From contig JAFXEU010000052.1 of NCBI GenBank assembly GCA_017520845.1, forward strand, positions 23,621-87,620: a stretch of DNA of 64,000 nt, in the 5' to 3' direction. This document shows, piece after piece, positions 1-64,000 of the stretch. Below the pieces are notes generated by a model that saw nothing but the letters and a program-made list of their open reading frames with translations, was not told the DNA's origin and ran no database searches. How positions within the stretch are numbered: the stretch's first letter is position 1; the number at the start of each line of letters is the position of its first letter. The position numbers and the translations under genes are program-made. Source of the stretch: Kiritimatiellia bacterium (lineage in GTDB: Bacteria > Verrucomicrobiota > Kiritimatiellia > RFP12 > UBA1067).

Positions 1-87
1 AACGGCCTCGATAGTCAAACCGGAAGCATTGAAATCAACTCCGGCATAGCCATTCACCTGAAGATCGACCCATTTATCTGTTTTCAT
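1..87 (-). CDS. nagA: N-acetylglucosamine-6-phosphate deacetylase-like amidohydrolase, N-terminal 29 codons only (gene continues beyond window start)
   Basis: The reverse complement of 1-87 reads MKTDKWVDLQVNGYAGVDFNASGLTIEAV. The DLQVNGxxGVDFN motif matches the metal-site region of NagA-type amidohydrolases. A GGGAG RBS lies 9 nt upstream of the ATG at 87-85. The context is a GlcNAc catabolism operon. Confidence 0.45.
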   Translation of the reverse strand, partial: MKTDKWVDLQVNGYAGVDFNASGLTIEAV

Positions 88-127
88 GTTTCTTCACTCC
101 CGAATGCAGCATACTGCGCGCTAAACG

Positions 128-1291
128 TCATTTCTTCGACGCCGCAAAAAGCCCTAACCCGAACAAATACGCAAGGCAGACCGCCAGGACAAGGACGAGC
201 CCGACAGCGCCGATCGCGCGCTGGGCCAGCCCCAGCACCGCCGAAACGACACCGCCGCCGACAATCGCCATCACCATCAGCGACGTAATCTCGTTTGCTT
301 TGCCGGGGACGCGTTCGATCGCCAGGCCCATGCACATGCCGAAACTGTTGGCCGACAGGAGCGCGACAAGCGCCACGAGCGCGAGGAAGCAGATCGCCGA
401 CGGCGCAAACGGGACGGCGAGAATCGCGACAAGAGCCAGTCCCATGCACCACGGCAGGCAGACTGCGGCAGACACCTTGGCGAAAAGAATGGCGCCGGCA
501 AACGCCGCGACGGTTTTCGCGACGAAATACACTGTCGGTCCTGCGCCGGCAAGATCCTTGTCGACATTGAATACGTTTTGAAGATATTCCGGGATCGCAA
601 CAGACATGCCGACATCGGCGCCGACTGAGAAAAGTATTCCGACAGTCATCGCGGCGACATACGGGTTTTTCATCATCGCGAAGCAGCTGGCAAAGCTAGT
701 CGCGCCCTCCCGCCTTGACTTGCCGGCACGCTCGTCAGGAATGTCGGAAATCCACAGCCACACCCCGACGAGTGCAGTAAGCGCTCCGTAAAGCGGAAAG
801 ATCAGCTTCCAGTTTCCGAGTGCGCTCGCCGTCAGATAAACGAAGAGAGGTGTGAGCGCCGCGCATATCGCCTTGACGAACTGGCCGAACGAAATGCGGC
901 TTGCAAGCCTGTCTCCCGCAACCATATTGCTCATAAGCGCCGGAAGCGCAGCCTGTATGACCGTATTGCCGATTCCGATCAGGGCGAAGGCCGCAACATA
1001 AAGATACCACCTCTCTGCATTTGCGAACATCGGCACGGCCATCGCGGCCAATGTGACGGCCAGAGACAGAAGAACCGTATTCTTCCGCCCGATTCTGCCG
1101 GCAAGGACTCCCGTCGGAATTGAAATGAGAAGGAACCATACATACGCGAAAACAGGCATCAGCCACGTTATCGTATCGGCGTCTGCCACGCATTCAGCCT
1201 TGATCTGATTCATGACGGTTCCTATGATGTCGCCAAATCCCATCACGAAAAATCCGGCGAAAAGCGGCAGGACAGCATAATTTTTCTTCAT
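128..1291 (-). CDS. MFS sugar transporter (FucP/GluP-like permease)
   Basis: 12-TM hydrophobic profile. The likely start is the internal MKKNYAVLPLFAGFFVMGFGD at 1291. The track's upstream extension to 1405 overlaps the ROK gene and is Arg-rich junk. Sits in the nagB/ROK operon. Confidence 0.7.
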   Translation of the reverse strand: MKKNYAVLPLFAGFFVMGFGDIIGTVMNQIKAECVADADTITWLMPVFAYVWFLLISIPTGVLAGRIGRKNTVLLSLAVTLAAMAVPMFANAERWYLYVAAFALIGIGNTVIQAALPALMSNMVAGDRLASRISFGQFVKAICAALTPLFVYLTASALGNWKLIFPLYGALTALVGVWLWISDIPDERAGKSRREGATSFASCFAMMKNPYVAAMTVGILFSVGADVGMSVAIPEYLQNVFNVDKDLAGAGPTVYFVAKTVAAFAGAILFAKVSAAVCLPWCMGLALVAILAVPFAPSAICFLALVALVALLSANSFGMCMGLAIERVPGKANEITSLMVMAIVGGGVVSAVLGLAQRAIGAVGLVLVLAVCLAYLFGLGLFAASKK

Positions 1292-1307
1292 CTCGAAAAA
1301 TCCTCGA

Positions 1308-2213
1308 TCACTTGTTTTGAGCATCAAGAGCCACGGCAAGCGCAGCGTAATCACCGACATTCTCGCCGAGCGCCGCAGGCACGATCCTGCATACCTTCCT
1401 CGCAAGAGGCAAAGCCTCCCGCTCGAGAATAGGATTCAGGACAGGCATGAAGAGATCCGCATTGCGCATAAAGACTCCGCCCAGCACAATAACCTCGGGA
1501 TTTAGGATGTCGATCGTAAAGGAAAGTACCATCGCAAGCTTTTCGGCCGACTCGCGAAAGATCTCCACGCAATCCGCATCGCCCGCGCGCACACGCTCAA
1601 AAAGCTCTTTTGCCGTAATATCGAGCCCTTTTCTTATTTTCGCGAGCCGCGCCATGCCCGCACCCGAACAGAAGCCTTCAGCGCTCCCCTCCTTGTTGTA
1701 GCCGACCGGTCCTGTCGGCGCGAGCCGGATATGGCCGATTTCTCCGGCATTGTCGTTGGAGCCGCTGTAAAGCCTGCCGTCGATGACAATTCCCGCACCA
1801 AGCCCCGTGCCGAACGTCATGAACACAAGATTCCTGACCCCGCGCCCCGAGCCGTACATATACTCCGCGAGCGCGCAGGCGTTCGCATCGTTCTGCACCG
1901 CAACAGGCACATTGAAGCGCTCTTCGAAAAAACGGACTACGGGCACATTGTCCCATCCCGGAAGATTGGGCGGCGACATGATGACGCCCCTGCGGGAATC
2001 GAGAGGCCCGCCGCAGCTGATCCCTATCGCCGAAATTTCATGGCCGTTCTCCTTCATCCTGGAAATTCTCGCCGCAAACTCCTCGAGGACCTCCTGCCAC
2101 GACATCCCTGCCGTCGGGAACTCGTCTCTCGAAAGGATCCTGATCCCTCCGTCCGCCGCTTCACCTGCGGAAACAGCGCACTTGGTGCCGCCGATATCAA
2201 GACCTATATTCAA
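1308..2213 (-). CDS. ROK-family sugar kinase (glucokinase/GlcNAc kinase-like)
   Basis: The LNIGLDIGGTKCAV N-terminal ROK motif and the CSGAG...CGCG region are present. The track ORF extends to 2495 through an Arg-rich antisense-like extension. The likely start is a TTG at about 2213, 6 nt after a GGAGGA RBS, but this is uncertain. Confidence 0.65.
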   Translation of the reverse strand: MNIGLDIGGTKCAVSAGEAADGGIRILSRDEFPTAGMSWQEVLEEFAARISRMKENGHEISAIGISCGGPLDSRRGVIMSPPNLPGWDNVPVVRFFEERFNVPVAVQNDANACALAEYMYGSGRGVRNLVFMTFGTGLGAGIVIDGRLYSGSNDNAGEIGHIRLAPTGPVGYNKEGSAEGFCSGAGMARLAKIRKGLDITAKELFERVRAGDADCVEIFRESAEKLAMVLSFTIDILNPEVIVLGGVFMRNADLFMPVLNPILEREALPLARKVCRIVPAALGENVGDYAALAVALDAQNK

Positions 2214-2854
2214 AACATTTCCTCCTCTATCGCCGCGCAAAGCGCGTGGTAAACACAAAGATGAAGCTCCTGCACCTTGAAGGTCTCCGTTTCCGGAACC
2301 CGTACAGCAACGTCGCACACCTCGGAAAGACGAGATTCGGCCCGACCCGTAAGGGCGATGGCCGCTCCGCCTTTTGCGCGCGCGACCTCTGCGGCGGCGA
2401 CGCAATTCGCGCTGTTGCCGCTCGTCGAAAGCGCTATCAAAACATCTTCCGGCCTGGCCAGAGCCAGCACCTGCTGCGCGAATGCGCACTCCCATTCGAC
2501 ATCGTTGGCGAAGGCGCTGATGAAGCCGCTCATGGAAGCGAGAGAAACGGCCCCCAATCCTCCCTCAAGCCTGGCGGCCAGCTCCGGACGGAGCCGTGCC
2601 GCGACTTCGGCGGGAAGAGGACGAGACTTCTTGAACTTCTTCAGAAGCTCTCCGCATATATGTTCAGCATCAGCCGCACTCCCGCCGTTGCCGCATACGA
2701 GCGCCTTGCCGCCCGAGCGGAACGAGCGAACCAGAATCTCAAACGCCTTTTCAATCTCGACGCGGCAGACCTTCAGTTCCGGGCGCCTCGCCAGAAGTTC
2801 GTCAAAGATCGACTTGACCGATTCTTTCATGATCTGTCCGGGCCTTTCCGCCAA
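2210..2854 (-). CDS. SIS-domain sugar-phosphate isomerase (GmhA/DiaA family)
   Basis: A single SIS domain is present with VCGNGGSAADAEH and ALSTSGNSANC motifs. Length is 214 aa. An alternative start at MKESVKS (2830) is possible. Confidence 0.6.
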   Translation of the reverse strand: MAERPGQIMKESVKSIFDELLARRPELKVCRVEIEKAFEILVRSFRSGGKALVCGNGGSAADAEHICGELLKKFKKSRPLPAEVAARLRPELAARLEGGLGAVSLASMSGFISAFANDVEWECAFAQQVLALARPEDVLIALSTSGNSANCVAAAEVARAKGGAAIALTGRAESRLSEVCDVAVRVPETETFKVQELHLCVYHALCAAIEEEMF

Positions 2855-2860
2855 TCGGCA

Positions 2861-3601
2861 TCATTTCAGTTTGGCGGCAGCATCCATGTCCAGATACAAC
2901 GTACAATCACGATGACGACGGAGGATCGACGATGGGCACATGTTCGTCAGCGGTCCGTCGACGGCTGCGGCGACGGCATCGGCCTTGCGCGCGTCCGGGA
3001 CGATTACGAGAATGGCATTCGCCGCCATTATCTGGGGAACCGTCATCGAAAAGGCATGTGTGGGAACGCTGTCGAGATTCGGGAACCACCCTTCGCCGAC
3101 CTGCTGCATGCGGCAGGCCTCGTCAAGCTCCACCACCGCAAACGCGGCATCGGTCTCGAAATCTGCGGGCGGGTCGTTGAATGCGATATGGGCGTTCTCG
3201 CCGATCCCGATGCAGGCAAGATCAATAGGCTTTTCGCGGATGGCCGCTTCCAGACGCGCACATTCCGCGGCCGTATCCGCCGCATCGCCGCAGACAAAGG
3301 TAAATTCCTTCGGCAGCACAGGAAGCTTTGACAGAAGCCTGTCCTTGAAATAACGCCGGAACGAGGCAATGTGGGTGTCTGGGATTCCGACATATTCGTC
3401 AAGATGGAACGCATGAACCTTCGTCCAATCAATCTCGGCATGGGTCGTCAGCGATTCGATAAACGCAAACTGGCTCGCGCCGGTCGCCAAGATCACGCGG
3501 GCTTCGCCGCGTTCGGCGATTGCGGCGCATATCCGCTTCGCCGCGTCATCGGCTGCGACGCGCCCCATATCTTCCTTCGTCTTTTCAATGACTGTCTTCA
3601 T
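2861..3601 (-). CDS. nagB: glucosamine-6-phosphate deaminase
   Basis: NagB/6-phosphogluconolactonase-family sequence with ILATGASQ, HLDEYVG and GIGENAHIAFNDP motifs. Length is 246 aa. Confidence 0.8.
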   Translation of the reverse strand: MKTVIEKTKEDMGRVAADDAAKRICAAIAERGEARVILATGASQFAFIESLTTHAEIDWTKVHAFHLDEYVGIPDTHIASFRRYFKDRLLSKLPVLPKEFTFVCGDAADTAAECARLEAAIREKPIDLACIGIGENAHIAFNDPPADFETDAAFAVVELDEACRMQQVGEGWFPNLDSVPTHAFSMTVPQIMAANAILVIVPDARKADAVAAAVDGPLTNMCPSSILRRHRDCTLYLDMDAAAKLK

Positions 3602-5108
3602 TTGTGTTTTCTCCGTCTATTTTTCTGAAAAATCCATCGACATCGCGTCTCTCGCTCTCGCTGTCACGGAGAAGGAGAGACCCCAACGCCACAAGCCCGA
3701 TGCTTGCCGCAGAAGTAAGCGGAAACGACCAGACAATCTCGCGCAGGAACGGCCACCGGGAACTGAGGGCAAAAAGAGAAAGACCGAAGACTATGCCGCC
3801 TACGAGGGCCAGCATTCCGGATCTGCGGGAAATCCTGCGGCAAACCAGCCCTGCAATCATCGGTATCGCGATTGGAGGAAGAAAGACGCCGAAAATCTTG
3901 TTGGAAACGTCGAAGAGGTCGTCCGCACCCTGGACGTACTGCATGATGAAGGTAAGAGCTATGACAATCATCCCTATAAGAACGGTAGCCGTCCGTGCGA
4001 CAACCATCTTGGCCTTGGACATGGCCGCAGGAAACATCTTCAGGAACATTTCATTTACGACAACGGCGGCGGCGGCATTTATGTTTCCTGCAAGAGAGCT
4101 CATCGTGGCGGAGAACATCGCAGCGATGACCATCCCCATCATCCCTATCGGCAACACGTGCGAACAGACAAGGGCATACACCCCGTTCATGCCTTCATCG
4201 GGGATCCCCGGCAGGAAGATTCGCGCAGCCATCGCAGGGAAGAAGAACAGCGGCGGACCTGCGAAAAGAAGCGCGGCCACGAGATGCGCCATTTTTTTGG
4301 CATCCCTGTCGCTTCGCGTCGAATAATATCGCTGAACGAGCGACCAGTTGGTCGAAAGAGTAGAACCCACACAGCAGAAGAACACAATCATGTAGACCCA
4401 GGTGTATCTGCCGGCCGTAAACCAGAAGAAGCCTTCAGGAGCCCGTTCGATGAAGACGGAAAAGCCTTTTGCCAAACCGCCACCGCCGTCCAGACGAGCC
4501 AAATGCCCGAGACAGAGGACAGGAAGCGTCAGCACCACGGCAAGAATGAAAAAGAACTGGATGAAGTCGCAGACGAGCGTCGCCTTCAACCCTCCGAGAA
4601 ATGTGTAGAGTATTATTATCGCGCCTGAGATTGCAATCGACCAGAAAAGCGGGAATCCCATGCCAACGCCGACAACAGTCCCTATCGCAAGTAGCTTGAA
4701 TGCATTGTCAAGAAGCTGCATCGGAAGCCCGAGAACGGCAAGCGTCCTGCACATTTGCGGCGTATAGCGCTTCGCGATGTAGTCGATCGGACTGCCTGAA
4801 GCCGCCCTGCGCCAGCGCACGGCCAGAAAATGCGCCCCGAGAAGAACCGCCGGAACCGAAAGCCAGCTGACCGTAACAGGAACCAATCCGTACTTGTACG
4901 CCAAAGCGGAATACATGACAAAAGCAAGAGCCGAAAAGCTGTTCATGTAGAAGGATATCCCTGCCAGCCACCACGGAACGGTCTTGTCGCCGCCAAAGAA
5001 CTGCTCCGCGGACTTCGAACGGCGGGCGAAATAAAGGCCGACCGAAATCATCACGGCGAAAAAGACCGCAATTACGGAATAATCGACAAATGACAGGCTC
5101 TTCGACAC
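3585..5108 (-). CDS. sodium:solute symporter (SSF family)
   Basis: 507 aa with about 13 TM helices. The N-terminal VDYSVIAVFFAVMISVGLYFARRSKSAEQFFGG motif is typical of SSF/SGLT transporters. Confidence 0.75.
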   Translation of the reverse strand: MSKSLSFVDYSVIAVFFAVMISVGLYFARRSKSAEQFFGGDKTVPWWLAGISFYMNSFSALAFVMYSALAYKYGLVPVTVSWLSVPAVLLGAHFLAVRWRRAASGSPIDYIAKRYTPQMCRTLAVLGLPMQLLDNAFKLLAIGTVVGVGMGFPLFWSIAISGAIIILYTFLGGLKATLVCDFIQFFFILAVVLTLPVLCLGHLARLDGGGGLAKGFSVFIERAPEGFFWFTAGRYTWVYMIVFFCCVGSTLSTNWSLVQRYYSTRSDRDAKKMAHLVAALLFAGPPLFFFPAMAARIFLPGIPDEGMNGVYALVCSHVLPIGMMGMVIAAMFSATMSSLAGNINAAAAVVVNEMFLKMFPAAMSKAKMVVARTATVLIGMIVIALTFIMQYVQGADDLFDVSNKIFGVFLPPIAIPMIAGLVCRRISRRSGMLALVGGIVFGLSLFALSSRWPFLREIVWSFPLTSAASIGLVALGSLLLRDSESERRDVDGFFRKIDGENTNEDSH

Positions 5109-5123
5109 TTCAAACCACCTCCG

Positions 5124-8100
5124 TCACCATGCTGTCACCGGATTGGGGCTGTAGGCTCCGAAGTCTTCTGCGGCTTCGTCAAGCTCTTTGATCGTATCGG
5201 CTCTTCCGGCGAGATAGTCCGAAAGTCTCCGTTCGGCTTCAGCCATGCGCTCCAGCTGTGCGGCATTGCGCTTCTGGATGCGCTCGAAACCGAACGGGAG
5301 GGACGTCGAATGCCAATCTGCGCGGTATTCGACGCAAAAGTCCTGCATCAATTTCCTCAAGCACGGAAGATCCTCGAAGGTTATGCGGGCAATAAGAGCC
5401 TTGTCCTTCCTCTTCCATGCGGCAAGGATGTCCGCTTCGTAATCGAGCTTGGCGCGAAGAACCTTGACGAGCGATTTTGCGGAGGCCGGAAGATTCTCGA
5501 GCTTCTCGCATTCGACAAGCGTGCGCCGGTAATCCGCCATGACCGCATTGGCGTCATCGCGCCATTCCTTCGTTTTGTACTTTGCACAGTAAAAACGCCT
5601 GTCCTTCGTTTCGCTAGGTTTGCGGACCAGATAGTTGCGGTAGTTGCCGCAGTAGATAGGATCGTCGTAAAGAATCGAGAAATCAAGAATCATGTCCGGC
5701 CACTCGTCGGCATAATGGCGCATCACATCGCCGAGTTTGACAAGGGCGCGGTAATCAAGACCCGTTATCCTTCCGAAACGCGCGCAATTTTCCGCATTTG
5801 GCTCGGGGGTCCTTCCGGAAGAAAGCTCCGCGCAGGCGAAAAGGCCTTCTTCTGCGATATCGGGCATTGATGCCGAACCATCGTCCCCCCACACTGTGAA
5901 CCACATCTCTCGACAGCCCTTCTTGAGCGCGGCCCTGACAAACGGCGCGGACGTCGCCAGAGTCTTTTCTCTGTCATGGAGGAAATGCGCCCACACCTGA
6001 ATGCCGCCCGCGAGAATGAGATTGTCCGAAAGCTTTCTGTGTCCGTCGATCATCTTCTCGTAGTATTCCTGCCTGTCGTGATAATAATCCCAGTAGCAAA
6101 GCGTGACGTTTTCCGGAAGCTTCTCGGCAAGAGACGGATCTACCGTCGCGTTTTCGTCATAATAGTCGTGAGTCGACGATGCGTTGCGGTAGATCATATC
6201 GCTCCAGATTATCGGACGAGAAAAACCATATTTCGCGCAAATTTCGTTGACGCGCCTCAAATGCTCGACAAACACTTCACTCTTGTCGCGCTTGCCGTTC
6301 TTCTTGGCATATCGCGCGCCCGCAAAACCGCCGGCTTCGTCCATGCCGAGATGTATCTGCTCGCCGCCGACCGTCTCGGCCCAGAACGCGATCATCTTTT
6401 CGATGAGGGCATAGGACTTCTCCTCGCCGACAAGAAGCGTCGAGCCGGTGTTTTTGATGTCGGCGTAATCGCTCCACCTGAGAACGGTCTCGAGATGTCC
6501 GAGCGTTTCTATGCACGGCACCATCCTTAGTCCGTACTTGTCGGCGAGCTCCTTTATCCGTTTGACGTCGGCTTTTGAATATCGCCCTTTCATATAGCCA
6601 AACTTCGCCTCGCCGTCGAGCCTGAACACGTCTTCGCAATACAGCATGACGGCGTTGTACCCCATCTCGCTCATCCTCTTGAAGCGTTTTTCGAGATAGT
6701 CGATCCTCAAGACCCTCCCTCGCGACACATCGATCATCGCACCAAGCGTCTCGAACTTCGAGTGCGACGAAGGTCTTCCGGCCGTTTCATCCGTTTTCCT
6801 CTCGGCCTTGAGGGCGTCCTTGAGATTCCAGATCGTCAGCCTTGAGAGAAATTCCCCGGCCGTCATTTTCGCGCCCGGAGCATATCTGAAGACCCTGCGG
6901 CCGCCGAAAAGCGTCACAAAATTCTCGTCAAACTCTCCGCCCTGATCTCCGGCCACATAGAGCATCGTCGCGAACGAGGGGGCCTCGGAGGAGACCGAAA
7001 CCTCGACACTTCCGTCTTCAAGGACTCTCGCACCCTCAACCTTCAGCCCCGGAGACGGAAGATCCGTCCTGGCGAGACGCGACACGGTCTCGGTCTCCTC
7101 GTTCCGGTAGGCTTTTCCTTCGGCATCGAAGCCTTCGACCGAAAGGACGAGAAACGTCCCGGAGCTTTCACGCTCAGTTTCGCCAAACGTCTTCACACCC
7201 GCCCCTTCGAACGAGAACGGATAGGTGTTCCTTGCCGTTTCGGCGCCATCTGACATCCTGCGTCTCGACACGGTAAGCCTGCCCTTGAGCGGACGCGGCA
7301 GATCCCAGACAACAGTCGCCACGGAATCGAATTCGCTGTTCGTCCTAGAATCGAGAAACGCCACGAGCGGCTTGTTGAAGCGCCTGGCGGCATACATCGC
7401 AGCCTTGAGATTCAGCGCATGGTCGATCGACGAATCGCTGTATGTCGGCCACCAGTCATTGAGCTGCCAGTTCAGCACTCCCATGCAGTACGGCATTTCG
7501 GCGTGACAACGGTTCTGCACCTTTCTCAAAAGACGGGCCTGAAGAACCTGCGTGAGATACATGAAAGACTCTTCGTCTTTCGGCTCGCCGAAATATTCTT
7601 TTATCGCCGCAAGCGCGCGCTTCTCCTCGCCCTCCTTCTTGACGTGGTTCATCATGTCGGGCGATTCCGGATCGAGCGAAGAGACGAAACGCCTCATGTA
7701 ATCGGCCTGCGGATACGAGCGCCAGCCATATTCGCTCATAAAGCGGACTTTGAGCGCAAGATACGCCTCTATCGGACGGTTGCCGCCGCCCACCCCCCAG
7801 CAATGGCTGTCGCCCTTGTCGTAATCGAAATTCTCCTCCCAGCGCCTGTCGCCGGAACAGGGAGAACTAGGCCAGAAAAACCGCCCGGGATCGGTGCGCG
7901 CGGCAGCCTCGGCTATCGTCGTCGAAAGCCTGTCGCAAAGCGCGTACCACGAGCGCGTCACATAGCTGCACCAGTACGATTCGTTGTCGCCGCACCATAT
8001 CGCGATGGACGGATGCGATTTGAGGCGCTTTATCTGGTGGACGACTTCAGCGCGAATATTGTCGCGAAACTTCCAATCGTCCACGGGATAGTAAGCGCAT

Positions 8101-9302
8101 GCGAACATCATATCCTGCCAGACGAGAAGCCCGAGCTCGTCGCAGATGTCGTAAAATCCGTCATCCTCGTAAACGCCGCCGCCCCATACGCGGATCATGT
8201 TCGCGCCCGTCTTCGCCGCTTCGCGCAGCTGAAAAGCGGCCCGGTCGGCCGTGCGCCGCGAAGGGAACGCCTCCGAAACTATCCAGTTCCAGCCCTTCGC
8301 GAAAACATCCGCTCCGTTCACCCTGAAGAAAAACGATTCGCCGCCCTTCGAGTCCTTTTCACGGACGAGCTCGACCGTTCTGAAGCCGAGATTGCGCTTG
8401 AGAGTTTCGCCCTCGCACGAAACGCTGTAACGGTACAGATTCTGTTCGCCGTAGCCGTTCGGCCACCAGAGACGCGGCTTTTCGACAACGAAAGGAGCTT
8501 CGATCGTGAACGGAGCGCACGAGCGCGGCACTTTCGCTTTTACAGTTTTCTTTTCACCCTCAAACTCGAAATCGACTCGGACCTCGTCGCCGGCCTTCGC
8601 GCACGCGACGGGCGAAACTTCGGCCGTCAGAACGACGCGGCCTTCGCCGTTTTCGATTTTCTGGGCGTGCCAGACGTAATCGAGATACGCCGTATCGGCC
8701 GATCTAAGGCGGACTTTACCGAGAATGCCGGACGTCGGGACGGAAACGCCCCAATCCCATCCGGCCTGACACTGCGTGCGCCGGAGAAAATTGATGTACC
8801 TTATCGTGTTGCGCCCGTGGCTGGAGATTTTGTCGGAACATCCCGCGGCGGCCTTGCGCTTAAGACTCGCTTTCAGGGGAGAAGGCAATCTCACCTCGAG
8901 AACGTTTTCGTCTTTGAGGATCCCCGTCACGTCAAACGACCATTTGCGGAACTGGTTGTTCGCGTAAAATCTTTCGCCGTTAAGAACGATTTCGGCAGGA
9001 TCGTCTACCGATTCGAATTCAAGTCGGACGTTTTTAGCGTCTTTCATCGCCGGCTCGAGTTTGAAGCGGCGCGTGAAAACGCTCGTGTCGTTCACATGTT
9101 TCTGCACGAGCCATTCGTTCGTCCCGAAGAAAGGATCGGGTATCAACGAGGCTTTCAAAAGCGCGGAATAATTGTCTCCCGGTATTTCCGCGGCGATTGC
9201 GGGGGCGTCGCCCATCTTGAGCTCCCACGCGCCGCCGAGATCCTGCTCCGCCGCCAACGAAGGGAGCGCAGCCAAAAAACTTATAAAAAAGAACTTTTTC
9301 AT
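5124..9302 (-). CDS. secreted GH2 beta-mannosidase-like enzyme fused to a C-terminal hexosaminidase-like (GH20-like) TIM-barrel domain, 1392 aa
   Basis: Signal peptide MKKFFFISFLAALPSLAA. The WWPNGYGEQ and VWGGGVYEDDGFYDICDELGLLVWQDMMFACA motifs match GH2 beta-mannosidases. The C-terminal region (NAVMLYCED...MVPCIETLGHLE...IHLGMDEAGG) resembles the GH20 catalytic core. The C-terminal family assignment is tentative. Confidence 0.6.
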   Translation of the reverse strand: MKKFFFISFLAALPSLAAEQDLGGAWELKMGDAPAIAAEIPGDNYSALLKASLIPDPFFGTNEWLVQKHVNDTSVFTRRFKLEPAMKDAKNVRLEFESVDDPAEIVLNGERFYANNQFRKWSFDVTGILKDENVLEVRLPSPLKASLKRKAAAGCSDKISSHGRNTIRYINFLRRTQCQAGWDWGVSVPTSGILGKVRLRSADTAYLDYVWHAQKIENGEGRVVLTAEVSPVACAKAGDEVRVDFEFEGEKKTVKAKVPRSCAPFTIEAPFVVEKPRLWWPNGYGEQNLYRYSVSCEGETLKRNLGFRTVELVREKDSKGGESFFFRVNGADVFAKGWNWIVSEAFPSRRTADRAAFQLREAAKTGANMIRVWGGGVYEDDGFYDICDELGLLVWQDMMFACAYYPVDDWKFRDNIRAEVVHQIKRLKSHPSIAIWCGDNESYWCSYVTRSWYALCDRLSTTIAEAAARTDPGRFFWPSSPCSGDRRWEENFDYDKGDSHCWGVGGGNRPIEAYLALKVRFMSEYGWRSYPQADYMRRFVSSLDPESPDMMNHVKKEGEEKRALAAIKEYFGEPKDEESFMYLTQVLQARLLRKVQNRCHAEMPYCMGVLNWQLNDWWPTYSDSSIDHALNLKAAMYAARRFNKPLVAFLDSRTNSEFDSVATVVWDLPRPLKGRLTVSRRRMSDGAETARNTYPFSFEGAGVKTFGETERESSGTFLVLSVEGFDAEGKAYRNEETETVSRLARTDLPSPGLKVEGARVLEDGSVEVSVSSEAPSFATMLYVAGDQGGEFDENFVTLFGGRRVFRYAPGAKMTAGEFLSRLTIWNLKDALKAERKTDETAGRPSSHSKFETLGAMIDVSRGRVLRIDYLEKRFKRMSEMGYNAVMLYCEDVFRLDGEAKFGYMKGRYSKADVKRIKELADKYGLRMVPCIETLGHLETVLRWSDYADIKNTGSTLLVGEEKSYALIEKMIAFWAETVGGEQIHLGMDEAGGFAGARYAKKNGKRDKSEVFVEHLRRVNEICAKYGFSRPIIWSDMIYRNASSTHDYYDENATVDPSLAEKLPENVTLCYWDYYHDRQEYYEKMIDGHRKLSDNLILAGGIQVWAHFLHDREKTLATSAPFVRAALKKGCREMWFTVWGDDGSASMPDIAEEGLFACAELSSGRTPEPNAENCARFGRITGLDYRALVKLGDVMRHYADEWPDMILDFSILYDDPIYCGNYRNYLVRKPSETKDRRFYCAKYKTKEWRDDANAVMADYRRTLVECEKLENLPASAKSLVKVLRAKLDYEADILAAWKRKDKALIARITFEDLPCLRKLMQDFCVEYRADWHSTSLPFGFERIQKRNAAQLERMAEAERRLSDYLAGRADTIKELDEAAEDFGAYSPNPVTAW

Positions 9303-9320
9303 GGTCGCATATTCCTTTTC

Positions 9321-12300
9321 TCATTCCGGTGCGCCGATGATCTTCATCTCCTTGTCTTCGGCACCGCTTTTGACGTCATCGAGCCACTTCTTCTCTTCTC
9401 TGATCGCGCTCGCCCTGTATCCGTCCCATGCGCGGCGGAGAGATCTCACCTCCGCCGCCGCCATGGGATCGCGCACACGCTTTTCGGCCGACGCGATGCA
9501 CTTCTCGAGTTCATCCGCCACGGAACCAGCGAAAAATCCATCCGCTTTCGTGCGCATGGCGTTTCGCAGGATTATGTCGCAATCCTCAAATTCCATGGGA
9601 GACGCGAACGTAAGATTCTCGATCGCGGCCGACATGACAAGCGAATAAAAGCGTCCGACATCTTCCGCCGCTTCGCGGAAGGTGCGCTTAAGATAGTACG
9701 CGCGAAGCTTCGGCACGTCTGCGCCCGACGCGCCCCAGAGAAGTCGCTCCATAACCCACTTTTCCATATTACTCAAAGCTTTCGACTCCGCCTCCGCGTG
9801 CCAGTCGAAAAACCCGAGCTCGACCTCGGCCTTGTAATCCCACGCGGCGACGTCGGCCCACGGACGCGCCCCGACGCAGAGGAAGTATTCGTAAAGAGAA
9901 AGCCTCACATCCTGCTGGCTCCACGCGACCATCGAACGGTAATGAAGATCGTTCATCGGCGCGAAGATCGGCACGAAATAATTCTTTCTGATATACGGGC
10001 AGAATCTGATGTCGTAATTGCGCGAGACCGTTATGAGCGGAATCGGCGACATCCAGAAATATCCGATCGACTCTATCCGCGCGTCGCGTTTCGCGAAAAC
10101 GTTGACCGCGTTTATCATCGCGGAACCGTTGGCGTAATACTGCGTCGAGCGGAACGCCGCGCTTTCGGGGCCTACCGTGGAACCGTCGGCGAGACGGATC
10201 GGGGTCAGACACTCCGAGCACTGGCACATCGAAATCGAATCTTCGACCCAGAGACCGTGAAGATCGTATGAGTTCCATGCGAACGCGCGCCCCTTCTCCT
10301 GCGTTTCCGCGAACGGTCCTCTCGTTATGCGGGCAAAAGCCGACGCTTCCAGATAGTTCTCGCGCGCCCTGTCGAGAACGCGTATGAGACACGGATGCCC
10401 CGTATAGCAGCCGGGCTTCATCAAAGTGCCGTCGGCGCGCCGCCCCCACGTATCGTTCGGCTCGCCTTTCTTCTCGTCACCCCTCGGCTCGGTGCCGTAG
10501 CCCCACCAGTGGTTTATGCAGCGCGTGCGCTGACGCGCGAAATGCCAGCTGCCCTCCCACTGGAAACCGGGCACGCGATTCGGCCCGTCAACGCCGAATA
10601 TGCTGTATTCGGGCATTTCCGGCGCGTGGACGAAGCCGTCGCCCCACCTGATTTCGAAGTCTCCGCCCGCATCCGGCTCGAAAATCCTCACGGGCCTTCC
10701 GTCCGCGCCCGAATGCGGATAAATGATGTCCGTGTTGTTTTCAAGAAGCTCGTAAAGCGCGAACGCGAGCCCTCTGACGTTTCCCGCGTAATTATACCGC
10801 GAAGCGTAGATATAAACGTTCGTTCCGTCCGAGCGTATTGCGCAGCCCGGCTTTCCCGCGAGCGCCTTCATGTCGGCGTCGTACTGCGCCTTATCGATTT
10901 TCGAATAGGCGTTGCCGCCGACGATGATCGAATTTTCGATCTTGGCGCCTTTCTTCGGCGGCAGACGCGTCTCGATCCTGATGTCTGCGGCCATCGAAAA
11001 CTTGCGCTGGAGAACGCCCGCGAATTCGTTGGCGGCAGCGAAAACGATTTTGGAATACACCGCGCGCTCCGCCGCCGTGGCACCCGGCGGAAAACTCGCC
11101 GGCAGAACGTAGATCTTTCCCTTGGGCCTGCGCTTTTCGATGAATTTTATCGGTGCGGCGAGCCTCCCTTCTTTCGGCGGATCGAACGCGCTTTTCATCG
11201 AATCGAAATCGATCACCCTTTTCGTGTCGCGCGATCCGAGGAATTCCCTGTATTTCGCGAGATCGCCGCCGGTATGCATAACGCCTCTGGTGAAACGCGG
11301 GTCGGCTATCGTCACGACGACTTTCTCATTGTTGTTTGTCGGTATCTTCTTGTTGTCATAATAAAAACACCAGTGGGTGAGCTTGGTGTAATAGGAGCTC
11401 TTGTTGTTCGATGGATCCGAGTTGGCGATATCGTAAGCGAAAACCCTCCAGCCGTCTCCGCCGCGCGAAAGCCCGCTCGACATGTCCTTGTTCTGACAAT
11501 AATCGGCCTGAGCCAGACCCCAGCGCGTCCAGTCGCAAAAATCGTGCGTCTTCGAGAAGAAGCTTATCTGAAACGTATCGAAAGGCTTGTTGAGTTCCTT
11601 CTGGTTGGTGCCGTAAAGCATCGGCTTCAAGTCGCCGAGAAGCGGCTTCGCCCCGTCGAACGTCTCGACCTTGGCGAAAAACGTGAACGTGTTATAGTCC
11701 AAGCCGTCGATCTCCACCGGAAAGCGCAGAAGACAGCGAGGACCTCTCTGCAAAGTTATCTTGACGGCCGGGGCGTCCTTGCCGAGAACTTTCACCGTCG
11801 TATATTCGACCGTGAAGCCGCCGTCTTTTTCTTTTTCGAGCTGCGGGCGAAGTTCATACCTGTCCGGAAGCGCGGGGATCGAATCGGCCGCGCCCTCGCC
11901 TCGGGCATACTTGAAAACATCGTCGATGCACTTCGATTTGACAAGCGGCTCGCCGGTGCCGAAAACATTCTCCTTTCTGGTCCAGCGTCTTTCAGGCAGC
12001 GCCGTAAAGCGGGCTTTCGGTTTCGGCCTCAAAAGCCTCAAGTCTATGATCTCAAACTCCTGCTCGAAGTCTTCGCCGTCAGCCGCGCCCGCGACAAACG
12101 AGAGCCTGTCTATCGTCGCGGCGTTTTTCGCCTTGAACGGAATCGTGAAATCTTCGAATTCGCCGCCGACATTTCCGGAAAGCCGCGCCGAAAAGTTTTT
12201 GCCCGAGAGCGCGACCAAGAGAGACGGAGAAGCGTTTTTGACCTTCGCTCTGACCCTGAACGCCAAACCCGTGAAATCGTCGGCGCGGAGATTGAGCCTA

Positions 12301-12689
12301 TCGATGACAATAGTCCTGACGTCGGGGTTTTTCTCCGCGGCAGACGAAAAGGAAAGCGCGGCCTTGTTCTTGCCGGTGTCGATAAGCCCGACGGCGATCT
12401 CCTTCTCGATCACCGTCCTGTCTATCGGGCGTATTCCGAGAGCGAGAGCGTACGCGCCTTCGTATTTAAGCCAACGGTACTCGTTGACGCGCGTATTGAG
12501 AGTATATCGCGCGACGGGGGTTTTCGGCACGGCGTCCACGGGAAGCGGATAGTATGCCGTGACGTATTCTTTCTCCGGCATCGTGCCGAGCTCTTCGCTC
12601 GGCTCCGCCGCCTTGATCTTGAGGGCGGGCGCGGCAAAAAGCGACGTCGACATCGCGATTGAAACTGCACATGCGAAATTTCTGATCAT
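9321..12689 (-). CDS. large secreted hypothetical protein (1122 aa), paralog of 13839-16184; possible glycoside-hydrolase-like (DUF4838-like)
   Basis: Signal peptide present. Shares a conserved Cys-containing C-terminal block with 13839-16184 (W-N-x-x-x-x-x-x-x-x-x-C-x-C-x-x-C ... RSTQY ... C-terminal RAYYLKRTFREA/FLRRVYREG). The DUF4838 label is from memory, not verified. Confidence 0.5.
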   Translation of the reverse strand: MIRNFACAVSIAMSTSLFAAPALKIKAAEPSEELGTMPEKEYVTAYYPLPVDAVPKTPVARYTLNTRVNEYRWLKYEGAYALALGIRPIDRTVIEKEIAVGLIDTGKNKAALSFSSAAEKNPDVRTIVIDRLNLRADDFTGLAFRVRAKVKNASPSLLVALSGKNFSARLSGNVGGEFEDFTIPFKAKNAATIDRLSFVAGAADGEDFEQEFEIIDLRLLRPKPKARFTALPERRWTRKENVFGTGEPLVKSKCIDDVFKYARGEGAADSIPALPDRYELRPQLEKEKDGGFTVEYTTVKVLGKDAPAVKITLQRGPRCLLRFPVEIDGLDYNTFTFFAKVETFDGAKPLLGDLKPMLYGTNQKELNKPFDTFQISFFSKTHDFCDWTRWGLAQADYCQNKDMSSGLSRGGDGWRVFAYDIANSDPSNNKSSYYTKLTHWCFYYDNKKIPTNNNEKVVVTIADPRFTRGVMHTGGDLAKYREFLGSRDTKRVIDFDSMKSAFDPPKEGRLAAPIKFIEKRRPKGKIYVLPASFPPGATAAERAVYSKIVFAAANEFAGVLQRKFSMAADIRIETRLPPKKGAKIENSIIVGGNAYSKIDKAQYDADMKALAGKPGCAIRSDGTNVYIYASRYNYAGNVRGLAFALYELLENNTDIIYPHSGADGRPVRIFEPDAGGDFEIRWGDGFVHAPEMPEYSIFGVDGPNRVPGFQWEGSWHFARQRTRCINHWWGYGTEPRGDEKKGEPNDTWGRRADGTLMKPGCYTGHPCLIRVLDRARENYLEASAFARITRGPFAETQEKGRAFAWNSYDLHGLWVEDSISMCQCSECLTPIRLADGSTVGPESAAFRSTQYYANGSAMINAVNVFAKRDARIESIGYFWMSPIPLITVSRNYDIRFCPYIRKNYFVPIFAPMNDLHYRSMVAWSQQDVRLSLYEYFLCVGARPWADVAAWDYKAEVELGFFDWHAEAESKALSNMEKWVMERLLWGASGADVPKLRAYYLKRTFREAAEDVGRFYSLVMSAAIENLTFASPMEFEDCDIILRNAMRTKADGFFAGSVADELEKCIASAEKRVRDPMAAAEVRSLRRAWDGYRASAIREEKKWLDDVKSGAEDKEMKIIGAPE

Positions 12690-12693
12690 CGCC

Positions 12694-13842
12694 TCATCTC
12701 CTCTTGTGTTTTTTCCTCTTGTCTTTACCGACGCCGAAAACCGCTTCTCCTATCCCCGGAAGGACCTCTTCCCACGGCTGACATCTCTTTTTATCGTCCT
12801 TCTCGAGACAAAACCACGTGCATTTCTCTCCGTAAATCCAGATATGTCCGCCGCTCGCCCGTCGTTTGGCCTCTTTGAAATTGTCCTTGAAAAAATGGAC
12901 CTTCGATTTCGCCGCGTTAATGGCCGGCGTGAGGCAGCCGCTTTTCTCGGGCCAAGCGTAGGCATCGAGATAGAACGCCGGGGCGAAACCGCCCTGCTTG
13001 CGGTGCTTCGAAGCCAGTCGTTTATCGAGCATTCCGCAGCCCGTCTCGTTTCTATTTTCCATACGCTTGTAGGCGGCTTCATTTTTCGCGCAGTAGCCGT
13101 TCCATTCGTCGCCATCGACAAGCCTCGCCTTGGGCGGCATCGTCTCAAGAAGTCCGTTGCAGAACTCGCCCATAAGGTCCGAACCGTTGAAGCTCCAGAG
13201 ATAAAATCCCCACAAGACGATTTCGGGAAACTCTTCAAACACGCGCTCACCCACTTCGCGCCCGCGCCTCCGAGCGACTTCGAGATATTCTTTTTGGGTG
13301 TGGCTTAAATCCGGCGGCTGAACGCCACCGCCCTTGATCTTCCCGCCGCCCTTCACCCACCACGCGCTCTTCCAATAGCTGTTGACCGGATACACGCCAT
13401 AGCCTTCCGGGTCGAAACATATACCCGCCATCCCCAGCCTTTTCGCAAGCGCGGCGGCTTTGCCCCAGTTGTACGCGACCGCCTTCCAATAATCATCGCT
13501 GAACCAGTCGGGTTTATGCTGATCGATGAGAACCCCGAGAAAATTATACTTCCATTTCTTGAATTTAATCCCCTTATACAACTTGGCCGCGTCATCGGCC
13601 CTTTCGAGATCGCGCTTCGAAAATTTTGTTTTTCTGAAAACGTCGCTCAGGGCTACATGAATCATGATTCCGTCGAACGGCGCGACCTCTTCGTAAAGGG
13701 CGATGTTTTTTCTGATTTCCGCCAGCGTGGGCAGTCGCGAGCCTACCGAAACGATTTTTACGGGTTCTTTCGCGGAGGCGAAGCCTTGACAGAAGAGAAG
13801 CGCCGCCGTTGCGAAAAAAAGCGATTTCCTTGAGCCGCTCAT
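12694..13842 (-). CDS. secreted hypothetical protein (382 aa)
   Basis: Signal peptide MSGSRKSLFFATAALLFCQGFASA. Shows codon-usage continuity with neighbours. No family recognised. Confidence 0.45.
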   Translation of the reverse strand: MSGSRKSLFFATAALLFCQGFASAKEPVKIVSVGSRLPTLAEIRKNIALYEEVAPFDGIMIHVALSDVFRKTKFSKRDLERADDAAKLYKGIKFKKWKYNFLGVLIDQHKPDWFSDDYWKAVAYNWGKAAALAKRLGMAGICFDPEGYGVYPVNSYWKSAWWVKGGGKIKGGGVQPPDLSHTQKEYLEVARRRGREVGERVFEEFPEIVLWGFYLWSFNGSDLMGEFCNGLLETMPPKARLVDGDEWNGYCAKNEAAYKRMENRNETGCGMLDKRLASKHRKQGGFAPAFYLDAYAWPEKSGCLTPAINAAKSKVHFFKDNFKEAKRRASGGHIWIYGEKCTWFCLEKDDKKRCQPWEEVLPGIGEAVFGVGKDKRKKHKRR

Positions 13843-16184
13843 TTATCCGTCCCCTTTCCCACGGCCTGATTCATCAGAAGCACGTAATGCTTTCTGGCGA
13901 TCGGGTTTCCGATCTTGTCGAGATACCTGCCGAAGACTTCGCGAGCCTCTTCGCCCGTAAGCATCTTGTACGAGCGCGGCGCGCCGCGAAACGCCCTGCG
14001 GCGATAGCGCGCGTAATACTCTTCGGCGGCAGGCGCCCCCTCGCGGTAGACGCGACGGAGAAACCACTTGCGGATTCTTTCCACCTCGTTGATGTCGGCC
14101 GTCCAGCCGATGCGCCCGAAGAGCCACCCGTTCATCATCGCCGTGGGCTTTTTATAGTCGTTCACCCACGCGAGCTCGGAGCCTATTGACGTTGCGCCAA
14201 GCGAAGTGTACCACTTATAGTCTTCCGCGGCGGCCTCGATAGCCGTCGTGTCGGCCCGCAGGAGCGGTCCGAAGGCAAGATAATCGTAAACGCGCATCTC
14301 TCCGCCGAGAGACTTCATCTTCAGCGTATTTTCGTAATATCCCCTGTTGAGAGGATGATAGACAGGCACATTCCCCGACGCCCTCTTGTGCCAGGGACAG
14401 GTAATCCAGACCACATTGTCGGAGATTTTGCATTTGGGGGCAGGGTACTGGAAGAGATATGCGAGAATCTCAGTCTTCACGCCGGGACACTCTTTCGCTA
14501 TCCCGTCCGCCATCGCATTGACGAACTGCATGTACTGGGTCGAGCGATAAAGCATCTCCTCGGCCGTCATGCCGCCTTTGCTCGTCTTGCCGTTCGACTT
14601 GAGAATCGTGCCGTCATCGCACTTGATGGGTTTCGTGCAGCCTTCGCAAACGCATACGCGCCAATTGTCCTCATTCCAGAAGCCAAGAGAGACGATCGGG
14701 TACGGGACCTTCTCCGCCAACGACTTCTTGACCTTCTTCACCCCGTTGGAAATCGCGATCTGGACCGCATCGGGCCCGCTCAGGCAGACCTGTCCGTTGT
14801 AGTAGCTGTGGGGAATGCGTTTCTCGCCGTCGAACGTCATGTACGGTTCCGTCTTGGGGAAGAACTCGATCATCTCTCCGGAACGCGCCGCGTGACCGGA
14901 AAGCCTGTGCACCATGCGCACCGTCGAAAAGTTGCGCGCCCTCCACATGTCCGCATGAAGGACGGGAATCTTGCGCACATTGCGGTAGTCGTTGCCCGAA
15001 AGCCAGCCGCGCGCGCCTGTGGCGGGCTTGTCGCGGCCATTGCCCCAGCGGACCGTGAAATCGGGAGATTCGTCATAGACGGTACCGAACTTTGGATCTG
15101 CCGCCGCAAACACGATCGTCGAATTGTTTTCGAGAAATGCAACCGCACCGCGAAACACCCCGACGGCGCAGGCGTCTCGCGGCAGACCGCAAGATGCGGC
15201 ATTTTCGCTTGTCGTGCCGTTCGGGACGGCGCATCCGATATGGATGTCACGCCCCTTTGTGCGAACGAACCACCCGTCTATGCCTTTCGCATCCTTCAGC
15301 CATTCGACATCCTCCCTCCAGAGTTTGTGCGCTTCGTCCGAATTGAGGAAGATTCTGTATTTGACAGTTCCGGTAGGCGCCTCTACAATCGCAATCTTCG
15401 CGCCCGTCATCTTGCCTATCCAATACTGAAGTTCTCGCGCGGCAAGCTCGACAGAGCCGTAGACGTCTTTAGGAGCGACAATCTCCACATGGGCGACACC
15501 ATTCTCGACGATCTTGAGCGGCTTTTCAAGCCGACCTTCTGCAGGCGGCTCTAGCGCCCATGAAGAATCGGACATATCAGGTTCGTACTTGTCGCACCAG
15601 GCAAGCCACTTCCTGAAAAGCATGTCGCGCGGAGTACCCTTCCACGAATCTTCGCGGAAAAGACGGATATCCGAAATCCATATCTTCCTGGTCGCGCTTT
15701 CGTCTTCACCACCCTCGGGAAGAACGGTCATGCGGATGCGCGTCATGCGCCTGCAATCTATCCAGCTCGCCCAGTACGGCTCGTGCACGAGTTCGCGCCT
15801 AACGCGCGTCAGCAGCGTCTCCGTCTTCACCGCCTTCTCGTTCATGGTCCCGTGGACATTGTACCCGCCGCGGTACTCGACTATCGTCCGCACCGGGAAG
15901 GTGCGCTCGATGCAATAGTCGATCACCTGGTAGTCGTTCATCATATCGACACCACCCAGAGGTATCTCGATGAACAGGGTAAACCCCTTTCTGCACGGAA
16001 ATTCTACACAGTAGGCAGGCCTCGTCTCTCCGCCGAAATCGTGCGGAGCGCATGTAACGCGACACTCCTTGGCTCGGTTTGTCGGGATGTCCAGTTTGAA
16101 CTTTTCTGGCCTGATGATATGAGACAGCGCCTCAGCACCCGCTAAAAACGGCAGAAGAAGAAATATTAAGACTATTTTTTTCAT
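13839..16184 (-). CDS. large secreted hypothetical protein (781 aa), paralog of 9321-12689
   Basis: Signal peptide MKKIVLIFLLLPFLAGA. Alignable to 9321-12689 over the C-terminal ~450 aa (CVCEGCTKPIKCDDG...LYRSTQY vs CQCSECLTPIRLADG...AFRSTQY). Confidence 0.5.
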   Translation of the reverse strand: MKKIVLIFLLLPFLAGAEALSHIIRPEKFKLDIPTNRAKECRVTCAPHDFGGETRPAYCVEFPCRKGFTLFIEIPLGGVDMMNDYQVIDYCIERTFPVRTIVEYRGGYNVHGTMNEKAVKTETLLTRVRRELVHEPYWASWIDCRRMTRIRMTVLPEGGEDESATRKIWISDIRLFREDSWKGTPRDMLFRKWLAWCDKYEPDMSDSSWALEPPAEGRLEKPLKIVENGVAHVEIVAPKDVYGSVELAARELQYWIGKMTGAKIAIVEAPTGTVKYRIFLNSDEAHKLWREDVEWLKDAKGIDGWFVRTKGRDIHIGCAVPNGTTSENAASCGLPRDACAVGVFRGAVAFLENNSTIVFAAADPKFGTVYDESPDFTVRWGNGRDKPATGARGWLSGNDYRNVRKIPVLHADMWRARNFSTVRMVHRLSGHAARSGEMIEFFPKTEPYMTFDGEKRIPHSYYNGQVCLSGPDAVQIAISNGVKKVKKSLAEKVPYPIVSLGFWNEDNWRVCVCEGCTKPIKCDDGTILKSNGKTSKGGMTAEEMLYRSTQYMQFVNAMADGIAKECPGVKTEILAYLFQYPAPKCKISDNVVWITCPWHKRASGNVPVYHPLNRGYYENTLKMKSLGGEMRVYDYLAFGPLLRADTTAIEAAAEDYKWYTSLGATSIGSELAWVNDYKKPTAMMNGWLFGRIGWTADINEVERIRKWFLRRVYREGAPAAEEYYARYRRRAFRGAPRSYKMLTGEEAREVFGRYLDKIGNPIARKHYVLLMNQAVGKGTDK

Positions 16185-16225
16185 ATGTCGTACTGATTGC
16201 CCACCTGCTTTTCAGCAAGCTCCGT

Positions 16226-19200
16226 TTATCTGACTATGACCCTAAAGCCCTGCATTATCTCCAATTCAAAGCAACCTAAATCTACCCGGTCTCCGTAAAC
16301 CCTCGCCTTGCCCGAAAGATCAAGCGCGCCTTTCATCCACTCTTGCCTTATGCCGGCATTTAACGCCGGGGACCTGCGGCCAAAGGTATAGTCGTCGTTC
16401 AAAAGAGGATCTGCGGCGAGATTGCCTTCTCCCGCGACCTCCCCCTTCGTGAGCGTATATGTAGCCGCAGCGCCGCCGGAAAGCACCAGGTTTCCATCAA
16501 TCCAAGACTGATTTTTTCGTTGACCGCCGTTATCGAAGCAAATTGAGTTTATTATGGAGCCGGCGAGCAAATATACACCGCCCGCAGCCTGATGGACGCA
16601 AGACCTGTTGCCTACGATTGTACAGTTCTCGACAGCCGCGCCGGCGGAATAGCTCGCGCTTTCGGTCGTTCTAACAGCGCCTGCAACTGGATAATCATAA
16701 ACTGTGTTATTCATCTGAGATATCGAATTGTTCACGATAAGACAGTTACGCACGGTCGTTTTATATCCGAGCAGCACACCGCAAGACGCCGCTTTGATAC
16801 TAGAATTGACAATATCGCCGACGGATGTCGTATTGTTGGAAATAACGCAGCTGTCGATAAGAACATTGCCGTAATCGGCGCTCCACTTCGTATCGGTATA
16901 ATATGACGCCGCATTTACTCCGATTCCGAGATAATATGCATTTCGGTTAAAATAGTTCTCATTGTTGAAAATCCTGCATTTCAATATCTTAGCGCCGCTA
17001 CCGGCGGCAACAGTTCCGCAGCGATAACCGAATTCGCGCATTTGATCGCTATTATTGTAAATATCGCAATCGACCAGAGACGACGCGCCGCCGTCAACGG
17101 TTATGACTCCGGCATATTTGTGACGGCTGATACAGCCAAAAACCTTAGACGACCCGATCGAGCCCTTCACGACCCATACGCACTTGCCCGCGGTGCCGGC
17201 GTTTCCATCACGGATAACGCTGTTGGTGATGACGCCGCCGTTAAGATAAACCCAATGTTCGACACAACCTTCAGATGCGCCCGTTGTAACGGCATTGCTT
17301 ATGACGCAATTGTCGACCGTGCCGGCGTTCACCATATTGAGCGCATAGCCGACATTGGTCCCCGTCGCAGACGTAGACGAAGTCCTCGCCCTTTGTATCG
17401 TGAGATTTTCAGCTCCCGCGCCGCCGCCTGCAAGCGAAAGGACGCGACGGGTGCCTTCACCGTCGAGAACCGTTTCCTCCGCAGTGGCGCCCGTTCCGAC
17501 GATACGGACCGGTCTGGAGATTGAGACCAGATACGATCCGTCGGCGCTGCAGCCCGAAGAAGCCGTATAAACACCGGGAGCGAGGTACACGACGCCCGGG
17601 GCATCCGCCTCCTCGCCGTAAACGGCTGCAACGGCATCGGCGATATTATGCGCCGCCTTTTCCCATGTATCGTACGGAGCGGTATTGCTCCCCGATGAAG
17701 AAACATAAGTCGCCGTCAACGCGCCATGAATGGTTGAAGTGCACTGAGATGATTTTCCGCCGAGCCATTCGGTTGTAAGCGTTACGGTAAAATCCGTAAA
17801 CTTGTGAGCGAACTTGTAGCGCCACTCGTTCGAGCCGGAAACCGTTTCTTCGACAACGGTGTTGCCGTCGCCGTCAACGATCTTCCACGTGTGGGAAACG
17901 ACTTCGTCAATATGATTCGGAAATGCCTCAAAAGCGATTTCCGCCCCCTTTGGACCGACAAAATCGGACGTCTGCGTAAACTCAACCAATCTTTCATCGG
18001 TATACACAAACTCATAGCAGCCCATATCATGCGCAGCATCTTGAGGGCGAAGCGTGCCTAAAATATCATCGGTCGGCGCTTCGGTTGCGGTTCCCGTATT
18101 ACGGCAAGGCGATTTTTCATTAAGCTCATAATTGCCGTTCTCGGGATTGGCGAAAAGCGGGTCCGAATTTATGCAACCCGTACCGGACATCGCCGTTGAC
18201 GAGCAGCAATATGCGGCATCAACCTTCGTTCCGTTGGATTCTACTTTAAAATTGACAGCCCCTTCAGGTCCATTCCCGTAGAAAATCGAATTACGAACAT
18301 ATGCCGCCACATTCTTGAGGTATATGCCGTGCGACCGGAAACGGCTGACTTCCGTATCGATAGAGTTGTTCACGACCGTGCAATTGAAAACCTTTGTTCC
18401 GGCCGTGTCTACACGAAGCCCCCCTGCATAAAACCAGGTGGTTGTCGTGCCTGAACGCGGATTAGTTATACGGTTACCGTATATCAGCAGATTCTCAAGT
18501 TTCGACGCGCCGTTCGCGACCCACACGCCTCCTACGCAAGCGGAATACGCCATGTTGTTTCTGACGACAGTTCGGCGAACCGTTGCCGCGCCGTTAAGAT
18601 AAATCGGAGCGCTATCGAAGAGGGGACTGGCGGCCGTATCATTTTCGGTATAATTATTCTCAACGACACAATCTTCTATAAGCGCTCCGGTCGAATGAAC
18701 TCTGATGCCGGGAGTCGCTCCGGTGAATTTTTCATGTGCAAGCAATCTATTATTCGCGACGACGGTTTTTGAAAGCGAGGAATTGCCGCTCATGTAAACC
18801 ATCCCGATTCCGATTGAGCGGATTACATTGTTGGTCACATGACATTGCGTCATTTCGGAATTCGACAACACGACCCCGGCTCCGCCCAACGAATAATTCT
18901 TTCCGTTTTTATATGTGGCATTCCTGATGACGGACTTTTCGATTTTGCTTTGCAGACTCAACGAAACCAACCGCCCTTGATAGCTCCACGTACCGTCAGG
19001 CGCCTTAGCGGTCCCGGGATCAACCGCCGCATCCGTAAAAATGCAGTTTGAAACCAAAGCCCCGTCCTGCGCGGTCAAAACCCTGTATTTCAAGGTGTCG
19101 TCCTTCGTGCACCTCGCCCCCTTGAAAGTGAGATTCTTTACAACGCCGTTGGTAACGTAAAGAAGCGAAGCCGATGTCGTATCGGAAGCGGTGGCGCTAT

Positions 19201-19474
19201 ATGCCTTGAAGACGGTATCTTCCGGCGAATTGCCCGTACCCTCGAGCGTGACCCCGCTCGGCACCGTAATGCCGGCATAGTCCGCGAGCATATATTCGCC
19301 AGGGGCAACTCTCACCGTATCGCCACTCACAGCTACGGCGAGCGCCGCTTCGACGGTCGCATAGATGTCAGGCACATTAAGCTCTGCCGCGCTGGCAACC
19401 AACGGCGCCATCGCCATGACGGCGAGGGACGCGACGCAATACACTGTTCTTTCAATTTTCGACTGCCTTTTCAT
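16226..19474 (-). CDS. secreted parallel beta-helix repeat protein (1082 aa)
   Basis: Signal peptide present. Has dozens of short N/T/V-rich repeats (VxNN, TVxNN, NNxI) typical of right-handed beta-helix (pectate-lyase fold) proteins. Its start overlaps the GH20 stop (19471-19474). Confidence 0.55.
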   Translation of the reverse strand: MKRQSKIERTVYCVASLAVMAMAPLVASAAELNVPDIYATVEAALAVAVSGDTVRVAPGEYMLADYAGITVPSGVTLEGTGNSPEDTVFKAYSATASDTTSASLLYVTNGVVKNLTFKGARCTKDDTLKYRVLTAQDGALVSNCIFTDAAVDPGTAKAPDGTWSYQGRLVSLSLQSKIEKSVIRNATYKNGKNYSLGGAGVVLSNSEMTQCHVTNNVIRSIGIGMVYMSGNSSLSKTVVANNRLLAHEKFTGATPGIRVHSTGALIEDCVVENNYTENDTAASPLFDSAPIYLNGAATVRRTVVRNNMAYSACVGGVWVANGASKLENLLIYGNRITNPRSGTTTTWFYAGGLRVDTAGTKVFNCTVVNNSIDTEVSRFRSHGIYLKNVAAYVRNSIFYGNGPEGAVNFKVESNGTKVDAAYCCSSTAMSGTGCINSDPLFANPENGNYELNEKSPCRNTGTATEAPTDDILGTLRPQDAAHDMGCYEFVYTDERLVEFTQTSDFVGPKGAEIAFEAFPNHIDEVVSHTWKIVDGDGNTVVEETVSGSNEWRYKFAHKFTDFTVTLTTEWLGGKSSQCTSTIHGALTATYVSSSGSNTAPYDTWEKAAHNIADAVAAVYGEEADAPGVVYLAPGVYTASSGCSADGSYLVSISRPVRIVGTGATAEETVLDGEGTRRVLSLAGGGAGAENLTIQRARTSSTSATGTNVGYALNMVNAGTVDNCVISNAVTTGASEGCVEHWVYLNGGVITNSVIRDGNAGTAGKCVWVVKGSIGSSKVFGCISRHKYAGVITVDGGASSLVDCDIYNNSDQMREFGYRCGTVAAGSGAKILKCRIFNNENYFNRNAYYLGIGVNAASYYTDTKWSADYGNVLIDSCVISNNTTSVGDIVNSSIKAASCGVLLGYKTTVRNCLIVNNSISQMNNTVYDYPVAGAVRTTESASYSAGAAVENCTIVGNRSCVHQAAGGVYLLAGSIINSICFDNGGQRKNQSWIDGNLVLSGGAAATYTLTKGEVAGEGNLAADPLLNDDYTFGRRSPALNAGIRQEWMKGALDLSGKARVYGDRVDLGCFELEIMQGFRVIVR

Positions 19475-21651
19475 TTTTTAGCGCCTCCAATTTTTATGTT
19501 TGTGTTTTCGCAATAGATCGGCGCGGCATTCACGCCTTGCATGACAAGCCGCCGGCGATGCTGTTGAAGACGCTCAACGAACTCGCCGAAATCCTTTTTT
19601 GTGCTACCTGTCCACAAGACCTCCGCAAGTGCGCAGGAGCGCGGCCACATGCGCCAGTCGAGGTCATAGCGATTCCAGATAACTTCGCTCCAGAAACACG
19701 CCTGCGAACCGAGAAGATATTTTTCAGCGTCTCCTTCAAGCCCCCGGGCGGGATCGAACGAATAGACTTTTTCAAGCGAAACGACCTGATGCGTATTTCT
19801 CGGCGTGAACGGATCTTCAGGGTTGCCGTCTGTGCGGTTGAAATAGCAATGGCTCGAAGGACACATGACGAAAGGACGCCTCTGCTTCACAGCTTTAAGC
19901 CCGCCATTGCGCCCGCGCCAGCTCATAACGCGGGCGCCTTCGGGAATATCACACTCTAAAATCTCATCCCAGCCGATAATCTTCTTGCCCTTCTTCCCGA
20001 GATACTCGGCAAAGCGCGCCGTCACATACCCTTGGAGTTTCTCGGGCTTTATGCCCAGCGACTGCGCCTTGGCGCGGCACTTCGGGCACTTCTTCCATCG
20101 TGCCGTCGGGCACTCATCTCCGCCGATATGGACGAACTCGCCCGGGAAAAGCCCGACAACTTCGTCAAGCACCTTTTCTACGAACTTCAGAGCCTCTTCG
20201 TTCCCGACGCAAAGGACGTCGCTCTCGATCCCCCACGTGCAGCGCGGAACGCGCGGCAGTTTCTCTCCCGCGCACGAAAATTCGGGATATGCCGCGAGCG
20301 CCGCGCGGATGTGTCCGGGAAATTCGATTTCGGGAACGACTTCGATTCCAAGCGCATCGGCGTATGCGACAATTTCGCGGATATCATCTTTCGTATAATA
20401 AAACGGGCCGTAAACATCGCCGTTGAACTCATCGCCGCGCGCGAAATGGACGGGCGAGCACGGACGGACGGCGCCATATTTTATGAGATCGGGATACGCG
20501 TCAATCTCGATTCTCCAACCCTGATCCTCCGTCAAATGCCAATGAAGAACGTTGAGCTTATGCGCCGACATCTGCCTTAAAACGTGCTTTATCGTCTCCT
20601 TGCCGAAGAAGTGCCGCCCTTCGTCGATGAGAATGCCGCGCCACGGATATCGGGGATGATCTTCTATTTCGCAGCAGGGGATGACGAGAGGCCGTCCGAT
20701 GTCGCCGCCCGTGTAGAAATCGCAGTTGCGGTAGAAGGTCTTCTCCTCCCCAAGCTGTCTGAGCGTCGCCATCGCATGAAGTTCGCCGCGAACATCCGAA
20801 GCTGCGACCTTTACTCCGCCGGTTGTGACGGAAAGCCTGTACGCCTCGGCCCTCATCGTGGGATCGCGCTCGAATTCGATCCAATCGCGCGTCACATAGG
20901 GCGCCGGAGCCCGATAGGCGCCCGGCGTTTTGCGGATCGAGCGCGGAGCCGGCACCAACGCCGGAACCGGCCTGTCTTCAAGCGCCGGCGACTCGTGCAG
21001 ATTGACGATTTCGCCGATCTTCGCCTTGCCGGAGCAGTCTTTTACGACATCACCCTTCGCATACGCAATAATGTACTCTACTTTGACAGATTCGTTTTCC
21101 TTCGTCACCAGAACGCACGGCGAACCTGAAGGCTGGCCGGAAGCCGCAACCATCATGTTCGAAATCTTGCCGTTCTTCGTTTTGTCGACGACTACTGCGC
21201 ACCCGGCGACATCCTGAAACTCGAGATTCGAAACAACATACCCGTCTGCGTTTCCGATGTTGAGCCCGGTGCGGCCTCCACGCAAAACGGCCTTTTTGAA
21301 ACGGACGCCCAAAACCTCGAAAGCCTTGTCGCTCTCGCAATCCGCACCGCACGACGCATTCCTTATGACATCATCGGCAACGCCCGCCTTAAGCTCGAGA
21401 ACCGGGCTTTCGAGAATAAGCGAAACGCCGGAAGGAAGGACAATCGCGCGGTCGAGACGCCAAACGCCGTCAGCGCTCAAAGGATCCCTCTGTGGGATCG
21501 TAACGCGCCTCGTCCCGTCGGCAACAGCGCCGGCGATAGCCTTTTCGATGCGTTGCGATGCGGAACCTTCAAACTCCGTCGGCGAACGAGACGGCATCGC
21601 CGCAGCGACAGAGGCTGTAAACAATGCGAGAAAAAACATCTTCATTTTCAT
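19471..21651 (-). CDS. GH20 beta-N-acetylhexosaminidase
   Basis: LNVLHWHLTEDQGWRIEI, VPEIEFPGH and HIGGDECP motifs (GH20 catalytic D-E pair context). Signal peptide MKMKMFFLALFTASVAAA. Confidence 0.8.
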   Translation of the reverse strand: MKMKMFFLALFTASVAAAMPSRSPTEFEGSASQRIEKAIAGAVADGTRRVTIPQRDPLSADGVWRLDRAIVLPSGVSLILESPVLELKAGVADDVIRNASCGADCESDKAFEVLGVRFKKAVLRGGRTGLNIGNADGYVVSNLEFQDVAGCAVVVDKTKNGKISNMMVAASGQPSGSPCVLVTKENESVKVEYIIAYAKGDVVKDCSGKAKIGEIVNLHESPALEDRPVPALVPAPRSIRKTPGAYRAPAPYVTRDWIEFERDPTMRAEAYRLSVTTGGVKVAASDVRGELHAMATLRQLGEEKTFYRNCDFYTGGDIGRPLVIPCCEIEDHPRYPWRGILIDEGRHFFGKETIKHVLRQMSAHKLNVLHWHLTEDQGWRIEIDAYPDLIKYGAVRPCSPVHFARGDEFNGDVYGPFYYTKDDIREIVAYADALGIEVVPEIEFPGHIRAALAAYPEFSCAGEKLPRVPRCTWGIESDVLCVGNEEALKFVEKVLDEVVGLFPGEFVHIGGDECPTARWKKCPKCRAKAQSLGIKPEKLQGYVTARFAEYLGKKGKKIIGWDEILECDIPEGARVMSWRGRNGGLKAVKQRRPFVMCPSSHCYFNRTDGNPEDPFTPRNTHQVVSLEKVYSFDPARGLEGDAEKYLLGSQACFWSEVIWNRYDLDWRMWPRSCALAEVLWTGSTKKDFGEFVERLQQHRRRLVMQGVNAAPIYCENTNIKIGGAKK

Positions 21652-21688
21652 TACACGTGATTATACCACCTTCAACCACTATTGCAGC

Positions 21689-21706
21689 AACCTGTAAATA
21701 CAGGTT
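21689..21706. promoter_or_regulatory. 18-bp perfect palindrome AACCTGTAAATACAGGTT, 38-55 bp upstream of the GH20 start; copy 1 of a conserved ~30-bp element
   Basis: Seen directly in sequence. A near-identical 30-bp block TGAAAAACCTGTATTTACAGGTTGYTGCAA (minus-strand reading) recurs at 23251-23268. Confidence 0.4.
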
Positions 21707-21708
21707 TT

Positions 21709-23136
21709 TCAGAACCAGACCGCAAACGCGGCACATCCGTCATCTGCCTTTTTAAGAACGACCTTGCCGTTTCTCAAAGGCGCCGCCACGGCTTCGTAAT
21801 CGCGCGCATGATCATGGACATAGACCCAGGTCTCGGCATCCTTGTCGACACCTTTGAAATCCAGCACTATCTCCTTAGCGCCGCTGTGGTAATCTACGAC
21901 GATGACGCCTTTTCGCGTTCCGTCCTCGCTTCTGGCGGCAAGAGTCGTGATGCCGTCGGCACTCCCGGATTTGCAGATGACGGGAAGCGCTTTTATGAAT
22001 TCCCCGAACATCTTAAGGCCATAATAGACCTTGTATTTTGAATACCCGTCCTTGTATCCCCACGACCCGGTGTGGTTGCACCCGTAATAGTACGCCTGAT
22101 CGAGCTTCGAGGTCTGGAACATCGAAAGAAGCGTGAGATTGAAGCAGGAGGAGACGATTCCGTTGTGCGAACCAGGGCCGGTCCAGACCTTTTTGCGCAC
22201 TTCGGGATCGGGATTGCGAAGCGCGGCAAAGCCGCCCTTGCCCATGTAATGCCATTCGTTGATGATAAGCTCGCAGTCCTTGAAGCCATACTCGTCGCAA
22301 AGCTTGCGGCCTTTCTCAATCGCATTCATGACAACAGGCGGATGCCCCGTATAATGGTGCCACGAAATAAAGTCCGGAGCGACCCCTTCTTTTTTGCACT
22401 CTGCCAGAATGGCCCTGAAATAGCTCTCGTTCATCCAGCACAATGCAGGCCCGCCAACCTTTACTTCAGGAAACTCGCTCTTGATGCGCTTAAGGCACGT
22501 GACGAAAAACTTGACGAACCTGTCGCGGCGCTCCAGATCTCGGGCCTTTCTGTCGGCCGCAATCTCTTCGGGCGCATCTCCTCTGCCTGCGTCGCCGTCA
22601 GGAAGACACCACATGTTGTTGACGCCATCAGGCTCGTTCCAGATTTCCCAATACCTGATGTTCCAATTGTGCCCGTTCGCCCAGCCGCGATTGTAGTGGC
22701 GGACGGTGCCGGCGAATATCTCGGCCACCTTGTCGAAATCGTCAGGAATGAGCGTATTGAAATGGACATTCGGCCCCGAATGCTCAATGGATGCTCCAAG
22801 CCGGAAAAAGATATCCAGCGACGCCTCTTTGCGGCATCTGTCCAGAAGATAATCGGTCGGCGCAAAAACATAGTTCTTGGGATCTTTCGCATCAAGATGC
22901 ATAAGCGGAAATATCTGATGATAGTCGCATACATGCTGATTCGAGTTTACGAGCGCCCAGTCGTGGGTCCTGGCATACTTGAAGCCCATCGACTTTATTT
23001 CGTCGATGACAGCCTGGGAACACCCTTCTATCTTCGCTCCGAATCCGGAACTGTGCAACTCCGGACGCATTCTTCCGGTGTCTACCGTAAAATCAACCGG
23101 CAAAACTGTAGCCAAAACACACGCTGCGATCGTCAT
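21709..23136 (-). CDS. clan GH-A glycoside hydrolase (GH39/GH5-like)
   Basis: The IRYWEIWNEPD motif is the clan GH-A acid/base signature. The likely true start is MTIAACVLATVLPV at 23136 (AGGAGAA RBS just upstream). The track start at 23283 reads through the upstream palindrome. Confidence 0.6.
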   Translation of the reverse strand: MTIAACVLATVLPVDFTVDTGRMRPELHSSGFGAKIEGCSQAVIDEIKSMGFKYARTHDWALVNSNQHVCDYHQIFPLMHLDAKDPKNYVFAPTDYLLDRCRKEASLDIFFRLGASIEHSGPNVHFNTLIPDDFDKVAEIFAGTVRHYNRGWANGHNWNIRYWEIWNEPDGVNNMWCLPDGDAGRGDAPEEIAADRKARDLERRDRFVKFFVTCLKRIKSEFPEVKVGGPALCWMNESYFRAILAECKKEGVAPDFISWHHYTGHPPVVMNAIEKGRKLCDEYGFKDCELIINEWHYMGKGGFAALRNPDPEVRKKVWTGPGSHNGIVSSCFNLTLLSMFQTSKLDQAYYYGCNHTGSWGYKDGYSKYKVYYGLKMFGEFIKALPVICKSGSADGITTLAARSEDGTRKGVIVVDYHSGAKEIVLDFKGVDKDAETWVYVHDHARDYEAVAAPLRNGKVVLKKADDGCAAFAVWF

Positions 23137-23250
23137 ACCAACATTCTCCTGTTTTTGTGTTTGTAAATATCTCCGCCTTATTGCCCTTCTGCATTCCCTG
23201 CGAACGTAAGCACGTTTTTCATATCGTACCACAATCAGCTCTTTTGCAAC

Positions 23251-23268
23251 AACCTGTAAATACAGGTT
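23251..23268. promoter_or_regulatory. second copy of the 18-bp palindrome AACCTGTAAATACAGGTT, 115 bp upstream of the GH39-like start
   Basis: Identical palindrome plus conserved flanks (TTGCAACAACCTGTAAATACAGGTTTTTCAAAA). Confidence 0.4.
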
Positions 23269-23286
23269 TTTCAAAACTGTCATCTC

Positions 23287-23400
23287 CAGAAGTAAATGCA
23301 GGTTCCACCTGCATTTACCTCCTAAGTTTATTGGGTAGTATTGATTCTGGTATATTTCCCCTCTATTCCTTCATAGGAAGGAAACCTGCGTTTACTTCTG
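23287..23400. repeat. nested inverted-repeat structure: terminal inverted repeats CAGAAGTAAATGCAGGTT / AACCTGCGTTTACTTCTG (17/18) 78 bp apart, plus internal hairpin GTAAATGCAGGT-tcc-ACCTGCATTTAC; MITE-like or repeat-motif cluster
   Basis: Seen directly. The half-site ACCTGYAWWTAC is related to the upstream palindrome. The local GC content drops. Confidence 0.4.
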
Positions 23401-23540
23401 AACAACTCCGACACCCTTCCTTTTGTATTGCAGAATCGGTATCGTATCCCTTACCGAACGAATCCATTCGGTAGGTGCCGATGGATGGTGACGGGATACA
23501 ACAAAAGGAAATACGCCATGAAACACATGGGCAACGATGA

Positions 23541-23843
23541 AAGAAACCGCATATCGAACGCTTTCATCTGGAACTCCGGCGCATCCTCCAGAAAGGCGTC
23601 TCGTTCAACGCGCTTTCCCAAGAGCAGGTCAATCTGATTATGTCGCACCTCAACAGCTATCCGAGACCGTCGCTTGGTGGCAAAACTCCATATGACATAT
23701 TCGCTGAAGAGTTCGGAGAAGAGGGAAAGCTGTTCCTCGACAAACTCGGCATTGTCCGCATCCCATCTGACGAAGTCACGCTGCACCCTTTCCTGCTCGG
23801 GCAGAAATTCCAAAAAGCAGTTACTTTCAGAACTTGCTTTTAG
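23541..23843 (+). mobile_element. IS30-family transposase remnant (C-terminal ~100 codons only; pseudogene)
   Basis: The frame translation KKPHIERFHLELRRILQKGVSFNALSQEQVNLIMSHLNSYPRPSLGGKTPYDIF matches the conserved C-terminus of IS30-family DDE transposases (...LN.RPRK.LG.KTP.EVF). No N-terminal or catalytic part is present. The region is AT-richer than the surroundings. Confidence 0.55.
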
Positions 23844-23932
23844 TTTTGGACACGACGATCCGCTTCCTCCTCTCCGTTATTATTTGATATAATTGAAACG
23901 TATATTTCATCGCAACAAAAACCTACAACGCC

Positions 23933-25387
23933 ATGAATCTTAAAAATACATTACTCGCCTTCTCGGCACTGCTCATCACCGGCGCCTCGTTCGGCGCAAT
24001 CCGCGCCACCACCCCGACCGTCTGGCCGAAAGGCAAAGACAGCTGGCAGATGGACCGCCATAACGCCAAAATGGAAATCGTAAAGGCGGGCGGCGCAAAA
24101 GTCGTATTCATCGGAGACTCGATCACGCACAATTGGGAAAAAGCCGGCAAAGAGCAGCTTGAAAAATATTTCTCCGAGGGAGACATGAAGATGCTCAACC
24201 TCGGCACAGGCGCAGACCGCACCGAACATGTTCTCTGGAGAATTAAAAACGGGGAACTCGACGGCTATGAGGCCAAGTGTATCGTCGTCATGATCGGCAC
24301 GAACAACACGGGCCACAATTCGATCGAAAAAGAGCCTCCCATGGACACAATCCTCGGCATAAGAGAAATTCTTACGGAAATCCGAAAAAAACAGCCCAAG
24401 GCGACTATTGTTCTCTCGGCGATCTTCCCCCGCGGCAAAGACGCCAGCGACGCAAAGCGTATACGCAATGAAATCGTGAATAAGGAAATCTGCAAATTCT
24501 GCGACGGCGAAACGATTTTCTGGTGCGACTTCAACGATGAATTTCTCAATGAAGACGGAACGCTGCCTAAAAAACTTTTCCCTGATTATCTCCACCCTGT
24601 CGGCCCCGGATACGAAATCTGGTACAAGGCCGTAAAGCCCTACATCGATTACGCGCTTTCCGACAAAAAAGGCGAAGCCCCGAAAAACCGCTACTCGAAA
24701 AAGAAAGATGCCCCTAAGGCCGATAAGCCGACGACGATCCAGCCTGTGGCGCGAGTTAAGGGGATGCATCGCCCGCGCAACTACGACGTATGGACCCAAA
24801 AGCTTTTCACCAACCGTCGAATCATTTCAAACAACAAAGAGATAGATATCGTTTTTGCCGGCGATTCCATCACCCATTTATGGGGCTTTCAAGGCAAAGA
24901 GGAATACTCAAAGCTTCTTAAGAAATACAGCATCCTCAATATCGGCTACAGCGGCGACAGAACGCAGCACCTCTTGTGGCGCGGCCTTTACGGTGAATTG
25001 GACGGGTACAAGGCCAAGTGCGTAATGCTTATGATCGGCACGAACAACAGCGGCGGCAACACTCCCGAGGAGGTCGCTCTCGGCGTTCGCGCGTTCCTTG
25101 ATCTGCTCGCTAAAAAGCAGCCCCAGGCGAAAGTCATCCTCCTTCCTATTTTCCCGCGCGGCGACGCCAAGGACTGGCGCCGCGCCAAAAATGACAAGGT
25201 CAACGAAATCATAAAAACCTACGCGGACGGCGAAAAGATCGTCTGGGTCGATTTCAACGACAAGTTCCTTGATAAAAACGGCGACACTAAGTGGATCATG
25301 CCAGACCGCCTCCACCCGGAACTGCAAGGTTACAAAATCTGGGCCGAAGCGGTCATGCCGTATTTCCAGAAGTTCTGCGGAAAATAA
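23933..25387 (+). CDS. secreted tandem SGNH/GDSL hydrolase (two esterase domains; sialate-O-acetylesterase/PAF-AH-like)
   Basis: Signal peptide present. Two repeated SGNH domains are each marked by GDSIT (VVFIGDSITHNWE; IVFAGDSITHLWG), GTNN and DxxHP motifs. This is the only sizeable plus-strand gene in the window. Confidence 0.7.
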   Translation: MNLKNTLLAFSALLITGASFGAIRATTPTVWPKGKDSWQMDRHNAKMEIVKAGGAKVVFIGDSITHNWEKAGKEQLEKYFSEGDMKMLNLGTGADRTEHVLWRIKNGELDGYEAKCIVVMIGTNNTGHNSIEKEPPMDTILGIREILTEIRKKQPKATIVLSAIFPRGKDASDAKRIRNEIVNKEICKFCDGETIFWCDFNDEFLNEDGTLPKKLFPDYLHPVGPGYEIWYKAVKPYIDYALSDKKGEAPKNRYSKKKDAPKADKPTTIQPVARVKGMHRPRNYDVWTQKLFTNRRIISNNKEIDIVFAGDSITHLWGFQGKEEYSKLLKKYSILNIGYSGDRTQHLLWRGLYGELDGYKAKCVMLMIGTNNSGGNTPEEVALGVRAFLDLLAKKQPQAKVILLPIFPRGDAKDWRRAKNDKVNEIIKTYADGEKIVWVDFNDKFLDKNGDTKWIMPDRLHPELQGYKIWAEAVMPYFQKFCGK

Positions 25388-25409
25388 TCCGCTGAAACAT
25401 CCCGCAAAG

Positions 25410-25450
25410 AAGACGCCCGTGAAGTGTAATTTTCACGGGTGTCTTTTTTT
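25410..25450. terminator. rho-independent terminator (bidirectional; between convergent SGNH gene and recA)
   Basis: GC-rich hairpin AGACGCCCGTGAA-gtgtaatt-TTCACGGGTGTCT followed by TTTTTTT on the plus strand. The minus-strand reading is followed by TCTTTG. Confidence 0.55.
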
Positions 25451-25469
25451 ACGCGCGGCTTAAACCGTC

Positions 25470-26492
25470 TCACTTCTTTTTTGCCGACACCGGCACGGGC
25501 GTCGTTTTAACCTTCTCGATAATTTCCTCAAGAATCTCGGGATTGCTTTTCAGAAACTCGATAGCCGCGAGCGTCCCCTGGGCGAGCTGTTCCGTACCGT
25601 AGCTGAGCCAGCTTCCGCGCTTTTCGACGATGCCTCGGACCAAAGCCGCGTCGAGCACCGAACCTTCACGCGAAATCCCGCATGCGTAAAGAATATCAAA
25701 CTCGGCTTCCGTAAAGGGAGCCGCGACCTTATTCTTGACGACCTTTACGCGCGTACGGTTTCCCACGACCTCTCCCTGAGGATTTTTTATCGCACCTATC
25801 CGCTGGACCTGCAGGCGGCACGTCGCGTAGAATTTAAGAGCCTTGCCCCCGGGTGTAGTCTCGGGATTGCCGAACATGACGCCGATCTTCTCGCGCACCT
25901 GATTCGTGAATATGCACAACGTCTTCGTCTGTGAAATCGCCGCCGTAAGTTTACGCATCGCCTGCGACATGAGCCGCGCCTGAAGACCGACGTGACTGTC
26001 GCCCATATTGCCGTCGATTTCCGCCTGCGGCGTCAGCGCGGCGACGGAGTCAACTACGACGACGTCAAGCGCCCCCGATTTTATAAGTTCTTCGCAGATG
26101 CAAAGAGCCTCTTCGCCGCTAGACGGCTGAGAGACGATCAGGTTCTCGAGGTCCACTCCTATCTTACGGGCGTAAGACGGATCCAGCGCGTGCTCGGCGT
26201 CGATGAACGCCGCCGTACCGCCCGCTTTCTGCGCATTGGCGACAACATGCAATGCGAGCGTCGTTTTACCCGACGACTCGTGTCCGTACAGCTCGATGAT
26301 ACGCCCTTTGGGAAGCCCTCCGATTCCAAGCGCCATATCAAGCGACAACGCTCCCGTCGAAACCGCTTCAATATCACCTCGCGACTCCTCTCCGAGCTTC
26401 ATGATCGACATCTCCCCAAACTCCTTGCGTATCGCCTTCATAACCTCATCAAGCGCCGAACCGATTCTGTTTATCATTCCGTCTTTGGCCAT
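25470..26492 (-). CDS. recA: recombinase RecA
   Basis: [12 protein letters not shown], Walker [13 protein letters not shown] and [18 protein letters not shown] motifs. The likely start is [11 protein letters not shown] at 26492. The track start at 26534 adds 14 aa. Confidence 0.9.
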
Positions 26493-26524
26493 ATTGGCCT
26501 CCTTTCTTTCGTTAAGGCGCGAAA

Positions 26525-26977
26525 TCAATCGCACCAGTTTACAAATTTCCCGCGCCCGACAAAAATATCGACGCGCTCAATATGATCTATCTCAGGAGAT
26601 TCCTTCGACTCCGGAGTGCCGAAAACCTCGATAACGTCGAACCTGTACGCCCCCGCCCATTTATGCACCATAAGCCACGAACGGCACACGCGTCTCATAA
26701 GCATCCGCTTGCGGCGGTCGATGCTCCTTAAGCGGCTTTCGAACTCGCTGTGTTCGGCGTGCTGTTTCACCTCAACGAAGACTATCGCGTCGGCCTCGCG
26801 CGAATACGCGACTATATCGATTTCAAGGCGCTTGTCCGCTTTACATGGACGGACGTTGCGCTCGACGATTATATAGCCGCGTCTCCTTAAAAAATCCGCC
26901 GCGACGTCTTCGCCCCAACGCCCGTGTTCGACACCGACGTTGGGGATTTCTGGCTTTTTCCTACGCCGCAGGAACAT
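26525..26977 (-). CDS. YraN-family (UPF0102) endonuclease-like protein
   Basis: [22 protein letters not shown]...LEIDIVA...IVFVEVK matches the YraN/UPF0102 signature. Length is 150 aa. Confidence 0.5.
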
Positions 26978-27554
26978 TACCCATCTCCTTTACGCGACGC
27001 TTATACGCGGACGTATCCCGCGCGATCACCTCGGGAATGCCGAAACAGATAACCCCTAACGAATCCTCGATCGCCATGGCGAGCCCGTACGCCTCGCTCG
27101 AGGAAAGTATGATATGCGCACTTTTCGATTCCGGCGACCCGGGTTTACTGCGCGAAACCTCAAACGCATACGCGCCGTCATATTCCACAAGATGCCGAAG
27201 AGAAATTTTTGTCGATCCCGCCGGAGAGACGTGAAAGAGCCCCTTGCCGTCCTCGATCGATTCTTTAATTCCCCTAAAGACTTCAAGCATCTTGGTGAGA
27301 TCGTTAAAATCAAGTTTTACGCAGATGCTGTTGTCCCAGTCGAACGTAGCGAATTTGGGAGGCACGACGTGTCTGTCGCCGACGGTAAGCTGGTTGGCGA
27401 AAGTCGCCATTATCGAGCCGTCGACGTCGTCATGCGCGGGATGCACCTCGAGTTGCAAAGCGCCGCCCGTACATTTCGGATTCGCTCTATAAAACGTCAG
27501 CCTAGGCCGATAATGCCTAACTGAATTCTGCCTGTTATTTTCGTTAGCATTCAT
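26961..27554 (-). CDS. hypothetical protein (197 aa), no recognised family
   Basis: The ORF has a strong GAGGTG RBS 6 nt upstream of the ATG at 27554. Lies between comM and yraN-recA. Has coding-like composition. Confidence 0.4.
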   Translation of the reverse strand: MNANENNRQNSVRHYRPRLTFYRANPKCTGGALQLEVHPAHDDVDGSIMATFANQLTVGDRHVVPPKFATFDWDNSICVKLDFNDLTKMLEVFRGIKESIEDGKGLFHVSPAGSTKISLRHLVEYDGAYAFEVSRSKPGSPESKSAHIILSSSEAYGLAMAIEDSLGVICFGIPEVIARDTSAYKRRVKEMGNVPAA

Positions 27555-27592
27555 TTTGTCACCTCTTTCTTTTGTTGTTTTTGTTGATAAAA

Positions 27593-29143
27593 TCATGCCC
27601 AGAAAGCGTCTCCGTTTTCCGAATCAAGCTGTCTGTAGGAGGCCGCCTCCAGAACGGCCTCGCGCCCGACGGATTCTTCACCCGCGAGATCTGCGATGGT
27701 TCTTGCAACTCTCAATATTCTGTCGTACGCACGTGCCGACAAACTGAGAGATTCTATCGCCCGCCTGATTTCCCCGGTCGCTTCGGCCGTCAGTTTGCAT
27801 ATCTCTTTCAAATCGCGGCTCTTGGCGTCGGCGTTTGAAACAACGCCGTGCATTCCGCGATAACGGGCCGTCTGTATTTCACGCGCCCTTAAGACTCTCT
27901 CTCTAATGGCGCTGCTTGATTCGCCCTCCGATAGAGAATCAAGATCCTTTACCGGGACTGCGCTTACTCCGACCTGGATATCGATGCGGTCCAACAGAGG
28001 CCCTGATACACGACGCTGATATTTAAGAATCTGCGACTGGCTGCAACGGCACTCGTGCGTCGGATCGTTGTAGTAGCCGCACGGGCATGGATTCATCGCT
28101 GCAACAAGCATAAATCTACTCGGATAATCGCACGCCGCGAGGGCACGCGAGACAGCGACATGGCCGTCCTCAAGAGGCTGACGCAAAACTTCGAGCGCCT
28201 GACGCGGAAACTCCGGGAATTCGTCGAGAAAAAGAACGCCGCGATGAGCTAAGGAAACCTCGCCCGGAAGAGGATGAGCGCCCCCGCCCAAAAGTCCGAT
28301 GGAACTTACGGTATGATGGGGAGCGCGGAACGGACGCGAAGTGATAAAACGCCCTCCGCCTTTTTCACGCCCGGCTACAGAATGAATGCGCGAAACCTCA
28401 AGAGCCTCTTCAACCGACATCGGCGGCAGAATAGACGGTATGCGGCGAGCGAGCATCGTCTTTCCTGACCCCGGCGATCCGATCATCAGAACGTTATGAG
28501 AACCGGCGACGGCAACCTCGAGCGCACGCTTGACGAACGCCTGTCCTTTTACGTCCGCAAAGTCATCTCCGACTTCCCTGTTGAGTTCGACGAGATCCCC
28601 GAGATTCGTGAAGACGGGTTCTATCATAAGATTGCCGTTCAAAAATTCAGCCGCATCTCGAAGGGTCGCTACAGGGATAATGTCTATCCCGGAGACGATG
28701 CTCGCCTCTTCAGCGTTTTCTTCAGGCACGAGAACTGCACTCTTGCCTATCCGCCTCATTTCGAGAACCATCGGCAAAATCCCGCGCACGCGGCGCACCT
28801 TACCGGAAAGCGAAAGCTCGCCCACGAGAGCGTAGTCGCCTAAATCAATCGCCTTCAGGCGACCCGTCGCGGATAAAAGACCGACCGCTATCGGAAGATC
28901 GTATATGGGGCCTTCCTTTCGGACGTCGGCGGGCGCGAGATTGACAGTTACCGAAAACTCGTCCTTCGACTTGTAACCAGAATTCTTAAGCGCGGTCGAT
29001 ACGCGGTCCTTCGCCTCCTTGACGGCGGTATCCGGCAGGCCGACGATCGTAAACGAATTCGTCCCCTTTACGGAATAAACTTCGATTTCTACGGTAGACG
29101 CGTCGACCCCCGTAACGGCCGCGCTGTAACATCTGGCTAACAT
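27593..29143 (-). CDS. comM: YifB/ComM family Mg-chelatase-like AAA+ ATPase
   Basis: N-terminal Lon-like domain (MLARCYSAAVTGVDASTVEIEV), Walker A GSPGSGKT, and the C-terminal MCM-like/ChlI region. Length is 516 aa. Confidence 0.8.
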   Translation of the reverse strand: MLARCYSAAVTGVDASTVEIEVYSVKGTNSFTIVGLPDTAVKEAKDRVSTALKNSGYKSKDEFSVTVNLAPADVRKEGPIYDLPIAVGLLSATGRLKAIDLGDYALVGELSLSGKVRRVRGILPMVLEMRRIGKSAVLVPEENAEEASIVSGIDIIPVATLRDAAEFLNGNLMIEPVFTNLGDLVELNREVGDDFADVKGQAFVKRALEVAVAGSHNVLMIGSPGSGKTMLARRIPSILPPMSVEEALEVSRIHSVAGREKGGGRFITSRPFRAPHHTVSSIGLLGGGAHPLPGEVSLAHRGVLFLDEFPEFPRQALEVLRQPLEDGHVAVSRALAACDYPSRFMLVAAMNPCPCGYYNDPTHECRCSQSQILKYQRRVSGPLLDRIDIQVGVSAVPVKDLDSLSEGESSSAIRERVLRAREIQTARYRGMHGVVSNADAKSRDLKEICKLTAEATGEIRRAIESLSLSARAYDRILRVARTIADLAGEESVGREAVLEAASYRQLDSENGDAFWA

Positions 29144-29208
29144 GCGATCTCCTTTCGCCGACTTGTCCTGTCGACGGAAGGATTATCGCATTTTCAAAAA
29201 AAAGAAGT

Positions 29209-29268
29209 GTTACATTTCCGTTACATTTTCGTTACATTTTTGTAACGTTGATGTAACACAAATGTAAC
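29209..29268. promoter_or_regulatory. phased operator-like array: 3x GTTACATTT (starts 29209, 29220, 29231) followed by 3x TGTAAC (29241, 29252, 29263), all at 11-bp spacing, forming a 60-bp higher-order palindrome 66-125 bp upstream of comM
   Basis: Seen directly. The inner pair forms GTTACA-TTTT-TGTAAC. Confidence 0.45.
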
Positions 29269-29281
29269 GTTTCTCCCCGCG

Positions 29282-31129
29282 TCAGAAATCGCTCGAATCG
29301 CAGACGAGGGATTCCATGATGTAGTCTTTGCGCTCGGGCGTATTGGATCCCATATAGAACTTTATCGTTTTTTCGACGTCGTGATCGTCGGCGCACGTAA
29401 CGGGAGTCAGGCGCATATTCTCGCCGATGAAGTCCTTGAACTCCTTGGCGTTCAGTTCGCCAAGACCCTTGAAGCGCGTTATCTCGCACCCGCGGCCGCA
29501 CTTCCTGATCGCGACCTCGCGCTCCTCGTCGGAAAAGCAGTAATGTTGCTCCTTCTTGTTGCGGACGCGGAAAAGCGGCGTCTCGAGAATGTAGACGCGG
29601 CCGTCCGTTATGAGGGGACGGTAGAAGCGCATGAAGAACGTCGTGAGGAGCATCCGGATATGAAGCCCGTCGACATCGGCATCGGTCGCGAAAATGATCT
29701 TCGAATATCTCAGATGATCGAGCGAGTCCTCGATGTCGAGCGTTTTGATGAGATTGAAAAACTCCTCGTTCTTGTAAAGAACGTCCTTGTTGAGCCCGCA
29801 CGTGTTGAGCGGCTTACCCTTAAGGAAGAATACGGCCTGGTTCATCGCGTCGCGCGCAAGTCCGAGCGTACCGCCGGCGGACTGACCCTCGGTCAAGAAA
29901 ATCATCGTATCGTCGCCTTCCGGACGACCGGTCTTCTTATTGATCTTATCGAGCTTAAGATGATTCTTGCAATCCTTGAGTTGCGGAACGCGGACCGAAA
30001 CCGCCTGGGTACGTTCGCGCGCCTGCTTCTTGATGGTGTTGAGCTGAGAGCGGATCTTGCCGGTCTCCTCGATCTTGGCGATGAGCTTGTCGGTTTCGGA
30101 CGGCGAACGGTGGAGCGCGGCGAGGATTTCCTTGCGCATCTCGGCGACGAGATCGGAGCGGATATCGTTCATCACGAACTTGATCTTCGTCTGGCCTTCA
30201 AAAACGGGATTCATGATTCTGAGCGACACCGCTCCGATAAGGCCGTCGCGGATATCGTCTCCGTCGAATTTCTTTTTCGCCCCGTAATCGTTGAGCGCCT
30301 TCGTGAGCGCCTCCTTGAACGCCGTAAGATGGGTGCCGCCGTCGGTCGTATACTGACCGTTGACGAAAGAATGATACTCTTCGCCGAAACGGTTGGTATG
30401 GGTGAAGATTATTTCGAGATTCTTCGTCTTGATGTGAAAAGGCGCATAGAGTTTTTCGAACTGGGCCTCGTCGGCGACAAGATCGGCAAGCCCCCCTTCG
30501 GAGCAGATCGACTGACCGTTGAGATTGATCGTAAGACCGGCGTTGACGTAGCAGTACATCCGCATGCGTCTTACGACATGCTCTTCGCGCACCTTGAAAT
30601 TCTTCAGGACCTTCACGTCCGGCCTGTAGCGGATGAACGTTCCGTTCGGCTCACGCGTTTTGCACTGGCCGCGTTTCTTCGATTTTAGACGACCCTCTTC
30701 GAAAAAACCTTCGGAATACTCTCCCTCGCGGAAGGCGCGGACTTCAAAAAATTCGGAAAGCGCGTTCACGGCCTTCGTTCCGACGCCGTTCATTCCGGCC
30801 GAAAACTGAAAGTTATCGGAGTCGAACTTGCCGCCGGTATTCATCTGACTTACGCAGTCGACGACCTTCTCCAGAGGAATTCCGCGCCCGTAGTCTCTGA
30901 CGCTCGTCTCGCCCGTGTCGTAATTGACGTTGACGTCAATCTTTTTACCGTAGTTCATGACAAACTCGTCGACGGAGTTGTCGATGACCTCCTTCATCAG
31001 AATGTATATGCAATCGTGGTACATCGCGCCCGTACCGGGCTCGCCGACGTACATGCCGGGGCGCATTCTGATGTGCGTCACCGGATCAAGGGTCTTGATG
31101 CTGTCTGCGCCGTAACTGTTCTTTGCCAT
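29282..31129 (-). CDS. gyrB: type IIA topoisomerase ATPase subunit B (GyrB/ParE family, short 615-aa form)
   Basis: GHKL ATPase N-terminus (YDCIYILMKEVIDNSVDE, GRGIP), TOPRIM (EGQSAGG) and the C-terminal GyrB/ParE tail. No A subunit is adjacent, so the gyrB versus parE choice is open. Confidence 0.75.
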   Translation of the reverse strand: MAKNSYGADSIKTLDPVTHIRMRPGMYVGEPGTGAMYHDCIYILMKEVIDNSVDEFVMNYGKKIDVNVNYDTGETSVRDYGRGIPLEKVVDCVSQMNTGGKFDSDNFQFSAGMNGVGTKAVNALSEFFEVRAFREGEYSEGFFEEGRLKSKKRGQCKTREPNGTFIRYRPDVKVLKNFKVREEHVVRRMRMYCYVNAGLTINLNGQSICSEGGLADLVADEAQFEKLYAPFHIKTKNLEIIFTHTNRFGEEYHSFVNGQYTTDGGTHLTAFKEALTKALNDYGAKKKFDGDDIRDGLIGAVSLRIMNPVFEGQTKIKFVMNDIRSDLVAEMRKEILAALHRSPSETDKLIAKIEETGKIRSQLNTIKKQARERTQAVSVRVPQLKDCKNHLKLDKINKKTGRPEGDDTMIFLTEGQSAGGTLGLARDAMNQAVFFLKGKPLNTCGLNKDVLYKNEEFFNLIKTLDIEDSLDHLRYSKIIFATDADVDGLHIRMLLTTFFMRFYRPLITDGRVYILETPLFRVRNKKEQHYCFSDEEREVAIRKCGRGCEITRFKGLGELNAKEFKDFIGENMRLTPVTCADDHDVEKTIKFYMGSNTPERKDYIMESLVCDSSDF

Positions 31130-31141
31130 AATTGTCCGCTG

Positions 31142-32608
31142 TTAATTCGCGTTAGCGTGGGGGCACGATGCGCACGGACACTTGTAGCCCTCGCCGTCGA
31201 TCGAAACATCCTTGCCGGTCCAGCAGTACGTACACAGGCTCTCCGCCGGCAGTCCGATCGCCTTTACGAGATCGTCGATTCGCTGGAACGCGAGCGACGT
31301 GAGATTGAGCTTCTCGCGGATGAACTCGACCATGCGCGCGTAAGGCTCGCCGTCGGGGTCGATATACTTCGAAACATCGGCGTTCTCGCCCTCGTGCCCG
31401 CGGATGTAACGGCGCGTGACAAGATCGTACTCGCTCTTGGAGCGGGAGAAATTGAGGAATTTGCAGGGATACAGAAGCGGCGGACTCGCGATGCGCATGT
31501 GCGTTTCGAGACAGCCTTCGGAATAGAGTTTTATAGCCTGCTTGCCGAGCTGGGTGCCGCGGACGATCGAATCGTCGCAGAAAACGAGCTTGCGGTTTTT
31601 GATGAGCCCGGGGATCGTGATAAGTTTCATTCTGGCGACATGCTCGCGCTGACTCTGATCGGACGGCATGAACGAACGCGCCCATGTCGGAGTATACTTC
31701 ACGAAGGGTCTCGCGTACTTAATGCCCGCCTCATGCGCGTAACCGAGCGCGTGGGAAATGCCGGAATCGGGAATGCCGCATGCCGCGTCGGCGACGGTAG
31801 GCGTGCGCTTCGCGAGCGCACTGCCGCAACGGTAACGCGTCATCTCGATATTGCGCCCTTCGTAAGACGACGCCGGATAACCGTAATAAACCCAAAGGAA
31901 TGAACAGATCGCCATGCGTTTGCCGGGTTCGACAAGCGTAATATCCACTTCAACGGTAAGCTCGACAACTTCGCCGGGGCCGATGTCGCGGACATATTCG
32001 TAGCCGAGGTTGGCCAGAGCGCAGCTCTCCATAACGGCGATCATCGCGCCGTCCTTCTTCCCGAGAATCACCGGGGTGCGCCCCCAACGGTCGCGCATGG
32101 CGTAAAGCCGGCCCGTCTCATCGATTATGAGAATCGAACAACTGCCCTTTACCTTCTGCTGAACGTACTTTAGGCCTTCAACAATCGACGACTGAGTCGC
32201 GATAAGCGCCGAAACGACTTCCGTCGGTCCGACCATCCCGCTCGTCGTCGAAAACTGAAGCTGCATCGAGTTCCGCTCGAACAGTTCCTTCTTAAGCTCC
32301 TCGATGTTATCGATGTAGCCTACCGTTACGATAGCGAACGCGCCAAGCTTCGAGCACATGACGAGCGGCTGCGGATCGGTATCTGATATTACGCCGATGC
32401 CGACCTTGCCCGAAAACTTCGGGATGTCGTGCTCGAATTTGCTGCGGAACGGCGAATTCTGAATGTTGTGGATCGAGCGCTGAAAACCCGATTCGTTCAA
32501 GATCGCCATTCCGCCGCGGTGGGTCCCGAGATGGGAATGGTAATCCGTTCCGTAAAAGAGGTCAAGAACGCAATCGTCTTTGGAAATTACACCGCAGAAC
32601 CCGCCCAT
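31142..32608 (-). CDS. purF: amidophosphoribosyltransferase (class II glutamine amidotransferase + PRTase)
   Basis: N-terminal MGGF-CGVIS (short propeptide plus nucleophile Cys, as in B. subtilis PurF), the PRTase motif LVFCDDSIVRGTQ, and a C-terminal Cys cluster (CTYCW...CPCASCP) plausibly ligating an Fe-S cluster. Confidence 0.7.
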   Translation of the reverse strand: MGGFCGVISKDDCVLDLFYGTDYHSHLGTHRGGMAILNESGFQRSIHNIQNSPFRSKFEHDIPKFSGKVGIGVISDTDPQPLVMCSKLGAFAIVTVGYIDNIEELKKELFERNSMQLQFSTTSGMVGPTEVVSALIATQSSIVEGLKYVQQKVKGSCSILIIDETGRLYAMRDRWGRTPVILGKKDGAMIAVMESCALANLGYEYVRDIGPGEVVELTVEVDITLVEPGKRMAICSFLWVYYGYPASSYEGRNIEMTRYRCGSALAKRTPTVADAACGIPDSGISHALGYAHEAGIKYARPFVKYTPTWARSFMPSDQSQREHVARMKLITIPGLIKNRKLVFCDDSIVRGTQLGKQAIKLYSEGCLETHMRIASPPLLYPCKFLNFSRSKSEYDLVTRRYIRGHEGENADVSKYIDPDGEPYARMVEFIREKLNLTSLAFQRIDDLVKAIGLPAESLCTYCWTGKDVSIDGEGYKCPCASCPHANAN

Positions 32609-32622
32609 TTTTTTTACCTTTT

Positions 32623-32699
32623 TGGTGCGACTGACTGGGATCGAACCAGCAACCTTCGGCTTCGGAGGCCAACGCTCTATCCAATTGAGCTACAGTCGC
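32623..32699 (-). tRNA. tRNA-Arg (anticodon CCG)
   Basis: The reverse complement reads GCGACTGTAGCTCAATTGGATAGAGCGTTGGCCTCCGAAGCCGAAGGTTGCTGGTTCGATCCCAGTCAGTCGCACCA. It has a 7-bp acceptor stem (GCGACTG/CAGTCGC), a D-arm, the anticodon loop CTCCGAA, the T-arm GGTTCGATCC and an encoded CCA. Very similar to E. coli tRNA-Arg(CCG). Confidence 0.85.
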
Positions 32700-32707
32700 G
32701 TGTATTG

Positions 32708-34291
32708 TCAGAATTCAAGCGCGTCGTACATCATCGCGAGAAATTCCGCGTAGGTCATACGCGTCTGTTTCATTGAATCGCGTTCGCGTACGGTGAACGT
32801 TCCGTCTTCGACGGACTGGGCGTCGACGGTGATGCACCAGGGCGTTCCCGCCTCGTCCTGACGGCGATAGCGACGGCCGATGGCGCCAGAGACGTCCCAC
32901 ATGACATTAACCTTCTTCTGAAGCTTCGTGAAAATCTCGCGCGCGAGCTTATCCTGCGCCTCGTCCTTTTTGATGAGCGGGAAGATGGCGACCTTGATAG
33001 GCGCGACCTTCGGGCTGAAGTGAAGAACCGTGCGGATATCCTCTTTGCCTTTCTCGTCGACGAGCTTTTCTTCCTCGTAGGCCTCACACAAGAGCGCGAG
33101 CATAAGACGGTCGACGCCGGCGGAAGGCTCGATAACGTGGGGAACGTACTTGCCGTCAAAGAGATTAAGGCAGAACTTCTCGGCGGCGACGGGATCCTTG
33201 CCGCGGGCGACCCAATCGGCCTGAACCTTCTCGATAAACGCCTTGCGGGCGGCCTCGTCCATCTTCTTGGCGGCCTGCTTCAAAGGATCGTCGAACACCA
33301 TCTGGGATTCGCCGGAATGCTTCTGATGCTGCGAAAGGTCAAAATCGCTTCGCGCGGCGATACCCTCGAGCTCCTGGCGGCCGAACGGGAAATCGTATTC
33401 GATATCGACGCAAGCGCGCGCATAATGGGCGAGCTCATCAGGCTTCTGCCAATATTCGACGAAACGCTCGGTGGGAAGACCGACGGCGTTCAGGAATTTC
33501 TTACGCTGCTCGACCCAATACTTGTGCCAGACTTCCCAACCCCAGTCGTCCTGAACGGGACCGTTGAGATCGGGATTGTCGGCGAGAGTCACGACATGGC
33601 CGTGAAGAATCTCGACCGCCTCATCGGGGCGGATGAAGAACTCAAGCTCCATCTGCTCGAACTCGCGGCTGCGGAACGTGTAGTTGCGCGGCGTAACCTC
33701 ATTACGGAAGCTCTTACCCATCTGGGCGATACCGTAGGGAACGGCCATGCGCGAAGTCGAGGTGACATTCTGGAACTGTGCGAAAATCGCTTGAGCCGTC
33801 TCGGGACGCAGATACGCTACGTTCGAGGGATCTTCAATCGGTCCGACGATCGTCTTGAACATCAGATTGAAGGGCTTCGGCTCCGTAAGCTCGCCGCCGC
33901 AGTAGGGACAGAAGAAGTCGCTGCCGGCGATCTTGGGCTGCGGCTTCTTTTTCTGATCCTCGTAGATATCCTTGATCTGGTCGGCGCGCATAAGCTTTTT
34001 GCAGTCCTTGCACATCGTCATCGGATCGGCGAACGTATCAAGATGGCCCGACGCCTTCCAGATTTTCGGGTGCATGATGATCGTCGCGTCGAGACCGGCG
34101 ACATCCTCGCGGCCGCGGACCGTGAACTGCCACCAGGCCTGCTTAACATTATTCTTAAGCTCGCAGCCGAGCGGACCGTAATCCCAAAAACCGGGCATTC
34201 CGCCGTAGATTTCGGACGAATGATAAATAAAACCGCGGCGCTTGCAAAGCGCGCTGAGCGGATCGAGAGACGATTTGTTTTCTTCTGCCAT
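32708..34291 (-). CDS. glyQS: glycine--tRNA ligase (alpha2 homodimeric type)
   Basis: RRGFIYHSSEIYGGMPGFWDYGPLG and class II aaRS motifs. The likely start is MAEENKSS at 34291. Confidence 0.85.
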   Translation of the reverse strand: MAEENKSSLDPLSALCKRRGFIYHSSEIYGGMPGFWDYGPLGCELKNNVKQAWWQFTVRGREDVAGLDATIIMHPKIWKASGHLDTFADPMTMCKDCKKLMRADQIKDIYEDQKKKPQPKIAGSDFFCPYCGGELTEPKPFNLMFKTIVGPIEDPSNVAYLRPETAQAIFAQFQNVTSTSRMAVPYGIAQMGKSFRNEVTPRNYTFRSREFEQMELEFFIRPDEAVEILHGHVVTLADNPDLNGPVQDDWGWEVWHKYWVEQRKKFLNAVGLPTERFVEYWQKPDELAHYARACVDIEYDFPFGRQELEGIAARSDFDLSQHQKHSGESQMVFDDPLKQAAKKMDEAARKAFIEKVQADWVARGKDPVAAEKFCLNLFDGKYVPHVIEPSAGVDRLMLALLCEAYEEEKLVDEKGKEDIRTVLHFSPKVAPIKVAIFPLIKKDEAQDKLAREIFTKLQKKVNVMWDVSGAIGRRYRRQDEAGTPWCITVDAQSVEDGTFTVRERDSMKQTRMTYAEFLAMMYDALEF

Positions 34292-34370
34292 AATGGGTAA
34301 TATTATATCAAATCTGTAACGGCTATACAAACGCCGCCAACTACGAAAACCGGAACCGGTTCACGCGGTT

Positions 34371-35033
34371 TTAAAGCGTCTCCATCAGTTTCCTTGCAGC
34401 GGCGGAGTCGGCCTCCCGGCGGGAGCCTCCCTCGCCTTGAGCAGATCCGACTCCCTCTACCGTAACCTCAACGGTAAAAGTCGGTTTATTGCTCGTACCG
34501 GTAGTCTTAACGAGGCGATACGACGGCATCCTCGGAGGAACCATAGCCTGAGTCAAATGCTGAAGAGCCGACTTGGGATTGCCGTCAAGTTCGCCGAAAC
34601 GCGAATTGGCCGTAAGCGCGAGATTATCGAAGATCGTCTTGGCAGCCTTAAGTCCTCCGTCCAGCCATGCGGCTCCTATTACGGCCTCTACCGCGTCCGC
34701 AACTGTCTTCGATTTGGGGGAAAGTTCCCCCGCCCCCTTGTTGCGCTTTAAAAGCGAAATAAAGTCGCCGCCTTCCACCGCCTCGCAAAGGGCCGCCGTG
34801 GAAACCATGTGCTGACGCTTTCCGGTAAGTTCGCCCTCTTTAAGCGAAGGATTGTTTTCATAAAGCCAGTCCGTCGCCAAAAGCCCCAAAACGGCGTCGC
34901 CCAAAAATTCAAGACGCTGGTTGTCGGACGCTTTGGGCGTCGTCATCCTGAACGACGGTGTCGTCAGAGCCTCCTCAAGCAAAGATCCGTTTTTAAAGGT
35001 ATATCCAAAGAGAGTAGAATCAGATATAGGCAT
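34371..35033 (-). CDS. rnc: ribonuclease III
   Basis: RNase III signature NQRLEFLGDAVLGL and the C-terminal dsRBD (KTTGTSNKPTFTVEV). Length is 220 aa. Confidence 0.8.
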   Translation of the reverse strand: MPISDSTLFGYTFKNGSLLEEALTTPSFRMTTPKASDNQRLEFLGDAVLGLLATDWLYENNPSLKEGELTGKRQHMVSTAALCEAVEGGDFISLLKRNKGAGELSPKSKTVADAVEAVIGAAWLDGGLKAAKTIFDNLALTANSRFGELDGNPKSALQHLTQAMVPPRMPSYRLVKTTGTSNKPTFTVEVTVEGVGSAQGEGGSRREADSAAARKLMETL

Positions 35034-35057
35034 AAGAAGAACTTTAATCGATTATCG

Positions 35058-36131
35058 TTATGAATTAAGCGAAGCTACCGCTTTTGCTGCCGTCGCGAAA
35101 GCCATCGTCAGATTGTAGCCGCCTGTAGGCCCGTCGATATCCATCACCTCACCGGCGAAGTACAGCCCAGGCACAAGCCGCGACTCCATCGTATCCGGAT
35201 TTATCTCGTCCGTCGAAATTCCGCCGATCGTAACGATCGCCTCCTTCACCGGCCGGGGTTTAAGATTCCTGAACTGAAGCCTCTGTTTATCAAGCCAAAC
35301 CTCAATTGTATAATCTTTAAGTTTCGCATGCTCGATAAAACGCTGCGAATTGTATACGGCGGCTCCGCTGAGGCCAAACGATTCACAATCGACCTCGCCC
35401 CTGTAATCGTAAAGAACCTTACCGTCACCCGACAAGACTTTAGCGCGCGCGTCTTCGTACCTTCTGCCTGCGCGTCGCGTAATTTCCGCATCAGCTGTTT
35501 CAAGCCCGATCAATCCTGGACGGTAAGGGACGATTTTATGGCCGAGTGCGCGCGCGAAGTTCTGGCCGTCGCCTACGGAACCGAGTTTAGGATAACTTAC
35601 CCCGCCCGTAGCAAGAAGAACGTTCTCGGCCCACAGCGTAAAATTTTTAGTCGCGACGATAAATCCGTTTTTCTGGGGCTGAATCCCCGTCACCGGGCAG
35701 TTCGTAACGACCGGCGTTTCGCTGTTTCTCAGAAGGTCGCCGAAAGCGTGAACAATCGTCGTCGCCTTACCGTCGGCGGGAAACATGCGCGCATCGGCCA
35801 TTCTGCGCACAGGCACATTTAAAGATCTGAAAAAGGAAATAATCTTTCTCGGCGGACATGAACGCAATGCGGACTGAAGAAACTTCGCAGCGCTCCGCCC
35901 TTGGGGTGTGCCGACGGGACATTCGACGTCTTTCAGAAAATCCTCCGGCGAAATATCCTTTGCGAAATTGCAACGCCCGTTTGCCGTCATAAGAACCTTC
36001 GATCCGAGCCTGGCTTTGCGCTCGATAAGAACAGCGGGGATCTTTCTTTGCGCCGCCACAGCCGCGGCGAACATTCCCGCCGCGCCGCCGCCAACTATAG
36101 CCAATTTTACCGGTGTATGTTTAAGTCCCAT
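35058..36131 (-). CDS. HI0933-family FAD-dependent oxidoreductase (BaiN-like flavoprotein)
   Basis: Rossmann dinucleotide motif LAIVGGGAAGMFAA and HI0933-like middle and C-terminal regions. The likely start is MGLKH at 36131, immediately after the stop of the upstream gene. Confidence 0.6.
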   Translation of the reverse strand: MGLKHTPVKLAIVGGGAAGMFAAAVAAQRKIPAVLIERKARLGSKVLMTANGRCNFAKDISPEDFLKDVECPVGTPQGRSAAKFLQSALRSCPPRKIISFFRSLNVPVRRMADARMFPADGKATTIVHAFGDLLRNSETPVVTNCPVTGIQPQKNGFIVATKNFTLWAENVLLATGGVSYPKLGSVGDGQNFARALGHKIVPYRPGLIGLETADAEITRRAGRRYEDARAKVLSGDGKVLYDYRGEVDCESFGLSGAAVYNSQRFIEHAKLKDYTIEVWLDKQRLQFRNLKPRPVKEAIVTIGGISTDEINPDTMESRLVPGLYFAGEVMDIDGPTGGYNLTMAFATAAKAVASLNS

Positions 36132-36132
36132 A

Positions 36133-37452
36133 TTATTGAATCCTGATGAAAAACCCAGAGTCGTTCTGCGATGATGTTTTAACGCGAAGTTCGGCGTTCT
36201 CGCTTTCCTTGCCGTCCGCGTCAATCGCAGTCACCTTTATGACATAATCCGTATTTCTTTCGAGATTTGAAAGTCTGATTTTCGATTCGGAAGTATTTAT
36301 TTCCTGAACCAATTCGTGTCTTTCGCCGGCAGGTGAATAATTTTTAATAAACTTCATCTCATCTATTATCACTCTATGATTCGTCTTATTCCCGGTCGCG
36401 TTGAAAAGAATCGGCTTACCTGAGGGGAAAACCCCAAGCGAGATTATTTCACGCTTGAATTCTTTTTCAAGATCAACCGTCGCGAAAACATTCGTCGTTC
36501 CCGCCGGCTCTTCATAGCCGATGGTCATAATCCCGTTGTCCTCGACTTCCTTAATTACACTGCCGCCGTCTTCTTCAACGGCAGTAACGTGAAAATATTT
36601 TCGGACAGTCATATCAACAGATAAAGAATCGTAATCTCCAAACCCGCGATGCTTGAGAACACCCTTTTCATCACTCTTTGAAATCTGAATTTGACCGGCG
36701 GATTTTGCAGGAAGATAAATCAACGTCGAGCCTGAGAAATCCGGATACTTATCAATAAAGTCATCAGCCTTTTCGTTTGTAGCGCCATCGTTGGAAACCT
36801 CATTGAAATTATATGAAGAAACCGTTTCATAACTCTCTTCGTTCCATGAGGATTTGTAAACACTGATTTTGTTACCTTTCACAACTTCCGGATTTAGCCA
36901 TTTTACAGTAATCTGCCTTCCTCCCACACGAGTGGCCTCGAGATTTTCCGGAGGATAGGGAATTGAAACGCCGCATATCTCCGCGCTGAGGAGATAAATA
37001 TTACCATCTGAACCTTCGTCCGCCTTAAAACCGATCGACTGAATGCGATCCTCTTTCGACCAGGAGCAAAAAACCTCATTTTCCTCTGTCCCATTGGGAG
37101 TAATCTCTCTCCAATACTCTTTTCCGTCTACAGGCTTATTGTCGATTAAAGGAAAAACATAGAGAAGTTTACGTTTCTCTGAATCGTTAGTATGCTTTGC
37201 GACAACCGTAATGGACGTTATTGCAAAATCGAATATCGGTGATATTACGGCGATATCAGTTTTGCTTGATATGTAAATCCTGCCGTCAACGTTTGTTTTT
37301 GTATTTTGTGTATATACCCAATCTGTATTGTTTGTAAGACTGCTGGTAAACGTAACTTCAACCTCCGCCGCCATCCCTTTCGCAGAGAAAAACACTACCG
37401 CAAATACCATTAGAAAAGCGCAAGGTATCGACCGCGAAAAAACATGCTTCAT
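36133..37452 (-). CDS. secreted hypothetical protein with fibronectin-III-like beta-sandwich repeats (439 aa)
   Basis: Signal peptide/TM (CAFLMVFAVVFFSA). Beta-rich repeats present. No catalytic motifs recognised. Confidence 0.4.
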   Translation of the reverse strand: MKHVFSRSIPCAFLMVFAVVFFSAKGMAAEVEVTFTSSLTNNTDWVYTQNTKTNVDGRIYISSKTDIAVISPIFDFAITSITVVAKHTNDSEKRKLLYVFPLIDNKPVDGKEYWREITPNGTEENEVFCSWSKEDRIQSIGFKADEGSDGNIYLLSAEICGVSIPYPPENLEATRVGGRQITVKWLNPEVVKGNKISVYKSSWNEESYETVSSYNFNEVSNDGATNEKADDFIDKYPDFSGSTLIYLPAKSAGQIQISKSDEKGVLKHRGFGDYDSLSVDMTVRKYFHVTAVEEDGGSVIKEVEDNGIMTIGYEEPAGTTNVFATVDLEKEFKREIISLGVFPSGKPILFNATGNKTNHRVIIDEMKFIKNYSPAGERHELVQEINTSESKIRLSNLERNTDYVIKVTAIDADGKESENAELRVKTSSQNDSGFFIRIQ

Positions 37453-37505
37453 AACTTACTCCTTTCTTGATGTTCTAACGACACATAGTATTTTACAAAA
37501 AATAC

Positions 37506-40346
37506 TTAAAGAAATTTCGCCGTAAACGATCTCGGCGACGATTTTACTTTTTCAAGCGGTCCTTCCACGACGACCTCTCCTCCGCCCGATCCGCCGCCGG
37601 GTCCCATGTCGACAATCCAGTCTGCCGATCGGATAACATCGATATTGTGCTCGATGACAATTATCGTATTTCCCTGGTCGCGCAGCTTGAGGAGAAGGTT
37701 CATCAGTTTGGCAACGTCATCAAAGTGAAGGCCCGTCGTAGGCTCGTCGAGAAGATAGAGCGTCCTGCCTGTCGAGCGCTTCGAAAGTTCTGTCGCGAGC
37801 TTTATGCGCTGCGCCTCACCCCCCGAAAGCGTCGTCGCCGACTGCCCGAGAGCGATGTACCCTAAGCCCACATCAACAAGCGTTTTAAGTTTCCTCGCAA
37901 GCGACGGAACCTTCGCGAAAAATTCGTACGCCTCCGCGACCGTCATCTCCAACACTTCGGCGATTGACTTTCCGCCATAGGTGACTTCAAGCGTCTCCGC
38001 ATTGAAGCGCTTACCTCCGCACTGTTCGCACGTCACGTACACATCCGGCAGAAAACTCATCTCAAGCTTTCGTAATCCGTCGCCGCCGCAGACTTCACAG
38101 CGCCCGCCTTTAACGTTGAACGAGAAGCGTCCCGCCGTGTATCCGCGCGCGCGCGCAGCCTCGGTCTTCGCGAAGAGTTCGCGTATCTCCGAGAAAAATC
38201 CGACATACGTCGCGGGATTGGAGCGCGGCGTACGGCCGATCGGGGACTGATCAATCTCAATCACCTTGTCAAAATTTTCGTCGCCCGTAAGCTTTTTATA
38301 TTTCCCAGGTCTCGCTTTTGAATTGTAGAATTTTTTCATCAGCGCCCGCTTGAGGGTTTCCTCAACGAGTGTTGACTTGCCCGAGCCGGAAACTCCAGAC
38401 ACCACCGTAAATGCACCAATGGGAAAATGCGCCGTCACGTTCTTCAGATTGTGCTCCGAGCAGTCCGAGATAGAGAGGAAGGAGTTAGTGGTTAGGGGAT
38501 AGGGGATAGGGGTCAGGGAAGCATTTCTTTTAACTCCTTTACCGACTCCTGACCTCTGACTCCTGACTCCTGACTCCTGAGAGGAGACTTTCTTCTCTCC
38601 CGTCAGATACTGCGCCGTGAGAGAGCCGCATTTCAAAAGCCCGTCAAAATCGCCTTGATACATGACGCGCCCGCCCTCGCGCCCTGCGCCGGGGCCGAGA
38701 TCGACTATCCAATCGGCGGCACGCATCATCTCCTCGTCGTGCTCAACGATGACCACCGTATTGCCGCGGTCGCGAAGCCCCTTCAACGTCGCGATAAGCC
38801 GCTCGTTGTCGCGTGGATGAAGCCCGATTGTCGGCTCGTCGAGAACATAAAGAACTCCCGTCAATCCGGAGCCGATCTGGGTCGCCAGCCGTATGCGCTG
38901 CATTTCTCCGCCCGAAAGCGTCGACGACGCGCGATCGAGAGTAAGGTAATCAAGCCCGACATCGATAAGAAACTTAAGACGCCGGCGTATCTCCTTCATA
39001 ACTTCACCGAGTCCCGCGAAACGCGTATCGCCCTTCTCGTCGATCGACTCGAAAAACTTAAGGGCGTCGGTGATGCTCATCGCCATCACCTCGACGATCG
39101 TTCTGCCCGCGACGCGCGCGGCCCGCGATTCCGGCCTGAGCCTCGCGCCGTTACATTCGGGGCAGACCTTGTAACTCTGGTACGATTCGTACTTCGAGCG
39201 CGTCTCGTCGTCTTCCGCCTCTTCAAGACGCTTTTGAAGAACGGCCAAAACACCTTCGAAGGGTCTATCGACGCTCCGCCACGGGAGGATAAGATCGTCC
39301 TTGAAGCCGTGCATCAGGTTTTTGCGGAATCCCGCCGGCAACTTTTCATAAGGCGTTGAAAGATCGACCTTGTACTGCCTGGAGATCTGCTCCAAAAGCG
39401 CATTGTAGTACATTATCGCGTTATGGCCCGCGCGGCGCCACGGATGGATGCACTCTCTTAACGGAAGCGTCTTGTCGGGAACAACGAGATCCTCGTCGAA
39501 AAAATACAGCTGGCCCAATCCCGAACATACAGGGCATGCGCCAAACGGCGAGTTGAACGAAAAGCTGCGGGGCTTGAGCTCGTCGAATGAAATGCCGCAA
39601 TCGACACAGGCGTTCAGTTCGGAATAAACGACGCTCTTGCCGGTTTCGACATATTCCACGCTCAATATCCCGCCGCCCGATTTAAGCGCCAGTTCCACGG
39701 AATCCGTAAGGCGCGTTCTGTCGCAGGGCAGAACGACGCGGTCGACGACAATATCGATGTTGTGGGATTTTTTCTTATCGAGCTCAGGAACCTCTTCGAT
39801 CATGTAAACGGATCCGTTGACCCGCACGCGCGCGAAGCCTTTGCGCTTCAACTCCTCGAATATATTTTCGTGACGGCCCTTTTTCCCCTTGACGGCAGGG
39901 GCGTAGATTACGGCCTTACCTGTCGTTTTCAAAACGGAATCCACAATCTCCTCGGCGCTTTGACGCTGAACGGGCCTGCCGCATTCGGGGCAGTGGGCGA
40001 TCGCGGCTGAACCGTATAGGATACGAAGATAGTCGTGTATCTCGGTAACGGTCGCCACGATAGAGCGCGGATTACCGCTCGTCGTTCTCTGTTCAATCGA
40101 AATCGCGGGACTTAATCCTTCGATCTTCTCGACGTCCGGTTTCGCGAGCCGGTCGAGAAACTGCCGCGCATAAGCCGAAAGCGACTCGACGTATCTGCGC
40201 TGGCCCTCCGCATAAAGCGTATCAAACGCGAGCGACGACTTACCGCTCCCGGAAAGTCCCGTCACGACGGTTAGTGAATTGCGCGGAATCGTTACGTCGA
40301 TCCCCTTAAGGTTGTGCATCCGCGCATTTGTTATCTCAATATCCAT
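37506..40346 (-). CDS. uvrA: excinuclease ABC subunit A, carrying an in-frame ~90-bp repeat-element insertion in the inter-half linker
   Basis: Two ABC ATPase halves with zinc-finger insertions. The start is [15 protein letters not shown] (cf. E. coli MDKIEVRGARTHNLKN). The linker GEKKV-[[39 protein letters not shown]][11 protein letters not shown] is encoded by the heptamer element at 38491-38582. Confidence 0.9.
38491..38582. repeat. heptamer-repeat element inside uvrA: (GGGGWTA)x5 G-quadruplex motif GGGGATAGGGGATAGGGGTCAGGG + 25-nt spacer + (CTGACYC)x5
   Basis: Seen directly. It is in frame with uvrA. A second copy with the same architecture and orientation lies in coaE (51199-51280). Confidence 0.7.
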
Positions 40347-40353
40347 ATTCGCC

Positions 40354-41130
40354 TCAACGCGTCTCTTCAAGCGGTTCATTGTCGCGCGATCTCAGAAGAA
40401 GCGAGGGATTCTCCCTGATTTCGTCAGCGAACTCCCTCAGCGACGCGGAGGCCGCCGACAGATTTTCAAGAATCACGCTGATCTGAGGAGTTGAGGTTTC
40501 GACAAGGACGTCCAGATCGGAGGTAAGCTTCGCCGTCGATTCGACAATCTCGGTGACATTGCTGCCGACGCTCGGGAGATTCATTCTGTTCAGGTGATTT
40601 ACCGTCCGCGTCAGCGAGTCCGCGAAATTCTCAAACATCGACGGCGCGGGCGGAATCATGGTATGCCTCGGATTCCATGAAATCGGAGCCGGGTCCTGCG
40701 GCGTACGCGGATAATCGAGTTCCAACCGCGACAGTCCCGTTATTCCGTTTGAACGTACGGTCGCGCGAAGCCCCATTTTGACCTTCTGCTCGAGAGCGCG
40801 AGCGGCCGACGCATCCTGCCCCAATCCCATCAAATCCGTATCTACGGAAAAAAGAATGTGTATTTTCTCGCGGTCCGCCTCGTTGGCGGTAGGGTAATCC
40901 CGTCCGACGAAGGACACCGCCCTGACGGAACCGACCTTGACTCCGCGGAACGTTATGGGGCTTCCCTCCGAAAGTCCCGAAACGGGATAGTTGTAATATG
41001 TCTCAAGCAGAATTTCCCTGGAACCGTTTACCCAACCGCCGAAATATGCGACTGTCGCGACGATGGCCGCAACGCCCAATATGACGATGAAGCCGATTTT
41101 GGCGTAACTAGGTGAATTGTCTCTTGCCAT
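40354..41130 (-). CDS. MCE-domain protein (MlaD/PqiB-like)
   Basis: N-terminal TM helix plus the MCE domain (ILLETYYNYPVSGLSEGSPITFRGVKVGSV). Confidence 0.7.
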   Translation of the reverse strand: MARDNSPSYAKIGFIVILGVAAIVATVAYFGGWVNGSREILLETYYNYPVSGLSEGSPITFRGVKVGSVRAVSFVGRDYPTANEADREKIHILFSVDTDLMGLGQDASAARALEQKVKMGLRATVRSNGITGLSRLELDYPRTPQDPAPISWNPRHTMIPPAPSMFENFADSLTRTVNHLNRMNLPSVGSNVTEIVESTAKLTSDLDVLVETSTPQISVILENLSAASASLREFADEIRENPSLLLRSRDNEPLEETR

Positions 41131-41873
41131 TATTCACTCCCCCTGTTGAAGAACCGCTTCACAAAAGCGTCCTCCGATTTATGTTTGAGTTCCTGCGGTC
41201 TGCCGAGCGCGATCATCGCGCGCCGCGACTTGTCGAACATCGCGCACCTGTCGGCTATTTTGAAAATGCTGTCCAGCTCATGGGTGACGATGACAAACGT
41301 CATTCCCTTCTCCGCTCTCAGCTTCAGTATCAGATCGTCAAGCGCGGCAGACGTTATCGGATCGAGCCCGGCGCTCGGCTCATCGAGAAAAACGATCTCC
41401 GGATCGAGTGCCATGGCCCGCGCGATCGCGACGCGCTTTCGCATTCCGCCCGAAATCTCCGAGGGCATCTTATCTGCCGCATCTTCAAGTTCTACATCCC
41501 TCAAAAGCTGCATTGCCCTCTCGCAACATGCGCGTTTCTTCGAGGAAGTGAACTCTCGGATCGGCAGCATCACATTCTCAAGGCACGTCATAGAACCGAA
41601 AAGCGCACCGCTTTGGAACATCACGCCGATCTTCCTGCAAAGTTCCGTTCGGGTGTCAAAATCCCATTCAAGCCCGGCGACGCGCAGGTTTCCCGACAAA
41701 ACGGGATTAAGTCCGATCATGTGCTTCATCACCGTCGACTTGCCGCATCCTGAACCGCCGAGAAGAATGAAAATCTCGCCTTTGAAAACATTGAAACTTA
41801 TATTCTCAAGAATCACCGCCCCGGGATATCCGGCGTCTACGTTCTGGAGCTGAATCATCGTCTGCTTTTCCAT
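41130..41873 (-). CDS. ABC transporter ATP-binding protein (MlaF-like)
   Basis: Walker A GGSGCGKST, signature LSGGMRKRVAIARA and Walker B IVFLDEPSAGLD. The likely start is MEKQTMIQLQNV at 41873, right after the permease stop. Confidence 0.8.
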   Translation of the reverse strand: MEKQTMIQLQNVDAGYPGAVILENISFNVFKGEIFILLGGSGCGKSTVMKHMIGLNPVLSGNLRVAGLEWDFDTRTELCRKIGVMFQSGALFGSMTCLENVMLPIREFTSSKKRACCERAMQLLRDVELEDAADKMPSEISGGMRKRVAIARAMALDPEIVFLDEPSAGLDPITSAALDDLILKLRAEKGMTFVIVTHELDSIFKIADRCAMFDKSRRAMIALGRPQELKHKSEDAFVKRFFNRGSE

Positions 41874-41887
41874 CACCCTACTCCAGA

Positions 41888-42682
41888 TTAAACCCCGCAG
41901 ATATAACACAAGACGGCAAGAAGACCGTCGATCAAAGCGATTGAAACTATCCCGCTGACAACAGCCGAAGTCGCCGCGACGCCCACCGCGTCCGCGGTAG
42001 ACTTCGCGCGCATTCCGGCATAACATCCAACCATACCGATCGCCAGTCCGAAAAGCGCCCCCTTAACAAGACCGAAAACAACAGCGAACAAGCCGGTAGA
42101 GTCGGTCACATGTTCAACAAAAACCTCAAACGGCACGCCCATCAGCGAGAGCACCCCCGCGCCGCCCGCAAGCCCGGCAAGTTCGGCGAAAACGGTCAGT
42201 ATCGGCATCGCGAGAACCGCCGCGGCCACCCTGGGAGGCACGAGGAAACGGACAGGCGAGAGCCCCATGGTGGTAAGGGCGTCCAATTCCTCGTCGACCT
42301 TCATCGTGCCGATTTCAGCGGCGAACGCGCTTCCGGAACGCCCGGCGAGAACAATCGCCGTCACGAGAGGTCCGAGTTCCCTGAAAAGTCCGATCGCCAG
42401 AAGATCGGAAACATAAACCTCCGCGCCGAACATTCTGAGCGCGGCGGCCGATTCAAACGCGAGGATCAGCCCGAGAAGGAGTCCTATACCGGACGTGATG
42501 ACAAGCCCGTCGAACGCGGCCCGCTGGAACGCGAGAAAAAAGTCTCCCGCCCGGAATCGGCTCGGATGGAATAAAATTCCGCCGAAAGCGCAGACCGATT
42601 CTCCGATATAGGCGCAGACGTCCGCGCACGAGCGGCAGGCGCCCGCGACTTTAGATCCGACGAATGAAAACGGACTGATCAC
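41888..42682 (-). CDS. ABC transporter permease (MlaE-like)
   Basis: 264 aa, multi-TM, MlaE/YrbE-like topology. Shares an operon with the MCE and ATPase genes. Confidence 0.7.
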   Translation of the reverse strand: MISPFSFVGSKVAGACRSCADVCAYIGESVCAFGGILFHPSRFRAGDFFLAFQRAAFDGLVITSGIGLLLGLILAFESAAALRMFGAEVYVSDLLAIGLFRELGPLVTAIVLAGRSGSAFAAEIGTMKVDEELDALTTMGLSPVRFLVPPRVAAAVLAMPILTVFAELAGLAGGAGVLSLMGVPFEVFVEHVTDSTGLFAVVFGLVKGALFGLAIGMVGCYAGMRAKSTADAVGVAATSAVVSGIVSIALIDGLLAVLCYICGV

Positions 42683-42683
42683 T

Positions 42684-43247
42684 TCAGAGCCTCTTGAGCG
42701 CCTCGCTCATGGATCGGGTGAACGCCGTTGAAAACGCTTTTGTATAATCCGCATCCGCGGTCGGGGCGACGGCCTCGCCGCGGGACGTCGAGATCACTCT
42801 GCGCGATTCGCAAAGTCTCAGCATAACGGCGACGGACGCCTCTCGCCTGCCTTCCGTCCGGCAGTCGAGGGCCAACCGGGTAACCGTAACCTCAAGCTTC
42901 AGCGGCGAAGCGACCGACGATTTCGAATCGAGAACGACATCCGCAAACCCGGCCGACTCCAGGGCGTCGAAGACCGCTCCGGACAGCAGACGTTCGGGTG
43001 TCGATGCGAACGCGTTGCAGGGATCGAACGCGATCGAGCCGTCGGCTCTCAAGACCGCGAGCGCCGTTCCGTCGTACGGGGGACGCACGTCGACACGCGA
43101 GATCCTGACCGAAGGTTTCCGTACCGCGGTGATTTTCGGCATCTCTCCTTTTATCTCGGTAACGTGCCACTTTTTGGGTGCGGGCGGAACGGAAGAAAGA
43201 CAACCGCAGAACGCGGCCGTCACTGCAAGGTAAAAAGCGGTTTTCAT
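42684..43247 (-). CDS. lipoprotein, ABC-transport auxiliary component-like (PqiC/YmbA-like)
   Basis: Lipobox AAFCGCLSS. 187 aa. Sits immediately upstream of the MlaE/F/D-like genes. Confidence 0.45.
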   Translation of the reverse strand: MKTAFYLAVTAAFCGCLSSVPPAPKKWHVTEIKGEMPKITAVRKPSVRISRVDVRPPYDGTALAVLRADGSIAFDPCNAFASTPERLLSGAVFDALESAGFADVVLDSKSSVASPLKLEVTVTRLALDCRTEGRREASVAVMLRLCESRRVISTSRGEAVAPTADADYTKAFSTAFTRSMSEALKRL

Positions 43248-43263
43248 TCTTCGCGCCTCCTAT

Positions 43264-44331
43264 TTATCTAAAAACCCAGGTCTTCTGCAGCTTGTAGGAC
43301 AGAAGAAAAAGAATCAGATCAACTGCGATCTTAATGCCCGTGATTCTCACTCCGCATGCGTTGAAAACGGTGCTGACCAAAAAAGTTCCCGCATACGATA
43401 ATGCCATAACGGCGCATGCCAGCGCCGCGTACCTGCAAATCGACAGGGACTGCCGGTTTTTGGACCGGAAGACGAAATGCCGGTTTAAAAGATAATTCAC
43501 GCCGGCCGAAACAACGCGCGCGGCGATGACCGATATTAAGATGTAGACGCTCCTGTCAAGCGCAAACGGTGCAAGCGCGCAGAGCAAAAGCGTGAAGACG
43601 CCGTTATCGACGAAGAAACCCGCAAAAGACGAGCCGATGAACTTGAGAAACCTCCCGCCGAAAAGACCGCGGTAGATTCTCACCGTATCGCGCACGGGAC
43701 GGAAGTGGGATGTGCGGTTGCTTTCGATGTAGATGGTGCGTATCGATACCTGTTCCAGCGACTCGCGCATGTCCGCAAGCTTGCCGAAAAGTCGCATCTC
43801 ATACTCGAACCTCTCCCCTTCCGTGTCGAGCATCATGTCGAACAGGCGCCGCGGAATCGCCCTCAATCCGGTCTGCGTGTCATAAATCGGAATTCTGAAC
43901 ATAAGACGGACCAGAAAGGCGGTAACCACGTTCCCGAAGCGGCTTCTGAACGGAATGCCGGCCTTGTGAAAATCTCTGACGCCCAGAGTGACACGGTCGG
44001 TCTCAACGGCCTTCTCGACGACCTTTACGACATCATCGGGCCGATGCTGCCCGTCGCCGTCGACAAAAACCGCCACCTTGACGTCAGGGCGGTTCTCCTT
44101 CAGCCAGGCTATGGCCGTCTTTATCGCGCGGCCCTTGCCGCGGTTGATTTCATGGCGGACCAGGGAAACGCCTTCGGGCAGAAGATCAAAGCCGCCGATA
44201 TTTTCAACGCTTCCGTCATCAACCACGACGACCGTCGAATACAATTCGAGAAGCGAATGCGAAAGGGCCGTGAGCCCGGGCTCAGGATTGAAGACCGGTA
44301 TGACGGCGGCGACGGTTTTATTCCGGATCAT
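43264..44331 (-). CDS. family 2 glycosyltransferase fused to a GtrA-like 4-TM domain (polyprenol-phosphate sugar synthase-like)
   Basis: GT2 DxD region (VAVFVDGDGQH) and a C-terminal 4-TM GtrA-like tail (FAGFFVDNGVFTLLL...). Confidence 0.65.
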   Translation of the reverse strand: MIRNKTVAAVIPVFNPEPGLTALSHSLLELYSTVVVVDDGSVENIGGFDLLPEGVSLVRHEINRGKGRAIKTAIAWLKENRPDVKVAVFVDGDGQHRPDDVVKVVEKAVETDRVTLGVRDFHKAGIPFRSRFGNVVTAFLVRLMFRIPIYDTQTGLRAIPRRLFDMMLDTEGERFEYEMRLFGKLADMRESLEQVSIRTIYIESNRTSHFRPVRDTVRIYRGLFGGRFLKFIGSSFAGFFVDNGVFTLLLCALAPFALDRSVYILISVIAARVVSAGVNYLLNRHFVFRSKNRQSLSICRYAALACAVMALSYAGTFLVSTVFNACGVRITGIKIAVDLILFLLSYKLQKTWVFR

Positions 44332-46046
44332 CTGCCACCGCCTTCCTTAAAACAGGAACTGGACCAGACGGGCGACGGGAAGCCGTCCGTCTGCGACCAG
44401 TAGACCGAGTCGTCCCTCTCGAGAAGGCGAGGACCGGTAAAAACCAACGGCCATGAAACATCAACCGCATTTGTCCCTTCAAAAGAAGGCGAAGCTCCAT
44501 CTGGCAGAAATCTGTTTTTAACGACATACTCCCAGTTATCGAGAGGTTTTTCAAAACGATAATCCCGAAATTCGGCAACCGTATCGATGTTTCTCTGTCG
44601 GATTCCTTCATCACGAACCTGGCGAAGAAAGGTCGATGCGCACACATACGCCTGGTTGAGAGCAAAAACGGCCAAGACAGAAATTGCAACCTGCCGCATA
44701 CGCGCGGGCAGCGAGAAAACAATATTGAACCACAGCACGGCTATCACGAAAAATACGAAGTTGGCGTATCTCGAATATCCGATATATTTAACCGGCACCA
44801 ATAAAAAGGCCAACAGCAGAATCCAGGCGACAAAAGTGGTACGGTTGCGGTTTATGAAGAGAGAGAGAAGCGCACCGGACCAAAGAACCAGAGAAAACAT
44901 CCAACCTTGACCGCCGGACAGAAACTCCCATTTCCATTGAGGATCGAAACCGTCGACAGAATACCAGATTCTGCAGCCCCAGACCGCGAGCGGTTTACTT
45001 ACCCATGCGTAAACCATCCGCGCGACATATCCCATTCTGTTCGCATCTTCGTTGCCGATGAAATCGCTCGTCAGATCCATGGTTGGAACGTCCGCACGGA
45101 AGCTGTGGGCCGGATAAAAAGGAGAGCCATAACGCCACGCCGACGCCCAATAGGGAATTACACAAAAAAAGGCAAGCGCCGCCAGAAAAACAAGAAGCCC
45201 GAAGCGCATATCCTTTTCCTTGCGGCCGATGACGGCGGCGGAGATAAGGAGCAACACTACGCACGCCAGGCTGTTCATCTTGGTCGCGACGGCAACGACG
45301 GCGCATCCGAAAAACATGTACAAATCAATTCTGCTTTTCGTATCGAGCCACATCCTGAGCGACATTGCCGCAATGGCGATAGCCGAATACGCCACATAAT
45401 CGACAAGCCCTGAAAAACACGCTTCCGCAATGATGGTATTCGAACAGAGCAAAGCCGCAAAAACGGCAGAGGTCCGGCGCCCGGCACGGAAAACCGAGGT
45501 TGAGAATCTGTAACCGGAAATCGCCAGAGCAAAACACATAAACCAAAGCGCGTATCCGCCGGCAGAAAAAAGCCCGAAGGCAGACTGCATCTGAGCGGCG
45601 AGAATTTGGGAAAACTTCGGTGCGGCGATGATGTGATAAGCCAGAAAATCCTTAGCCTCGGACACGCCGCGGCCTGCAAAACGCGCGCGTACAGCCTCGA
45701 CCGACGATTCGGTTACCGGATTCCACCCGTCCTCAAGAAAATGACTTATCGGCAAATGACAGATCGACGCATCTACATGAACGTAGGTAAAAGTGTAAAA
45801 AGTCAAAAGAAGCGTCAAGAGATTGAGTCCGATCATCCAAAGACCCGCTTTTCGCGAATACCAAAAGGCCAATCCCGTCACTGCGGCGAATGATGCCCAA
45901 AAATGCCAGGCGTGAAGAGAACAACCGATGAGAAAACATGCATTACTCAAACCAAATCCCAAAAGCAACTGCAAAACGAGAAACGCTTCAAGTCTCATTT
46001 CTCGCTTTTCATTCGCGCAATTATTATTAGATCTGGTAAAAAACAT
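44328..46046 (-). CDS. GT-C-fold integral membrane glycosyltransferase (ArnT/PMT-like), about 12 TM
   Basis: Polytopic membrane protein of 572 aa, overlapping and co-transcribed with the upstream GT2-GtrA gene. This is the classic polyprenol-P-sugar synthase plus GT-C transferase pair. An alternative start is MRLEAFLV at 45998. Confidence 0.5.
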   Translation of the reverse strand: MFFTRSNNNCANEKREMRLEAFLVLQLLLGFGLSNACFLIGCSLHAWHFWASFAAVTGLAFWYSRKAGLWMIGLNLLTLLLTFYTFTYVHVDASICHLPISHFLEDGWNPVTESSVEAVRARFAGRGVSEAKDFLAYHIIAAPKFSQILAAQMQSAFGLFSAGGYALWFMCFALAISGYRFSTSVFRAGRRTSAVFAALLCSNTIIAEACFSGLVDYVAYSAIAIAAMSLRMWLDTKSRIDLYMFFGCAVVAVATKMNSLACVVLLLISAAVIGRKEKDMRFGLLVFLAALAFFCVIPYWASAWRYGSPFYPAHSFRADVPTMDLTSDFIGNEDANRMGYVARMVYAWVSKPLAVWGCRIWYSVDGFDPQWKWEFLSGGQGWMFSLVLWSGALLSLFINRNRTTFVAWILLLAFLLVPVKYIGYSRYANFVFFVIAVLWFNIVFSLPARMRQVAISVLAVFALNQAYVCASTFLRQVRDEGIRQRNIDTVAEFRDYRFEKPLDNWEYVVKNRFLPDGASPSFEGTNAVDVSWPLVFTGPRLLERDDSVYWSQTDGFPSPVWSSSCFKEGGGR

Positions 46047-46088
46047 TTATCGGCAAAAACCTTTCACTCAAATCACATTATACCATCT

Positions 46089-47195
46089 TTATGGCTTTTT
46101 TGTGAAGTTCTTAACAATCACCCTGTCGTCGAAGGGATACTTCACACCCTTTATCTCTTGGGTCGTTTCGTGACCTTTTCCGCAGATGAGAACCACATCG
46201 CCCTCTTGGGCTTCTTTAAGCGCGAATTCTATCGCCTTGGCACGGTCGGCTTCAATATGAACCTCACCTCCAGGCGCGATGCCTTTCTTTATATCGTCGA
46301 TAATCGCCATGGGTTCTTCGCTTCTCGGATTGTCGCTCGTTACGACAACGACATCAGCAAGACGACCGGTAACTTCACCCATCAGCGGTCGCTTCATCGG
46401 ATCTCTGTCGCCGCCCGCGCCGAAAACGACCCAAAGCCGACCTTCGGTGAATCCCCTCGCCGCCCCGAGAACTTTCTCAAGACCGTCAGGCGTATGGGCG
46501 AAATCAACATAAACCTTGGCGGCTGACGCGCACTTAACGTACTCTAAGCGTCCCCAGCGCGGCGTCAGAAGCGGGATGGTCCTTTGGATTTCCTCGCGGT
46601 CGACGCCCGCCGCCTCCGCGAGCGCCGCGGCAACAAGAACGTTCGACTTGTTATAGTCGCCTACAAGCTGAAGATCCGAAAGATCGTAGCGCGGCCTTTT
46701 AATCGTAACGGGAATCACGTTTAGCGGCAATTTCCCGACGGCCTCGAGCATCCGCTCGCCGTTCTCGCCGTCGAGGCAGACGACAAAAGGCGGCATATCC
46801 CGCCGTCCGTCGGTCGGCTTCGGAGAATAGGTCGCGGCGATCTTTTCGGCGAATGAGAGTTTTACACGGAAATACTCATCCATCGTCTTATGGTAGTCAA
46901 GATGATCCTGCGAAAGATTCGTGAACGCGCCGCCCGCAAAAACGGTGTCGCCGGTACGGTTCTGATGAATCGCGTGGGAAGAAACCTCCATCACGCAATC
47001 CTTCGCGCCCGCCTCTTCCATTTCCGCGAAGATTGATTTCAGCACCGGCAGAGGCGGAGTCGTGTAACCGGTGGAGAATTTTCTTTTAAGCGTATCGACC
47101 TCGACAGTCGTAACGTACGCCGATTTCAAAAACTCGGAAAGAATCCACGTCGTCGTGGTTTTACCGTTCGTTCCTGTAATGCCCCAGACTCTCAC
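46089..47195 (-). CDS. MurE-like Mur ligase lacking the N-terminal UDP-binding domain (368 aa)
   Basis: Starts directly at the P-loop MRVWGITGTNGKTTTT. Retains MurE central and C-terminal motifs, including TSDNPRSEEP (the DNPR motif of meso-DAP-adding MurE) and GKGHETTQEI...FDDR. Only 15 nt separate it from the upstream rmlD stop, leaving no room for an N-terminal domain. Confidence 0.6.
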   Translation of the reverse strand: MRVWGITGTNGKTTTTWILSEFLKSAYVTTVEVDTLKRKFSTGYTTPPLPVLKSIFAEMEEAGAKDCVMEVSSHAIHQNRTGDTVFAGGAFTNLSQDHLDYHKTMDEYFRVKLSFAEKIAATYSPKPTDGRRDMPPFVVCLDGENGERMLEAVGKLPLNVIPVTIKRPRYDLSDLQLVGDYNKSNVLVAAALAEAAGVDREEIQRTIPLLTPRWGRLEYVKCASAAKVYVDFAHTPDGLEKVLGAARGFTEGRLWVVFGAGGDRDPMKRPLMGEVTGRLADVVVVTSDNPRSEEPMAIIDDIKKGIAPGGEVHIEADRAKAIEFALKEAQEGDVVLICGKGHETTQEIKGVKYPFDDRVIVKNFTKKP

Positions 47196-47209
47196 TTCGA
47201 TAATTCCTT

Positions 47210-48070
47210 TTAGACGGTTGGAAATTCGGATGCGACAAAGTCGGCGAGCGCCGAACGCCAGTCAGGCATCGTATAACCTAAAAGCGCAAGAACACGTTTC
47301 TCAAGCGCGGAATTCTTAGGGCGCGGAGCCGGGCGCGGAAACTCGGCGGTGGTACACGGAACCAGGCCGCGCTTCAATGACGGCATAAGTTTCTTGAGCT
47401 CCGCCGCGAAATCGTACCAGCTCGCAGTACCCTCGCACGTCGCGTGTACGGTCCCTTCGAGAGAAGGCTTCGAAAGAATAAATCTTATCGCTTCGGCGAC
47501 GGCCTCGGCGCTCGTAGGGTTGCCGAACTGGTCGTTCACGACCTTGACGGGTTCGCCGTCGGCGGAAAGAAGCTTTACCATCGTATGAACGAAGCTCGGC
47601 CCGCCAGATCCATAGAGCCACGCGATTCTTAAAACAACCGCCTCGGGATAAAGCGAGCGGATCATCTCCTCGCCGGCGAATTTGGACGCGCCGTATACCG
47701 TGCGCGGACGCGGCGTATCCTCCTCGTTCCACCCGTCGCGCCCTTCTTCAGGTTCACCTGAAAAAACATAGTCGGTTGAAACCGCGATAAGACGCGCGTT
47801 CATCGCGGCGGAAACTATCGCGACGTTGCGCGTCCCCTCCTCGTTGATCCTGTAAGCAAGAGCGCTGTCGGTTTCACATCCGTCGACATTCGTCATCGCG
47901 GCGGCGTGAATCACGACGTCAGGATCCGCCTCGGCGAAAAACGCGGCTATGCTGGATCGATCGGTGATATCGCATTCGGGAAGATCGGCAACGACTACCT
48001 CATCGCTTTTGAACGCCTCGCAAAGCGTCCGCCCGAGCATCCCCTTCCCTCCGGTAATCAAGATTTTCAC
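47210..48070 (-). CDS. rmlD: dTDP-4-dehydrorhamnose reductase
   Basis: N-terminal MKILITGGKGMLG Rossmann motif, plus the STDYVF and YGASK active-site motifs. Length is 286 aa. Confidence 0.8.
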   Translation of the reverse strand: MKILITGGKGMLGRTLCEAFKSDEVVVADLPECDITDRSSIAAFFAEADPDVVIHAAAMTNVDGCETDSALAYRINEEGTRNVAIVSAAMNARLIAVSTDYVFSGEPEEGRDGWNEEDTPRPRTVYGASKFAGEEMIRSLYPEAVVLRIAWLYGSGGPSFVHTMVKLLSADGEPVKVVNDQFGNPTSAEAVAEAIRFILSKPSLEGTVHATCEGTASWYDFAAELKKLMPSLKRGLVPCTTAEFPRPAPRPKNSALEKRVLALLGYTMPDWRSALADFVASEFPTV

Positions 48071-49353
48071 TCTGCCGCGCCTTTCTCGTCAACCATGCCG
48101 TTTTTCTTCGCGACGATGTAAGTGCAGACGTTGTCGCCCGTAACGTTACAGCTCGTCTCGAACATGTCGAGAATCGGATTGATCCCGAGCGCGAGCGCAA
48201 CTATAAGTGAAACCTGATCCGGTTGAAGACCCATGCCTTCAAGAACCATGAATAGAAGAAAAACCGAACCTCCGGGGATACCGCCAGCGCCGACCGAGGC
48301 GAACATGATCGAAAGGCACAGCATCGAAATCTGAACGAACGTGAGATCGTATCCGAAGATATTAGCGGCGAGAATCACAAACACCGGAAGATGAACGCAG
48401 ACGCCGTCCATATTTATCGTCGCGCCCATCGGGAGCGAAAAACTCGAAAGAGAACGCGACACCCCGAGATCGTCCATCGATCTGAACGAGACGGGCAGCG
48501 TCGCGGCGGACGAGCGGGTTACGAATGCCGTCAGCATGGCGGGTCGGATTTTCCGGAACGCCTTAAGGGGATTCTCCCGGCAGAAAAGAAGAATCGCGAG
48601 CGGATAGATTACAAACATCATCGCGGCGACGCCGACGATAACGCAGAGCGCAATACGCAGATAAGGCCCGAAAAGCAGCGTCCCGTTCTGCGCGAAGTTG
48701 GCGACGGAAAGCGCAAAAACGCCGATCGGGAAATAGAGCATCACCCAGTCAATCAACTTGAACATCGCCTGCTGTGCGCCGTCAACCGCCGTTATCATGG
48801 CGCGCACAGGTGCGGCGCTCTCTCCTGCGGCGTCGATAATGGCGCGGGCTGCAAGACCGAAGGCGATCGCGAACGCGATGATCGGCAGAAACTGCCCTTC
48901 GGCGAGAGCGGCGAAAGGATTTTGAAATATCCCGACGATGAAATCGCCGAACGAGTTCGCAGCCCCGGACGAGGTTATCTCTTTGGCTCCCTCCATATAA
49001 TCGGAGGCTAGTCTTTCGGCTCCTCCCACCTTCGGATTCATAATCCAGGCGAGGGCGACGCCGAAGACCGTCGCGAAAAGCGACGTGGCGAAATACCACA
49101 GTATTACAAATCCGCCGACCCGTCCTGACTTCTTCAAAGGTATCGACGCCGCGCCGTAAATAAGCGAGAAGAGAATGATCGGATAGACGACCATCTTCAG
49201 CATCGAAACGAGAATATCTCCGAAGGGTTCTACAAAAGGCATTATGCGGGAGATGGTTCCCGCAGAACACCATTTTGAGAGCCCCAAGCCGAGAAGGGAT
49301 CCGCCGAGAAACCCCGCTAAGATTCTAAAGAGAAGCGCTTTCTTCTTATCCAT
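48067..49353 (-). CDS. dicarboxylate/amino acid:cation symporter (DAACS family)
   Basis: 428 aa. Multi-TM with re-entrant loop motifs (SSAATLP, GLQPDQVSLIVALALGINPILDM) typical of the GltP/SstT family. Confidence 0.7.
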   Translation of the reverse strand: MDKKKALLFRILAGFLGGSLLGLGLSKWCSAGTISRIMPFVEPFGDILVSMLKMVVYPIILFSLIYGAASIPLKKSGRVGGFVILWYFATSLFATVFGVALAWIMNPKVGGAERLASDYMEGAKEITSSGAANSFGDFIVGIFQNPFAALAEGQFLPIIAFAIAFGLAARAIIDAAGESAAPVRAMITAVDGAQQAMFKLIDWVMLYFPIGVFALSVANFAQNGTLLFGPYLRIALCVIVGVAAMMFVIYPLAILLFCRENPLKAFRKIRPAMLTAFVTRSSAATLPVSFRSMDDLGVSRSLSSFSLPMGATINMDGVCVHLPVFVILAANIFGYDLTFVQISMLCLSIMFASVGAGGIPGGSVFLLFMVLEGMGLQPDQVSLIVALALGINPILDMFETSCNVTGDNVCTYIVAKKNGMVDEKGAAE

Positions 49354-49356
49354 AGC

Positions 49357-50907
49357 TTAACCGAGATTCTTTAAATCAAGCGCGAGCAAAAATTCGGGAT
49401 TTGACTGCGTCTTCTTGAGCGAATTGAGTACGCTCTTCATCGCGGACTCGGAGCCGGCGGGCGAAAGTATGCGGCGCATGCCCCAAGTTTTCTCGAGTTC
49501 GACGGGATCCAGGAGGAGATCTTCCTTTCGGGTTCCCGACTTCTCAATGTCGATCGCGGGGAAGATTCGCTTGTCGGCGAGAGAACGGTCGAGCACGATT
49601 TCCATATTGCCCGTACCCTTGAATTCTTCGAAGATGACCTCGTCCATGCGAGAGCCGGTATCAACGAGCCCGGTCGCGATAATCGTAAGCGATCCTGCGC
49701 CTTCGATGTTTCGCGCCGCGCCGAAGAAGCGCTTCGGGCGATGCATCGCGAGAGCGTCGACACCGCCGGTCAGGATCTTTCCGGAATGAGGCTGAACCGT
49801 ATTGTATGCGCGGGCCATTCGCGTAATCGAGTCCATAAGGATTATCACGTCGCGCCCGTTTTCAACCTGGCGCTTCGACATCTCAAGAACCATCTCGGTG
49901 ACGTTCACGTGATGCTGCGGCTCTTCATCGAACGTCGACGAAAGGACCATCGCCTTCGTGTTGCGCTGCATATCGGTCACTTCTTCGGGACGCTCGTCGA
50001 TGAGAAGAATAATGAGCATCGCATCGGGGTGGTTCGTCGAAATGGCGTTCGCCATCTTCTGCAGAAGGACCGTCTTTCCGACACGGGGCGGTGCGATTAT
50101 AAGACCGCGCTGACCGAACCCTATCGGAGTGAACAGATCGATGACTCGCGTCGAATATTCCTTAGGATCGGTCTCGAGAATGATTCGTCTCGTGGGGAAG
50201 GTGGCCGTCAGGTTTTCAAAATGAACTACGCGGGCGGCTACCGAAGGCTCCTTCCCGTTTACGGTGTTGACGTTGCCGAGACAGAAAAAACGGTCGCGGT
50301 CGCGCGGATCGCGGATCGGCCCTTCGATGATGTCGCCCGTTCTCAAAGCATGACGGCGAATCTGCTGCTGAGTGACGAAAACATCCTCGGGGCAGGCGAG
50401 AAAGTTGTTCTTGGCGGAGCGCAGAAAACCATGGCCCTCGCGCATAATCTCCAGGCACCCGCTTGCAAGAACCGCCCCGCCCTTCGCGAGATATGAACGG
50501 ATGGCGGCAAAAATAAGTTCATGCTTTCGATACGTACCCAATTCCTCGGGATCCGCGCCGGGCATCATACAGTCGACAATCTGTTGAGCGGGCCAGATCT
50601 GAATGTCCGCAAGGCGGTATTCGGGGAGATCGGGATTACGATTTGGATTGGATGCCGTCTCCTGGGCTTGGACGCGCTGCTCCTGCGGGAGGGGTGCGTT
50701 GAGAAGAGGATTCACCGACTCTGATCCGTTCGCGCCGCGGATAGGTGAATTATTCTGTTTTTCTCTACGCTGAAACTGCGGATGATGATTTTTATGAAAT
50801 TGCTTTTTACCCCCCTGATTGGACTGGGGGGCTGGAACCGGTTTAGGAGGCTGAGACTGTTTCACCGGTTTCGCGCTCATCGCGAAAACGTCTAATTCTT
50901 CGGACAT
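49357..50907 (-). CDS. rho: transcription termination factor Rho with an ~100-aa Q/P/N-rich N-terminal extension
   Basis: Rho RNA-binding and RecA-like ATPase core (GQRGLIIAPPRVGKT, TGLVDTGSRMDEVIFEEFKGTGNMEIVLDR). The N-terminus MSEELDVF...QSQPPKPVPAPQSNQGGKKQFHKNHHPQFQRREKQ is low-complexity. Confidence 0.85.
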   Translation of the reverse strand: MSEELDVFAMSAKPVKQSQPPKPVPAPQSNQGGKKQFHKNHHPQFQRREKQNNSPIRGANGSESVNPLLNAPLPQEQRVQAQETASNPNRNPDLPEYRLADIQIWPAQQIVDCMMPGADPEELGTYRKHELIFAAIRSYLAKGGAVLASGCLEIMREGHGFLRSAKNNFLACPEDVFVTQQQIRRHALRTGDIIEGPIRDPRDRDRFFCLGNVNTVNGKEPSVAARVVHFENLTATFPTRRIILETDPKEYSTRVIDLFTPIGFGQRGLIIAPPRVGKTVLLQKMANAISTNHPDAMLIILLIDERPEEVTDMQRNTKAMVLSSTFDEEPQHHVNVTEMVLEMSKRQVENGRDVIILMDSITRMARAYNTVQPHSGKILTGGVDALAMHRPKRFFGAARNIEGAGSLTIIATGLVDTGSRMDEVIFEEFKGTGNMEIVLDRSLADKRIFPAIDIEKSGTRKEDLLLDPVELEKTWGMRRILSPAGSESAMKSVLNSLKKTQSNPEFLLALDLKNLG

Positions 50908-50922
50908 AATTTTACCTTTATT

Positions 50923-51510
50923 TTAGGCTTTGGACCTTGAAACGAGATAGTCGACCAGCTTGCGGGCTTCTGCCTTTAAGTCTTCATCGGTGGAATCGTT
51001 CAAAATCACATAATCTGATTTCGCCGCCTTTATCGCCGGATCCATCTGGGCGGCGAGTCGGGCTTCCGCTTCTTCGCGCGTATAGCCGCGCAAAGACGTC
51101 ATCCTCTCAATCTGCTTCTCGCGAGAGGAGAGGATGCAGATTATTATATCATAATCTTTCTCCCATTGCACCTCGAATAATAGCGGGATGACGGCGATTG
51201 GGGGAACGGGGAACGGGGAATGGGGACAGTCCCCTTTAACCTCCTGACTCCTAAATCCTGACTCCTGACTCCTGACCCCTTCTATCGCGGAGAGGATTTT
51301 CCGGCGGACGAGCGGGTGTATCCGCGCTTCAAGCTCCTTGCGGGCCTCGGGGTTTTTAAAAACGACTTTTCTCAGTCTCTCGCGCTCTTCTTGCGGTATG
51401 AGTTCATGAACTATGTCGTCAGCGTCGACTGTTACGACCCCTAAATCGTTCAGATAATGCGAAAGGAGGGATTTGCCAGAAGCAATCCCTCCCGTAATAC
51501 ATACTTTCAT
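50923..51510 (-). CDS. coaE: dephospho-CoA kinase carrying an in-frame heptamer-element insertion
   Basis: N-terminal P-loop MKVCITGGIASGKS. The insertion SAIEG-[VRSQESGFRSQEVKGDCPHSPFPVPPIA]-VIPLLFE is encoded by the element at 51199-51280. Confidence 0.75.
   Translation of the reverse strand: MKVCITGGIASGKSLLSHYLNDLGVVTVDADDIVHELIPQEERERLRKVVFKNPEARKELEARIHPLVRRKILSAIEGVRSQESGFRSQEVKGDCPHSPFPVPPIAVIPLLFEVQWEKDYDIIICILSSREKQIERMTSLRGYTREEAEARLAAQMDPAIKAAKSDYVILNDSTDEDLKAEARKLVDYLVSRSKA
51199..51280. repeat. second copy of the heptamer/G4 element: GGGGGAACGGGGAACGGGGAATGGGGACAGTCCCC + spacer + CTGACTCCTAAATCCTGACTCCTGACTCCTGACCCC, in frame inside coaE
   Basis: Seen directly. It has the same orientation relative to the host gene as the uvrA copy. 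Confidence 0.7.
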
Positions 51511-51521
51511 TGTATTATCAG

Positions 51522-54500
51522 TTATTCTTTCTCAGGCGCAGGCTTAATGCTTGCGGCCTCATTGCCCCCGTTATTGGCGGAAATTTTAACTTCACGACCG
51601 TGAGCATCAACAAGACGCGTGGTCAGGAAGATAAGAAGATTGCGCTTGGAGGAATATTCCGAATGGCTACGGAAGAGACGACCGATAAAAGGAATGTCTC
51701 CAAGGAAGGGAACCTTGTCGTCCATCGCCTTACGCTGCTCGGTGATGAGACCGCCCATGACGATCGTAGCGCCAGGATATACAAGAACCTTCGAATCGAT
51801 TTCACGGATATGGAAGAAGGGCTGCTCCATCGGGGCATCGTAATACGTCATATTAGCGGAGCCCTGATTGCCGAGAGAATCAAGCGCGGCACCGGCCGAG
51901 TCGAGAGCCTTGATGGCGAATGCCTCTTTGACCTCGTCGCTCAGATTGGCTCCGAGCTGCGTGAAGATACTGATGACGCCTGTAAAGATTTCGCCGACGC
52001 CCTGGAAACTCTCGAGCGAACTGGAATTGCCCGTGAACGGAATACGCATACCGTAGTTCTTCCAGGTGGGCTCGTCGATGACCTTGGTGTTGAGCTGGAG
52101 ATCGATCAGGTTGCCGTTGTCGGTAAGCCTGGGCGTTACATCGAGAATGACGCCGACTTCCTGCTCCTTGAAGTTGGTAGGCTCAACGATAGCGAGAATC
52201 GCGCTCTGGCTGCCGCCGCCGTAATCCGATCCGCCGCTTCTCGAGCTCTGAAGCTGGACGTCGTACTCATCCGGGTAACGGTACATCGTAACAACCTTGA
52301 TAACGGCCTGCTCTTCCGAGCGAGTCAGAACTTTCGGAGCGGAGAGGAGGTCCGTGTCGCTACGCTGCGAAAGCATGTGAAGAATCATAGAAAGATCAGC
52401 CGATCCGAGGAAGGCGTTAACACGCATAAACTGATCGTTCGTCGAATAACCCTCGCCGGAAATATGGTTGCCGAGCGTTGAAAGGTAACGGTTGTTCATG
52501 CCGTAGCCGGAATCTCCGCCCGTGGCGCCAAAGCCAACGCTACCCTTCGCGCCAGTACCGCGAATCCACGGAGCACCCCTGGATGCGGCATACGATGTAA
52601 GGCTGTTGTTTACAGTCGTAGACGGAGTTACAATCTGATCCGTGGGGGTCTGATTGCCGATTGTGGGAATGCTCGGTGTTCCGCTAGTGGAAGGACCGGT
52701 AGCGGGGGTGTTACCGGCAACAGACTGATTGGCCGAGCCAAGATCCCACTGACCGTTCTTTATGCCGAGAAGTTTAGAGGCATGGCGACCGAGACCGAGC
52801 GAATAGTCGCTGTTGAGAATCCACTCGAATCCGAGGGAGTTAAGATCGTCCTGGCAGACTTCAACGAATCGGGCCTCGATTTCAATGAGCGTAGGCTTGA
52901 TGTTCAGTTCGTTGAGAGCGTTTTCAAGTTCAGCAAGATTCTCGAGCGTGTTCTTAACCTGAAGTTTGCCGAGAGTCTTAATATACATAATGGAAGAACC
53001 TTCGGGCCACTCGACACCCATAAGGCGGAAGAACTCCTTCCAGTCCTGCTCCTTGTTCTCGCCGTCGTCGTTGCTGGCTTTAGGTCTGGTGCTGAGGTTG
53101 AAACCGGTGTTTCCGCTGGCGCGAAGATCCTGAACGTCGGTCTGAGCCGTGTCCATACGATCCATGAACGAAGAAAGAACGGGGAAGCTGCGAGTATGCA
53201 TCTCTTCAACGGAAGCGTCCTTGTGCATAATCGTGACCATCGGTCCCTTTACGGTAAACTTGTAGTTTACGGCCTCGCAAACGAGCTTAAGCGCATCATA
53301 GAAGGAAATTCCGCTTGCGGTGATGATCGGCAAGACCGGTCCGCGCTCGCTGGAAGGCTTGGCTTCGGCGGTTTCGCTTACACCGAAACCGCTGCCGTTG
53401 TCGGCGCCGGCCTCGGCGTCCGCGGGAGCCTGCGCAATCTCCTGAGGCTTGAAGAAGAAGTTGAAACCACGCTGCTCGAGCGGAATATCAGGACGGTCGA
53501 AATCCTTGGAGAGCTGGCTGAACGTTTCAATCGCATCGCTGAGCGTAGCCGGAGGCTTGAACGAAATCGCGGGAAGGCGCATATCCTTCATACGCTTGAT
53601 GATTTCCTGCTCGGGGGAAGCCGTCTCATCCTTCTCGTCGGTCGGCTTTTTATTCGTATCGGCGACGACTTCGACGTCGCGAACGTCGATCGCATAGTTG
53701 GGCCTCCACGCTTTATCTACTTCGGCCATCATACCCTTGCGCGTAACCTCGCGCTCGCTGGCCATAATCGTTCTGCGCTTCTGATGGATTTTATCAAGAA
53801 GCCTCAACGCCTCCTGATTATAGGGGTCGTCATGGAGTACAAGCTCAACCTCGTCGCGCGCCTTATCAAGTTCTCTTACTGAAAGGTAGTGCTGAGCGCG
53901 TTTAAGGTGCTTTTTGTACTCGGCACGCTTTGCCTTAAAATCCTCGTCGTTACGGCGATGGGTGATTTCAGATACATCGGCCTTGTTGGCGTCGGGATCG
54001 CCTTCGGCAATCCAAGCCTCATGCTGACGGCGCGCCTTGGGGTGGCGGCAGTCGATAGCCTTCTGGATCAGCTTGAGGGCGCGCTCGCGGCGACCGGTCG
54101 CATTTTCCTGAAGAGCTGCTCTGTAAAGACCCTCGGCGATACCTTCCTGACACTTCTTCCTGAGACCGGAAAGCGAAGGAGAGGAATTCAGAAGCTTCAT
54201 CGCCAACGCATAATGACGGGCGGCTTCCTGGAACTCCTCGCCGGCCATGCACTTCTCGGCCTCGGCGATTTCGCGTTCAGCCTGAAGCTTGAACGCCTTG
54301 AAGCGCAACTCCTGAGTCTTACGCAGAGCATCGCGCAATTCCGCGTCCGTAGCCTTCTTGTTGTCGCCGTAATATTTCTCGGCGGGCTTTAGCTGACCGT
54401 CGTCAGCTGCGACCTTGGCGGGCTCTTCGTCCTTAGTCTCGGCGTCGGCCGCAGCCGCTTCGGGAGCAGGCGCCGCATCCTTAGCTTCAACGACAGGCTC

Positions 54501-54773
54501 AGCCGTCGCCGTTTGGGCGGGAGCCGGAGCAGGATCATCCGACAAAATGTCTGCAGAAGCATTCTCGGCAGGCGCCGGCGCCGGTGTCGCAACGGCCGGT
54601 TCCGCCGGCTTCGCAGGCTCTTCGGCTTTCTTCTCGACCGCGGTGTCACTACCGGCGAGATCGTTCAGCAAATCGTCAAGATCGTCTTGGGCAGACGCTT
54701 TGTATCCCGCGGCTACAAAAGCCGCAGTCGCTGCGAGTACCGTTAAATTCTTGAAAGTCGTCATTTTAAGCAT
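51522..54773 (-). CDS. secretin (GspD/PilQ family) with long N-terminal Ala/Pro-rich and TPR-like region, 1083 aa
   Basis: Signal peptide present. A/P/E-rich low-complexity region and TPR-like helices. The C-terminal secretin domain ends with VPFLGDIPFIGRLFRSHSEYSSKRNLLIFLTTRLV. Confidence 0.75.
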   Translation of the reverse strand: MLKMTTFKNLTVLAATAAFVAAGYKASAQDDLDDLLNDLAGSDTAVEKKAEEPAKPAEPAVATPAPAPAENASADILSDDPAPAPAQTATAEPVVEAKDAAPAPEAAAADAETKDEEPAKVAADDGQLKPAEKYYGDNKKATDAELRDALRKTQELRFKAFKLQAEREIAEAEKCMAGEEFQEAARHYALAMKLLNSSPSLSGLRKKCQEGIAEGLYRAALQENATGRRERALKLIQKAIDCRHPKARRQHEAWIAEGDPDANKADVSEITHRRNDEDFKAKRAEYKKHLKRAQHYLSVRELDKARDEVELVLHDDPYNQEALRLLDKIHQKRRTIMASEREVTRKGMMAEVDKAWRPNYAIDVRDVEVVADTNKKPTDEKDETASPEQEIIKRMKDMRLPAISFKPPATLSDAIETFSQLSKDFDRPDIPLEQRGFNFFFKPQEIAQAPADAEAGADNGSGFGVSETAEAKPSSERGPVLPIITASGISFYDALKLVCEAVNYKFTVKGPMVTIMHKDASVEEMHTRSFPVLSSFMDRMDTAQTDVQDLRASGNTGFNLSTRPKASNDDGENKEQDWKEFFRLMGVEWPEGSSIMYIKTLGKLQVKNTLENLAELENALNELNIKPTLIEIEARFVEVCQDDLNSLGFEWILNSDYSLGLGRHASKLLGIKNGQWDLGSANQSVAGNTPATGPSTSGTPSIPTIGNQTPTDQIVTPSTTVNNSLTSYAASRGAPWIRGTGAKGSVGFGATGGDSGYGMNNRYLSTLGNHISGEGYSTNDQFMRVNAFLGSADLSMILHMLSQRSDTDLLSAPKVLTRSEEQAVIKVVTMYRYPDEYDVQLQSSRSGGSDYGGGSQSAILAIVEPTNFKEQEVGVILDVTPRLTDNGNLIDLQLNTKVIDEPTWKNYGMRIPFTGNSSSLESFQGVGEIFTGVISIFTQLGANLSDEVKEAFAIKALDSAGAALDSLGNQGSANMTYYDAPMEQPFFHIREIDSKVLVYPGATIVMGGLITEQRKAMDDKVPFLGDIPFIGRLFRSHSEYSSKRNLLIFLTTRLVDAHGREVKISANNGGNEAASIKPAPEKE

Positions 54774-54823
54774 AACACTCCTTGAGATTATCGTATATAT
54801 TATAGACTTTTTTGGTTAACTAT

Positions 54824-55942
54824 TCAAGGGCTTTCGATAACCCGCACTTTATTCGATTTTACGTTCCTGATCTTCACCGCTTCACGATCGCGTCCGTTCC
54901 CCTTGCTCAATATCTTTTCAACAACAAATTCCTCGTCTCTGATTTTAAACTTTTGTCCTTCGACCACCTTTATATCCGTAACGCCGGCACGGCTACAGGA
55001 CAATGTCGCCTGAACGTCCGTAGGAGTCTTTTTAACCTCCTTGACAAAAGTGATTATCTTTCCGTCACTTAGGCGTTTAAGCGAAATTTCCGAAACATCC
55101 TTTTTCATGGGCGTACCCCATGACGTCTTAATCTCTTGCGTCTTGGGCTTATACTCAACGACGACAAAACCGGCCCTATAGTGAGCGTTGGGACTCTGCT
55201 TTGTGTTTTGCAAAGTATTGGCGATTTCTTCGCCCTTAAGCGCCCATAAAGTACCTCTGTCGATTTCATTGCGGCGCTCCGGCAGCCTGAACTGATATCT
55301 GTAATCGCCCTGATAAGGCATCGCACCGACAAATTCCAAAGTTGAAAATTCCTGCTTCAGCGCTCCGGCCAATTCAACATAATCGATGTAATCGGGATGT
55401 GACAACGCGTCCGCAGGATTGGTTTTCGCCGTAAACTCCTCCATATTGGTGAAGCCGTCCCCGTCCTTGTCGGCGCTCGCGTCGTCGTTCGCGACGTCGA
55501 GTCCGTATGTCCTCTCGTACTCGTCCAAAAGCCCGTCTCCGTCCGTATCGAGAACGACCTTGATGTCCTTAGTCTGCTTTACTTTACAGTAGGGACAGTT
55601 TTCAAGTTTTGACGGTATCAGGCGTCCGCACCCCGCGATCTGAGAGTCCGGCGAAATACACGCCTTGCGGCCTTCGGGCGCGAGAAAACTCCCCGCGTCG
55701 TCCGAAATCCCTTTCATCGACACCGGGTCGGAAACGGATTCAAGAAGCTCGACCACGCCGTCCTTACCATCACCGCCGGATTTCCCGGCGCGCGCGGAGG
55801 AGGAAGAACCCTCGGAAACCGTCTCGGACGACAGAACGAATTTGAACACCGCTACAAGCGCCAAAACGGCAATGCCGCCGAGAGCCGCGAGTTTATCCCA
55901 ATTCGACTTGAAAAAATCACCGTCACTTTTTCGAACGCTCAT
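54824..55942 (-). CDS. membrane-anchored periplasmic protein with CxxC...CxxC knot and thrombospondin-type-3-like Ca-binding repeats (DTDGDGLLD, DKDGDGFTN); pilus-assembly accessory candidate
   Basis: N-terminal TM helix. Positioned between the Amuc_1100-like gene and the secretin. Confidence 0.45.
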   Translation of the reverse strand: MSVRKSDGDFFKSNWDKLAALGGIAVLALVAVFKFVLSSETVSEGSSSSARAGKSGGDGKDGVVELLESVSDPVSMKGISDDAGSFLAPEGRKACISPDSQIAGCGRLIPSKLENCPYCKVKQTKDIKVVLDTDGDGLLDEYERTYGLDVANDDASADKDGDGFTNMEEFTAKTNPADALSHPDYIDYVELAGALKQEFSTLEFVGAMPYQGDYRYQFRLPERRNEIDRGTLWALKGEEIANTLQNTKQSPNAHYRAGFVVVEYKPKTQEIKTSWGTPMKKDVSEISLKRLSDGKIITFVKEVKKTPTDVQATLSCSRAGVTDIKVVEGQKFKIRDEEFVVEKILSKGNGRDREAVKIRNVKSNKVRVIESP

Positions 55943-56868
55943 TTCGACTCCTTACCCTTCTCGATCTTCTGTGTGAATATCACCGAGGTTATATTCATTT
56001 TAACCTTAAGAGGCGCCTCAGCGGCGGGATCCACCACTATAGCCTTAATCGCCTGCTCTCCCGCGGCGCTTTTTTTACCCATATCCTTCTTAACATCGAT
56101 CTTCTGAAGAAAGCTCTCGCCGTCGATAAACAGTGATTCAACGACGAAAAACCACTTGCCTTCGCCGCTTGCGAGCATATTCATAAACTTTACGAGAGCC
56201 GCCGGCTTGGCCTCAAACTCAACGGCGTATGTCTGTTCGTCGTATTTCGGGGCCTCCTCGGTCTTTTCAGCCGGTTTCCTCCTGGACCTGTTTCTTGCCG
56301 GCTTCTTAATCTCCGGCTCGCTCTGAGCCTTGACGACATCCGTAAACATTCCGAGCTGACAGACTCCGGCGTCGCGCATCAGTTCCATAATATGATAGAA
56401 ATCGCTCCATTGGCGCGCTACCAGAAGTTTGTTCTTCGGAGCGACGGCGCCGTCGTCTTTAACGTAATTGTAGAAAACCTTGAAATTCTGGTCGCCGTTT
56501 TTTGCGAGGAAATCGCCTGGAATGATTTTTACGGTCGAATCCGAAGGCCAGCTCTTAATCTCCCTGAATTCCGTGTTGATCGCCTGTTGAAGCTCGTTTT
56601 CGGATTTCTCGGCATGTCTTACCAGATTGGTGTTTACCATCGAATCATATCGCTCCGACATCAGTCCGTCAATCTCTTTGATATCTTCTGCGATCGTTTT
56701 ATCGCGGCTGACGCCGTTAAGGGCGCTGCACTTATTCTGAAGATCGGCAACTTCCTGTTTACGCTGGTCGATCGTTGACCCGTTCATGAAAACGAGAGCG
56801 AAAAAGACGAGAGCCACAGCCGCTCCGACACCGCCTGTCACCGCCATCGTAAGTTGATTTTTATTCAT
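55939..56868 (-). CDS. single-pass membrane coiled-coil protein, PilO-like; candidate homolog of Akkermansia Amuc_1100 pili-like protein
   Basis: N-terminal TM (LTMAVTGGVGAAVALVFFALVF) followed by a coiled-coil. The C-terminal block VEFEAKPAALVKFMNMLASGEGKWFFVVESLFI aligns by eye with the Amuc_1100 region LEIAFQGDRESVLKAMNAITGMQDYLFTVNSIRI. That comparison is from memory and is not verified. Confidence 0.4.
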   Translation of the reverse strand: MNKNQLTMAVTGGVGAAVALVFFALVFMNGSTIDQRKQEVADLQNKCSALNGVSRDKTIAEDIKEIDGLMSERYDSMVNTNLVRHAEKSENELQQAINTEFREIKSWPSDSTVKIIPGDFLAKNGDQNFKVFYNYVKDDGAVAPKNKLLVARQWSDFYHIMELMRDAGVCQLGMFTDVVKAQSEPEIKKPARNRSRRKPAEKTEEAPKYDEQTYAVEFEAKPAALVKFMNMLASGEGKWFFVVESLFIDGESFLQKIDVKKDMGKKSAAGEQAIKAIVVDPAAEAPLKVKMNITSVIFTQKIEKGKESK

Positions 56869-58583
56869 TTCGACTCCGGCTCCTTCCCGTTGAGCTTCCA
56901 TTCAAAAACATACGCCTTCAAGCAGGTGTCGCTGCTCACATTCGGCTCGGCGATGGTATTTGTTTTTTTGCGTATGACGTCAATACCCTTCTTTTTGAAT
57001 GCGGCGATTATACCGTCGACATCCGCATCGGAAGACCCCCATTTATACAAGGTAAAATGCACTCCCGGCACTTCAACCGGCTCGTTGGTCCTGCTTCTCG
57101 CCCTCCTGTCCCTTCTGCTTCTGGGCTTTCTGTCCTTCGGTTCTTCTTTCGGTTCAGCGTCCTTTATTTTAACTTCTTCCCACTTGCCGATCCACATTCC
57201 CTTCGACTCGACCACGCCGCGCACGTCGTTCACCTTCTTGAGATAATCGTCGTGCCGGGTAATCTGTTTGAGAAACTCCTTGGCCTCGACAACCTTCGCC
57301 TCGTACTTTTTATTCTGGGCGTCGTTGTAGGCCTTGTTGCCTTCCAAAACTCTGAGTCTGGGCTCGTATTCGCTCTTCTTGGCGTCAAGCCGGCTCAACT
57401 CGCCGGACTGGACGAAATACCAAAGCGCGCCTGCCGCGGCAAGAGCGACGGCACCTATCGTCACGAACGGAATCCGCGCCGCCTCCCTGCGGGCCTCCGT
57501 GATCGACGGCGGCAGAAGATTGATGGAGATCGGCGAGGATCCGCCGGCGTGAAGCGCCAGACCCGTGGTCGCCGCGAGGTACACGCTGTCGCGCTCGATA
57601 TCGGAAGTGTCGCACGACGATCCTACCCCTGCAACATCGAACGGGTTAAGAAACGCGACCTCGATCTGAAGGGAATCCTGGAAGAAATCCGCGATCTGGG
57701 GAAGAAGCGCACAGCCGCCTGTCAGATAAAGCCTGGTCGGCATCGCCCCGCCCTGCTGACTGCGGTAGAAGTTGACTGAACGCGTGATTTCCGCATGCAG
57801 GCGCGTCATCACCGAACGGCATATCTTCGAGACGTGATCGAGCGTTTCATCCTCGTCTTCGGTCACGCCGCCCATAGACACGTATGCGTTCCGGCACTTG
57901 TAATTCTCGGCGTCTTCCTGGCTGCAGCCCAAAGTCTGGGCGATTTCCTTGGTGATCGTGTTGCCCGCGACGGGAATGGCGCGGTTGTAGATTTTCTCGC
58001 CTTCGACGATAGAAAGCGAAGTCGTCTTCGCGCCGATATCGAGAAGAATCGCGCAGCCGCCGTCGTAGGCGGGACTTGCGCGGAGAAGATTGATGATCGA
58101 GATGGGCGCGACATCGATGATTTCAGGATCGAAGCCGGCGGACTTTACGGCCTCGACGATCTTCTCGATCTGATCGACCTTCGTCGCGACGACGATAACG
58201 GACTTGTCGCCGTTGGGCATATCTCCCAATATCTGGCTGTCGCAGACCATTTCGTCGATCGGGAACGGGATGTTCTGCTCGATCTCGTACCTGATGAGAG
58301 TCTCGAATCTTTCTTTCCCGCCCGCCATCGGTATGGCGGCGTTGCGCAGAAACGCCATCTGTCCTGAAATGCTGAGCGCGACCTTACCGGGTCTGATGCC
58401 GTTGGCGCGCATGATTTCATGAAGCGCTGGCGCGAGAATCGTGGAGGCGTTGCCCGAATCGAGCGCGGCGGCGAGCTGCGACTTGCCGTACTTCAGCAGA
58501 GTCGGGGCGCGGCCGCCGATATCATACTCCGCGAGAACGACGGTCGACGCGCCTATATTAAGAGTCAAAAGCTTCTTTCCCAT
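56865..58583 (-). CDS. PilM-like actin-fold ATPase fused to a PilN-like TM/coiled-coil C-terminal region (572 aa)
   Basis: N-terminal MGKKLLTLNIGASTVVLAEY and LLDIGAKTTSLSIV (PilM/FtsA-like), then a TM helix IPFVTIGAVALAAAGALWYF and a coiled coil. Confidence 0.7.
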   Translation of the reverse strand: MGKKLLTLNIGASTVVLAEYDIGGRAPTLLKYGKSQLAAALDSGNASTILAPALHEIMRANGIRPGKVALSISGQMAFLRNAAIPMAGGKERFETLIRYEIEQNIPFPIDEMVCDSQILGDMPNGDKSVIVVATKVDQIEKIVEAVKSAGFDPEIIDVAPISIINLLRASPAYDGGCAILLDIGAKTTSLSIVEGEKIYNRAIPVAGNTITKEIAQTLGCSQEDAENYKCRNAYVSMGGVTEDEDETLDHVSKICRSVMTRLHAEITRSVNFYRSQQGGAMPTRLYLTGGCALLPQIADFFQDSLQIEVAFLNPFDVAGVGSSCDTSDIERDSVYLAATTGLALHAGGSSPISINLLPPSITEARREAARIPFVTIGAVALAAAGALWYFVQSGELSRLDAKKSEYEPRLRVLEGNKAYNDAQNKKYEAKVVEAKEFLKQITRHDDYLKKVNDVRGVVESKGMWIGKWEEVKIKDAEPKEEPKDRKPRSRRDRRARSRTNEPVEVPGVHFTLYKWGSSDADVDGIIAAFKKKGIDVIRKKTNTIAEPNVSSDTCLKAYVFEWKLNGKEPESK

Positions 58584-58607
58584 AACCTGAAATGTTTAGT
58601 ATTGTGA

Positions 58608-59363
58608 TTATTGAGCGACGTCTTCGTAATCGTTAGGGTTGACAAGAGCCCAAATGGTCTTGGAACGGTCGACGAGACCCTGTCGGCGCTCGATCATCGG
58701 TTCGCCGTTCTTGTTCTTCGCGTCCATGACCTGGGCCTCGTTCCACCACATCGTATGGCTCTTTATTCCGGAAATCTCGCTCTCGCTGTCGCCCGCGAGA
58801 ACCTCTCCTTCCGGACTGGAGATGACAAGTCCGACCGCCTTGGGCTCGCCGTACCTTTCAAGATACGAAGGCGGAAGACAGACGCCCGCCGCATGGGAAC
58901 CGCGCGGAATATTGACATAGCTGACCGTCGTCGAGAAATATGAATACGGAGGGATCGAAGCGCGCTCTTTCCTGTCGCCCTCCGTGGCCGTCGAGGTTTC
59001 AAGGAGGACATGCCAGGTGAATACGAGCCTGTCGGTCCACTGATCGTACGTCTCGTACTTGGATTCGAGAACGATCCAGCGGCGGTCCTTCATATAGCAC
59101 TTGCCGATGATCGAACCTCCGGGAATCGCGGGGGCGGCGAGAGTCGAGGCACGGCCCGCCTTGGGAAGACGGTCCAGTCTGACGCGCGGAACCTTCGCCG
59201 ACGCCGCGGCGGGACCCGTCTGGCCGACCTGCATGCCGCCGGCGCGCGTGCCGGTACGGACGTTGCGGCTGTTCCTCCTCGGGCTCTGCGCCTCGGCGGT
59301 CGTCGCCGCGAAGACTGCGGCGATAACCGCAACGGAAAAGATGAGAAGCTTTTTCATGTTCAT
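58608..59363 (-). CDS. secreted hypothetical protein (251 aa), first gene of the pili-like cluster (position corresponds to Amuc_1102)
   Basis: Signal peptide MNMKKLLIFSVAVIAAVFAATTAEA. No recognised motifs. Confidence 0.4.
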   Translation of the reverse strand: MNMKKLLIFSVAVIAAVFAATTAEAQSPRRNSRNVRTGTRAGGMQVGQTGPAAASAKVPRVRLDRLPKAGRASTLAAPAIPGGSIIGKCYMKDRRWIVLESKYETYDQWTDRLVFTWHVLLETSTATEGDRKERASIPPYSYFSTTVSYVNIPRGSHAAGVCLPPSYLERYGEPKAVGLVISSPEGEVLAGDSESEISGIKSHTMWWNEAQVMDAKNKNGEPMIERRQGLVDRSKTIWALVNPNDYEDVAQ

Positions 59364-59376
59364 TCCTCCTGTCGTT

Positions 59377-60366
59377 TTAAAGTACTTTCATTTTTGGAAG
59401 ATCCTGGATGTCGACGACGCCTACGACATGACCCGACGGATCGCATACGGGAAGATCGTCGATACGACGCTTCTCGAACACCTTGAGAAGTTCCGCGGCA
59501 TAGACGTCGTCTCTTACGAACATCGGCGAAGGGGTCATGACGGCGGAAACCTCGCCCGCGAGCATCTTGGCCGCGTCGCCGCCCTCGCTCATGCGGCGCC
59601 TGAAATCGCCGTCCGTAAAAATTCCGAGCAGTTTCCCGCAATCGTCGACGATGACGGCCGAACCGCTTTTCGCGCGGGTCATCGCCATTAGCGTATCCAT
59701 CACGCTCGACGTCGGCGAAACGCGCGCGAGCCGGTCGCCCGTACGCATAATGTCGGTAACCTTCATCACGAGCGCGCGGCCGATGGCGCCCGCCGGATGA
59801 TTCATCGCGTATTCCTCGATCGCGAACTTCTGCGCGTCTATCAGGACCATCGCGAGCGCATCGCCCATCGCCATCGTTGCGGTCGTGGAGTTCGTCGGCG
59901 CCATCCCGAAGGGGCAGGCCTCGCGGCCGCACGGGATTTCGAGATGTATATCGCTCATCCGCGCGAGCGACGAATCGGTCTTGCCGGTCATCGAAACGAC
60001 CTTGAGCCCGTGACGGCGGATAGCGGGAATGAGTTTCAGAAGTTCGTCGGACTCTCCGCTGAACGAAAGCGCGATCAGAATATCCTTCGCGGCGACCATT
60101 CCGAGATCGCCGTGCATGGCCTGGACGGGATTGAGAACGATCGATCTTATACCCGTCGAAGCGAATATCGCGCTCATCTTCTCGGCGATATGAAGATTCT
60201 TGCCGACGCCCGAAACGACAACGATCCCGCCCGCGGCGGATGTCGCAAGTATCATCTTGACGGTATCGGTAAAGCTCTCGCCAAGTGAATCGCGCGTGCG
60301 CTTAAGCCCTTCGATTTCCACATCGAAGACCTCTGCCGCTCTTGTTATCATTTCGGTTTCAGTCAT
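59377..60366 (-). CDS. kdsD: arabinose-5-phosphate isomerase (SIS + tandem CBS)
   Basis: SIS domain (VVVSGVGKNLHIAEK...LSFSGESDE) plus two CBS domains. 329 aa, typical KdsD/KpsF. Confidence 0.8.
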   Translation of the reverse strand: MTETEMITRAAEVFDVEIEGLKRTRDSLGESFTDTVKMILATSAAGGIVVVSGVGKNLHIAEKMSAIFASTGIRSIVLNPVQAMHGDLGMVAAKDILIALSFSGESDELLKLIPAIRRHGLKVVSMTGKTDSSLARMSDIHLEIPCGREACPFGMAPTNSTTATMAMGDALAMVLIDAQKFAIEEYAMNHPAGAIGRALVMKVTDIMRTGDRLARVSPTSSVMDTLMAMTRAKSGSAVIVDDCGKLLGIFTDGDFRRRMSEGGDAAKMLAGEVSAVMTPSPMFVRDDVYAAELLKVFEKRRIDDLPVCDPSGHVVGVVDIQDLPKMKVL

Positions 60367-60422
60367 ATTCTCTTTTCTATCACCGCATTATGCTAAAAGT
60401 TTAACAAATCGCCGTCTTTTAC

Positions 60423-61469
60423 TCAAGACTGTTTTTTGCTCTGGCTCTGCAGAAGCGTTACGGCGATCGTCCCGATGATATCCTCGGCGGAGCATCCGCG
60501 GGAGAGATCGTTCATCGCCTTGGCGAGACCCTGAAGGTTCGGACCGATCGCTTCCGCGCCGCCGAGACGCTGGGCGATCTTGTAGCCGATATTGCCGGAC
60601 TGGAGATCCGGGAAGATAAAGACGTTGGCGTTGCCGTGGATCTGACCGTTGGGATTCTTGAGCTGGCCGACCGAGGGTACGATGGCCGCGTCGAACTGCA
60701 TCTCGCCGTCCATCTTGATGCCGGCGGCCTCGAACTTGGGCGCGGCGATTTCAACGGCCTTCTGAACCTTCTCGACGAGAGGACCGCCGGCGGACCCTTT
60801 TGTGGAGAACGAAAGAAACGCGACGCGCGGTTCGTTACCGGTAAGATCGCGATACGTTCTCGCCGTCGCGATGGCGATGTCGGCGAGCTGCTCGCTCGTC
60901 GGATCGGGGATGACCGCGCAATCGCCGAACGCCAAAACGCTGTCGCCGGCGGGCGTAGGCTCCTTAAGATCCATGATGAAGCACGAGCTCGCGGTCTTGA
61001 CGCCCTTCTCTGTTCCGAGCGTATGGAACGCCGCGCGGAGCATATCGCCCGTTGAAGCGATGGAACCTGCGACGAGACCGTCGGCAAGACCGAGCTTAAC
61101 CATCATGCCGCCGAAGTAGATACGCTTTGTGCGGAGAGTCTTCTGCGCCGACTCGAGATCGATGAGCCTCTGCTTCTCGGCAGGCTTTTTGGACTCCTTG
61201 GCGTTCCACGCCTCTAGGAATTCCTGCTCAAGCTTGATATCGCCCTGGGTATAGTCAATAACCTTGATGCCGCGCGCGGCCATGGAAAGACCGACCGACG
61301 CTTCGGCGAGAGCGACCTCGTCCTTCGTTCCGAGAACTATAGGCTTGCAGATCTTACGGTCAACGCATGCGCACGCGGCGGTAACGACACGCGCGTCCAT
61401 ACCTTCGGGAAGAACGATCGTGCCGTTCAGCTTCGAAGCGTTTTCGATAATCTGGTTGATTGCGTTCAT
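60423..61469 (-). CDS. pta: phosphate acetyltransferase (short PTA-domain form)
   Basis: PTA_PTB family. 348 aa. SIASTGDMLRA and GGAEAIGPNLQG motifs. Confidence 0.85.
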   Translation of the reverse strand: MNAINQIIENASKLNGTIVLPEGMDARVVTAACACVDRKICKPIVLGTKDEVALAEASVGLSMAARGIKVIDYTQGDIKLEQEFLEAWNAKESKKPAEKQRLIDLESAQKTLRTKRIYFGGMMVKLGLADGLVAGSIASTGDMLRAAFHTLGTEKGVKTASSCFIMDLKEPTPAGDSVLAFGDCAVIPDPTSEQLADIAIATARTYRDLTGNEPRVAFLSFSTKGSAGGPLVEKVQKAVEIAAPKFEAAGIKMDGEMQFDAAIVPSVGQLKNPNGQIHGNANVFIFPDLQSGNIGYKIAQRLGGAEAIGPNLQGLAKAMNDLSRGCSAEDIIGTIAVTLLQSQSKKQS

Positions 61470-61497
61470 TTTATTCAGTTTAGAATTTTAAAGTTCA

Positions 61498-61538
61498 GAG
61501 TTACTAACGACTAACCACTAATCACTAACGACTAATCA
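61498..61538. repeat. heptamer tandem array ACTAACG-ACTAACC-ACTAATC-ACTAACG-ACTAATC-ACT directly abutting the ackA stop codon, in the ackA-pta intergenic spacer
   Basis: Seen directly. On the mRNA strand it reads (GRUUAGU)n, which puts UAG/UGA stop codons in all three frames. Confidence 0.6.
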
Positions 61539-62666
61539 CTCCCCAAGCACACGGACGGTGTCGCGGGCGATCATAAGCTCCTCGTTAGTCGGGATGATGA
61601 CGACGGGAATCTTAGACGCCTTCGTGGAGATAACCGCAACCTTGCCGCGCGTCTTGTTGGCCTTCTTGTCAAGCTTGATGCCGAGAGCGCCGAGACGGTT
61701 AATGATACGCTCGCGGACCTCGGAAGAATTCTCGCCGATACCGCCCGTCATGATGATCGCGTCGGCGCCGCCGATCACCGTATTGTACGCGCCGATGTAA
61801 AGCGCCATGCGGTAGGCGAGCATTTCAAGCGCGAGCTCGGCCATCTTGTCGCCCTTCTCGGCCTTGGAAACGATGTCGCGGCAGTCGCTCGAACCGGTAA
61901 GCGCGAGAAGGCCGGACTTCTTGTTGAGAATCGTATCCATCTCGGCGGGAGTTTTCTTCTCGGCCTCCATGATTGAGAGAACGGCGGCGGTATCGATATC
62001 TCCGCAGCGCGTACCCATGATGAGACCGGCGAGCGGCGTAAGACCCATCGTCGTATCGACGCACTGACCGTTCTTGACGGCGGCGAAAGACGAGCCGTTA
62101 CCCATGTGGCACGTGACGACGTTAAGTTTCGCGAGGGGCTTCTTCAAAAACTTCGCTGCCTCCTGGACGATGAACTTGTGGCTCGTACCGTGGAAACCGT
62201 ACTTGCGGATACCCATCTTCTTGTAGTACTTCGGATCAATCGCGTACATCGCCGCGCAGTCGGGCATCGTCTGATGGAACGCGGTGTCGAACACGGCGAC
62301 GTTGGGAACGCCCTTGAAGATTTTCTCGCACGCTTCGATGCCTCCGAGATTCGGCGGCATGTGAAGAGGCCCGAACTTGACGAGCTTCTTGCACTCGGCC
62401 ATAACCTTCTTGGTAACCTTTACGGAATCCTTGAAGACCTCGGCGCCGTGAAGGACGCGATGTCCGATAGCGTCGATATCCTTGGGGTTGCCGAGCTCCG
62501 CGACCACCTGCTTGAGAGCCTCGGTGTGATCCTTCGGTCCCCCGCATCCGATGCGCTCGACGAGACCCTTGGCGAGACGCTCGCCCTTCTTCATGCTGAA
62601 GAGCTGATATTTAAGAGAGCTTGAACCGGAGTTGATTACGAGAACTTTATCGATAGCTTTTTTCAT
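61536..62666 (-). CDS. ackA: acetate kinase
   Basis: N-terminal VLVINSGSSSLKYQLF acetate/propionate kinase signature. 376 aa. Lies in an operon with pta. Confidence 0.85.
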   Translation of the reverse strand: MKKAIDKVLVINSGSSSLKYQLFSMKKGERLAKGLVERIGCGGPKDHTEALKQVVAELGNPKDIDAIGHRVLHGAEVFKDSVKVTKKVMAECKKLVKFGPLHMPPNLGGIEACEKIFKGVPNVAVFDTAFHQTMPDCAAMYAIDPKYYKKMGIRKYGFHGTSHKFIVQEAAKFLKKPLAKLNVVTCHMGNGSSFAAVKNGQCVDTTMGLTPLAGLIMGTRCGDIDTAAVLSIMEAEKKTPAEMDTILNKKSGLLALTGSSDCRDIVSKAEKGDKMAELALEMLAYRMALYIGAYNTVIGGADAIIMTGGIGENSSEVRERIINRLGALGIKLDKKANKTRGKVAVISTKASKIPVVIIPTNEELMIARDTVRVLGE

Positions 62667-62685
62667 GATTTGATAATGTTAATTT

Positions 62686-62711
62686 GCCCGCCGCTTTTTT
62701 TCGCGGCGGGC
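62686..62711. terminator. GC-rich stem-loop GCCCGCCGC-tttttttc-GCGGCGGGC between the partial upstream gene and ackA (possible terminator/attenuator)
   Basis: Perfect 9-bp GC stem. The T-run sits in the loop rather than 3' of the stem on the coding (minus) strand, so terminator function is uncertain. Confidence 0.3.
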
Positions 62712-62721
62712 TGATTTATAT

Positions 62722-64000
62722 TTATTCTGTTACGACAACCTTGAAGAATCCGCTCTTCTCAGCGCCGAGTCCGTCGATATTGATCGTCTGAGCATTGCCG
62801 CCGACGACAATCGTCTCAGTGGCCTTGACGGTCCAATCAGCGTCGGAGAGTGAAGCCTTCCAGAGAACCTGACACGTTACGGTCTTTTTGGTTTCGCCCT
62901 CAAGCGTGATGAATCCGAGGCCGTTCGTGTTGCCTTCGGCGGTATTGAGCTCTCCGTCGATTTCAACGACGACATTGCCGTTCGCGTCGAAAGATACGGA
63001 CTTGATCTCGACCGACTCGACCTTGGACTCGACCTGGATCGAACCGTTGGCTCCGACGGTAACGTCATCGGGATTGTAGCCGAGCGCAAGAGCCGTCATG
63101 GCGGGAGATGCGAACGCCGTCATGATGTAGTTGTTGTAGGCGTCGACTCGCGTTCCGCTTACAACCTTATCCTGAAGGTTATCCGCAAGCGCCTTGTTGA
63201 TGCCGAACGTCTTAAGAAGGTTCCCGTCAAGATCCTTTGTGCCGGAATTGAGATTACCGTACTTCACATACTCCCACGCGTCGGGGAGGCTGTTACCGTT
63301 CGTGTCGACATCCTCGATGTAAATGTCGACGGGCTTCTCGAAACCGTTCTTGTCGGTAAGTTCAAACGCCGTCGGATTGAACGCTCCGGCGCCGGGCTTG
63401 CCGCGACCGCAGGCGTATCCCCAAGACTCGAACGAATCGCGCTGACGCTTTACTGCATCCGCCTTGTTCAAGTCGGCATACGCTCTTAAGAAGTACCTGC
63501 CCGTCGCAAGACCGGTCAACACGGCATTCGTAGGATGCTGAACGTTCTGAGCGGTTACGGACGCGACATCGGAGACGACGGCGCGGGCCGCGGGAATTCC
63601 CGTGAAGTCCGGTGTCGTGAACGCTTCGACGACGAAGGTCGACGCGCCCGCGACGTTCGAGGGACCGAAGTACTTGACGGCCACGGGGATACTCGAATAT
63701 CCTGCGCCGTTTTCGGGTGCGCTCAGCTTAAACGAAAGTTCATTCGACCAGAGATCTGTCTTGAACTTGGCGTTGTACATCGAGACTCTCCATGTGTATG
63801 ACTCGAAGTTCTTGAGCTGATCGCCGATGTAGGCGTCGGCCTCGAACGAATAAACGTCGTCCGCGTCACGGGCGGGAACAGGAAGCGGCTGACCGTTGTT
63901 CGATTCCCAGACAACGCTGCCGCCGCTGCGAACCTGAATCTTGAATGCGGTATAACCGTTGTGACCGCCGGGCATCTTCCACTTGAAGACAGGGCTCGTC
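62722..64000 (-). CDS. secreted beta-rich hypothetical protein, C-terminal part (gene start beyond window end)
   Basis: The long minus-strand ORF runs to the window edge. Composition is Ig/fibronectin-like beta-sandwich. The track ORF 62722-63975 is probably incomplete at its N-terminus. Confidence 0.4.
   Translation of the reverse strand, partial: TSPVFKWKMPGGHNGYTAFKIQVRSGGSVVWESNNGQPLPVPARDADDVYSFEADAYIGDQLKNFESYTWRVSMYNAKFKTDLWSNELSFKLSAPENGAGYSSIPVAVKYFGPSNVAGASTFVVEAFTTPDFTGIPAARAVVSDVASVTAQNVQHPTNAVLTGLATGRYFLRAYADLNKADAVKRQRDSFESWGYACGRGKPGAGAFNPTAFELTDKNGFEKPVDIYIEDVDTNGNSLPDAWEYVKYGNLNSGTKDLDGNLLKTFGINKALADNLQDKVVSGTRVDAYNNYIMTAFASPAMTALALGYNPDDVTVGANGSIQVESKVESVEIKSVSFDANGNVVVEIDGELNTAEGNTNGLGFITLEGETKKTVTCQVLWKASLSDADWTVKATETIVVGGNAQTINIDGLGAEKSGFFKVVVTE

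Follow-up and report, generated by a model that had tools for sequence, protein, structure and literature searches.

A conserved 18-bp inverted repeat at two promoters of a Kiritimatiellia glycan utilization cluster is the predicted operator of an AraR-like regulator

The window, meaning the whole 64,000-nucleotide stretch of DNA that was analyzed, carries a co-directional gene cluster on the minus strand. Its first gene encodes a GH39-like glycoside hydrolase of 475 amino acids (positions 21709 to 23136 as delimited by gene callers; Pfam ID PF01229, E value 7.7e-9), predicted to be the first regulated gene, and is followed by a GH20 beta-N-acetylhexosaminidase gene (19471 to 21651, minus strand; Pfam ID PF00728, E value 2e-102). 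The rest of the cluster (1 to 19474, minus strand), assigned with Pfam and NCBIfam, encodes, in order, DUF5123, DUF4838, a 382-amino-acid protein, DUF4838, a GH2/mannosidase-GH20C fusion, an SSF symporter, and NagB-like, SIS, ROK kinase, MFS, and NagA-like proteins. The NagA-like gene starts at position 87 and runs off the window. The gaps between the open reading frames (ORFs) of the cluster measure at most 41 nt.

An exact-word search of the window found the 18-mer AACCTGTAAATACAGGTT, which reads AACCTGTATTTACAGGTT on the coding (minus) strand, at just two places, 21689 to 21706 and 23251 to 23268, against a chance expectation of 0.02 copies from dinucleotide-preserving shuffles. These are also the only two copies in about 71 kb of the source genome, and allowing up to two mismatches in ACCTGTnnnnACAGGT across the 64 kb added nothing besides one chance-level match in coding sequence. 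The block common to both copies is 37 nt long with 92% identity (21679 to 21715 versus 23241 to 23277), and the 30-bp consensus of the two copies proposed in the initial annotation, TGAAAAACCTGTATTTACAGGTTGYTGCAA, is correct. The same annotation described the 18-mer as a perfect palindrome; it is better described as an inverted repeat of the form 8-2-8, since the AA/TT at its center does not pair with itself and 16 of the 18 positions are symmetric.

Copy 1, a predicted operator on the minus strand, lies between the two hydrolase genes, 38 to 55 nt upstream of the GH20 start codon (ATG 21651) and 3 nt past the GH39-like stop codon (21709 to 21711), exactly where it had been placed before. Copy 2, the second predicted operator and likewise on the minus strand, lies upstream of the GH39-like gene. 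It falls within the longest ORF (21709 to 23283), yet the real GH39-like start is ATG 23136; because the gene callers give the 475-amino-acid product from this codon, copy 2 is intergenic, 115 to 132 nt upstream of the start.

Each copy precedes an extended -10 element. The predicted internal promoter of the GH20 gene has TGGTATAAT (21660 to 21668, minus strand), read from the sequence and corresponding to the TGnTAnnAT element present at related sites, whereas the predicted first promoter of the cluster has TgTGGTACGAT (TGGTACGAT; 23223 to 23233, minus strand). The motif is upstream in both cases, with 23 nt separating copy 1 from TATAAT and 22 nt separating copy 2 from TACGAT. This fixed distance at both genes suggests that copy 1 belongs to the internal promoter, which agrees with the earlier idea of a site common to two glycan degradation genes and possibly part of an internal promoter. 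Since ATG codons at 21651, 21645, and 21639 fall only 8 to 20 nt past the GH20 extended -10, the GH20 mRNA is probably leaderless or nearly so. The GH39-like gene has a predicted 5' untranslated region of about 80 nt, up to ATG 23136. Transcription is predicted to begin some 7 nt past each -10, at about 21653 for the internal promoter and about 23216 for the first promoter.

Public collections were also searched for exact matches to the 18-mer, irrespective of context. Most of these are chance matches in unrelated low-GC genomes. Among the high-GC contigs of Kiritimatiellae, Lentisphaeraceae, and related bacteria, however, every match is the motif in the TT orientation with a 22- to 23-nt spacer and a (TGn)TAnnAT element. 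Altogether, the same word was found in 22 distinct promoter contexts on Kiritimatiellae and Lentisphaerae contigs, with the consensus AACnTGTATTTACArGTy. Its orientation is identical at all 22 sites, and so is its placement 22 to 24 nt from a (TGn)TAnnAT -10. G6 and C13, six bases apart, are invariant throughout, and position 4 is variable. Orthologous promoter pairs (L017/L029, L026/L040, L011/L016, and window/L061) have divergent spacer sequences but agree in motif, spacing, and -10; in L061, the ortholog of the copy 1 promoter, the leader differs as well. Random scatter of copies, coding regions included, had been named beforehand as the observation that would speak against a regulatory role, and the copies in the PVC clade are all intergenic and promoter proximal. 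On one unrelated, phage- or plasmid-like contig (L053), the same word serves as a -35 element with 17- to 18-nt spacing.

The motif-bearing promoters have a T-N-TG-N-TAtAAT extended -10 without a recognizable -35 at the 22 sites, and no column of their alignment is conserved where the -35 would fall. Relative to the transcription start, which is anchored by the leaderless genes, the motif spans about -53 to -36, directly upstream of the would-be -35, with its center at about -43.5/-44.5; the extended -10 comes close to the consensus. The motif is therefore positioned as class II-type activator sites are, at a fixed, helix-phase-specific distance, abutting or overlapping the -35 region of a promoter that has no -35. 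Other promoter assignments do not fit. A TTTACA within the motif sits 26 to 28 nt from the -10, too far for a sigma-70 -35 element, and the geometry matches neither an ECF-sigma ('AAC') nor a sigma-54 promoter, the -10 being a sigma-70-type TATAAT.

In most loci, the motif adjoins a gene for a regulator that joins a GntR winged helix at the N terminus to a LacI-type sugar-binding domain at the C terminus, the architecture of AraR. Pfam assigns PF00392 together with PF13377/PF00532/PF13407 both to the motif-adjacent regulators and to the regulator of the source genome, so these proteins have the domain composition of the AraR subfamily. Among solved structures, those of the PurR, RbsR, and LacI families match the C-terminal domain, and the best relatives of the N-terminal domain are NagR/YvoA (PDB ID 4u0y, E value 4e-7) and the AraR N-terminal domain. 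The initial annotation had suggested that a dimeric regulator of LacI, GntR, or XRE type may bind this operator-sized site; the GntR-winged-helix/LacI-type chimera beside the motif in many related genomes supports this.

The coupling of motif and regulator is seen in both directions. Starting from the motif, tblastn finds a gene with GntR and Peripla_BP_3 domains ending 2 to 50 nt upstream of it in L004, L035, L017, L029, L040, and L049/L026, and on two Solibacteraceae-type contigs (L014 and L060) homologous regulator genes are preceded by the exact 18-mer at a distance of about 122 nt. As an independent test, contigs were fetched through regulator homologues without using the motif for selection, and every close homologue has an adjoining motif variant 22 to 24 nt from a -10. 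These are AACTTGTATTTACAAGTT in L069, AACTTGTATTTACAGGTC in L072, the exact 18-mer in L076, AACGTGTATTTACAGGTT and AACTTGTATTTACAGGTT in L078/L080, and AACCTGTATTTACAAGTC and AACATGTATTTACAAGTC in L082, and AACCTGTATGAGCAGGTT lies beside a 50%-identical paralogue in L095. The distant paralogues in L075 and L097 have no clear operator/-10 geometry.

A tblastn search found no regulator gene inside the window, and the plus-strand ORFs at 1731 to 3331 are spurious, running antisense to the ROK, SIS, and NagB genes. The source genome does encode an AraR-like regulator of about 352 to 353 amino acids (MBR3776861.1 type), located by contig extension (L084, 14419 to 15480). Its gene closes the 13-gene cluster in convergent orientation, about 817 to 1878 nt beyond window coordinate 1, the left edge, and the encoded protein has the same recognition helix region as the L035 regulator. 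The motif is absent upstream of this regulator gene, which suggests that autoregulation is not general.

The genes downstream of the motif across loci encode GH20, GH39-like, GH92, GH2, GH99-like/esterase, GH63-like, GH5, and GH10 proteins and an SIS-ROK-MFS(-regulator) operon, to which the source cluster adds NagB and NagA. Judged from these gene contents, the downstream set is coherent and points to a putative regulon for N-glycan and amino-sugar use.

AraR of Bacillus subtilis is the same chimera of a GntR winged helix and a GalR/LacI-type sugar-binding domain (PMC1950556). Its operator consensus, ATTTGTACGTACAAAT, has the signature TNG-(N)6-CNA (PMC1950556, PMC3592433), and the GntR/AraR signature is (N)y-TNG-(N)x-CNA/T-(N)y, where x is 6 for the ORA1 type (PMC3592433). 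The ara boxes are, like the motif described here, 16- to 18-bp inverted repeats with the GntR signature, and the core TG-N6-CA has the ORA1 spacing; 8 of the 10 central bases are equal between the AraR consensus TGTACGTACA and the core TG-TATTTA-CA. The sequence AAC-nTG-TATTTA-CAn-GTT thus carries the operator signature of the AraR subfamily, with x = 6 in an inverted repeat of about 16 bp, with the caveat that position 4, where the TNG triplet begins, varies here, unlike in AraR. The AraR residue that reads this base, Q61, presumably corresponds to K in the regulators considered here. In both systems the regulator gene lies beside its known or predicted targets, which include genes for glycoside hydrolases and sugar transporters as well as catabolic enzymes.

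There are also clear differences from AraR. The flanks are AAC/GTT rather than ATT/AAT, and the center is an orientation-locked TT rather than CG. Each promoter has a single operator at a fixed position centered at about -44, whereas AraR uses paired operators that loop and occupy varied positions, among them the transcription start region. Extra half-site-like words, as might serve as auxiliary or looping operators of the AraR kind, are found only upstream of window copy 2 and in L076 and are not general. The clade (Kiritimatiellae/Lentisphaerae, with Acidobacteria-type contigs) and the substrates (N-glycan, GlcNAc, and mannose) both differ from those of AraR. Because the similarity is at the domain level only, the operators are single, and arabinose genes are absent, the regulator is best described as an architectural member of the subfamily and not as an orthologue of B. 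subtilis AraR.

The closest solved structure to the winged helix belongs to NagR/YvoA, a GntR/HutC-type GlcNAc repressor of Bacillus and Streptomyces with a similar regulon (GlcNAc catabolism, nagA/nagB). Its effector domain is UTRA instead of LacI type, the likeness is known at the level of the GntR fold, and its dre operators differ in sequence from the motif. In position, the motif resembles promoter-proximal activator sites such as those of FadR at fabA (about -40), of NarL/NarP (7-2-7 at -43.5/-44.5), and of LuxR (lux box at -42.5). These are likewise dimeric inverted repeats fixed in position, immediately before the -35 region or overlapping with it, where the promoter has no good -35, and FadR is a GntR-family protein able to activate from about -40. 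The motif center at about -44.5/-43.5 is, however, not the -41.5/-42.5 of activator sites, and the extended -10s here are strong. The lux-box half-sites ACCTGTA and TACAGGT are the half-sites of the motif, but a lux box is rejected, with arms 6 bp apart there and 2 bp apart here and no LuxR-type gene nearby or protein associated with the motif. A LexA/SOS box of the gammaproteobacterial form CTGT-N8-ACAG was rejected as well; the spacing here is CTGT-N4-ACAG, and no copy lies upstream of recA (25470 to 26534).

An inverted repeat of this kind could instead act as a hairpin, on either strand, serving as an intrinsic terminator, an attenuator, or an mRNA-stabilizing stem. A 7-bp stem with a 4-nt loop is possible on both strands (the stem by itself contributes about -7.6 kcal/mol), the plus strand continues with TTTTT, and copy 1 begins only 3 nt past a stop codon. 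The stem is nevertheless weak, with z-scores of -1.4 to -3.4 and 2 to 14 of 200 shuffles folding at least as well; the terminator scan makes no call, no plus-strand gene ends there, and the coding strand lacks a U-run after the stem. The motif lies upstream of the -10 in all related loci and so is absent from the transcript of the gene that it precedes. Natural variants, moreover, break the pairing and are not compensatory (positions 4/15 are G/G in L078/L080 and A/A in L082, and positions 1/18 are A/C in L072 and L082), while neither the loop nor its orientation varies, a constraint that a stem would not impose. A Rho-independent terminator was rejected on these observations, the plus-strand hairpin with T-run remarked on initially does not hold up as one, and we regard any hairpin role as very improbable. 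At least as improbable, and in our estimate close to negligible, is a dispersed repeat or mobile element relic (a REP or MITE end or an IS inverted repeat) with no regulatory role. The surroundings of the motif gave some reason to consider it: the 12-mer ACCTGYRTTTAC occurs five times within 21694 to 23395 and nowhere else in the window, inverted repeats at 23287 to 23304 and 23383 to 23400 flank 78 nt, and a fragment of an IS30-family transposase lies at about 23560 to 23843. But the 18-mer has just its two copies in the 71 kb or so of source genome sequence, the neighboring repeats lack the right half-site, and the element flanked by the inverted repeats is in no other locus examined. The 18-mer, by contrast, turns up in different families and even different phyla, in every case together with the regulator gene or with the fixed -10 geometry. 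The inverted-repeat-flanked element measures 114 bp and shares AACCTGyrTTTAC with the motif. All contigs recovered for the IS30/MITE region upstream of copy 2 are identical or broken inside the IS fragment.

We therefore consider it highly probable, from genomic association and family resemblance, that the 18-mer is the DNA-binding site of the AraR-like sugar-sensing regulator at two promoters of a host-glycan/amino-sugar degradation operon of a gut-dwelling Kiritimatiellae bacterium, an assessment that applies to the pairing of operator and regulator and is separate from the sign of control. A regulator dimer would sit on the half-sites AACnTG and CAnGTT, with G and C six bases apart as in the ORA1 type of AraR operator. 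A symmetric dimer leaves unexplained that the asymmetric center (TATTTA, never TAAATA) always faces the -10. Bound at about -53 to -36, it would control P1, before the GH39-like gene, and the internal P2, before the GH20 gene, and in response to a sugar it may thereby govern the 13-gene operon for N-glycan and amino-sugar utilization.

As to the sign, the same operator and regulator could work as a classical sugar-released repressor, which we rate at somewhat below an even chance. The unliganded dimer at -53 to -36 would hinder the docking of RNA polymerase (sigma region 4 and the alpha C-terminal domains) until the sugar releases it, and would also block read-through from upstream, at copy 1 from the GH39-like gene into GH20. 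B. subtilis AraR, of the same architecture, is an arabinose-released repressor (PMC1950556, PMC3592433). Members of the AraR and LacI/GntR families are overwhelmingly sugar-released repressors, and the effector domain matches those of LacI/PurR/RbsR-type repressors. Near-consensus extended -10s should be intrinsically strong and need no help, near-invariant, high-information operators are expected where high occupancy is needed, and a roadblock would fit the many loci in which the operator follows an upstream stop codon without a terminator. What sits badly with repression is the geometry: all 22 sites lie 22 to 24 nt from the -10 in one orientation. The -35/-10 spacer is free of such sites, as are the 25- to 140-nt leaders present on many of these genes, and occlusion would not obviously be achieved by a site that ends at -36 where the promoter has no -35. 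Repressor operators of known regulons, the eight boxes of AraR included, take varied positions relative to the promoter. Because all 22 sites hold their spacing within 1 nt and the same orientation, we lean slightly toward a stereospecific contact with RNA polymerase, that is, class II-like positive control, maybe with repression in the unliganded state, over simple occlusion.

A broader generalization can be offered only tentatively. AraR-type GntR/LacI chimeras might be the main local sugar regulators of Kiritimatiellae and Lentisphaerae and, unlike AraR, be orientation locked and integral to the promoter at about -44, taking the place of the -35 that these extended -10, often leaderless promoters lack, through obligatory class II-like activation or a repress/activate switch. 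The module of stop codon, operator, 23 nt, and -10 might then be reused by paralogues for other glycans (GH127/GH95 targets, perhaps GH32).

This proposed regulator/operator switch is a new example of a familiar kind with an unusually rigid promoter position, and the rigid spacing and orientation raise the mechanistic question of how an AraR-type protein communicates with RNA polymerase. Our literature search found no transcription factor/operator pair for Kiritimatiellae, no paper linking them to this regulator type, and none with the motif in a relevant context. Kiritimatiellae are abundant, almost uncultured glycan degraders of animal guts, for which the site yields a concrete predicted regulon for N-glycan and amino-sugar use (GH20, GH92, GH2, ROK, SIS, NagA, and NagB) and a position weight matrix for annotating metagenome-assembled genomes (AACnTGTATTTACArGTy, then 22 to 24 nt, then TGnTAnnAT). 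The motif-bearing promoters also give a first look at how promoters of the clade are built: they have a T-N-TG-N-TATAAT extended -10 without a -35, and their mRNAs are frequently predicted to be leaderless.

The initial annotation described an inverted-repeat word repeated before two glycoside-hydrolase genes, and both copies of the 18-mer, AACCTGTAAATACAGGTT on the plus strand, are present: copy 1 at 21689-21706, between the stop of the GH39-like gene and the start of the GH20 gene, and copy 2 at 23251-23268, upstream of the GH39-like gene. The expectation from dinucleotide-preserving shuffles of the window is 0.02 matches. The copies share a 37-nt block with 92% identity, and the repeat has an 8-2-8 layout with a central AA/TT that is not self-complementary. 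On the coding strand, the motif reads AACCTGTATTTACAGGTT, all genes of the region lying on the minus strand. Both 18-mers are predicted operators of an uncharacterized AraR-type regulator, located in two promoters of a Kiritimatiellae operon for N-glycan and amino-sugar utilization.

Copy 1 is followed at 23 nt by the extended -10 element TGG-TATAAT (21668-21660, minus strand) and copy 2 at 22 nt by TGG-TACGAT (23231-23223, minus strand), with no recognizable -35 element at either promoter. The GH39-like gene (21709-23136, minus strand, 475 aa) is started by the gene callers at ATG 23136, which is also supported by a signal-peptide-like sequence; its longest ORF, starting at 23283, was rejected, the spurious 49-codon extension (23137-23283, minus strand) being one that would contain copy 2 and its -10. 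The ATG codons of the GH20 hexosaminidase gene (19471-21651, minus strand) begin 8 nt past the TATAAT of copy 1. In this gene, as in the SIS genes of the compared loci L036 and L078/L080 and the ROK gene of L062, the ATG lies 6 to 8 nt past the -10, so the mRNAs are leaderless. With the transcription start fixed in this way, the motif falls at roughly -53 to -36. Promoters of the clade resemble the extended -10 form T-N-TG-N-TAtAAT with a weak or absent -35, as seen in the window (21660-21670, 23223-23233, 23883-23893 on the plus strand, and 34302-34312 on the minus strand) and in L036, L062, L078, L080, and L082, and several clade genes begin 6 to 10 nt past the -10, their mRNA being leaderless or almost leaderless.

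Exact-match scans returned 30 matches in one genome per species and 38 in metagenomes, about the chance number for an 18-mer, most of them in unrelated low-GC genomes without a common context. The matches in high-GC Kiritimatiellae, Lentisphaeraceae, or rumen/gut contigs (loci L004, L011, L016, L017, L029, L026/L049, L035, L036, L038, L040, L061, and L062) share one layout, with the TT orientation, a 22- to 23-nt spacer, and (TGn)TAnnAT, and this combination is almost never seen among control matches. In the orthologous promoter pairs L017/L029, L026/L040, L011/L016, and window copy 1/L061, the motif, spacing, and -10 are kept but the spacer sequence differs, in some pairs to the point of being unrecognizable, which constitutes a phylogenetic footprint. 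The 22 distinct contexts, representing at least 16 different promoters, give the consensus AACnTGTATTTACArGTy, always in one orientation and 22 to 24 nt from T-N-TG-N-TAtAAT. A separate use of the word is found on contig L053 (ERZ1673962 NODE-77, 82 kb, coverage 989), where three promoters (4648-4659, 6835-6846, and 9319-9330), one of them before a helicase-like gene, have the form ACCTGTATTTACA-N17-18-TAnnnT and TTTACA acts as a normal -35; this use is unrelated to the operator, and the contig is probably phage- or plasmid-like.

The gene that ends immediately before the motif in L004 and L035 codes for a protein of 351 to 355 aa that combines a GntR winged helix with a LacI-type periplasmic-binding-protein-like domain, and by tblastn L017, L029, L040, and L049/L026 have homologues at the corresponding position. 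As a guard against circularity, the search was reversed, from protein to DNA, with contigs fetched by regulator homologues ([quoted passage not shown]), and a motif variant stands beside every close homologue. The variants precede GH92 in L069 (AACTTGTATTTACAAGTT), GH2-ROK-SIS in L072 (AACTTGTATTTACAGGTC), DUF2341/LamG ... GH92 in L076 (the exact 18-mer), a SIS-ROK-MFS-regulator operon in L078/L080 (AACGTGTATTTACAGGTT), GH63-like (L078) and GH92 (L080) genes (AACTTGTATTTACAGGTT), and HAD/PfkB (AACCTGTATTTACAAGTC) and GH10 (AACATGTATTTACAAGTC) in L082. In L095, a 50%-identical paralogue before GH127 and GH95 genes is accompanied by AACCTGTATGAGCAGGTT, 2 nt past its stop codon and 23 nt ahead of TATAAT. 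Contigs reaching past the left window edge, looked up with the window's NagB-like protein, carry a further member of this regulator family (353 aa, convergent) beyond the MFS and NagA-like genes, about 0.8 to 1.9 kb outside the window. Its recognition-helix region, SRPTISRVTLDLKREGLIITRKGAPS, does not differ from that of the L035 protein. In the NCBI numbering of the MAG proteins, it follows the GH39-like gene at a distance of 13 genes (MBR3776874 to MBR3776861); the window thus belongs to a Kiritimatiellae MAG, and the presumptive reader of the motif is encoded in the same locus. Two Solibacteraceae-type (Acidobacteria) contigs have the exact 18-mer at a distance of about 122 nt upstream of regulator homologues with 30 to 37% identity (L014, 1542-1559; L060, 780-797), the 22- to 24-nt -10 geometry being absent; the protein/operator pair may be either old or transferred between phyla. 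Between the regulator stop codon and the operator, L004 carries a long near-perfect hairpin (1364-1396, cgttatttcaaagtaggtc aga cctactttgaaataacg); most other loci lack a terminator-like structure at that position. In L075, a GH32 (fructan) locus, three tandem repeats of about 47 nt (11105-11250), each with a hairpin AGAGACGGAT-AATC-ATCCGTCTCT, directly follow a paralogous regulator gene.

Fusion of a GntR winged helix to a LacI-type domain is the defining feature of the AraR subfamily within the GntR regulators. Bacillus subtilis AraR has ATTTGTACGTACAAAT as its consensus operator; in crystal structures, one T/A-N-G triplet is read per monomer, the ORA1 triplets being six bases apart, and the generalized signature is TNG-(N)x-CNA (PMC1950556, PMC3592433). 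The motif, AAC-nTG-TATTTA-CAn-GTT, likewise has a six-base gap between its invariant G and C, and 8 of its 10 central bases are shared with the AraR operator, the variable position 4/15 corresponding to an outer triplet base. The nearest solved relatives of the winged helix are NagR/YvoA and AraR-NTD. The system is nevertheless a member of the AraR architectural subfamily and not an AraR orthologue, because arabinose genes are absent, each promoter has a single operator, and the operator flanks and centre differ.

The GH39-like and GH20 genes lead a tightly packed minus-strand cluster that also encodes a DUF5123 protein, two DUF4838 proteins, a GH2/mannosidase-GH20C fusion, an SSF symporter, NagB-like, SIS, ROK kinase, and MFS proteins, and a NagA-like protein whose gene continues past the left window edge. 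Two Arg-rich plus-strand ORFs (1731-3331; 173 and 361 aa) have no family matches, overlie the minus-strand ROK, SIS, and NagB-like genes, and were dismissed as antisense artefacts. The regulon targets comprise GH20, GH92, GH2 and mannosidase-type, GH99-like, GH63-like, GH5, and GH10 enzymes, together with a ROK sugar kinase, a SIS isomerase-like protein, MFS and SSF transporters, NagB, and NagA. This content points to a putative role in degrading host or dietary glycans of the N-glycan type and in catabolizing the GlcNAc and mannose set free.

A hairpin or terminator is contradicted by the weak stem, the lack of a call in the terminator scan, and the lack of a U-run on the coding strand; moreover, the element lies upstream of a -10 at every locus, and its variants mismatch without compensating. 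A mobile repeat does not fit with just two 18-mer copies in the genome sampled, and the neighbouring element, 114 bp long with inverted repeats on its flanks, has the left half-site only and is unique to this genome. The spacing is unsuited to a LexA box, a lux box, an ECF-sigma or sigma-54 promoter, or an internal -35. The neighbouring element (23287-23400) consists of 18-nt inverted repeats, CAGAAGTAAATGCAGGTT and AACCTGCGTTTACTTCTG, on either side of 78 nt, contains a 12-3-12 palindrome (23292-23318; fold -25.5 kcal/mol, z -7.7), and carries words with the operator's left half, AACCTGyrTTTAC, without the right half. It was found in no other fetched locus; it may resemble a MITE or provide auxiliary half-sites. 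A C-terminal fragment of an IS30-family transposase (about 23560-23843, plus strand; NCBIfam NF033563, E 4e-4, model positions 232-266/267) separates the divergent GDSL esterase gene from the operon promoter, and the breaks that several short-read assemblies of the species show within it suggest that the genome has additional copies.

What is established is that the site exists and is conserved, that its distance and orientation relative to the -10 are fixed, and that it is coupled to the regulator gene; the regulatory reading in the initial annotation proved essentially right. We infer with high confidence that the regulator binds the 18-mer. It seems slightly more probable than not that it does so in a polymerase-contact or activator-like mode: the spacing varies by at most 1 nt, a -35 is absent, and the asymmetric centre always faces the -10, which for a symmetric site at at least 16 promoters would happen by chance about once in 2^16. 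Furthermore, the -35/-10 spacer and the 25- to 140-nt leaders hold no operator, though a simple repressor could sit there, and the L095 paralogue keeps identical spacing with a different operator. Simple repression is a substantial possibility, being consistent with the family precedent, the near-consensus -10 elements, the near-invariant operators, and their position directly past upstream stop codons, where a roadblock is plausible. One unusual property of this predicted system is a rigid and orientation-locked operator placement at extended -10 promoters lacking a -35, which merits experiment.

Follow-up and report, generated by a model that had tools for sequence, protein, structure and literature searches.

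A phased six-slot repeat array upstream of comM in Kiritimatiellae is the predicted operator of an orphan OmpR/PhoB-family regulator

Introduction

Response regulators of the OmpR family normally bind direct repeats in a head-to-tail arrangement. In the Pho boxes, and in the repeats bound by PhoP of Mycobacterium tuberculosis, a 7-bp core and a 4-bp A/T spacer together give an 11-bp period that is read by an OmpR-family winged helix. The OmpR sites at ompF and ompC span roughly −100 to −40 of the promoter. WalR is a cell-wall regulator of the Firmicutes that has a large regulon and a conserved motif.

The sites of several members of this family have been described in detail. OmpR recognizes three tandem 20-bp sites, each composed of two half-sites, and occupies them cooperatively on one face of the DNA at an activator-dependent promoter (PMC3050692). 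Sites for WalR (VicR) follow the consensus TGTWAH-N5-TGTWAH (PMC4168254). CiaR, which affects competence, binds NTTAAG-N5-TTTAAG, and both its recognition helix and its motif are essentially invariant across the streptococci (PMC3091779). The orphan regulator HP1043 of Helicobacter pylori recognizes ttTAAG-N5-tTTAAg and has been modelled as binding head to head, a mode of which OmpR and HP1043 are the only documented or modelled cases (PMC8345958).

Here, a helically phased array of six half-sites upstream of comM is compared with these systems. The array is located in a 64-kb stretch of DNA, the whole of which was analysed and is referred to below as the window.

Results

A phased array between gyrB/parE and comM

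The initial annotation of the window had described three GTTACA and three TGTAAC half-sites, phased at 11 bp around a central palindrome, in the 138-bp gap between a gyrB/parE-type gene and comM. The position in the gap was confirmed, and all the coordinates, the phasing and the palindrome were reproduced by motif and repeat searches (Table 1). On the plus strand the array reads GTTACATTTCC GTTACATTTTC GTTACATTTT TGTAACGTTGA TGTAACACAAA TGTAAC, with GTTACA starting at 29209, 29220 and 29231, each copy being followed by TTT, and TGTAAC starting at 29241, 29252 and 29263. Successive half-sites are therefore spaced by 11, 11, 10, 11 and 11 bp, the 10-bp step being the centre of the palindrome, GTTACA-TTTT-TGTAAC. 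The gyrB/parE-type gene and comM are both encoded on the minus strand, and so the order along the direction of transcription is GTTACA ×3, TGTAAC ×3, promoter, comM. In full, the coding strand carries GTTACA ×3, AAAA, TGTAAC ×3, ACTTCTTTTTTTTGAAAA, TGC GATAAT, a 38-nt leader with AAGGAG, and the ATG.

The array is real and far beyond chance. Of 21 GTTACA sites in the 64-kb window, six fall inside these 60 bp. The triple pattern GTTACA-N5-GTTACA-N5-GTTACA, with up to three mismatches allowed, gave five overlapping matches in the window, all of them within the array, while shuffled controls gave a mean of 0.02 matches and none of 100 shuffles reached five. A repeat finder applied to the array returned a direct repeat of 11 nt in three copies, and inverted arms of 34 nt with 79% complementarity. 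Further arrays of the TGTAAC/GTTACA type were absent from the 64-kb window, including the region upstream of uvrA. A pair inside uvrA, at 39150 and 39170, looks like chance.

The sequence between the half-sites also has a recognizable character. On the coding strand the 5′ side of the TGTAAC cores is occupied by the A/T-rich spacers caaaaa, gaaaa or ggaaa, and the spacers of the distal arm, read on the opposite strand, are acaaa and gttga. A-rich spacers are likewise found in most of the arrays of relatives, those of lineage L130 being less A-rich.

Table 1. Positions in the window of the array, the predicted promoter and leader, and the neighbouring genes.
Feature	Positions	Strand	Basis or remark
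Whole array, with a half-site in each of six helically phased slots; predicted OmpR/PhoB-family operator	29209..29268	−	Repeat analysis; slots homologous in 28 lineages
Promoter-proximal arm, coding strand TGTAAC-N5-TGTAAC-N5-TGTAAC	29209..29236	−	Most lineage-constant part of the array
Cores of the proximal arm (slots −49, −38 and −27 from the −10 hexamer)	29231..29236, 29220..29225, 29209..29214	−	
Central AAAA junction of the GTTACA-AAAA-TGTAAC palindrome; 10-bp core spacing	29237..29240	−	
Distal arm, coding strand GTTACA-N5-GTTACA-N5-GTTACA (slots −81, −70 and −59)	29241..29268	−	
Pyrimidine/T-rich tract TTCTTTTTTTT (coding strand), separating the last half-site from the −10; at the −35 position	29196..29206	−	
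Predicted extended −10, TGC GATAAT (TGCGATAAT)	29182..29190	−	Cross-lineage conservation
Leader, with ribosome-binding site AAGGAG (29149..29154)	29144..29181	−	
comM, YifB/Mg-chelatase-like AAA+ helicase, 516 aa, gene 1	27593..29143	−	Pfam Mg_chelatase, ChlI, Mg_chelatase_C
197-aa Whirly-fold protein, predicted ssDNA binder, gene 2	26961..27554	−	AlphaFold2 and Foldseek
yraN (UPF0102, PD-(D/E)xK nuclease), gene 3	26525..26977	−	Pfam UPF0102, NCBIfam YraN
recA, 340 aa as called on identical contigs, last gene	25470..26492	−	Pfam RecA, E = 8e-130
gyrB/parE-type topoisomerase subunit, upstream neighbour, outside the unit	29282..31129	−	

comM is the first gene of a recombination operon

The array precedes an operon, a point absent from the initial annotation, in which comM is followed by a gene for a 197-aa Whirly-like protein, yraN and recA, all tightly packed or overlapping. 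According to a recent description, ComM and YraN form a helicase/nuclease pair that extends and resolves the D-loop made by RecA in natural transformation (bioRxiv 10.1101/2024.02.06.579203), and these roles identify the operon as a recombination and transformation module. A uvrA gene lies 8 kb from the array locus.

The sequence of the 197-aa protein gave no match in Pfam, NCBIfam or the PDB. Its AlphaFold2 model (pLDDT 86.5) was matched by Foldseek to the plant proteins WHY1, WHY2 and PBF-2 with E = 1e-6 and TM-scores, taken under either normalization, of 0.59–0.79; the same search also returned the trypanosome MRP1/2 proteins and PUR-alpha. The family comprises only 76 clusters among 5.8 billion proteins, and those clusters that name a source are all labelled Kiritimatiellae. 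On the strength of the modelled fold, the protein is a candidate ssDNA partner of ComM, YraN and RecA.

The homologues of ComM, which carry the YifB family name in Kiritimatiellae, place the organism in that group. Six contigs from ruminant gut metagenomes carry this intergenic region without a single difference. The operon is conserved in Kiritimatiellae, with recA missing from it in lineages L187, L188 and L190. The gene upstream of comM varies with the lineage and may be parE, trmE, a metallophosphoesterase gene, a divergent gene or a regulator gene. A DUF2851 gene is found 3′ of the operon in many relatives (L129, L130, L187, L188 and L190), followed in L130 by a gene for a RecQ-like helicase, and may be part of the same functional module.

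The comM promoter and its leader

A two-hexamer sigma-70 scan gave no −35/−10 pair at the comM promoter, and the −10 element was for this reason assigned from cross-lineage conservation. It forms the most conserved intergenic block of 28 lineages, with 1.4–2.0 bits at the TG and at A2, A4 and T6 of the hexamer, and the last core of the array ends 21 nt before it in the window and 20–21 nt before it across lineages. In most lineages a CTTTTC-like motif occupies the position of the T-rich tract. This motif could be a −35 equivalent that is unusual for the phylum, or a U-tract.

A second feature concerns the leader. Every lineage has bases directly 3′ of the −10 (overlapping the −10 in the window) that are complementary to the region of the ribosome-binding site and ATG. 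The arms in the window are at 29185–29194 and 29139–29148, and pairs of this kind include GTTTCCGT/ACGGAAAC, GTCCGC/GCGGAC and GGTTGC/GCAACC. The duplex energy of the arms averaged −9.45 kcal/mol when the arms came from the same lineage and −5.0 kcal/mol when they were mismatched between lineages; none of 2000 permutations gave a mean as low as that of the matched arms. RNAalifold predicted no structure on a MAFFT alignment of the leaders, whereas this alignment-free permutation test did show matched arms. If transcription starts about 7 nt after the −10, then only read-through transcripts would carry the 5′ arm, and in these the leader could fold back and block translation. Otherwise, the transcription start or the −10 assignment for comM needs revision. 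Pairing so close to the −10 fits poorly with the assumed transcription start, which counts against the operator interpretation developed below.

Fixed slots and changing cores among relatives

Relatives were sampled as the comM loci of homologues with 65–97% identity, together with 55 metagenome loci encoding the 197-aa protein. An 11-bp phased array was present upstream of comM in every lineage sampled. For 28 non-redundant lineages the slots were aligned, using the −10 block TTTGC GATAAT GT.CCGTC as anchor. In essentially all of these lineages, and whatever the core, the direct cores begin at −27, −38 and −49 and the inverted ones at −59, −70 and −81. In this alignment, strong conservation of the −10 block contrasts with variation of the cores: relatives carry TGATAC, TGTAAG, CGTAAG, CTTAAGG, TTCAAGG, TGACCC, GGACAC, TGTGCGC, TATCAG, TATCAC, TGTTGCG and others, and the CTTAAG array consists of six direct copies. 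What stays constant is the set of three direct units nearest the promoter, as a rule with one inverted unit that completes the central palindrome; beyond these, relatives have between zero and four further inverted units. Moderate conservation among the lineages is also seen in the A-run from −56 to −50. That the slots are kept as the core sequence changes rules out chance and general drift, and points to a reader whose specificity changes.

The initial annotation had made its interpretation depend on conservation upstream of comM and on other occurrences of the motif. Conservation in relatives extends to the six-slot architecture, which is found in 28 lineages, but not to the sequence. As for other occurrences, there were none in the window, and a search for a second array of each lineage's own half-site within 10–20 kb of each relative was negative. 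This is no argument against function; on sequence grounds, it fits a local regulator that would have a single target, and freedom from other targets would ease rapid changes of specificity.

Some arrays have a hybrid appearance. That of L145 consists of TGTTGCG ×3, a gap and one TGTAAC in slot −27, which is both the core and the slot of the window, and that of L134 (around 817–900) has two to three copies of GTATCA, two of GTTACG and a TGATAC. These may be snapshots of specificity turnover.

A response regulator gene is linked to comM

In eight lineages (L130, L140, L152, L164, L187, L188, L189 and L190) the gene directly upstream of comM encodes an OmpR/PhoB-family regulator of 226–228 aa with Response_reg and Trans_reg_C domains. 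The end of the regulator gene is 100–140 bp from comM and the array lies in the gap. The regulators of L187–L190 were retrieved by regulator similarity alone and then found to be adjacent to comM (four of the seven orthologues looked up). In a ninth lineage, L143, the regulator gene is 1.9 kb upstream of comM, with inserted genes between.

Two of these neighbourhoods contain additional genes. The L143 insertion (6555–8200), between the regulator gene and the array and comM, holds two ORFs of 213 and 371 aa. Inspected by eye, the N-terminal region of the 213-aa product resembles a GIY-YIG nuclease, and the two ORFs may form a restriction-modification cassette. In L189 (1809–4527) comM is cut off at 378 aa and is followed by a phage-type integrase gene and a DUF5906 gene. 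From the gene order, this looks like a mobile element inserted in comM, with the regulator gene and array still upstream.

The comM-linked regulator is an orphan. No histidine kinase gene is adjacent to its gene, and its own upstream region has no array. Residues D9, D52, T80 and K102 are invariant, such that the regulator looks like a canonical phospho-acceptor. The closest solved structure is that of M. tuberculosis PhoP (E = 1e-34), and a hypervariable segment of the regulator aligns with the PhoP recognition helix. The protein scores below every NCBIfam equivalog cutoff, those of PhoB and PhoP included; for YycF it reaches 131 bits against a cutoff of 340. The mean column entropy is 0.94 over the receiver domain, which is conserved, and 1.76 over the recognition helix, which is among the most variable segments.

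Most lineages, that of the window included, have no regulator gene beside comM. A search of the 64-kb window by tblastn, and by Pfam on mid-sized ORFs, identified no response regulator, and there is no other regulator gene near the array in the window. Orthologues that are unlinked to comM do exist (L191, L192 and L193); the orthologues P0232 and P0234, and also P0235, lie away from comM with no array downstream, and so contribute no regulator–array pairs. The existence of unlinked orthologues makes an unlinked regulator gene plausible in the organism of the window, where the regulator is presumably encoded elsewhere in the genome.

Recognition helix and half-site vary together

Comparison of recognition helices with cores gave the following pairs: NAVRC(I/L)(A/V)KRLK with TGACCC, (T/S)RIR... 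with GGACAC, ..(I/L)YVHVS(H/N)L with CTTAAGG, GSIYSHVSRI with TTCAAGG, GAVQTHVSRL with CGTAAG, and GAIQTYVSRI with TGTAAG. A partial Mantel test of site against helix, controlled for receiver-domain distance, gave r = 0.50 and p = 0.003 for n = 9 pairs, which are the only ones available and are phylogenetically related. The association is visible in individual comparisons. Lineages L140, L187, L190 and L188 have receivers that are 12–26% different and four different cores, matching the changes in their helices. Conversely, the receivers of L140 and L143 are 50% different, yet the CTTAAGG core and the YVHVS helix are common to both. The match is not complete, in that L130 and L189 both have GGACAC though 6 of the 13 helix positions compared (46%) differ between them.

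In L140, L187, L190 and L188 the spacers (ttcgc, aaat) are kept and the same core substitution is made in each unit of the array. Such a pattern, with the same substitution in every core and the spacers retained, is what selection on each unit by an altered reader should leave behind. Together with the adjacent regulator gene in eight lineages and with the slots conserved in 28, this joint change of helix and half-site supports the earlier proposal of a lineage-specific transcription factor binding on one face of the DNA upstream of comM.

Half-sites differ even between close relatives. Lineages L145 and L146 have ComM proteins that are 96% identical and arrays of TGTTGCG and TATCAG, respectively, and the window and L127 (ComM 90% identical) have TGTAAC and TGATAC cores. 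Moreover, CGTAAG, CTTAAGG and TGTAAG each recur in lineages with only 65–71% ComM identity. These observations are indicative either of fast, converging turnover of specificity or of an exchange of regulator–operator modules between lineages.

Alternative explanations for the array

The array could be bound by some other, unlinked protein, such as an SOS-type repressor of recA, a competence factor or the Whirly-like protein, in which case the neighbouring regulator gene would be a coincidence; we consider this unlikely. An SOS repressor is suggested by recA in the operon, by uvrA nearby and by the central 16-bp palindrome, which matches a LexA-type box in size. However, LexA-type boxes are conserved within a lineage, and the sequence of the array changes even between genomes with 96% identical ComM and has no second copy within 10–20 kb of any relative or anywhere in the window, the region before uvrA included. 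On this divergence, and on the lack of further copies in the loci searched, a LexA-type SOS box was rejected; the initial annotation had not recognized the half-site as a LexA box. The Whirly-like protein has in its favour that PBF-2 is called a plant transcriptional regulator in the title of PDB entry 1l3a, but the 197-aa protein is 54–87% conserved, is without a hypervariable segment and has the fold of an ssDNA binder, and it was rejected as the specificity determinant. An unlinked reader in general would account for the many lineages, that of the window among them, with no regulator gene beside comM. Against this, the response regulator is the only protein known to vary with the cores, and regulator orthologues retrieved by sequence alone repeatedly land beside comM.

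A different possibility is that the palindromic array acts as RNA, forming a hairpin that serves the upstream gene, which is parE in the window and elsewhere the regulator gene, as an intrinsic terminator or insulator, with the T-rich tract as its U-tract. The array of the window folds at −32.7 kcal/mol (z = −7.7) and is followed by CUUCUUUUUUUU; folds are stronger in L189 (−53.5 kcal/mol), L130 (−47.5) and L173 (−42.9), and a T-rich tract follows the array in most lineages. The leader pairing described above, which would be able to silence read-through transcripts, also suggests insulation from upstream transcription. Folding potential is not conserved, however: the array of L176 reaches only −1.6 kcal/mol and those of L127, L152, L179 and L145 have z-scores weaker than −1.5. 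The stem is AT-rich with internal loops, and a terminator scan made no call. In addition, a hairpin has no need of direct repeats, three of which make up the constant part of the array; the 20–21 nt to the downstream −10 are fixed in all lineages, for which a terminator offers no reason; and the array is also present in L129, where the upstream gene is divergent. A hairpin as the explanation of the array is thus improbable, and termination is at most a secondary role. An Rfam search of the array region gave only sub-threshold, microRNA-like matches that arise from the palindrome.

Triples of GTTACA-N5 also occur elsewhere. A scan of all species genomes for three such units gave, among the matches listed, more than 120 loci in many phyla, comprising 11-bp tandem repeats, arrays upstream of Bacteroidetes integrases and intergenic sites in Clostridia; no regulon for the motif was revealed among them. 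The N-termini of the ORFs downstream of some triples are, judged by eye, presumably those of Bacteroidetes-type integrases (...IYLD...), which would suggest that triples before such ORFs are arm-type sites. Triples are also found within a multi-copy element of Prolixibacteraceae MAGs, at least three copies of which are present in isolate SMAG_U4731. Loci L041, L059, L096 and L097, and L019, L042, L046, L081, L090 and L116, represent the integrase-upstream triples and the Prolixibacteraceae element, which are unrelated to the comM array.

Some points recall an iteron or replication origin, or else a mobile element that has its arm-type sites or its end at the array: iterons and integrase arm sites are phased direct repeats, comM is a known insertion hotspot that is interrupted by an integrase gene in L189, and the triples described above stand directly upstream of Bacteroidetes integrase genes. 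Such an identity of the array is nevertheless most improbable. The window has no GC-skew inflection, dnaA or rep gene, integrase or transposase, its comM is intact, and the six metagenome contigs are identical across the region. Moreover, in many lineages, whatever their neighbouring genes, the array keeps its place at the promoter of this conserved chromosomal operon. Cumulative GC skew declines through most of the window, and near the array it is flat without reversing; with no skew turn, no replication gene and a fixed distance from the promoter, the iteron-like origin element also suggested by the initial annotation is abandoned.

Discussion

Overall, the comparative sequence data make it probable that the array serves a dedicated orphan regulator of the OmpR/PhoB family as its operator, and that this regulator would control the promoter of the comM, Whirly-like, yraN and recA genes. 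The half-sites are 6–7 bp long with a centre spacing of 10–11 bp, and an A/T-rich spacer adjoins each core. The array is not made of direct repeats only, however, as the three distal units are inverted. Such an inverted arm is atypical of the OmpR family with its normal head-to-tail binding, and protomers at the central inverted pair would have to meet head to head. Also weighing against this reading are the absence of a response regulator from the 64-kb window, the lack of an array before the regulator gene, the small number of related regulator–array pairs and the strong hairpin, followed by a T-run, that the array of the window can form.

In the proposed mechanism, each 11-bp unit, consisting of an A-rich spacer of 4–5 nt and a core of 6–7 bp, would be bound by one winged-helix domain, with the recognition helix reading the core in the major groove and the wing contacting the A/T spacer. 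Six protomers, or three dimers, would then be aligned on one face of the DNA between about −98 and −34 of the predicted start. The extended −10 without a recognizable −35, the place of which is taken by the T-rich tract, indicates that the regulator is most likely an activator, and in its phosphorylated form it would most likely act by recruiting RNA polymerase in the manner of OmpR at ompF and ompC. Binding to the array, its stoichiometry and a positive direction of regulation are all predictions of this model.

If correct, this would be the first regulator to be proposed in the PVC superphylum for the ComM/YraN/RecA recombination module, and uncultured gut Kiritimatiellae would switch on transformation-type recombination through a phosphorylation signal. 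The relatives also provide a natural series in which scaffold, slots and promoter are constant and about a dozen half-sites are paired with matching recognition helices. This series could reveal the base-reading code of winged-helix response regulators, examples being Y196Q with a T-to-G change at core position 2 and H198Y with a C-to-T change at position 1. More generally, the locus is an unusually clear case of joint evolution of regulator and operator, in which a multi-copy operator changes in concert over short distances, a behaviour that is not obviously explained by existing accounts of binding-site turnover. More tentatively, the regulator and its six-slot operator may constitute a rapidly diversifying lock-and-key pair. 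The pairs of the different lineages would then form a natural, mutually orthogonal set of the OmpR type that is shaped by diversifying selection or by frequent exchange. A possible driver might lie in mobile elements, which also target comM, or in incoming foreign alleles, either of which would otherwise take over the control of transformation and recombination.

Among the described systems, OmpR at ompF (F1-F2-F3) and ompC (C1-C2-C3) of E. coli and Yersinia places six protomers upstream of the promoter, as is proposed for the array, and the predicted extent of the array is similar. In contrast to the 10-bp half-sites of OmpR, the array has a period of 11 bp and three of its six units are inverted; its cores are six exact copies, whereas the OmpR sites are degenerate. 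Moreover, the regulator here is an orphan with apparently one target and a specificity that differs between close relatives.

The 11-bp period is that of the PhoB and PhoP repeats, and M. tuberculosis PhoP is also the closest solved relative of the linked regulator. The Pho boxes, however, lie about 10 bp from the −10 and replace the −35, whereas here a helical turn with the T-rich tract separates the array from the −10. The linked regulator is, in addition, below the equivalog cutoffs and has no phosphate regulon context here.

With WalR/VicR (YycF) the likeness is one of sequence: the proximal arm fits the TGTWAH-N5 consensus exactly, and in the same orientation to the promoter. The host belongs to Kiritimatiellae, however, and the linked regulator falls far short of the YycF score given above, which is indicative of a resemblance between half-sites and not of orthology. 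A WalR/VicR regulon site, the pattern of which is present, was rejected on these two grounds.

CiaR and HP1043 are both OmpR-family proteins with hexamer repeats one helical turn apart, and relatives of the array use the similar cores CTTAAG and CTTAAGG. In contrast to the invariant helix of CiaR, that of the linked regulator is among the least conserved parts of the protein. Finally, the head-to-head model of HP1043 is a precedent for the central inverted pair of the array. HP1043 is phosphorylation-independent, whereas the linked regulator keeps all its phospho-acceptor residues. Unusual features of the array are its inverted arm and its hypervariable half-site, which appears to co-evolve with the regulator.

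Follow-up and report, generated by a model that had tools for sequence, protein, structure and literature searches.

The DNA analysed here, a stretch of 64,000 nucleotides from a Kiritimatiellia bacterium (the window), carries the repair gene uvrA on the minus strand at positions 37506 to 40379. The start of its 957-aa open reading frame is probably M12, at position 40346, since homologues begin with MDI. Two arrays with a period of 7 nt, opposed to one another and separated by a spacer of about 24 nt, were confirmed within the gene at 38481 to 38580, in the linker between the two ABC halves of the protein. The G-rich arm (38481 to 38518, plus strand) reads GGAGTTA GTGGTTA GGGGATA GGGGATA GGGGTCA GGG; read in the uvrA sense direction it becomes (CCCTRWC)n, the C-rich arm on the 3′ side, and encodes 13 aa. 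The 24-nt spacer (38518 to 38541, minus strand; sense TAAAGGAGTTAAAAGAAATGCTTC, peptide KGVKRNAS) is common to the two-armed alleles and missing from one relative, L124. The second arm, (GACTCCT)n, occupies 38542 to 38580 on the minus strand and reads CCGACTC CTGACCT CTGACTC CTGACTC CTGACTC CTGA on the plus strand; in the sense direction it consists of three TCAGGAG units followed by TCAGAGG, TCAGGAG and TCGG, again encoding 13 aa, and it is absent from relatives L123 and L125.

With TRF and a period scan at equal threshold, we found five arrays of period 7 in the window and none at periods 4-6 or 8-10. The 21-mer (TCAGGAG)3, allowing up to three mismatches, gave 7 matches (0.00 expected), and the G-arm pattern gave 6 (0.29 expected). 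The uvrA element is thus repeat DNA, made of head-to-tail 7-nt units beyond chance. A first-pass annotation had described the locus as a structured repeat rather than ordinary coding sequence, with the reading frame kept, and the quoted sequence, its periodicity and its frame all bear this out. Its 39-aa insertion holds as an in-frame insert, but not in size: about 36 aa are repeat-encoded and replace a linker of 14 aa, a net gain of about 22 aa. Likewise, the arms that it called imperfect inverted repeats are indeed opposed, yet they are mutually complementary at 70-77% only.

The site itself appears to be permissive. In alignments with the solved structures 2r6f and 9gxk, which have a short linker here, the element falls in a gap just before ATP-binding domain II. 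Residues 597-631 are modelled by AlphaFold as coil with a pLDDT of about 30, in a model that is mediocre overall (mean pLDDT only 64), and within the class UvrA ranges between 909 and 1006 aa through variation in linker length. The earlier suggestion that such an element survives where the host protein tolerates a linker insertion agrees well with these observations, and the repeat-encoded peptide is most likely a passive, unstructured spacer at a permissive loop.

Other copies in the window and its lineage

A second two-armed element lies in frame in coaE, the gene for dephospho-CoA kinase (50923 to 51510, minus strand). It spans 51200 to 51279 on the minus strand and reads, on the plus strand, GGGGGAAC GGGGAAC GGGGAAT GGGGAC, then the centre GGGGACAGTCCCC, then (CTCCTGA)5. 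The centre, at 51222 to 51234, is a near-perfect palindrome (GGGGAC-T-GTCCCC), and the encoded peptide is GVRSQESGFRSQEVKGDCPHSPFPVPP. The coaE and uvrA elements have identical orientations relative to their host genes, and in both the G-rich strands of the two arms point at each other. A third, one-armed array (61499 to 61540, minus strand; sense GTGATTA GTCGTTA GTGATTA GTGGTTA GTCGTTA) starts at the stop codon of ackA and has stop codons in all three frames. The same site is filled by different heptamers in relatives L127 and L128, and relative L125 has further heptamer arrays after oadG and oadA. The relatives' sequence that is not syntenic with the window, about 50 kb, adds two loci to the three in the 64-kb window, and two of the five sites are intragenic. 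The proposal that the uvrA element belongs to a dispersed repeat family is supported by the copies in coaE and after ackA.

Unit number varies in frame-preserving steps

To follow the element through its lineage, we compared fixed alleles from different metagenome assemblies. UvrA proteins that are 79-83% identical to that of the window have a plain, non-repetitive 14-aa linker, which establishes the insertion as lineage-specific, as had been anticipated. This shows that the element replaced the plain linker at the base of the clade whose UvrA proteins are at least 90% identical. Within this clade (90-98% identity), alleles have 2, 5 or 8 units per arm, a single arm, or both arms without the spacer. 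Unit counts for the C-arm are 2 (L001), 5 (the window and L126) and 8 (L127), while one-armed alleles have a C-arm of 4 units (L123) or 10 units (L125). The unit numbers of the G-arm (sense TCAGGAG) are 5, 5, 5 and 8. The differences between strains are whole units in sets of three (21 nt, or 7 aa). In a neighbour-joining tree of UvrA from which the linker was left out, the G-arm needs at least two gains or losses, and we claim no polarity from one-armed to two-armed forms.

The CoaE proteins of relatives form a comparable series, with empty sites (171-175 aa), one-armed and two-armed forms, and repeat peptides of one to three copies of VRSQESG and of PNLSLTPNPSH. The translated arrays also avoid stop codons: every third unit of (CCCTAAC)n is altered, exactly where TAA would be in frame. 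In L125, for example, the uvrA array reads CCCTAAC CCCTCTT CCCTAAC CCCTAAC CCCTGTC CCCTAAC CCCTAAC CCCTGTC, the variant unit always falling in the phase in which TAA would be read.

Occurrence of the heptamer across phyla

The GGAGTCA heptamer was found at no fewer than 120 loci in about ten phyla. Among paired arrays at these cross-phylum loci, 14 have the G-then-C order and none the C-then-G order, in a count taken from loci ascertained through one arm. Across phyla, 7.8% of arrays lie in long open reading frames, compared to 47.5% of random positions, a depletion of about six-fold. Whether copies are preferentially intragenic had been put forward as a check; they are not, as judged by the depletion and by the two in five sites of the present lineage. 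Where GGAGTCA arrays are intragenic, their sense reading is always TCAGGAG. Metagenome loci from unrelated environmental bacteria include composites encoding a similar peptide, in frame in AA_kinase, Response_reg and Pkinase domains and in a phosphorylase. A literal search of the literature for the heptamer strings returned primers only.

Relation to known repeats

The closest precedent is the class of G-rich heptameric simple sequence repeats (SSRs), with units GGGAATC in Xanthomonas and GGGGA(C/T)T in Nostoc PCC 7120 (Rehm et al. 2015, PMC4692102). These repeats belong with the long SSRs of Mrazek 2007, whose heptameric class is over-represented in many bacteria. In published work, heptamers rank first in abundance among long SSRs, slippage has been proposed for them, and there are reports of convergent pairs, of copy numbers that differ between strains and of G-quadruplexes (G4) formed in vitro (PMC4692102, PMC4679880). 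The description of the uvrA element as unusual was thus overstated, with G-rich heptamer arrays, convergent pairs and intragenic copies all described previously in these two studies. The Xanthomonas and Nostoc repeats are found close after stop codons, on the sense strand, with an intragenic share of 7-11% and 32%, respectively (PMC4692102). As in these repeats, the uvrA arrays have 7-nt units with a G-tract, of which about four or more give a G4 motif; copies are dispersed, often in convergent pairs, with unit number varying between close relatives; a minority are intragenic, and the ackA array likewise follows a stop codon. The differences lie in the units (GGGGATA, GGGGTCA, GGGGAAC and GGAGTCA here), the phylum (Kiritimatiellae), the fact that G4 formation is here a prediction, and the presence here of pairs that form part of the coding sequence of conserved housekeeping genes, where unit variants avoid stop codons and alleles step by 21 nt.

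Cyanobacterial STRR heptamers, reportedly described by Mazel in 1990, are said to have the units CCCCAGT, TTGGTCA and CAACAGT and to occur in heterocystous species, and Elhai reportedly described, in 2008, small dispersed repeats (SDRs) inside heptamer arrays. Like STRRs and SDRs, the present arrays are tandem heptanucleotides dispersed in the genome and sometimes within genes; unlike STRRs, they have other units and occur in Kiritimatiellae rather than a cyanobacterium. No SDR-like conserved core of 21-27 nt was found in the uvrA and coaE elements.

Direct repeats of TAACTGA occur in Beggiatoaceae, Cyanobacteria and Bacteroidetes (MacGregor 2015, PMC4679880). They too represent one heptamer common to distant phyla with no known transfer mechanism, and in them too one orientation stops all frames and ends open reading frames, while the other is translatable and is found where proteins are tolerant. 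Unlike the uvrA and coaE arrays, most of them stand immediately 5′ of a start codon; they have no G-rich character and seldom occur in pairs. Rickettsia palindromic elements (RPEs) resemble the present elements in being palindromic DNA that sits in frame at tolerant sites of unrelated housekeeping genes and adds a peptide, but they are about 150 bp long, have a conserved family consensus, contain no microsatellite arrays and show no unit-number variation (PMC10969869).

Origin of the uvrA element

We propose, with a probability of about 0.62, that the uvrA element consists of two convergent, G-rich heptanucleotide microsatellites of the heptameric long-SSR class, variable by slippage, filtered for frame and housed in the disordered UvrA linker. 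Unit number would change through slipped-strand mispairing during replication, and alleles would survive only if the overall change left the frame of uvrA, or of coaE (presumably essential), intact and without stop codons. Survival of these alleles only would explain why the observed alleles step by 21 nt. The coding orientation would be forced to the TCAGGAG sense because (CTCCTGA)3 holds an in-frame TGA, whereas (TCAGGAG)n is open. The six-fold depletion in open reading frames and the constant TCAGGAG sense would both reflect a purifying filter on the arrays, and this forms part of the same estimate. The opposed second arm is probably an inverted copy, made when strand or template was switched at the array, as the nearly perfect palindrome in the middle of the coaE element suggests. 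The class of G-rich heptameric repeats, with GGGNATC of Xanthomonas and Nostoc, the STRRs and TAACTGA, is known; what is new is a member in the uvrA linker of Kiritimatiellae. To us it appears to be a rapidly changing passenger that its host tolerates, rather than a novel device.

The first-pass annotation had favoured a small mobile or recombinogenic family, and a miniature mobile element (MITE-, RPE- or SDR-like) would consist of a (TCAGGAG)n-core-(CCCTAAC)n unit, inserted by a trans-acting enzyme and kept only where it is in frame in a tolerant loop. One composite architecture and orientation in two unrelated genes of one genome, empty sites in outgroups, the similar in-frame composites in kinase, response-regulator and phosphorylase genes of unrelated bacteria, and the identical heptamer across many phyla are all in keeping with such an element, and in-frame MITEs are known (the RPEs, PMC10969869). 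The structure of the elements, however, speaks against it. In alignments of the uvrA and coaE elements of the window and of L127, similarity was confined to the heptamer arms, leading us to reject a conserved mobile core; the spacers differ, with marginal similarity (p about 0.04, from the two copies to compare in the window). At both sites we found no terminal repeats beyond the arrays and no flanking target-site duplication; there are no defined termini, the boundaries being simply the array ends. One-armed and spacer-less alleles occur at one and the same site, with arm lengths varying by units, and these alleles point to array dynamics in situ. In passing, no transposase or RAYT-like gene was noticed close to any of the copies. 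We therefore consider a mobile element unlikely.

A selected cis-regulatory element would slow transcription or translation between the ABC halves, through a template-strand G4, an mRNA hairpin or a run of AGGAG motifs, for instance to aid co-translational folding or adjust the UvrA level. Its position exactly between the two halves fits this idea, as does the G4 content of the window: the uvrA motif GGGGATAGGGGATAGGGGTCAGGG (38495 to 38518; G4Hunter 2.24) and the coaE motif (51200 to 51225; G4Hunter 2.48) account for all canonical G4 motifs in its 64 kb. Both lie on the template strand, as had been claimed for the uvrA motif, a plus-strand sequence; G3 tracts are missing from the (GGAGTCA)n arm. 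In other species, comparable repeats have been found to form G4 in vitro (PMC4692102). The predicted run of Shine-Dalgarno-like GGAG motifs is also real: the uvrA mRNA carries (UCAGGAG)5 from the second arm, giving five AGGAG motifs, and Shine-Dalgarno sites are indeed in use in this organism (24 of 41 genes; background, 23%). The proposed long hairpin fared less well. The uvrA element has a predicted RNA fold of -40.4 kcal/mol, but 28 of 200 dinucleotide shuffles fold as well (z = -1.08), and the coaE element does no better against its own shuffles (z = +1.35), leading us to reject a long hairpin as a distinguishing property of either; an Rfam scan of the window returned one tRNA elsewhere and no family match to the element. 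Moreover, in close relatives an arm is missing or the unit numbers are very different, UvrA proteins at 79-83% identity lack the element entirely, and a like structure occurs in coaE and in unrelated enzymes elsewhere. A regulatory role is thus quite improbable, and the G4 motif and AGGAG run are most likely by-products of the repeat sequence rather than selected signals.

Slippage alone leaves the seeding of the arrays, the recurrence of GGAGTCA in about ten phyla and the G-first pairing (14:0) unexplained. One conceivable answer, which we regard as a long shot, is that the arrays are scars of an unrecognised but widely conserved activity that would add or copy specific G-rich heptamers at DNA 3′ ends, for example when breaks or stalled forks are healed at their ends or undergo fold-back synthesis. 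If true, this would explain the identical GGAGTCA/GGGGTCA unit in so many phyla, the convergence of the G-rich strands, 5′ to 3′, on a palindromic centre, as if two healed ends had been joined head to head, and the de novo composites inside conserved domains of unrelated genes.

A contingency locus, in which slippage by one or two 7-nt units would reversibly switch uvrA off and produce a repair-deficient or mutator state, is very improbable. The unit is not a multiple of three, the array lies in mid-gene and its length differs between strains; like the tetra- and heptanucleotide contingency loci of Haemophilus (PMC2651432), it is a slippage-prone, non-triplet unit in an expressed region. Unlike those loci, it shows no off-phase alleles: the 240 homologues listed include no uvrA with a frameshift or a truncation at the linker, although these are consensus assemblies in which rare variants would be missed. 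A third protein search, with the linker region, returned only in-frame alleles among the checkable matches, all of which cross the linker, and we rejected a phase-variable uvrA. The element also occurs in coaE, a gene that is essential in bacteria where tested and in which switching off should be lethal. Finally, the arrays are short (5 units), and the hosts are housekeeping genes, not surface or restriction-modification genes (including in PMC4692102). An artefact of assembly, or a chimera, in this low-complexity sequence is extremely unlikely, even though repeats can mislead short-read assemblers and no database record holds a UvrA identical to that of the window, with the same two-armed structure and spacer recurring, always with an intact frame, in independent assemblies from different samples (L001, L002, L126 and L127).

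Implications

The G-rich heptameric class, whose known members come mainly from between the genes of Xanthomonas and cyanobacteria, is thus present also in gut or environmental bacteria of the PVC group, where it can reside in frame in the core genes uvrA and coaE. Two regularities call for explanation, the occurrence of one heptamer in many phyla and the strict G-first polarity of paired arrays. In-frame arrays give rise to strain-specific, length-polymorphic peptide inserts, which inflate apparent protein diversity and can break assemblies and gene calls. By the same token, these inserts are high-resolution strain markers, and they also mark loops that are tolerant of insertion.

In-frame heptamer arrays in uvrA and coaE

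Re-reading the sequence confirmed the repeat that the first-pass annotation had quoted from uvrA, at the place claimed for it. On the plus strand, a G-rich arm (38481-38518; GGAGTTA GTGGTTA GGGGATA GGGGATA GGGGTCA GGG) is followed by a 24-nt spacer (38518-41) and a second arm (38542-38580; CCGACTC CTGACCT CTGACTC CTGACTC CTGACTC CTGA). The insertion is indeed in frame, within a 957-aa ORF (37506..40379, minus strand) identified as UvrA by its matches to 2r6f, 9gxk and 3pih (E = 0). The extra residues come after the first ABC half ends and before the strand opening ATP-binding domain II. In an AlphaFold model built from 52 homologues (moderate overall, mean pLDDT 64), the insert (residues 597-631) forms the longest very-low-confidence stretch without secondary structure. 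It should be noted that uvrA probably starts at its second ATG (M12, 40346; window 40346-40379): homologues begin MDI..., GGAGG lies 5′ of this codon, and with the earlier start the ORF runs into the upstream mlaD-like gene. The spacer (38521-38541, minus strand) also contains a perfect ribosome-binding arrangement (AAGGAG, 9 nt, ATG); this ATG is not in the uvrA frame and starts an ORF of just 3 codons (MLP-stop).

The uvrA element has further copies in the window, one two-armed in coaE and one one-armed at ackA. The coaE element (51200-51279) consists of GGGGGAAC GGGGAAC GGGGAAT GGGGAC, a palindromic centre GGGGACAGTCCCC and (CTCCTGA)5; it is in frame within coaE (50923..51510, minus strand; Pfam CoaE) and has the same gene-relative orientation as the uvrA element. 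The canonical G4 motif reported on the uvrA template (plus) strand was verified at 38495-38518 (G4Hunter 2.24), and coaE holds the window's other one, the total of 2 comparing with a shuffle mean of 3.5. Both strands of the 64 kb are free of canonical G4 motifs outside these two elements. The ackA array (61499-61540) runs from the ackA stop codon, reads GTGATTA/GTCGTTA/GTGGTTA in the sense direction and contains stop codons in each of the three frames.

Tandem Repeats Finder and our own period scan gave five period-7 arrays in the window, and none of periods 4-6 or 8-10 at an equal threshold. The (TCAGGAG)3 pattern matched 7 times in the window (0.00 expected from shuffled controls) and the G-rich arm pattern 6 times (0.29 expected). 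G+C content is about 55%; the minus strand carries nearly all genes, GC skew stays negative along the whole window, and the sole Rfam match is a tRNA gene (32626-32699, minus strand). The ackA-pta spacer carries heptamer arrays in 3/3 genomes (window 61499-61575; relatives L127, 1-30, and L128, 34-96), with GTGATTA/GTCGTTA units in the window versus AACTCTA/AAGCTCT in the relatives. In a further relative, L125, (GTGATTA/GTSGTTA)n arrays lie directly 3′ of the oadG and oadA-like gene stop codons (15172-15222 and 17078-17113).

The UvrA linker varies by repeat number among relatives

The closest UvrA and CoaE proteins come from sources named Kiritimatiellae. Among the 120 UvrA homologues listed, whose total lengths are 909-1006 aa, the linker is the sole hypervariable segment, and linker peptides with 7- or 8-residue periodicity occur in many lineages. 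The repeat proved lineage-specific: in a UvrA tree built without the linker, it is present in every member of the ≥90%-identity clade, while 79-83%-identity outgroups have a plain 14-aa linker (VPDAPSKAKKFTKF). Other repeats occupy the same position in two other Kiritimatiellae, an in-frame octamer array (TCTCAAAC)n in L130 (11778-11860) and a duplicated 42-nt unit with GGGGTCTGACCCC palindromes in L129 (gene 102-1799), so the site is simply permissive. PRGLTPMVA and DGRTAF motifs recur in the linkers of several lineages, a sequence pattern that suggests a REP-like element family.

We compared linker alleles at the DNA level in the window and in relatives L001/L002 and L123 to L127. L123 and L125 have only a sense-strand (CCCTAAC)n arm, of 4 and 10 units, and L124 has two arms without the spacer. 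Both arms and an identical 24-nt spacer are found in the window (5 G-arm and 5 C-arm units), L001/L002 (5 and 2), L126 (5 and 5) and L127 (8 and 8), so that among two-armed alleles the arms differ in steps of three units (21 nt, 7 aa). In the L125 array (CCCTAAC CCCTCTT CCCTAAC CCCTAAC CCCTGTC CCCTAAC CCCTAAC CCCTGTC), the variant unit always falls at the phase where TAA would be in frame; its window counterpart is CCCTATC. On the tree, the G-arm must have been gained or lost at least twice, so we claim no order of events. CoaE parallels UvrA: the site is empty in proteins of 171-175 aa, L128 and L123 have one arm, and other forms have two. In the two-armed forms the centre is conserved (peptide VKGDCP), and VRSQESG and PNLSLTPNPSH are each present one to three times.

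A regulatory effect of the template-strand G4 or the five AGGAG motifs is conceivable but unlikely. Shine-Dalgarno-like motifs do precede 24 of the 41 genes in the window; however, such a role sits poorly with the presence/absence polymorphism seen in close relatives. The small mobile repeat envisaged in the first-pass annotation was not borne out: the elements lack a conserved core (spacer similarity p about 0.04) and a target duplication, and intermediate alleles exist, which argues against a transposable unit. The arms are 70-77% complementary, and the long hairpin expected of them has a predicted RNA fold (-40.4 kcal/mol) no better than dinucleotide shuffles (z = -1.08); a specific RNA structure finds no support, because this is true of both uvrA and coaE, and Rfam has no match at the elements. 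Phase variation is likewise unsupported because no off-frame alleles were seen among the UvrA homologues listed and coaE, presumably essential, has the same element. An assembly artefact has no support either, because four independent assemblies agree.

The same heptamers recur across bacterial phyla

The 19-mer CTGACTCCTGACTCCTGAC, searched for in one genome of each species, matched at least 120 stretches, compared to about 4 expected by chance (an estimate for 596 Gb, two strands). The matches listed include Cyanobacteria, Acidobacteriota, Gemmatimonadota, Bacteroidota, Verrucomicrobiota, Planctomycetota, Chloroflexota, Armatimonadota, Bacillota, Desulfobacterota and Nitrospirota; the exact (GACTCCT)n/(AGGAGTC)n array occurs at ≥120 loci (L003-L122) in about ten bacterial phyla. 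Many have a two-armed layout like that of uvrA. Adjacent period-7 pairs (gap ≤120 nt) in these loci were G-rich-then-C-rich in 14 cases and the reverse in 0; where one arm was of neutral composition, the corresponding counts were 23 vs. 5. In many copies the two arms flank a GC-rich hairpin resembling a terminator (e.g. L011, L035, L037, L111).

Only 7.8% of 321 arrays lay within an ORF that stayed open for ≥60 codons in both directions, compared to 47.5% of random positions. TCAGGAG was the sense strand in all intragenic GGAGTCA arrays of the cross-phylum loci, an orientation that is forced because (CTCCTGA)3 has an in-frame TGA. Scanning metagenomes for the two-armed pattern gave at least 120 matches, with 12 of 111 testable elements in long ORFs. 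Four of these 12, in-frame (TCAGGGG)n...(CCCTGAC)n elements from environmental bacteria, sit within Pfam domains, each adding a peptide like RGQGSGV...LTPDP: an aspartokinase-type AA_kinase domain (L178, locus 767-2701, minus), a response-regulator receiver domain (L142, locus 2417-4198, minus), a Ser/Thr protein kinase domain (L150, locus 36-1835, minus) and a glucan phosphorylase N-terminal domain (L197, locus 3291-5969, plus).

Probable slippage and a reading-frame filter at a permissive loop

The uvrA element is a member of the heptameric G-rich repeat class already described. Xanthomonas has about 185 GGGAATC arrays per genome (70-75 cases convergently paired, 7-11% intragenic), and 32% of Nostoc GGGGA(C/T)T arrays are intragenic; G4 formation in vitro, a bias towards sites just 3′ of stop codons on the sense strand and variation among related strains are also described, with no known function (Rehm et al. 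2015, PMC4692102). TAACTGA heptamer repeats occur in Beggiatoaceae, Cyanobacteria and Bacteroidetes alike, without an evident route of transfer; read one way they contain stops in every frame, and read the other way they are occasionally translated, at the protein periphery (MacGregor 2015, PMC4679880). As cited there, Mrazek (2007) found that in most genomes no long SSR is more abundant than heptanucleotides, and proposed slippage tied to the polymerase footprint as the cause. Rickettsia RPEs are the classic in-frame palindromic repeats within housekeeping genes (PMC10969869).

The best-supported explanation is slippage combined with a reading-frame filter. Replication slippage would alter unit number, and alleles would then be strictly filtered for a frame that is open and in phase, at a loop tolerating extra disordered residues harmlessly. 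This scheme accommodates the 21-nt steps, the stop-avoiding unit at every third position, the forced orientation and the depletion from ORFs. Strand switching at the array probably produced the opposed arm as an inverted copy, as the palindromic coaE centre hints.

What is new in the uvrA element is its unit sequence, its host phylum and the translated pair within uvrA and coaE. The most interesting residue is the seeding of arrays, the recurrence of the same heptamers in different phyla and the G-rich-first rule in pairs; these three points are the basis of a novel reading, to which we assign a low probability.

Follow-up and report, generated by a model that had tools for sequence, protein, structure and literature searches.

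In the 64-kb window analysed here, the whole stretch of 64,000 nucleotides from a contig of a Kiritimatiellia bacterium, a gene for a MurE-type ligase lies directly downstream of rmlD and encodes a protein that begins at the ATP-binding loop. Recognition of the substrate's UDP end is ascribed to the N-terminal domain in the MurC–MurF ligases, among which MurE is an essential target for antibiotics. The locus raises the question of what a MurE without this domain is, how it arose, and on which substrate it acts.

Architecture and boundaries of the short murE gene

The gene and its upstream boundary comprise the following features:

46089..47195, minus strand: short murE, two-domain (central ATPase and C-terminal), without the N-terminal UDP-binding domain (Pfam, NCBIfam, structure alignment)
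47193..47195, minus strand: GTG start codon; ATG at the same position in most orthologs (M-R/N-V/I/F-W-G-I/V-T-G-T-N-G-K; sequence, ortholog comparison)
47204..47209, minus strand: AAGGAA, resembling a Shine-Dalgarno site and located 8 nt ahead of the GTG, within the 14-nt rmlD–murE spacer (sequence)
47210..48070, minus strand: rmlD (dTDP-4-dehydrorhamnose reductase), an intact upstream boundary that leaves no room for an N-domain (Pfam, NCBIfam)

The product, 368 aa long and initiated at GTG, scores as a member of the MurE family but lacks the three-domain architecture with PF01225. Pfam matched only Mur_ligase_M (aa 6–191) and Mur_ligase_C (aa 215–341), and the PF01225 N-domain was absent from the protein in this search. 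The murE model TIGR01085 was matched at 370.4 bits (cut-off 257.3) over profile positions 86–470 of 472, and the MurE equivalog NF001126 at 373.1 (cut-off 373) over positions 105–483 of 486, despite the approximately 105 missing residues. In the alignment with E. coli MurE (1e8c), residue 1 of the short protein corresponds to E. coli residue 108, so domain 1 and the linker are wholly missing, and the chain begins at the strand preceding the P-loop.

The upstream gene is complete, with positions 1–283 of 287 of the Pfam RmlD_sub_bind profile matched. Its TAA stop codon is followed by AAGGAATTATCGAA and then by the GTG, which places the Shine-Dalgarno site at a normal distance. Gene calls on 16 independent contigs of ruminant-gut assemblies give the exact 368-aa protein, which rules out an assembly or start-calling artefact. 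An earlier, sequence-only reading of this DNA had held the UDP-binding domain to be truly absent, and Pfam, the 1e8c alignment and the intact rmlD agree with it; the adjacency to rmlD that it described is likewise correct, although the true spacing is 14 nt and not 15 nt. It had also reasoned that a sole murE in the genome would imply a mis-called start, whereas the evidence points to a correctly placed start in a murE that is probably the sole copy.

Distribution in gut Kiritimatiellae and purifying selection

A protein search returned more than 120 clusters (90% identity) that share 67–97% identity with the query and contain the M and C domains only. Nearly all are 350–420 aa long, the exceptions being a few fusions or misannotated starts, and the named clusters derive from Kiritimatiellae metagenome-assembled genomes (MAGs). 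A genome scan covering one genome per GTDB species returned 56 short-form loci (L007–L060, L062 and L063), 59–97% identical to the query, from yak, cattle, sheep, goat, horse and human gut MAGs. The start M-x-x-W/Y-G-[IV]-T-G-T-N-G-K is present in 56/56 of these loci, mostly with ATG as the initiation codon. Across 13 unsaturated pairs within this short clade, dN/dS ranges from 0.04 to 0.16; the gene is under strong purifying selection, and these values together with the invariant catalytic residues described below refute the suggestion of a decaying duplicate. Source annotations of these proteins vary between ordinary MurE and 'Mur ligase family protein'.

To search for N-domain sequence, a profile built from 20 MurE N-domains was run against six-frame translations of the loci and of the 64-kb window; in control loci, it detected the N-domains of MurE (1e-24 to 1e-36) and of MurF (1e-9 to 1e-21). 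By tblastn and HMM in six frames, no N-domain remnant was found within 10 kb in any short-clade locus or in the 64-kb window (best E=0.64). The possibility raised earlier of a frameshifted N-domain upstream is not borne out by these searches, which covered the other frames and the flanks. No other mur genes were found in the 64-kb window.

Several further features were recorded in the course of the survey. Short murE contigs (68–72% identity) occur in Gemmiger, Anaerovoracaceae, Faecalibacterium, Azospirillum and Lachnospira bins (L029, L033, L034, L037, L039), and L016, L025 and L043, which also carry short murE, are labelled Lentisphaerae; these Gemmiger/Lachnospira-type bins and Lentisphaerae labels probably reflect mis-binning or mislabelling. 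Some gene calls join MurE to unrelated C-terminal modules, as putative fusions or perhaps through lost stop codons; among them are BioW in P0124 (L090 468–2510, 680 aa), an extension of about 290 aa (P0122, 661 aa), UDG (P0039, 581 aa) and a 619-aa ORF in L026 (9926–11785). A GR[RK]D[MLF]PP insertion (window 46785–46817, aa 127–137) precedes the strand VVCLDG and occurs in about 60% of the proteins of the short clade, but is missing from the basal members of the clade and from all full-length MurEs. It was considered as compensation for the lost N-domain and rejected, being absent in about 40% of the clade including those basal members, and no compensating element universal in the short clade was found.

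Orthology and ancestral position in the dcw cluster

The slot downstream of ftsI in the dcw cluster is occupied by the short gene in three loci, L059 (mraZ–mraW–ftsL-like–ftsI–short murE), L048 (mraW–ftsL-like–ftsI–short murE) and L058 (ftsI–short murE), and by a full-length murE in the sister locus L091; the gene of this window has moved away from that slot. The gap between ftsI and short murE is 0–11 nt in these basal members. Among full-length relatives the closest is P0125 (469 aa, 56% identity), encoded in the mraW–ftsL–ftsI–murE arrangement of L091. Directly downstream of murE in all four loci lies a small lipoprotein gene (lipobox, motif SWxYxDAGFSGxGxRD, no Pfam match), with the following coordinates:

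L091 4552–5118: small lipoprotein after murE
L048 4321–4797: small lipoprotein after murE
L059 ~11082–11561: small lipoprotein after murE
L058 ~2055–2468: small lipoprotein after murE

In a neighbour-joining tree of the shared domains (360 columns, 200 bootstraps), the short forms fall into one monophyletic clade (154/200). Full-length P0124 and P0125 are its sister group (172/200), and it is nested inside the Kiritimatiellae MurE clade (172/200); its first branches are the dcw-resident L058/L059, followed by L048. Because the basal short members and the full-length L091 share the same operon arrangement, the deletion of the N-domain took place in situ. The simplest course of events is one such loss of the N-domain codons, with the gene relocated later in the crown group. 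The gene, which had been called a paralog, is thus, by position and by phylogeny, orthologous to the murE of the dcw cluster, and the phylogeny proposed at that time places the short MurEs within Kiritimatiellae MurE and not as separate paralogs.

Active-site residues and predicted fold

The catalytic and substrate-binding signatures of the short protein map as follows:

47157..47183, minus strand: P-loop GITGTNGKT (aa 5–13; K12 = E. coli K119), invariant in the alignment
46860..46862, minus strand: K112, at the position of carbamylated Lys224 in E. coli MurE, invariant in the alignment
46323..46334, minus strand: DNPR, meso-DAP carboxylate-binding signature (aa 288–291 = E. coli 413–416), invariant in the alignment
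46167..46181, minus strand: GKGHE (aa 339–343; E343 = E. coli Glu468, binder of the diamino-acid amino group), from the alignment

The motifs named in the sequence-only reading, the ATP P-loop MRVWGITGTNGKTTTT, TSDNPR (aa 286–291), GKGHE (339–343) and FDDR (355–358), are all present. Positions invariant across both short and full-length forms comprise P-loop residues T7–T13, T45/T46, E70, S72, R80, D97, H98, K112 (E. coli K224), R264 (Arg389), D288-N-P-R291 (E. coli 413–416), and G339 and E343 (Gly464 and Glu468). The short MurE consequently retains the P-loop, the carbamyl-lysine and the Mg/acyl-phosphate residues expected of a MurE (G8–T13, E70, H98 and K112 invariant), along with the meso-DAP motif DNPR and the equivalents of Glu468 and Arg389; DNPR and Glu468 are documented meso-DAP determinants (PMC3829189). 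The counterparts of T45/T46, S72 and R80 in the M. tuberculosis enzyme are Thr195/196, Ser222 and Arg230, which have been named as key substrate-site residues (PMC6736417). The diphosphate loop of the M. tuberculosis enzyme, Gly83/Ser84 (PMC6736417), is located in the domain that is missing here.

AlphaFold2 modeling with a 51-sequence alignment gave a confident structure (pLDDT 90.1, pTM 0.88) whose chain begins at strand 1 of the ATPase sheet. The best PDB match in Foldseek was product-bound E. coli MurE, 1e8c (query-normalised TM 0.86, rmsd 2.9 A, 37% identity), and in this comparison with MurE, which had been proposed earlier, the two domains superpose on 1e8c. Relative to the E. coli enzyme, the P-loop, carbamyl-lysine, DNPR, GKGHE and MurNAc-peptide contacts are conserved in the short MurE, whereas E. 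coli residues 1–107 (domain 1 and linker, with the uridine pocket and diphosphate loop) are absent and the antiparallel hairpin of domain 2 is reduced.

Comparison with full-length and N-terminally reduced Mur ligases

Full-length MurEs of the same lineage (P0125, P0124, L061/L064 and P0129) share 44–56% identity with the query and, unlike the short form, retain an N-domain with the DSR...G.LF motif. Among them, L061 and L064, from environmental Kiritimatiellae, are ordinary MurEs of 489 and 487 aa with 44–45% identity to the query and the N-domain DSR motif.

The natural absence of the N-domain is shared with MurT, the subunit of lipid II isoglutaminyl synthase (GatD/MurT) and a Mur-ligase-family enzyme that lacks the UDP-binding domain because its substrate is the membrane-anchored lipid II (PMC6113224). 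MurT differs in its C-domain, which is of the DUF1727 type, in its GatD partner, in often carrying a Zn ribbon, and in having DNAAD where the short MurE has DNPR. The short protein scores 24.9 bits against the MurT model NF052464 (cut-off 800), and its C-domain is PF02875, which sets it apart from MurT. For the other Mur-ligase relatives without an N-domain, cyanophycin synthetase (cya_phycin_syn, 86.7 vs 850), FolC/FPGS (38.5 vs 162.65) and Mpl (36.3 vs 388.7), the scores likewise stay below the cut-offs, and in NCBIfam all models of MurT, MurC, MurD, MurF, Mpl, FolC, cyanophycin synthetase and pseudomurein ligase fall far under their cut-offs.

A further reduced MurE was encountered in an unrelated groundwater lineage (Rifle ANAN16, JGI 3300025323), where P0171 is a 423-aa protein (L094 8001–9272; L095 3713–4984). 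It is encoded in a mur operon, directly ahead of murD and the gene for a 416-aa Mur ligase, and, as in the short form, Pfam detects M and C but no other domain. It is unrelated to the short form in sequence (41% identity), keeps the linker helix, about 43 residues, ahead of the P-loop and lacks the DSR motif. From its sequence, P0171 looks like an independent and partial N-terminal reduction of MurE. A 93-aa ORF upstream of it was examined as a split-off N-domain and rejected (hmmsearch E=0.21). P0213 (391 aa) may be another N-terminally reduced MurE. The groundwater case suggests that MurE depends less on its N-domain than is usually assumed. No description of an N-domain-less MurE in Kiritimatiellae was found in the literature searched.

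Peptidoglycan pathway context

The short clade keeps FtsI, FtsW, MraW and MraZ. Its MurD keeps the Rossmann-type UDP-binding N-domain (GAGKSG...) in L024, L092 and L093, so UDP-MurNAc-dipeptide should still be made. The murD–LysM–ftsW–xseA block is conserved in the clade, and murF is not among these neighbours of murD. No MurF assignable to the short clade was found among the top 120 matches to the environmental Kiritimatiellae MurF; these 120 relatives are all full length with PF01225, and those MurFs that were traced come from lineages with full-length MurE (L096) or of uncertain placement (L100). Kiritimatiella glycovorans has peptidoglycan, with DAP (and Orn) in whole-cell hydrolysates (PMC5148204).

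The MurD of the clade is also compact, at 384–403 aa vs 445 aa in L064 (L024 15762–16928; L092 10001–11155; L093 5880–7091), and is without the antiparallel hairpin of the central domain, an element of about 25 aa that is shortened in the short MurE as well. This suggests a general trimming of Mur ligases in the short-MurE clade. In Kiritimatiellae dcw clusters (L064 5826–16783; L061; L096; L100; L101) the order is murE–murF–murD–LysM protein–ftsW, with no mraY between murF and murD and with a conserved protein of three LysM repeats between murD and ftsW. The dcw cluster of the gut clade is split into at least three pieces.

Glycosylation neighbourhood in the window

The gene order around the short murE is rho–SDF transporter–rmlD–murE–572-aa membrane protein–GT2/GtrA, and Pfam bore out two of the neighbours named by the earlier reading, rmlD and the GT2 and GtrA protein. 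The gene between murE and the latter is:

44328–46046, minus strand: polytopic membrane protein, 572 aa, more than 10 predicted helices, between murE and the GT2–GtrA gene

This protein, taken in the sequence-only reading for a GT-C transferase, had no Pfam or NCBIfam match even at E<=5, and its single-sequence AF2 model was unusable (pLDDT 43.6), which leaves the GT-C identity a putative one. It diverges fast, with 54–62% identity in L009 and L011, vs 87–91% for murE. Directly downstream of the GT2–GtrA gene lies an Mla-like set (window 40354–43247, minus strand), conserved in L009 and consisting of an ABC_trans_aux lipoprotein, a permease-like ORF, an ABC ATPase-like ORF and an MlaD-like ORF.

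The rmlD/GT2–GtrA arrangement is limited to L007–L011, which are at least 87% identical, and is missing in the other approximately 50 species, where the contexts are unrelated, e.g., DFP/abhydrolase or FtsJ/umuC. Because the arrangement is confined to these five loci, the glycosylation context carries no functional signal, and the tie to glycosylation genes drawn earlier is not supported.

A probable housekeeping two-domain MurE and its alternatives

By sequence, fold, active site and ancestral position, the short form is a conserved variant of MurE, departing from it only in the three-domain architecture. We therefore consider it likely that the short MurE is the housekeeping enzyme of the clade and still adds meso-DAP to UDP-MurNAc-dipeptide. 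The ancestor of the clade lost, in place, about 105 residues comprising the N-terminal domain and the linker within a mraZ–mraW–ftsL–ftsI–murE operon, and with them the uracil pocket and the diphosphate-binding loop. The two remaining domains keep all residues for binding ATP and Mg2+ and for forming the acyl-phosphate on D-Glu, as well as those holding MurNAc-L-Ala-D-Glu and selecting meso-diaminopimelate. In the lineage of the window, the gene would later have moved beside rmlD by a rearrangement devoid of functional meaning. The Mur ligase N-domain is described as important for substrate recognition (PMC6113224), and because both the uracil pocket and the diphosphate loop come from it, an enzyme without it should bind its substrate less tightly.

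The loss of both of these elements would also fit a ligase that has been re-targeted or made independent of the carrier, attaching the diamino acid to a non-UDP MurNAc-dipeptide (lipid-linked, or a recycled muropeptide) or to another glycan or lipid acceptor. MurT provides the precedent, its N-domain being absent because lipid II is the substrate (PMC6113224), and the gene in the window sits between rmlD and a GT2–GtrA polyprenyl-phosphate-sugar synthase. We regard such a ligase as unlikely, given that this neighbourhood occurs only in L007–L011 and the ancestral position is ftsI–murE, that MurD retains its UDP domain, and that the MurT model is matched at only 24.9 bits vs 800. The invariance of all MurNAc-peptide and meso-DAP contacts argues specifically against a non-muropeptide acceptor, and the different acceptor proposed by the sequence-only reading gains no positive support. 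It is also improbable, in our estimate, that the MurE of the clade is indifferent to the carrier, seeing only MurNAc-L-Ala-D-Glu and adding meso-DAP to lipid-anchored or recycled precursors; if true, stem-peptide assembly in gut Kiritimatiellae would be partly rewired from the textbook cytoplasmic UDP pathway.

The short form could instead be redundant, or a member of a complex, next to a full-length MurE or a separate N-domain protein encoded elsewhere in the genome. Other gut Kiritimatiellae lineages do have a full-length MurE (P0129 in GCA_017962315.1; L096), and Mur ligases are known to occur in complexes and fusions (PMC10214165). Set against this, the basal short gene fills the dcw murE slot at 0–11 nt from ftsI and is followed by the same lipoprotein gene as in the sister locus; because the basal members hold it in this slot, the short gene is the original copy, and its domain was deleted and not split off. 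In the neighbour-joining tree, the full-length MurEs from gut lineages are placed outside the short clade and, as a weaker point from a motif-dependent scan, no other scanned MurE locus shares an assembly prefix with a short-clade genome. On these positional grounds a second murE or a far-off N-domain elsewhere in the genome is unlikely, and an accessory role or completion in trans has, in our judgement, a low probability.

A non-functional remnant, a mis-called start or an assembly artefact, as the GTG start and the missing domain might suggest in a single sequence, is refuted by the identical protein on 16 independent contigs, the same and mostly ATG start in 56 species, the properly spaced ribosome-binding site, the intact rmlD 14 nt upstream, the dN/dS of 0.04–0.16 and the confident and complete predicted fold, and we assign it a negligible probability.

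The labels of ordinary MurE and 'Mur ligase family protein' on short-form proteins constitute an annotation problem. More broadly, the clade represents a natural experiment, in which strong purifying selection maintains a dcw-derived MurE without domain 1 in at least 56 species. Either MurE can do without domain 1 in vivo, which would offer a minimal MurE for enzymology and for the design of inhibitors, or the short-MurE clade departs from the textbook pathway in how the substrate is delivered.
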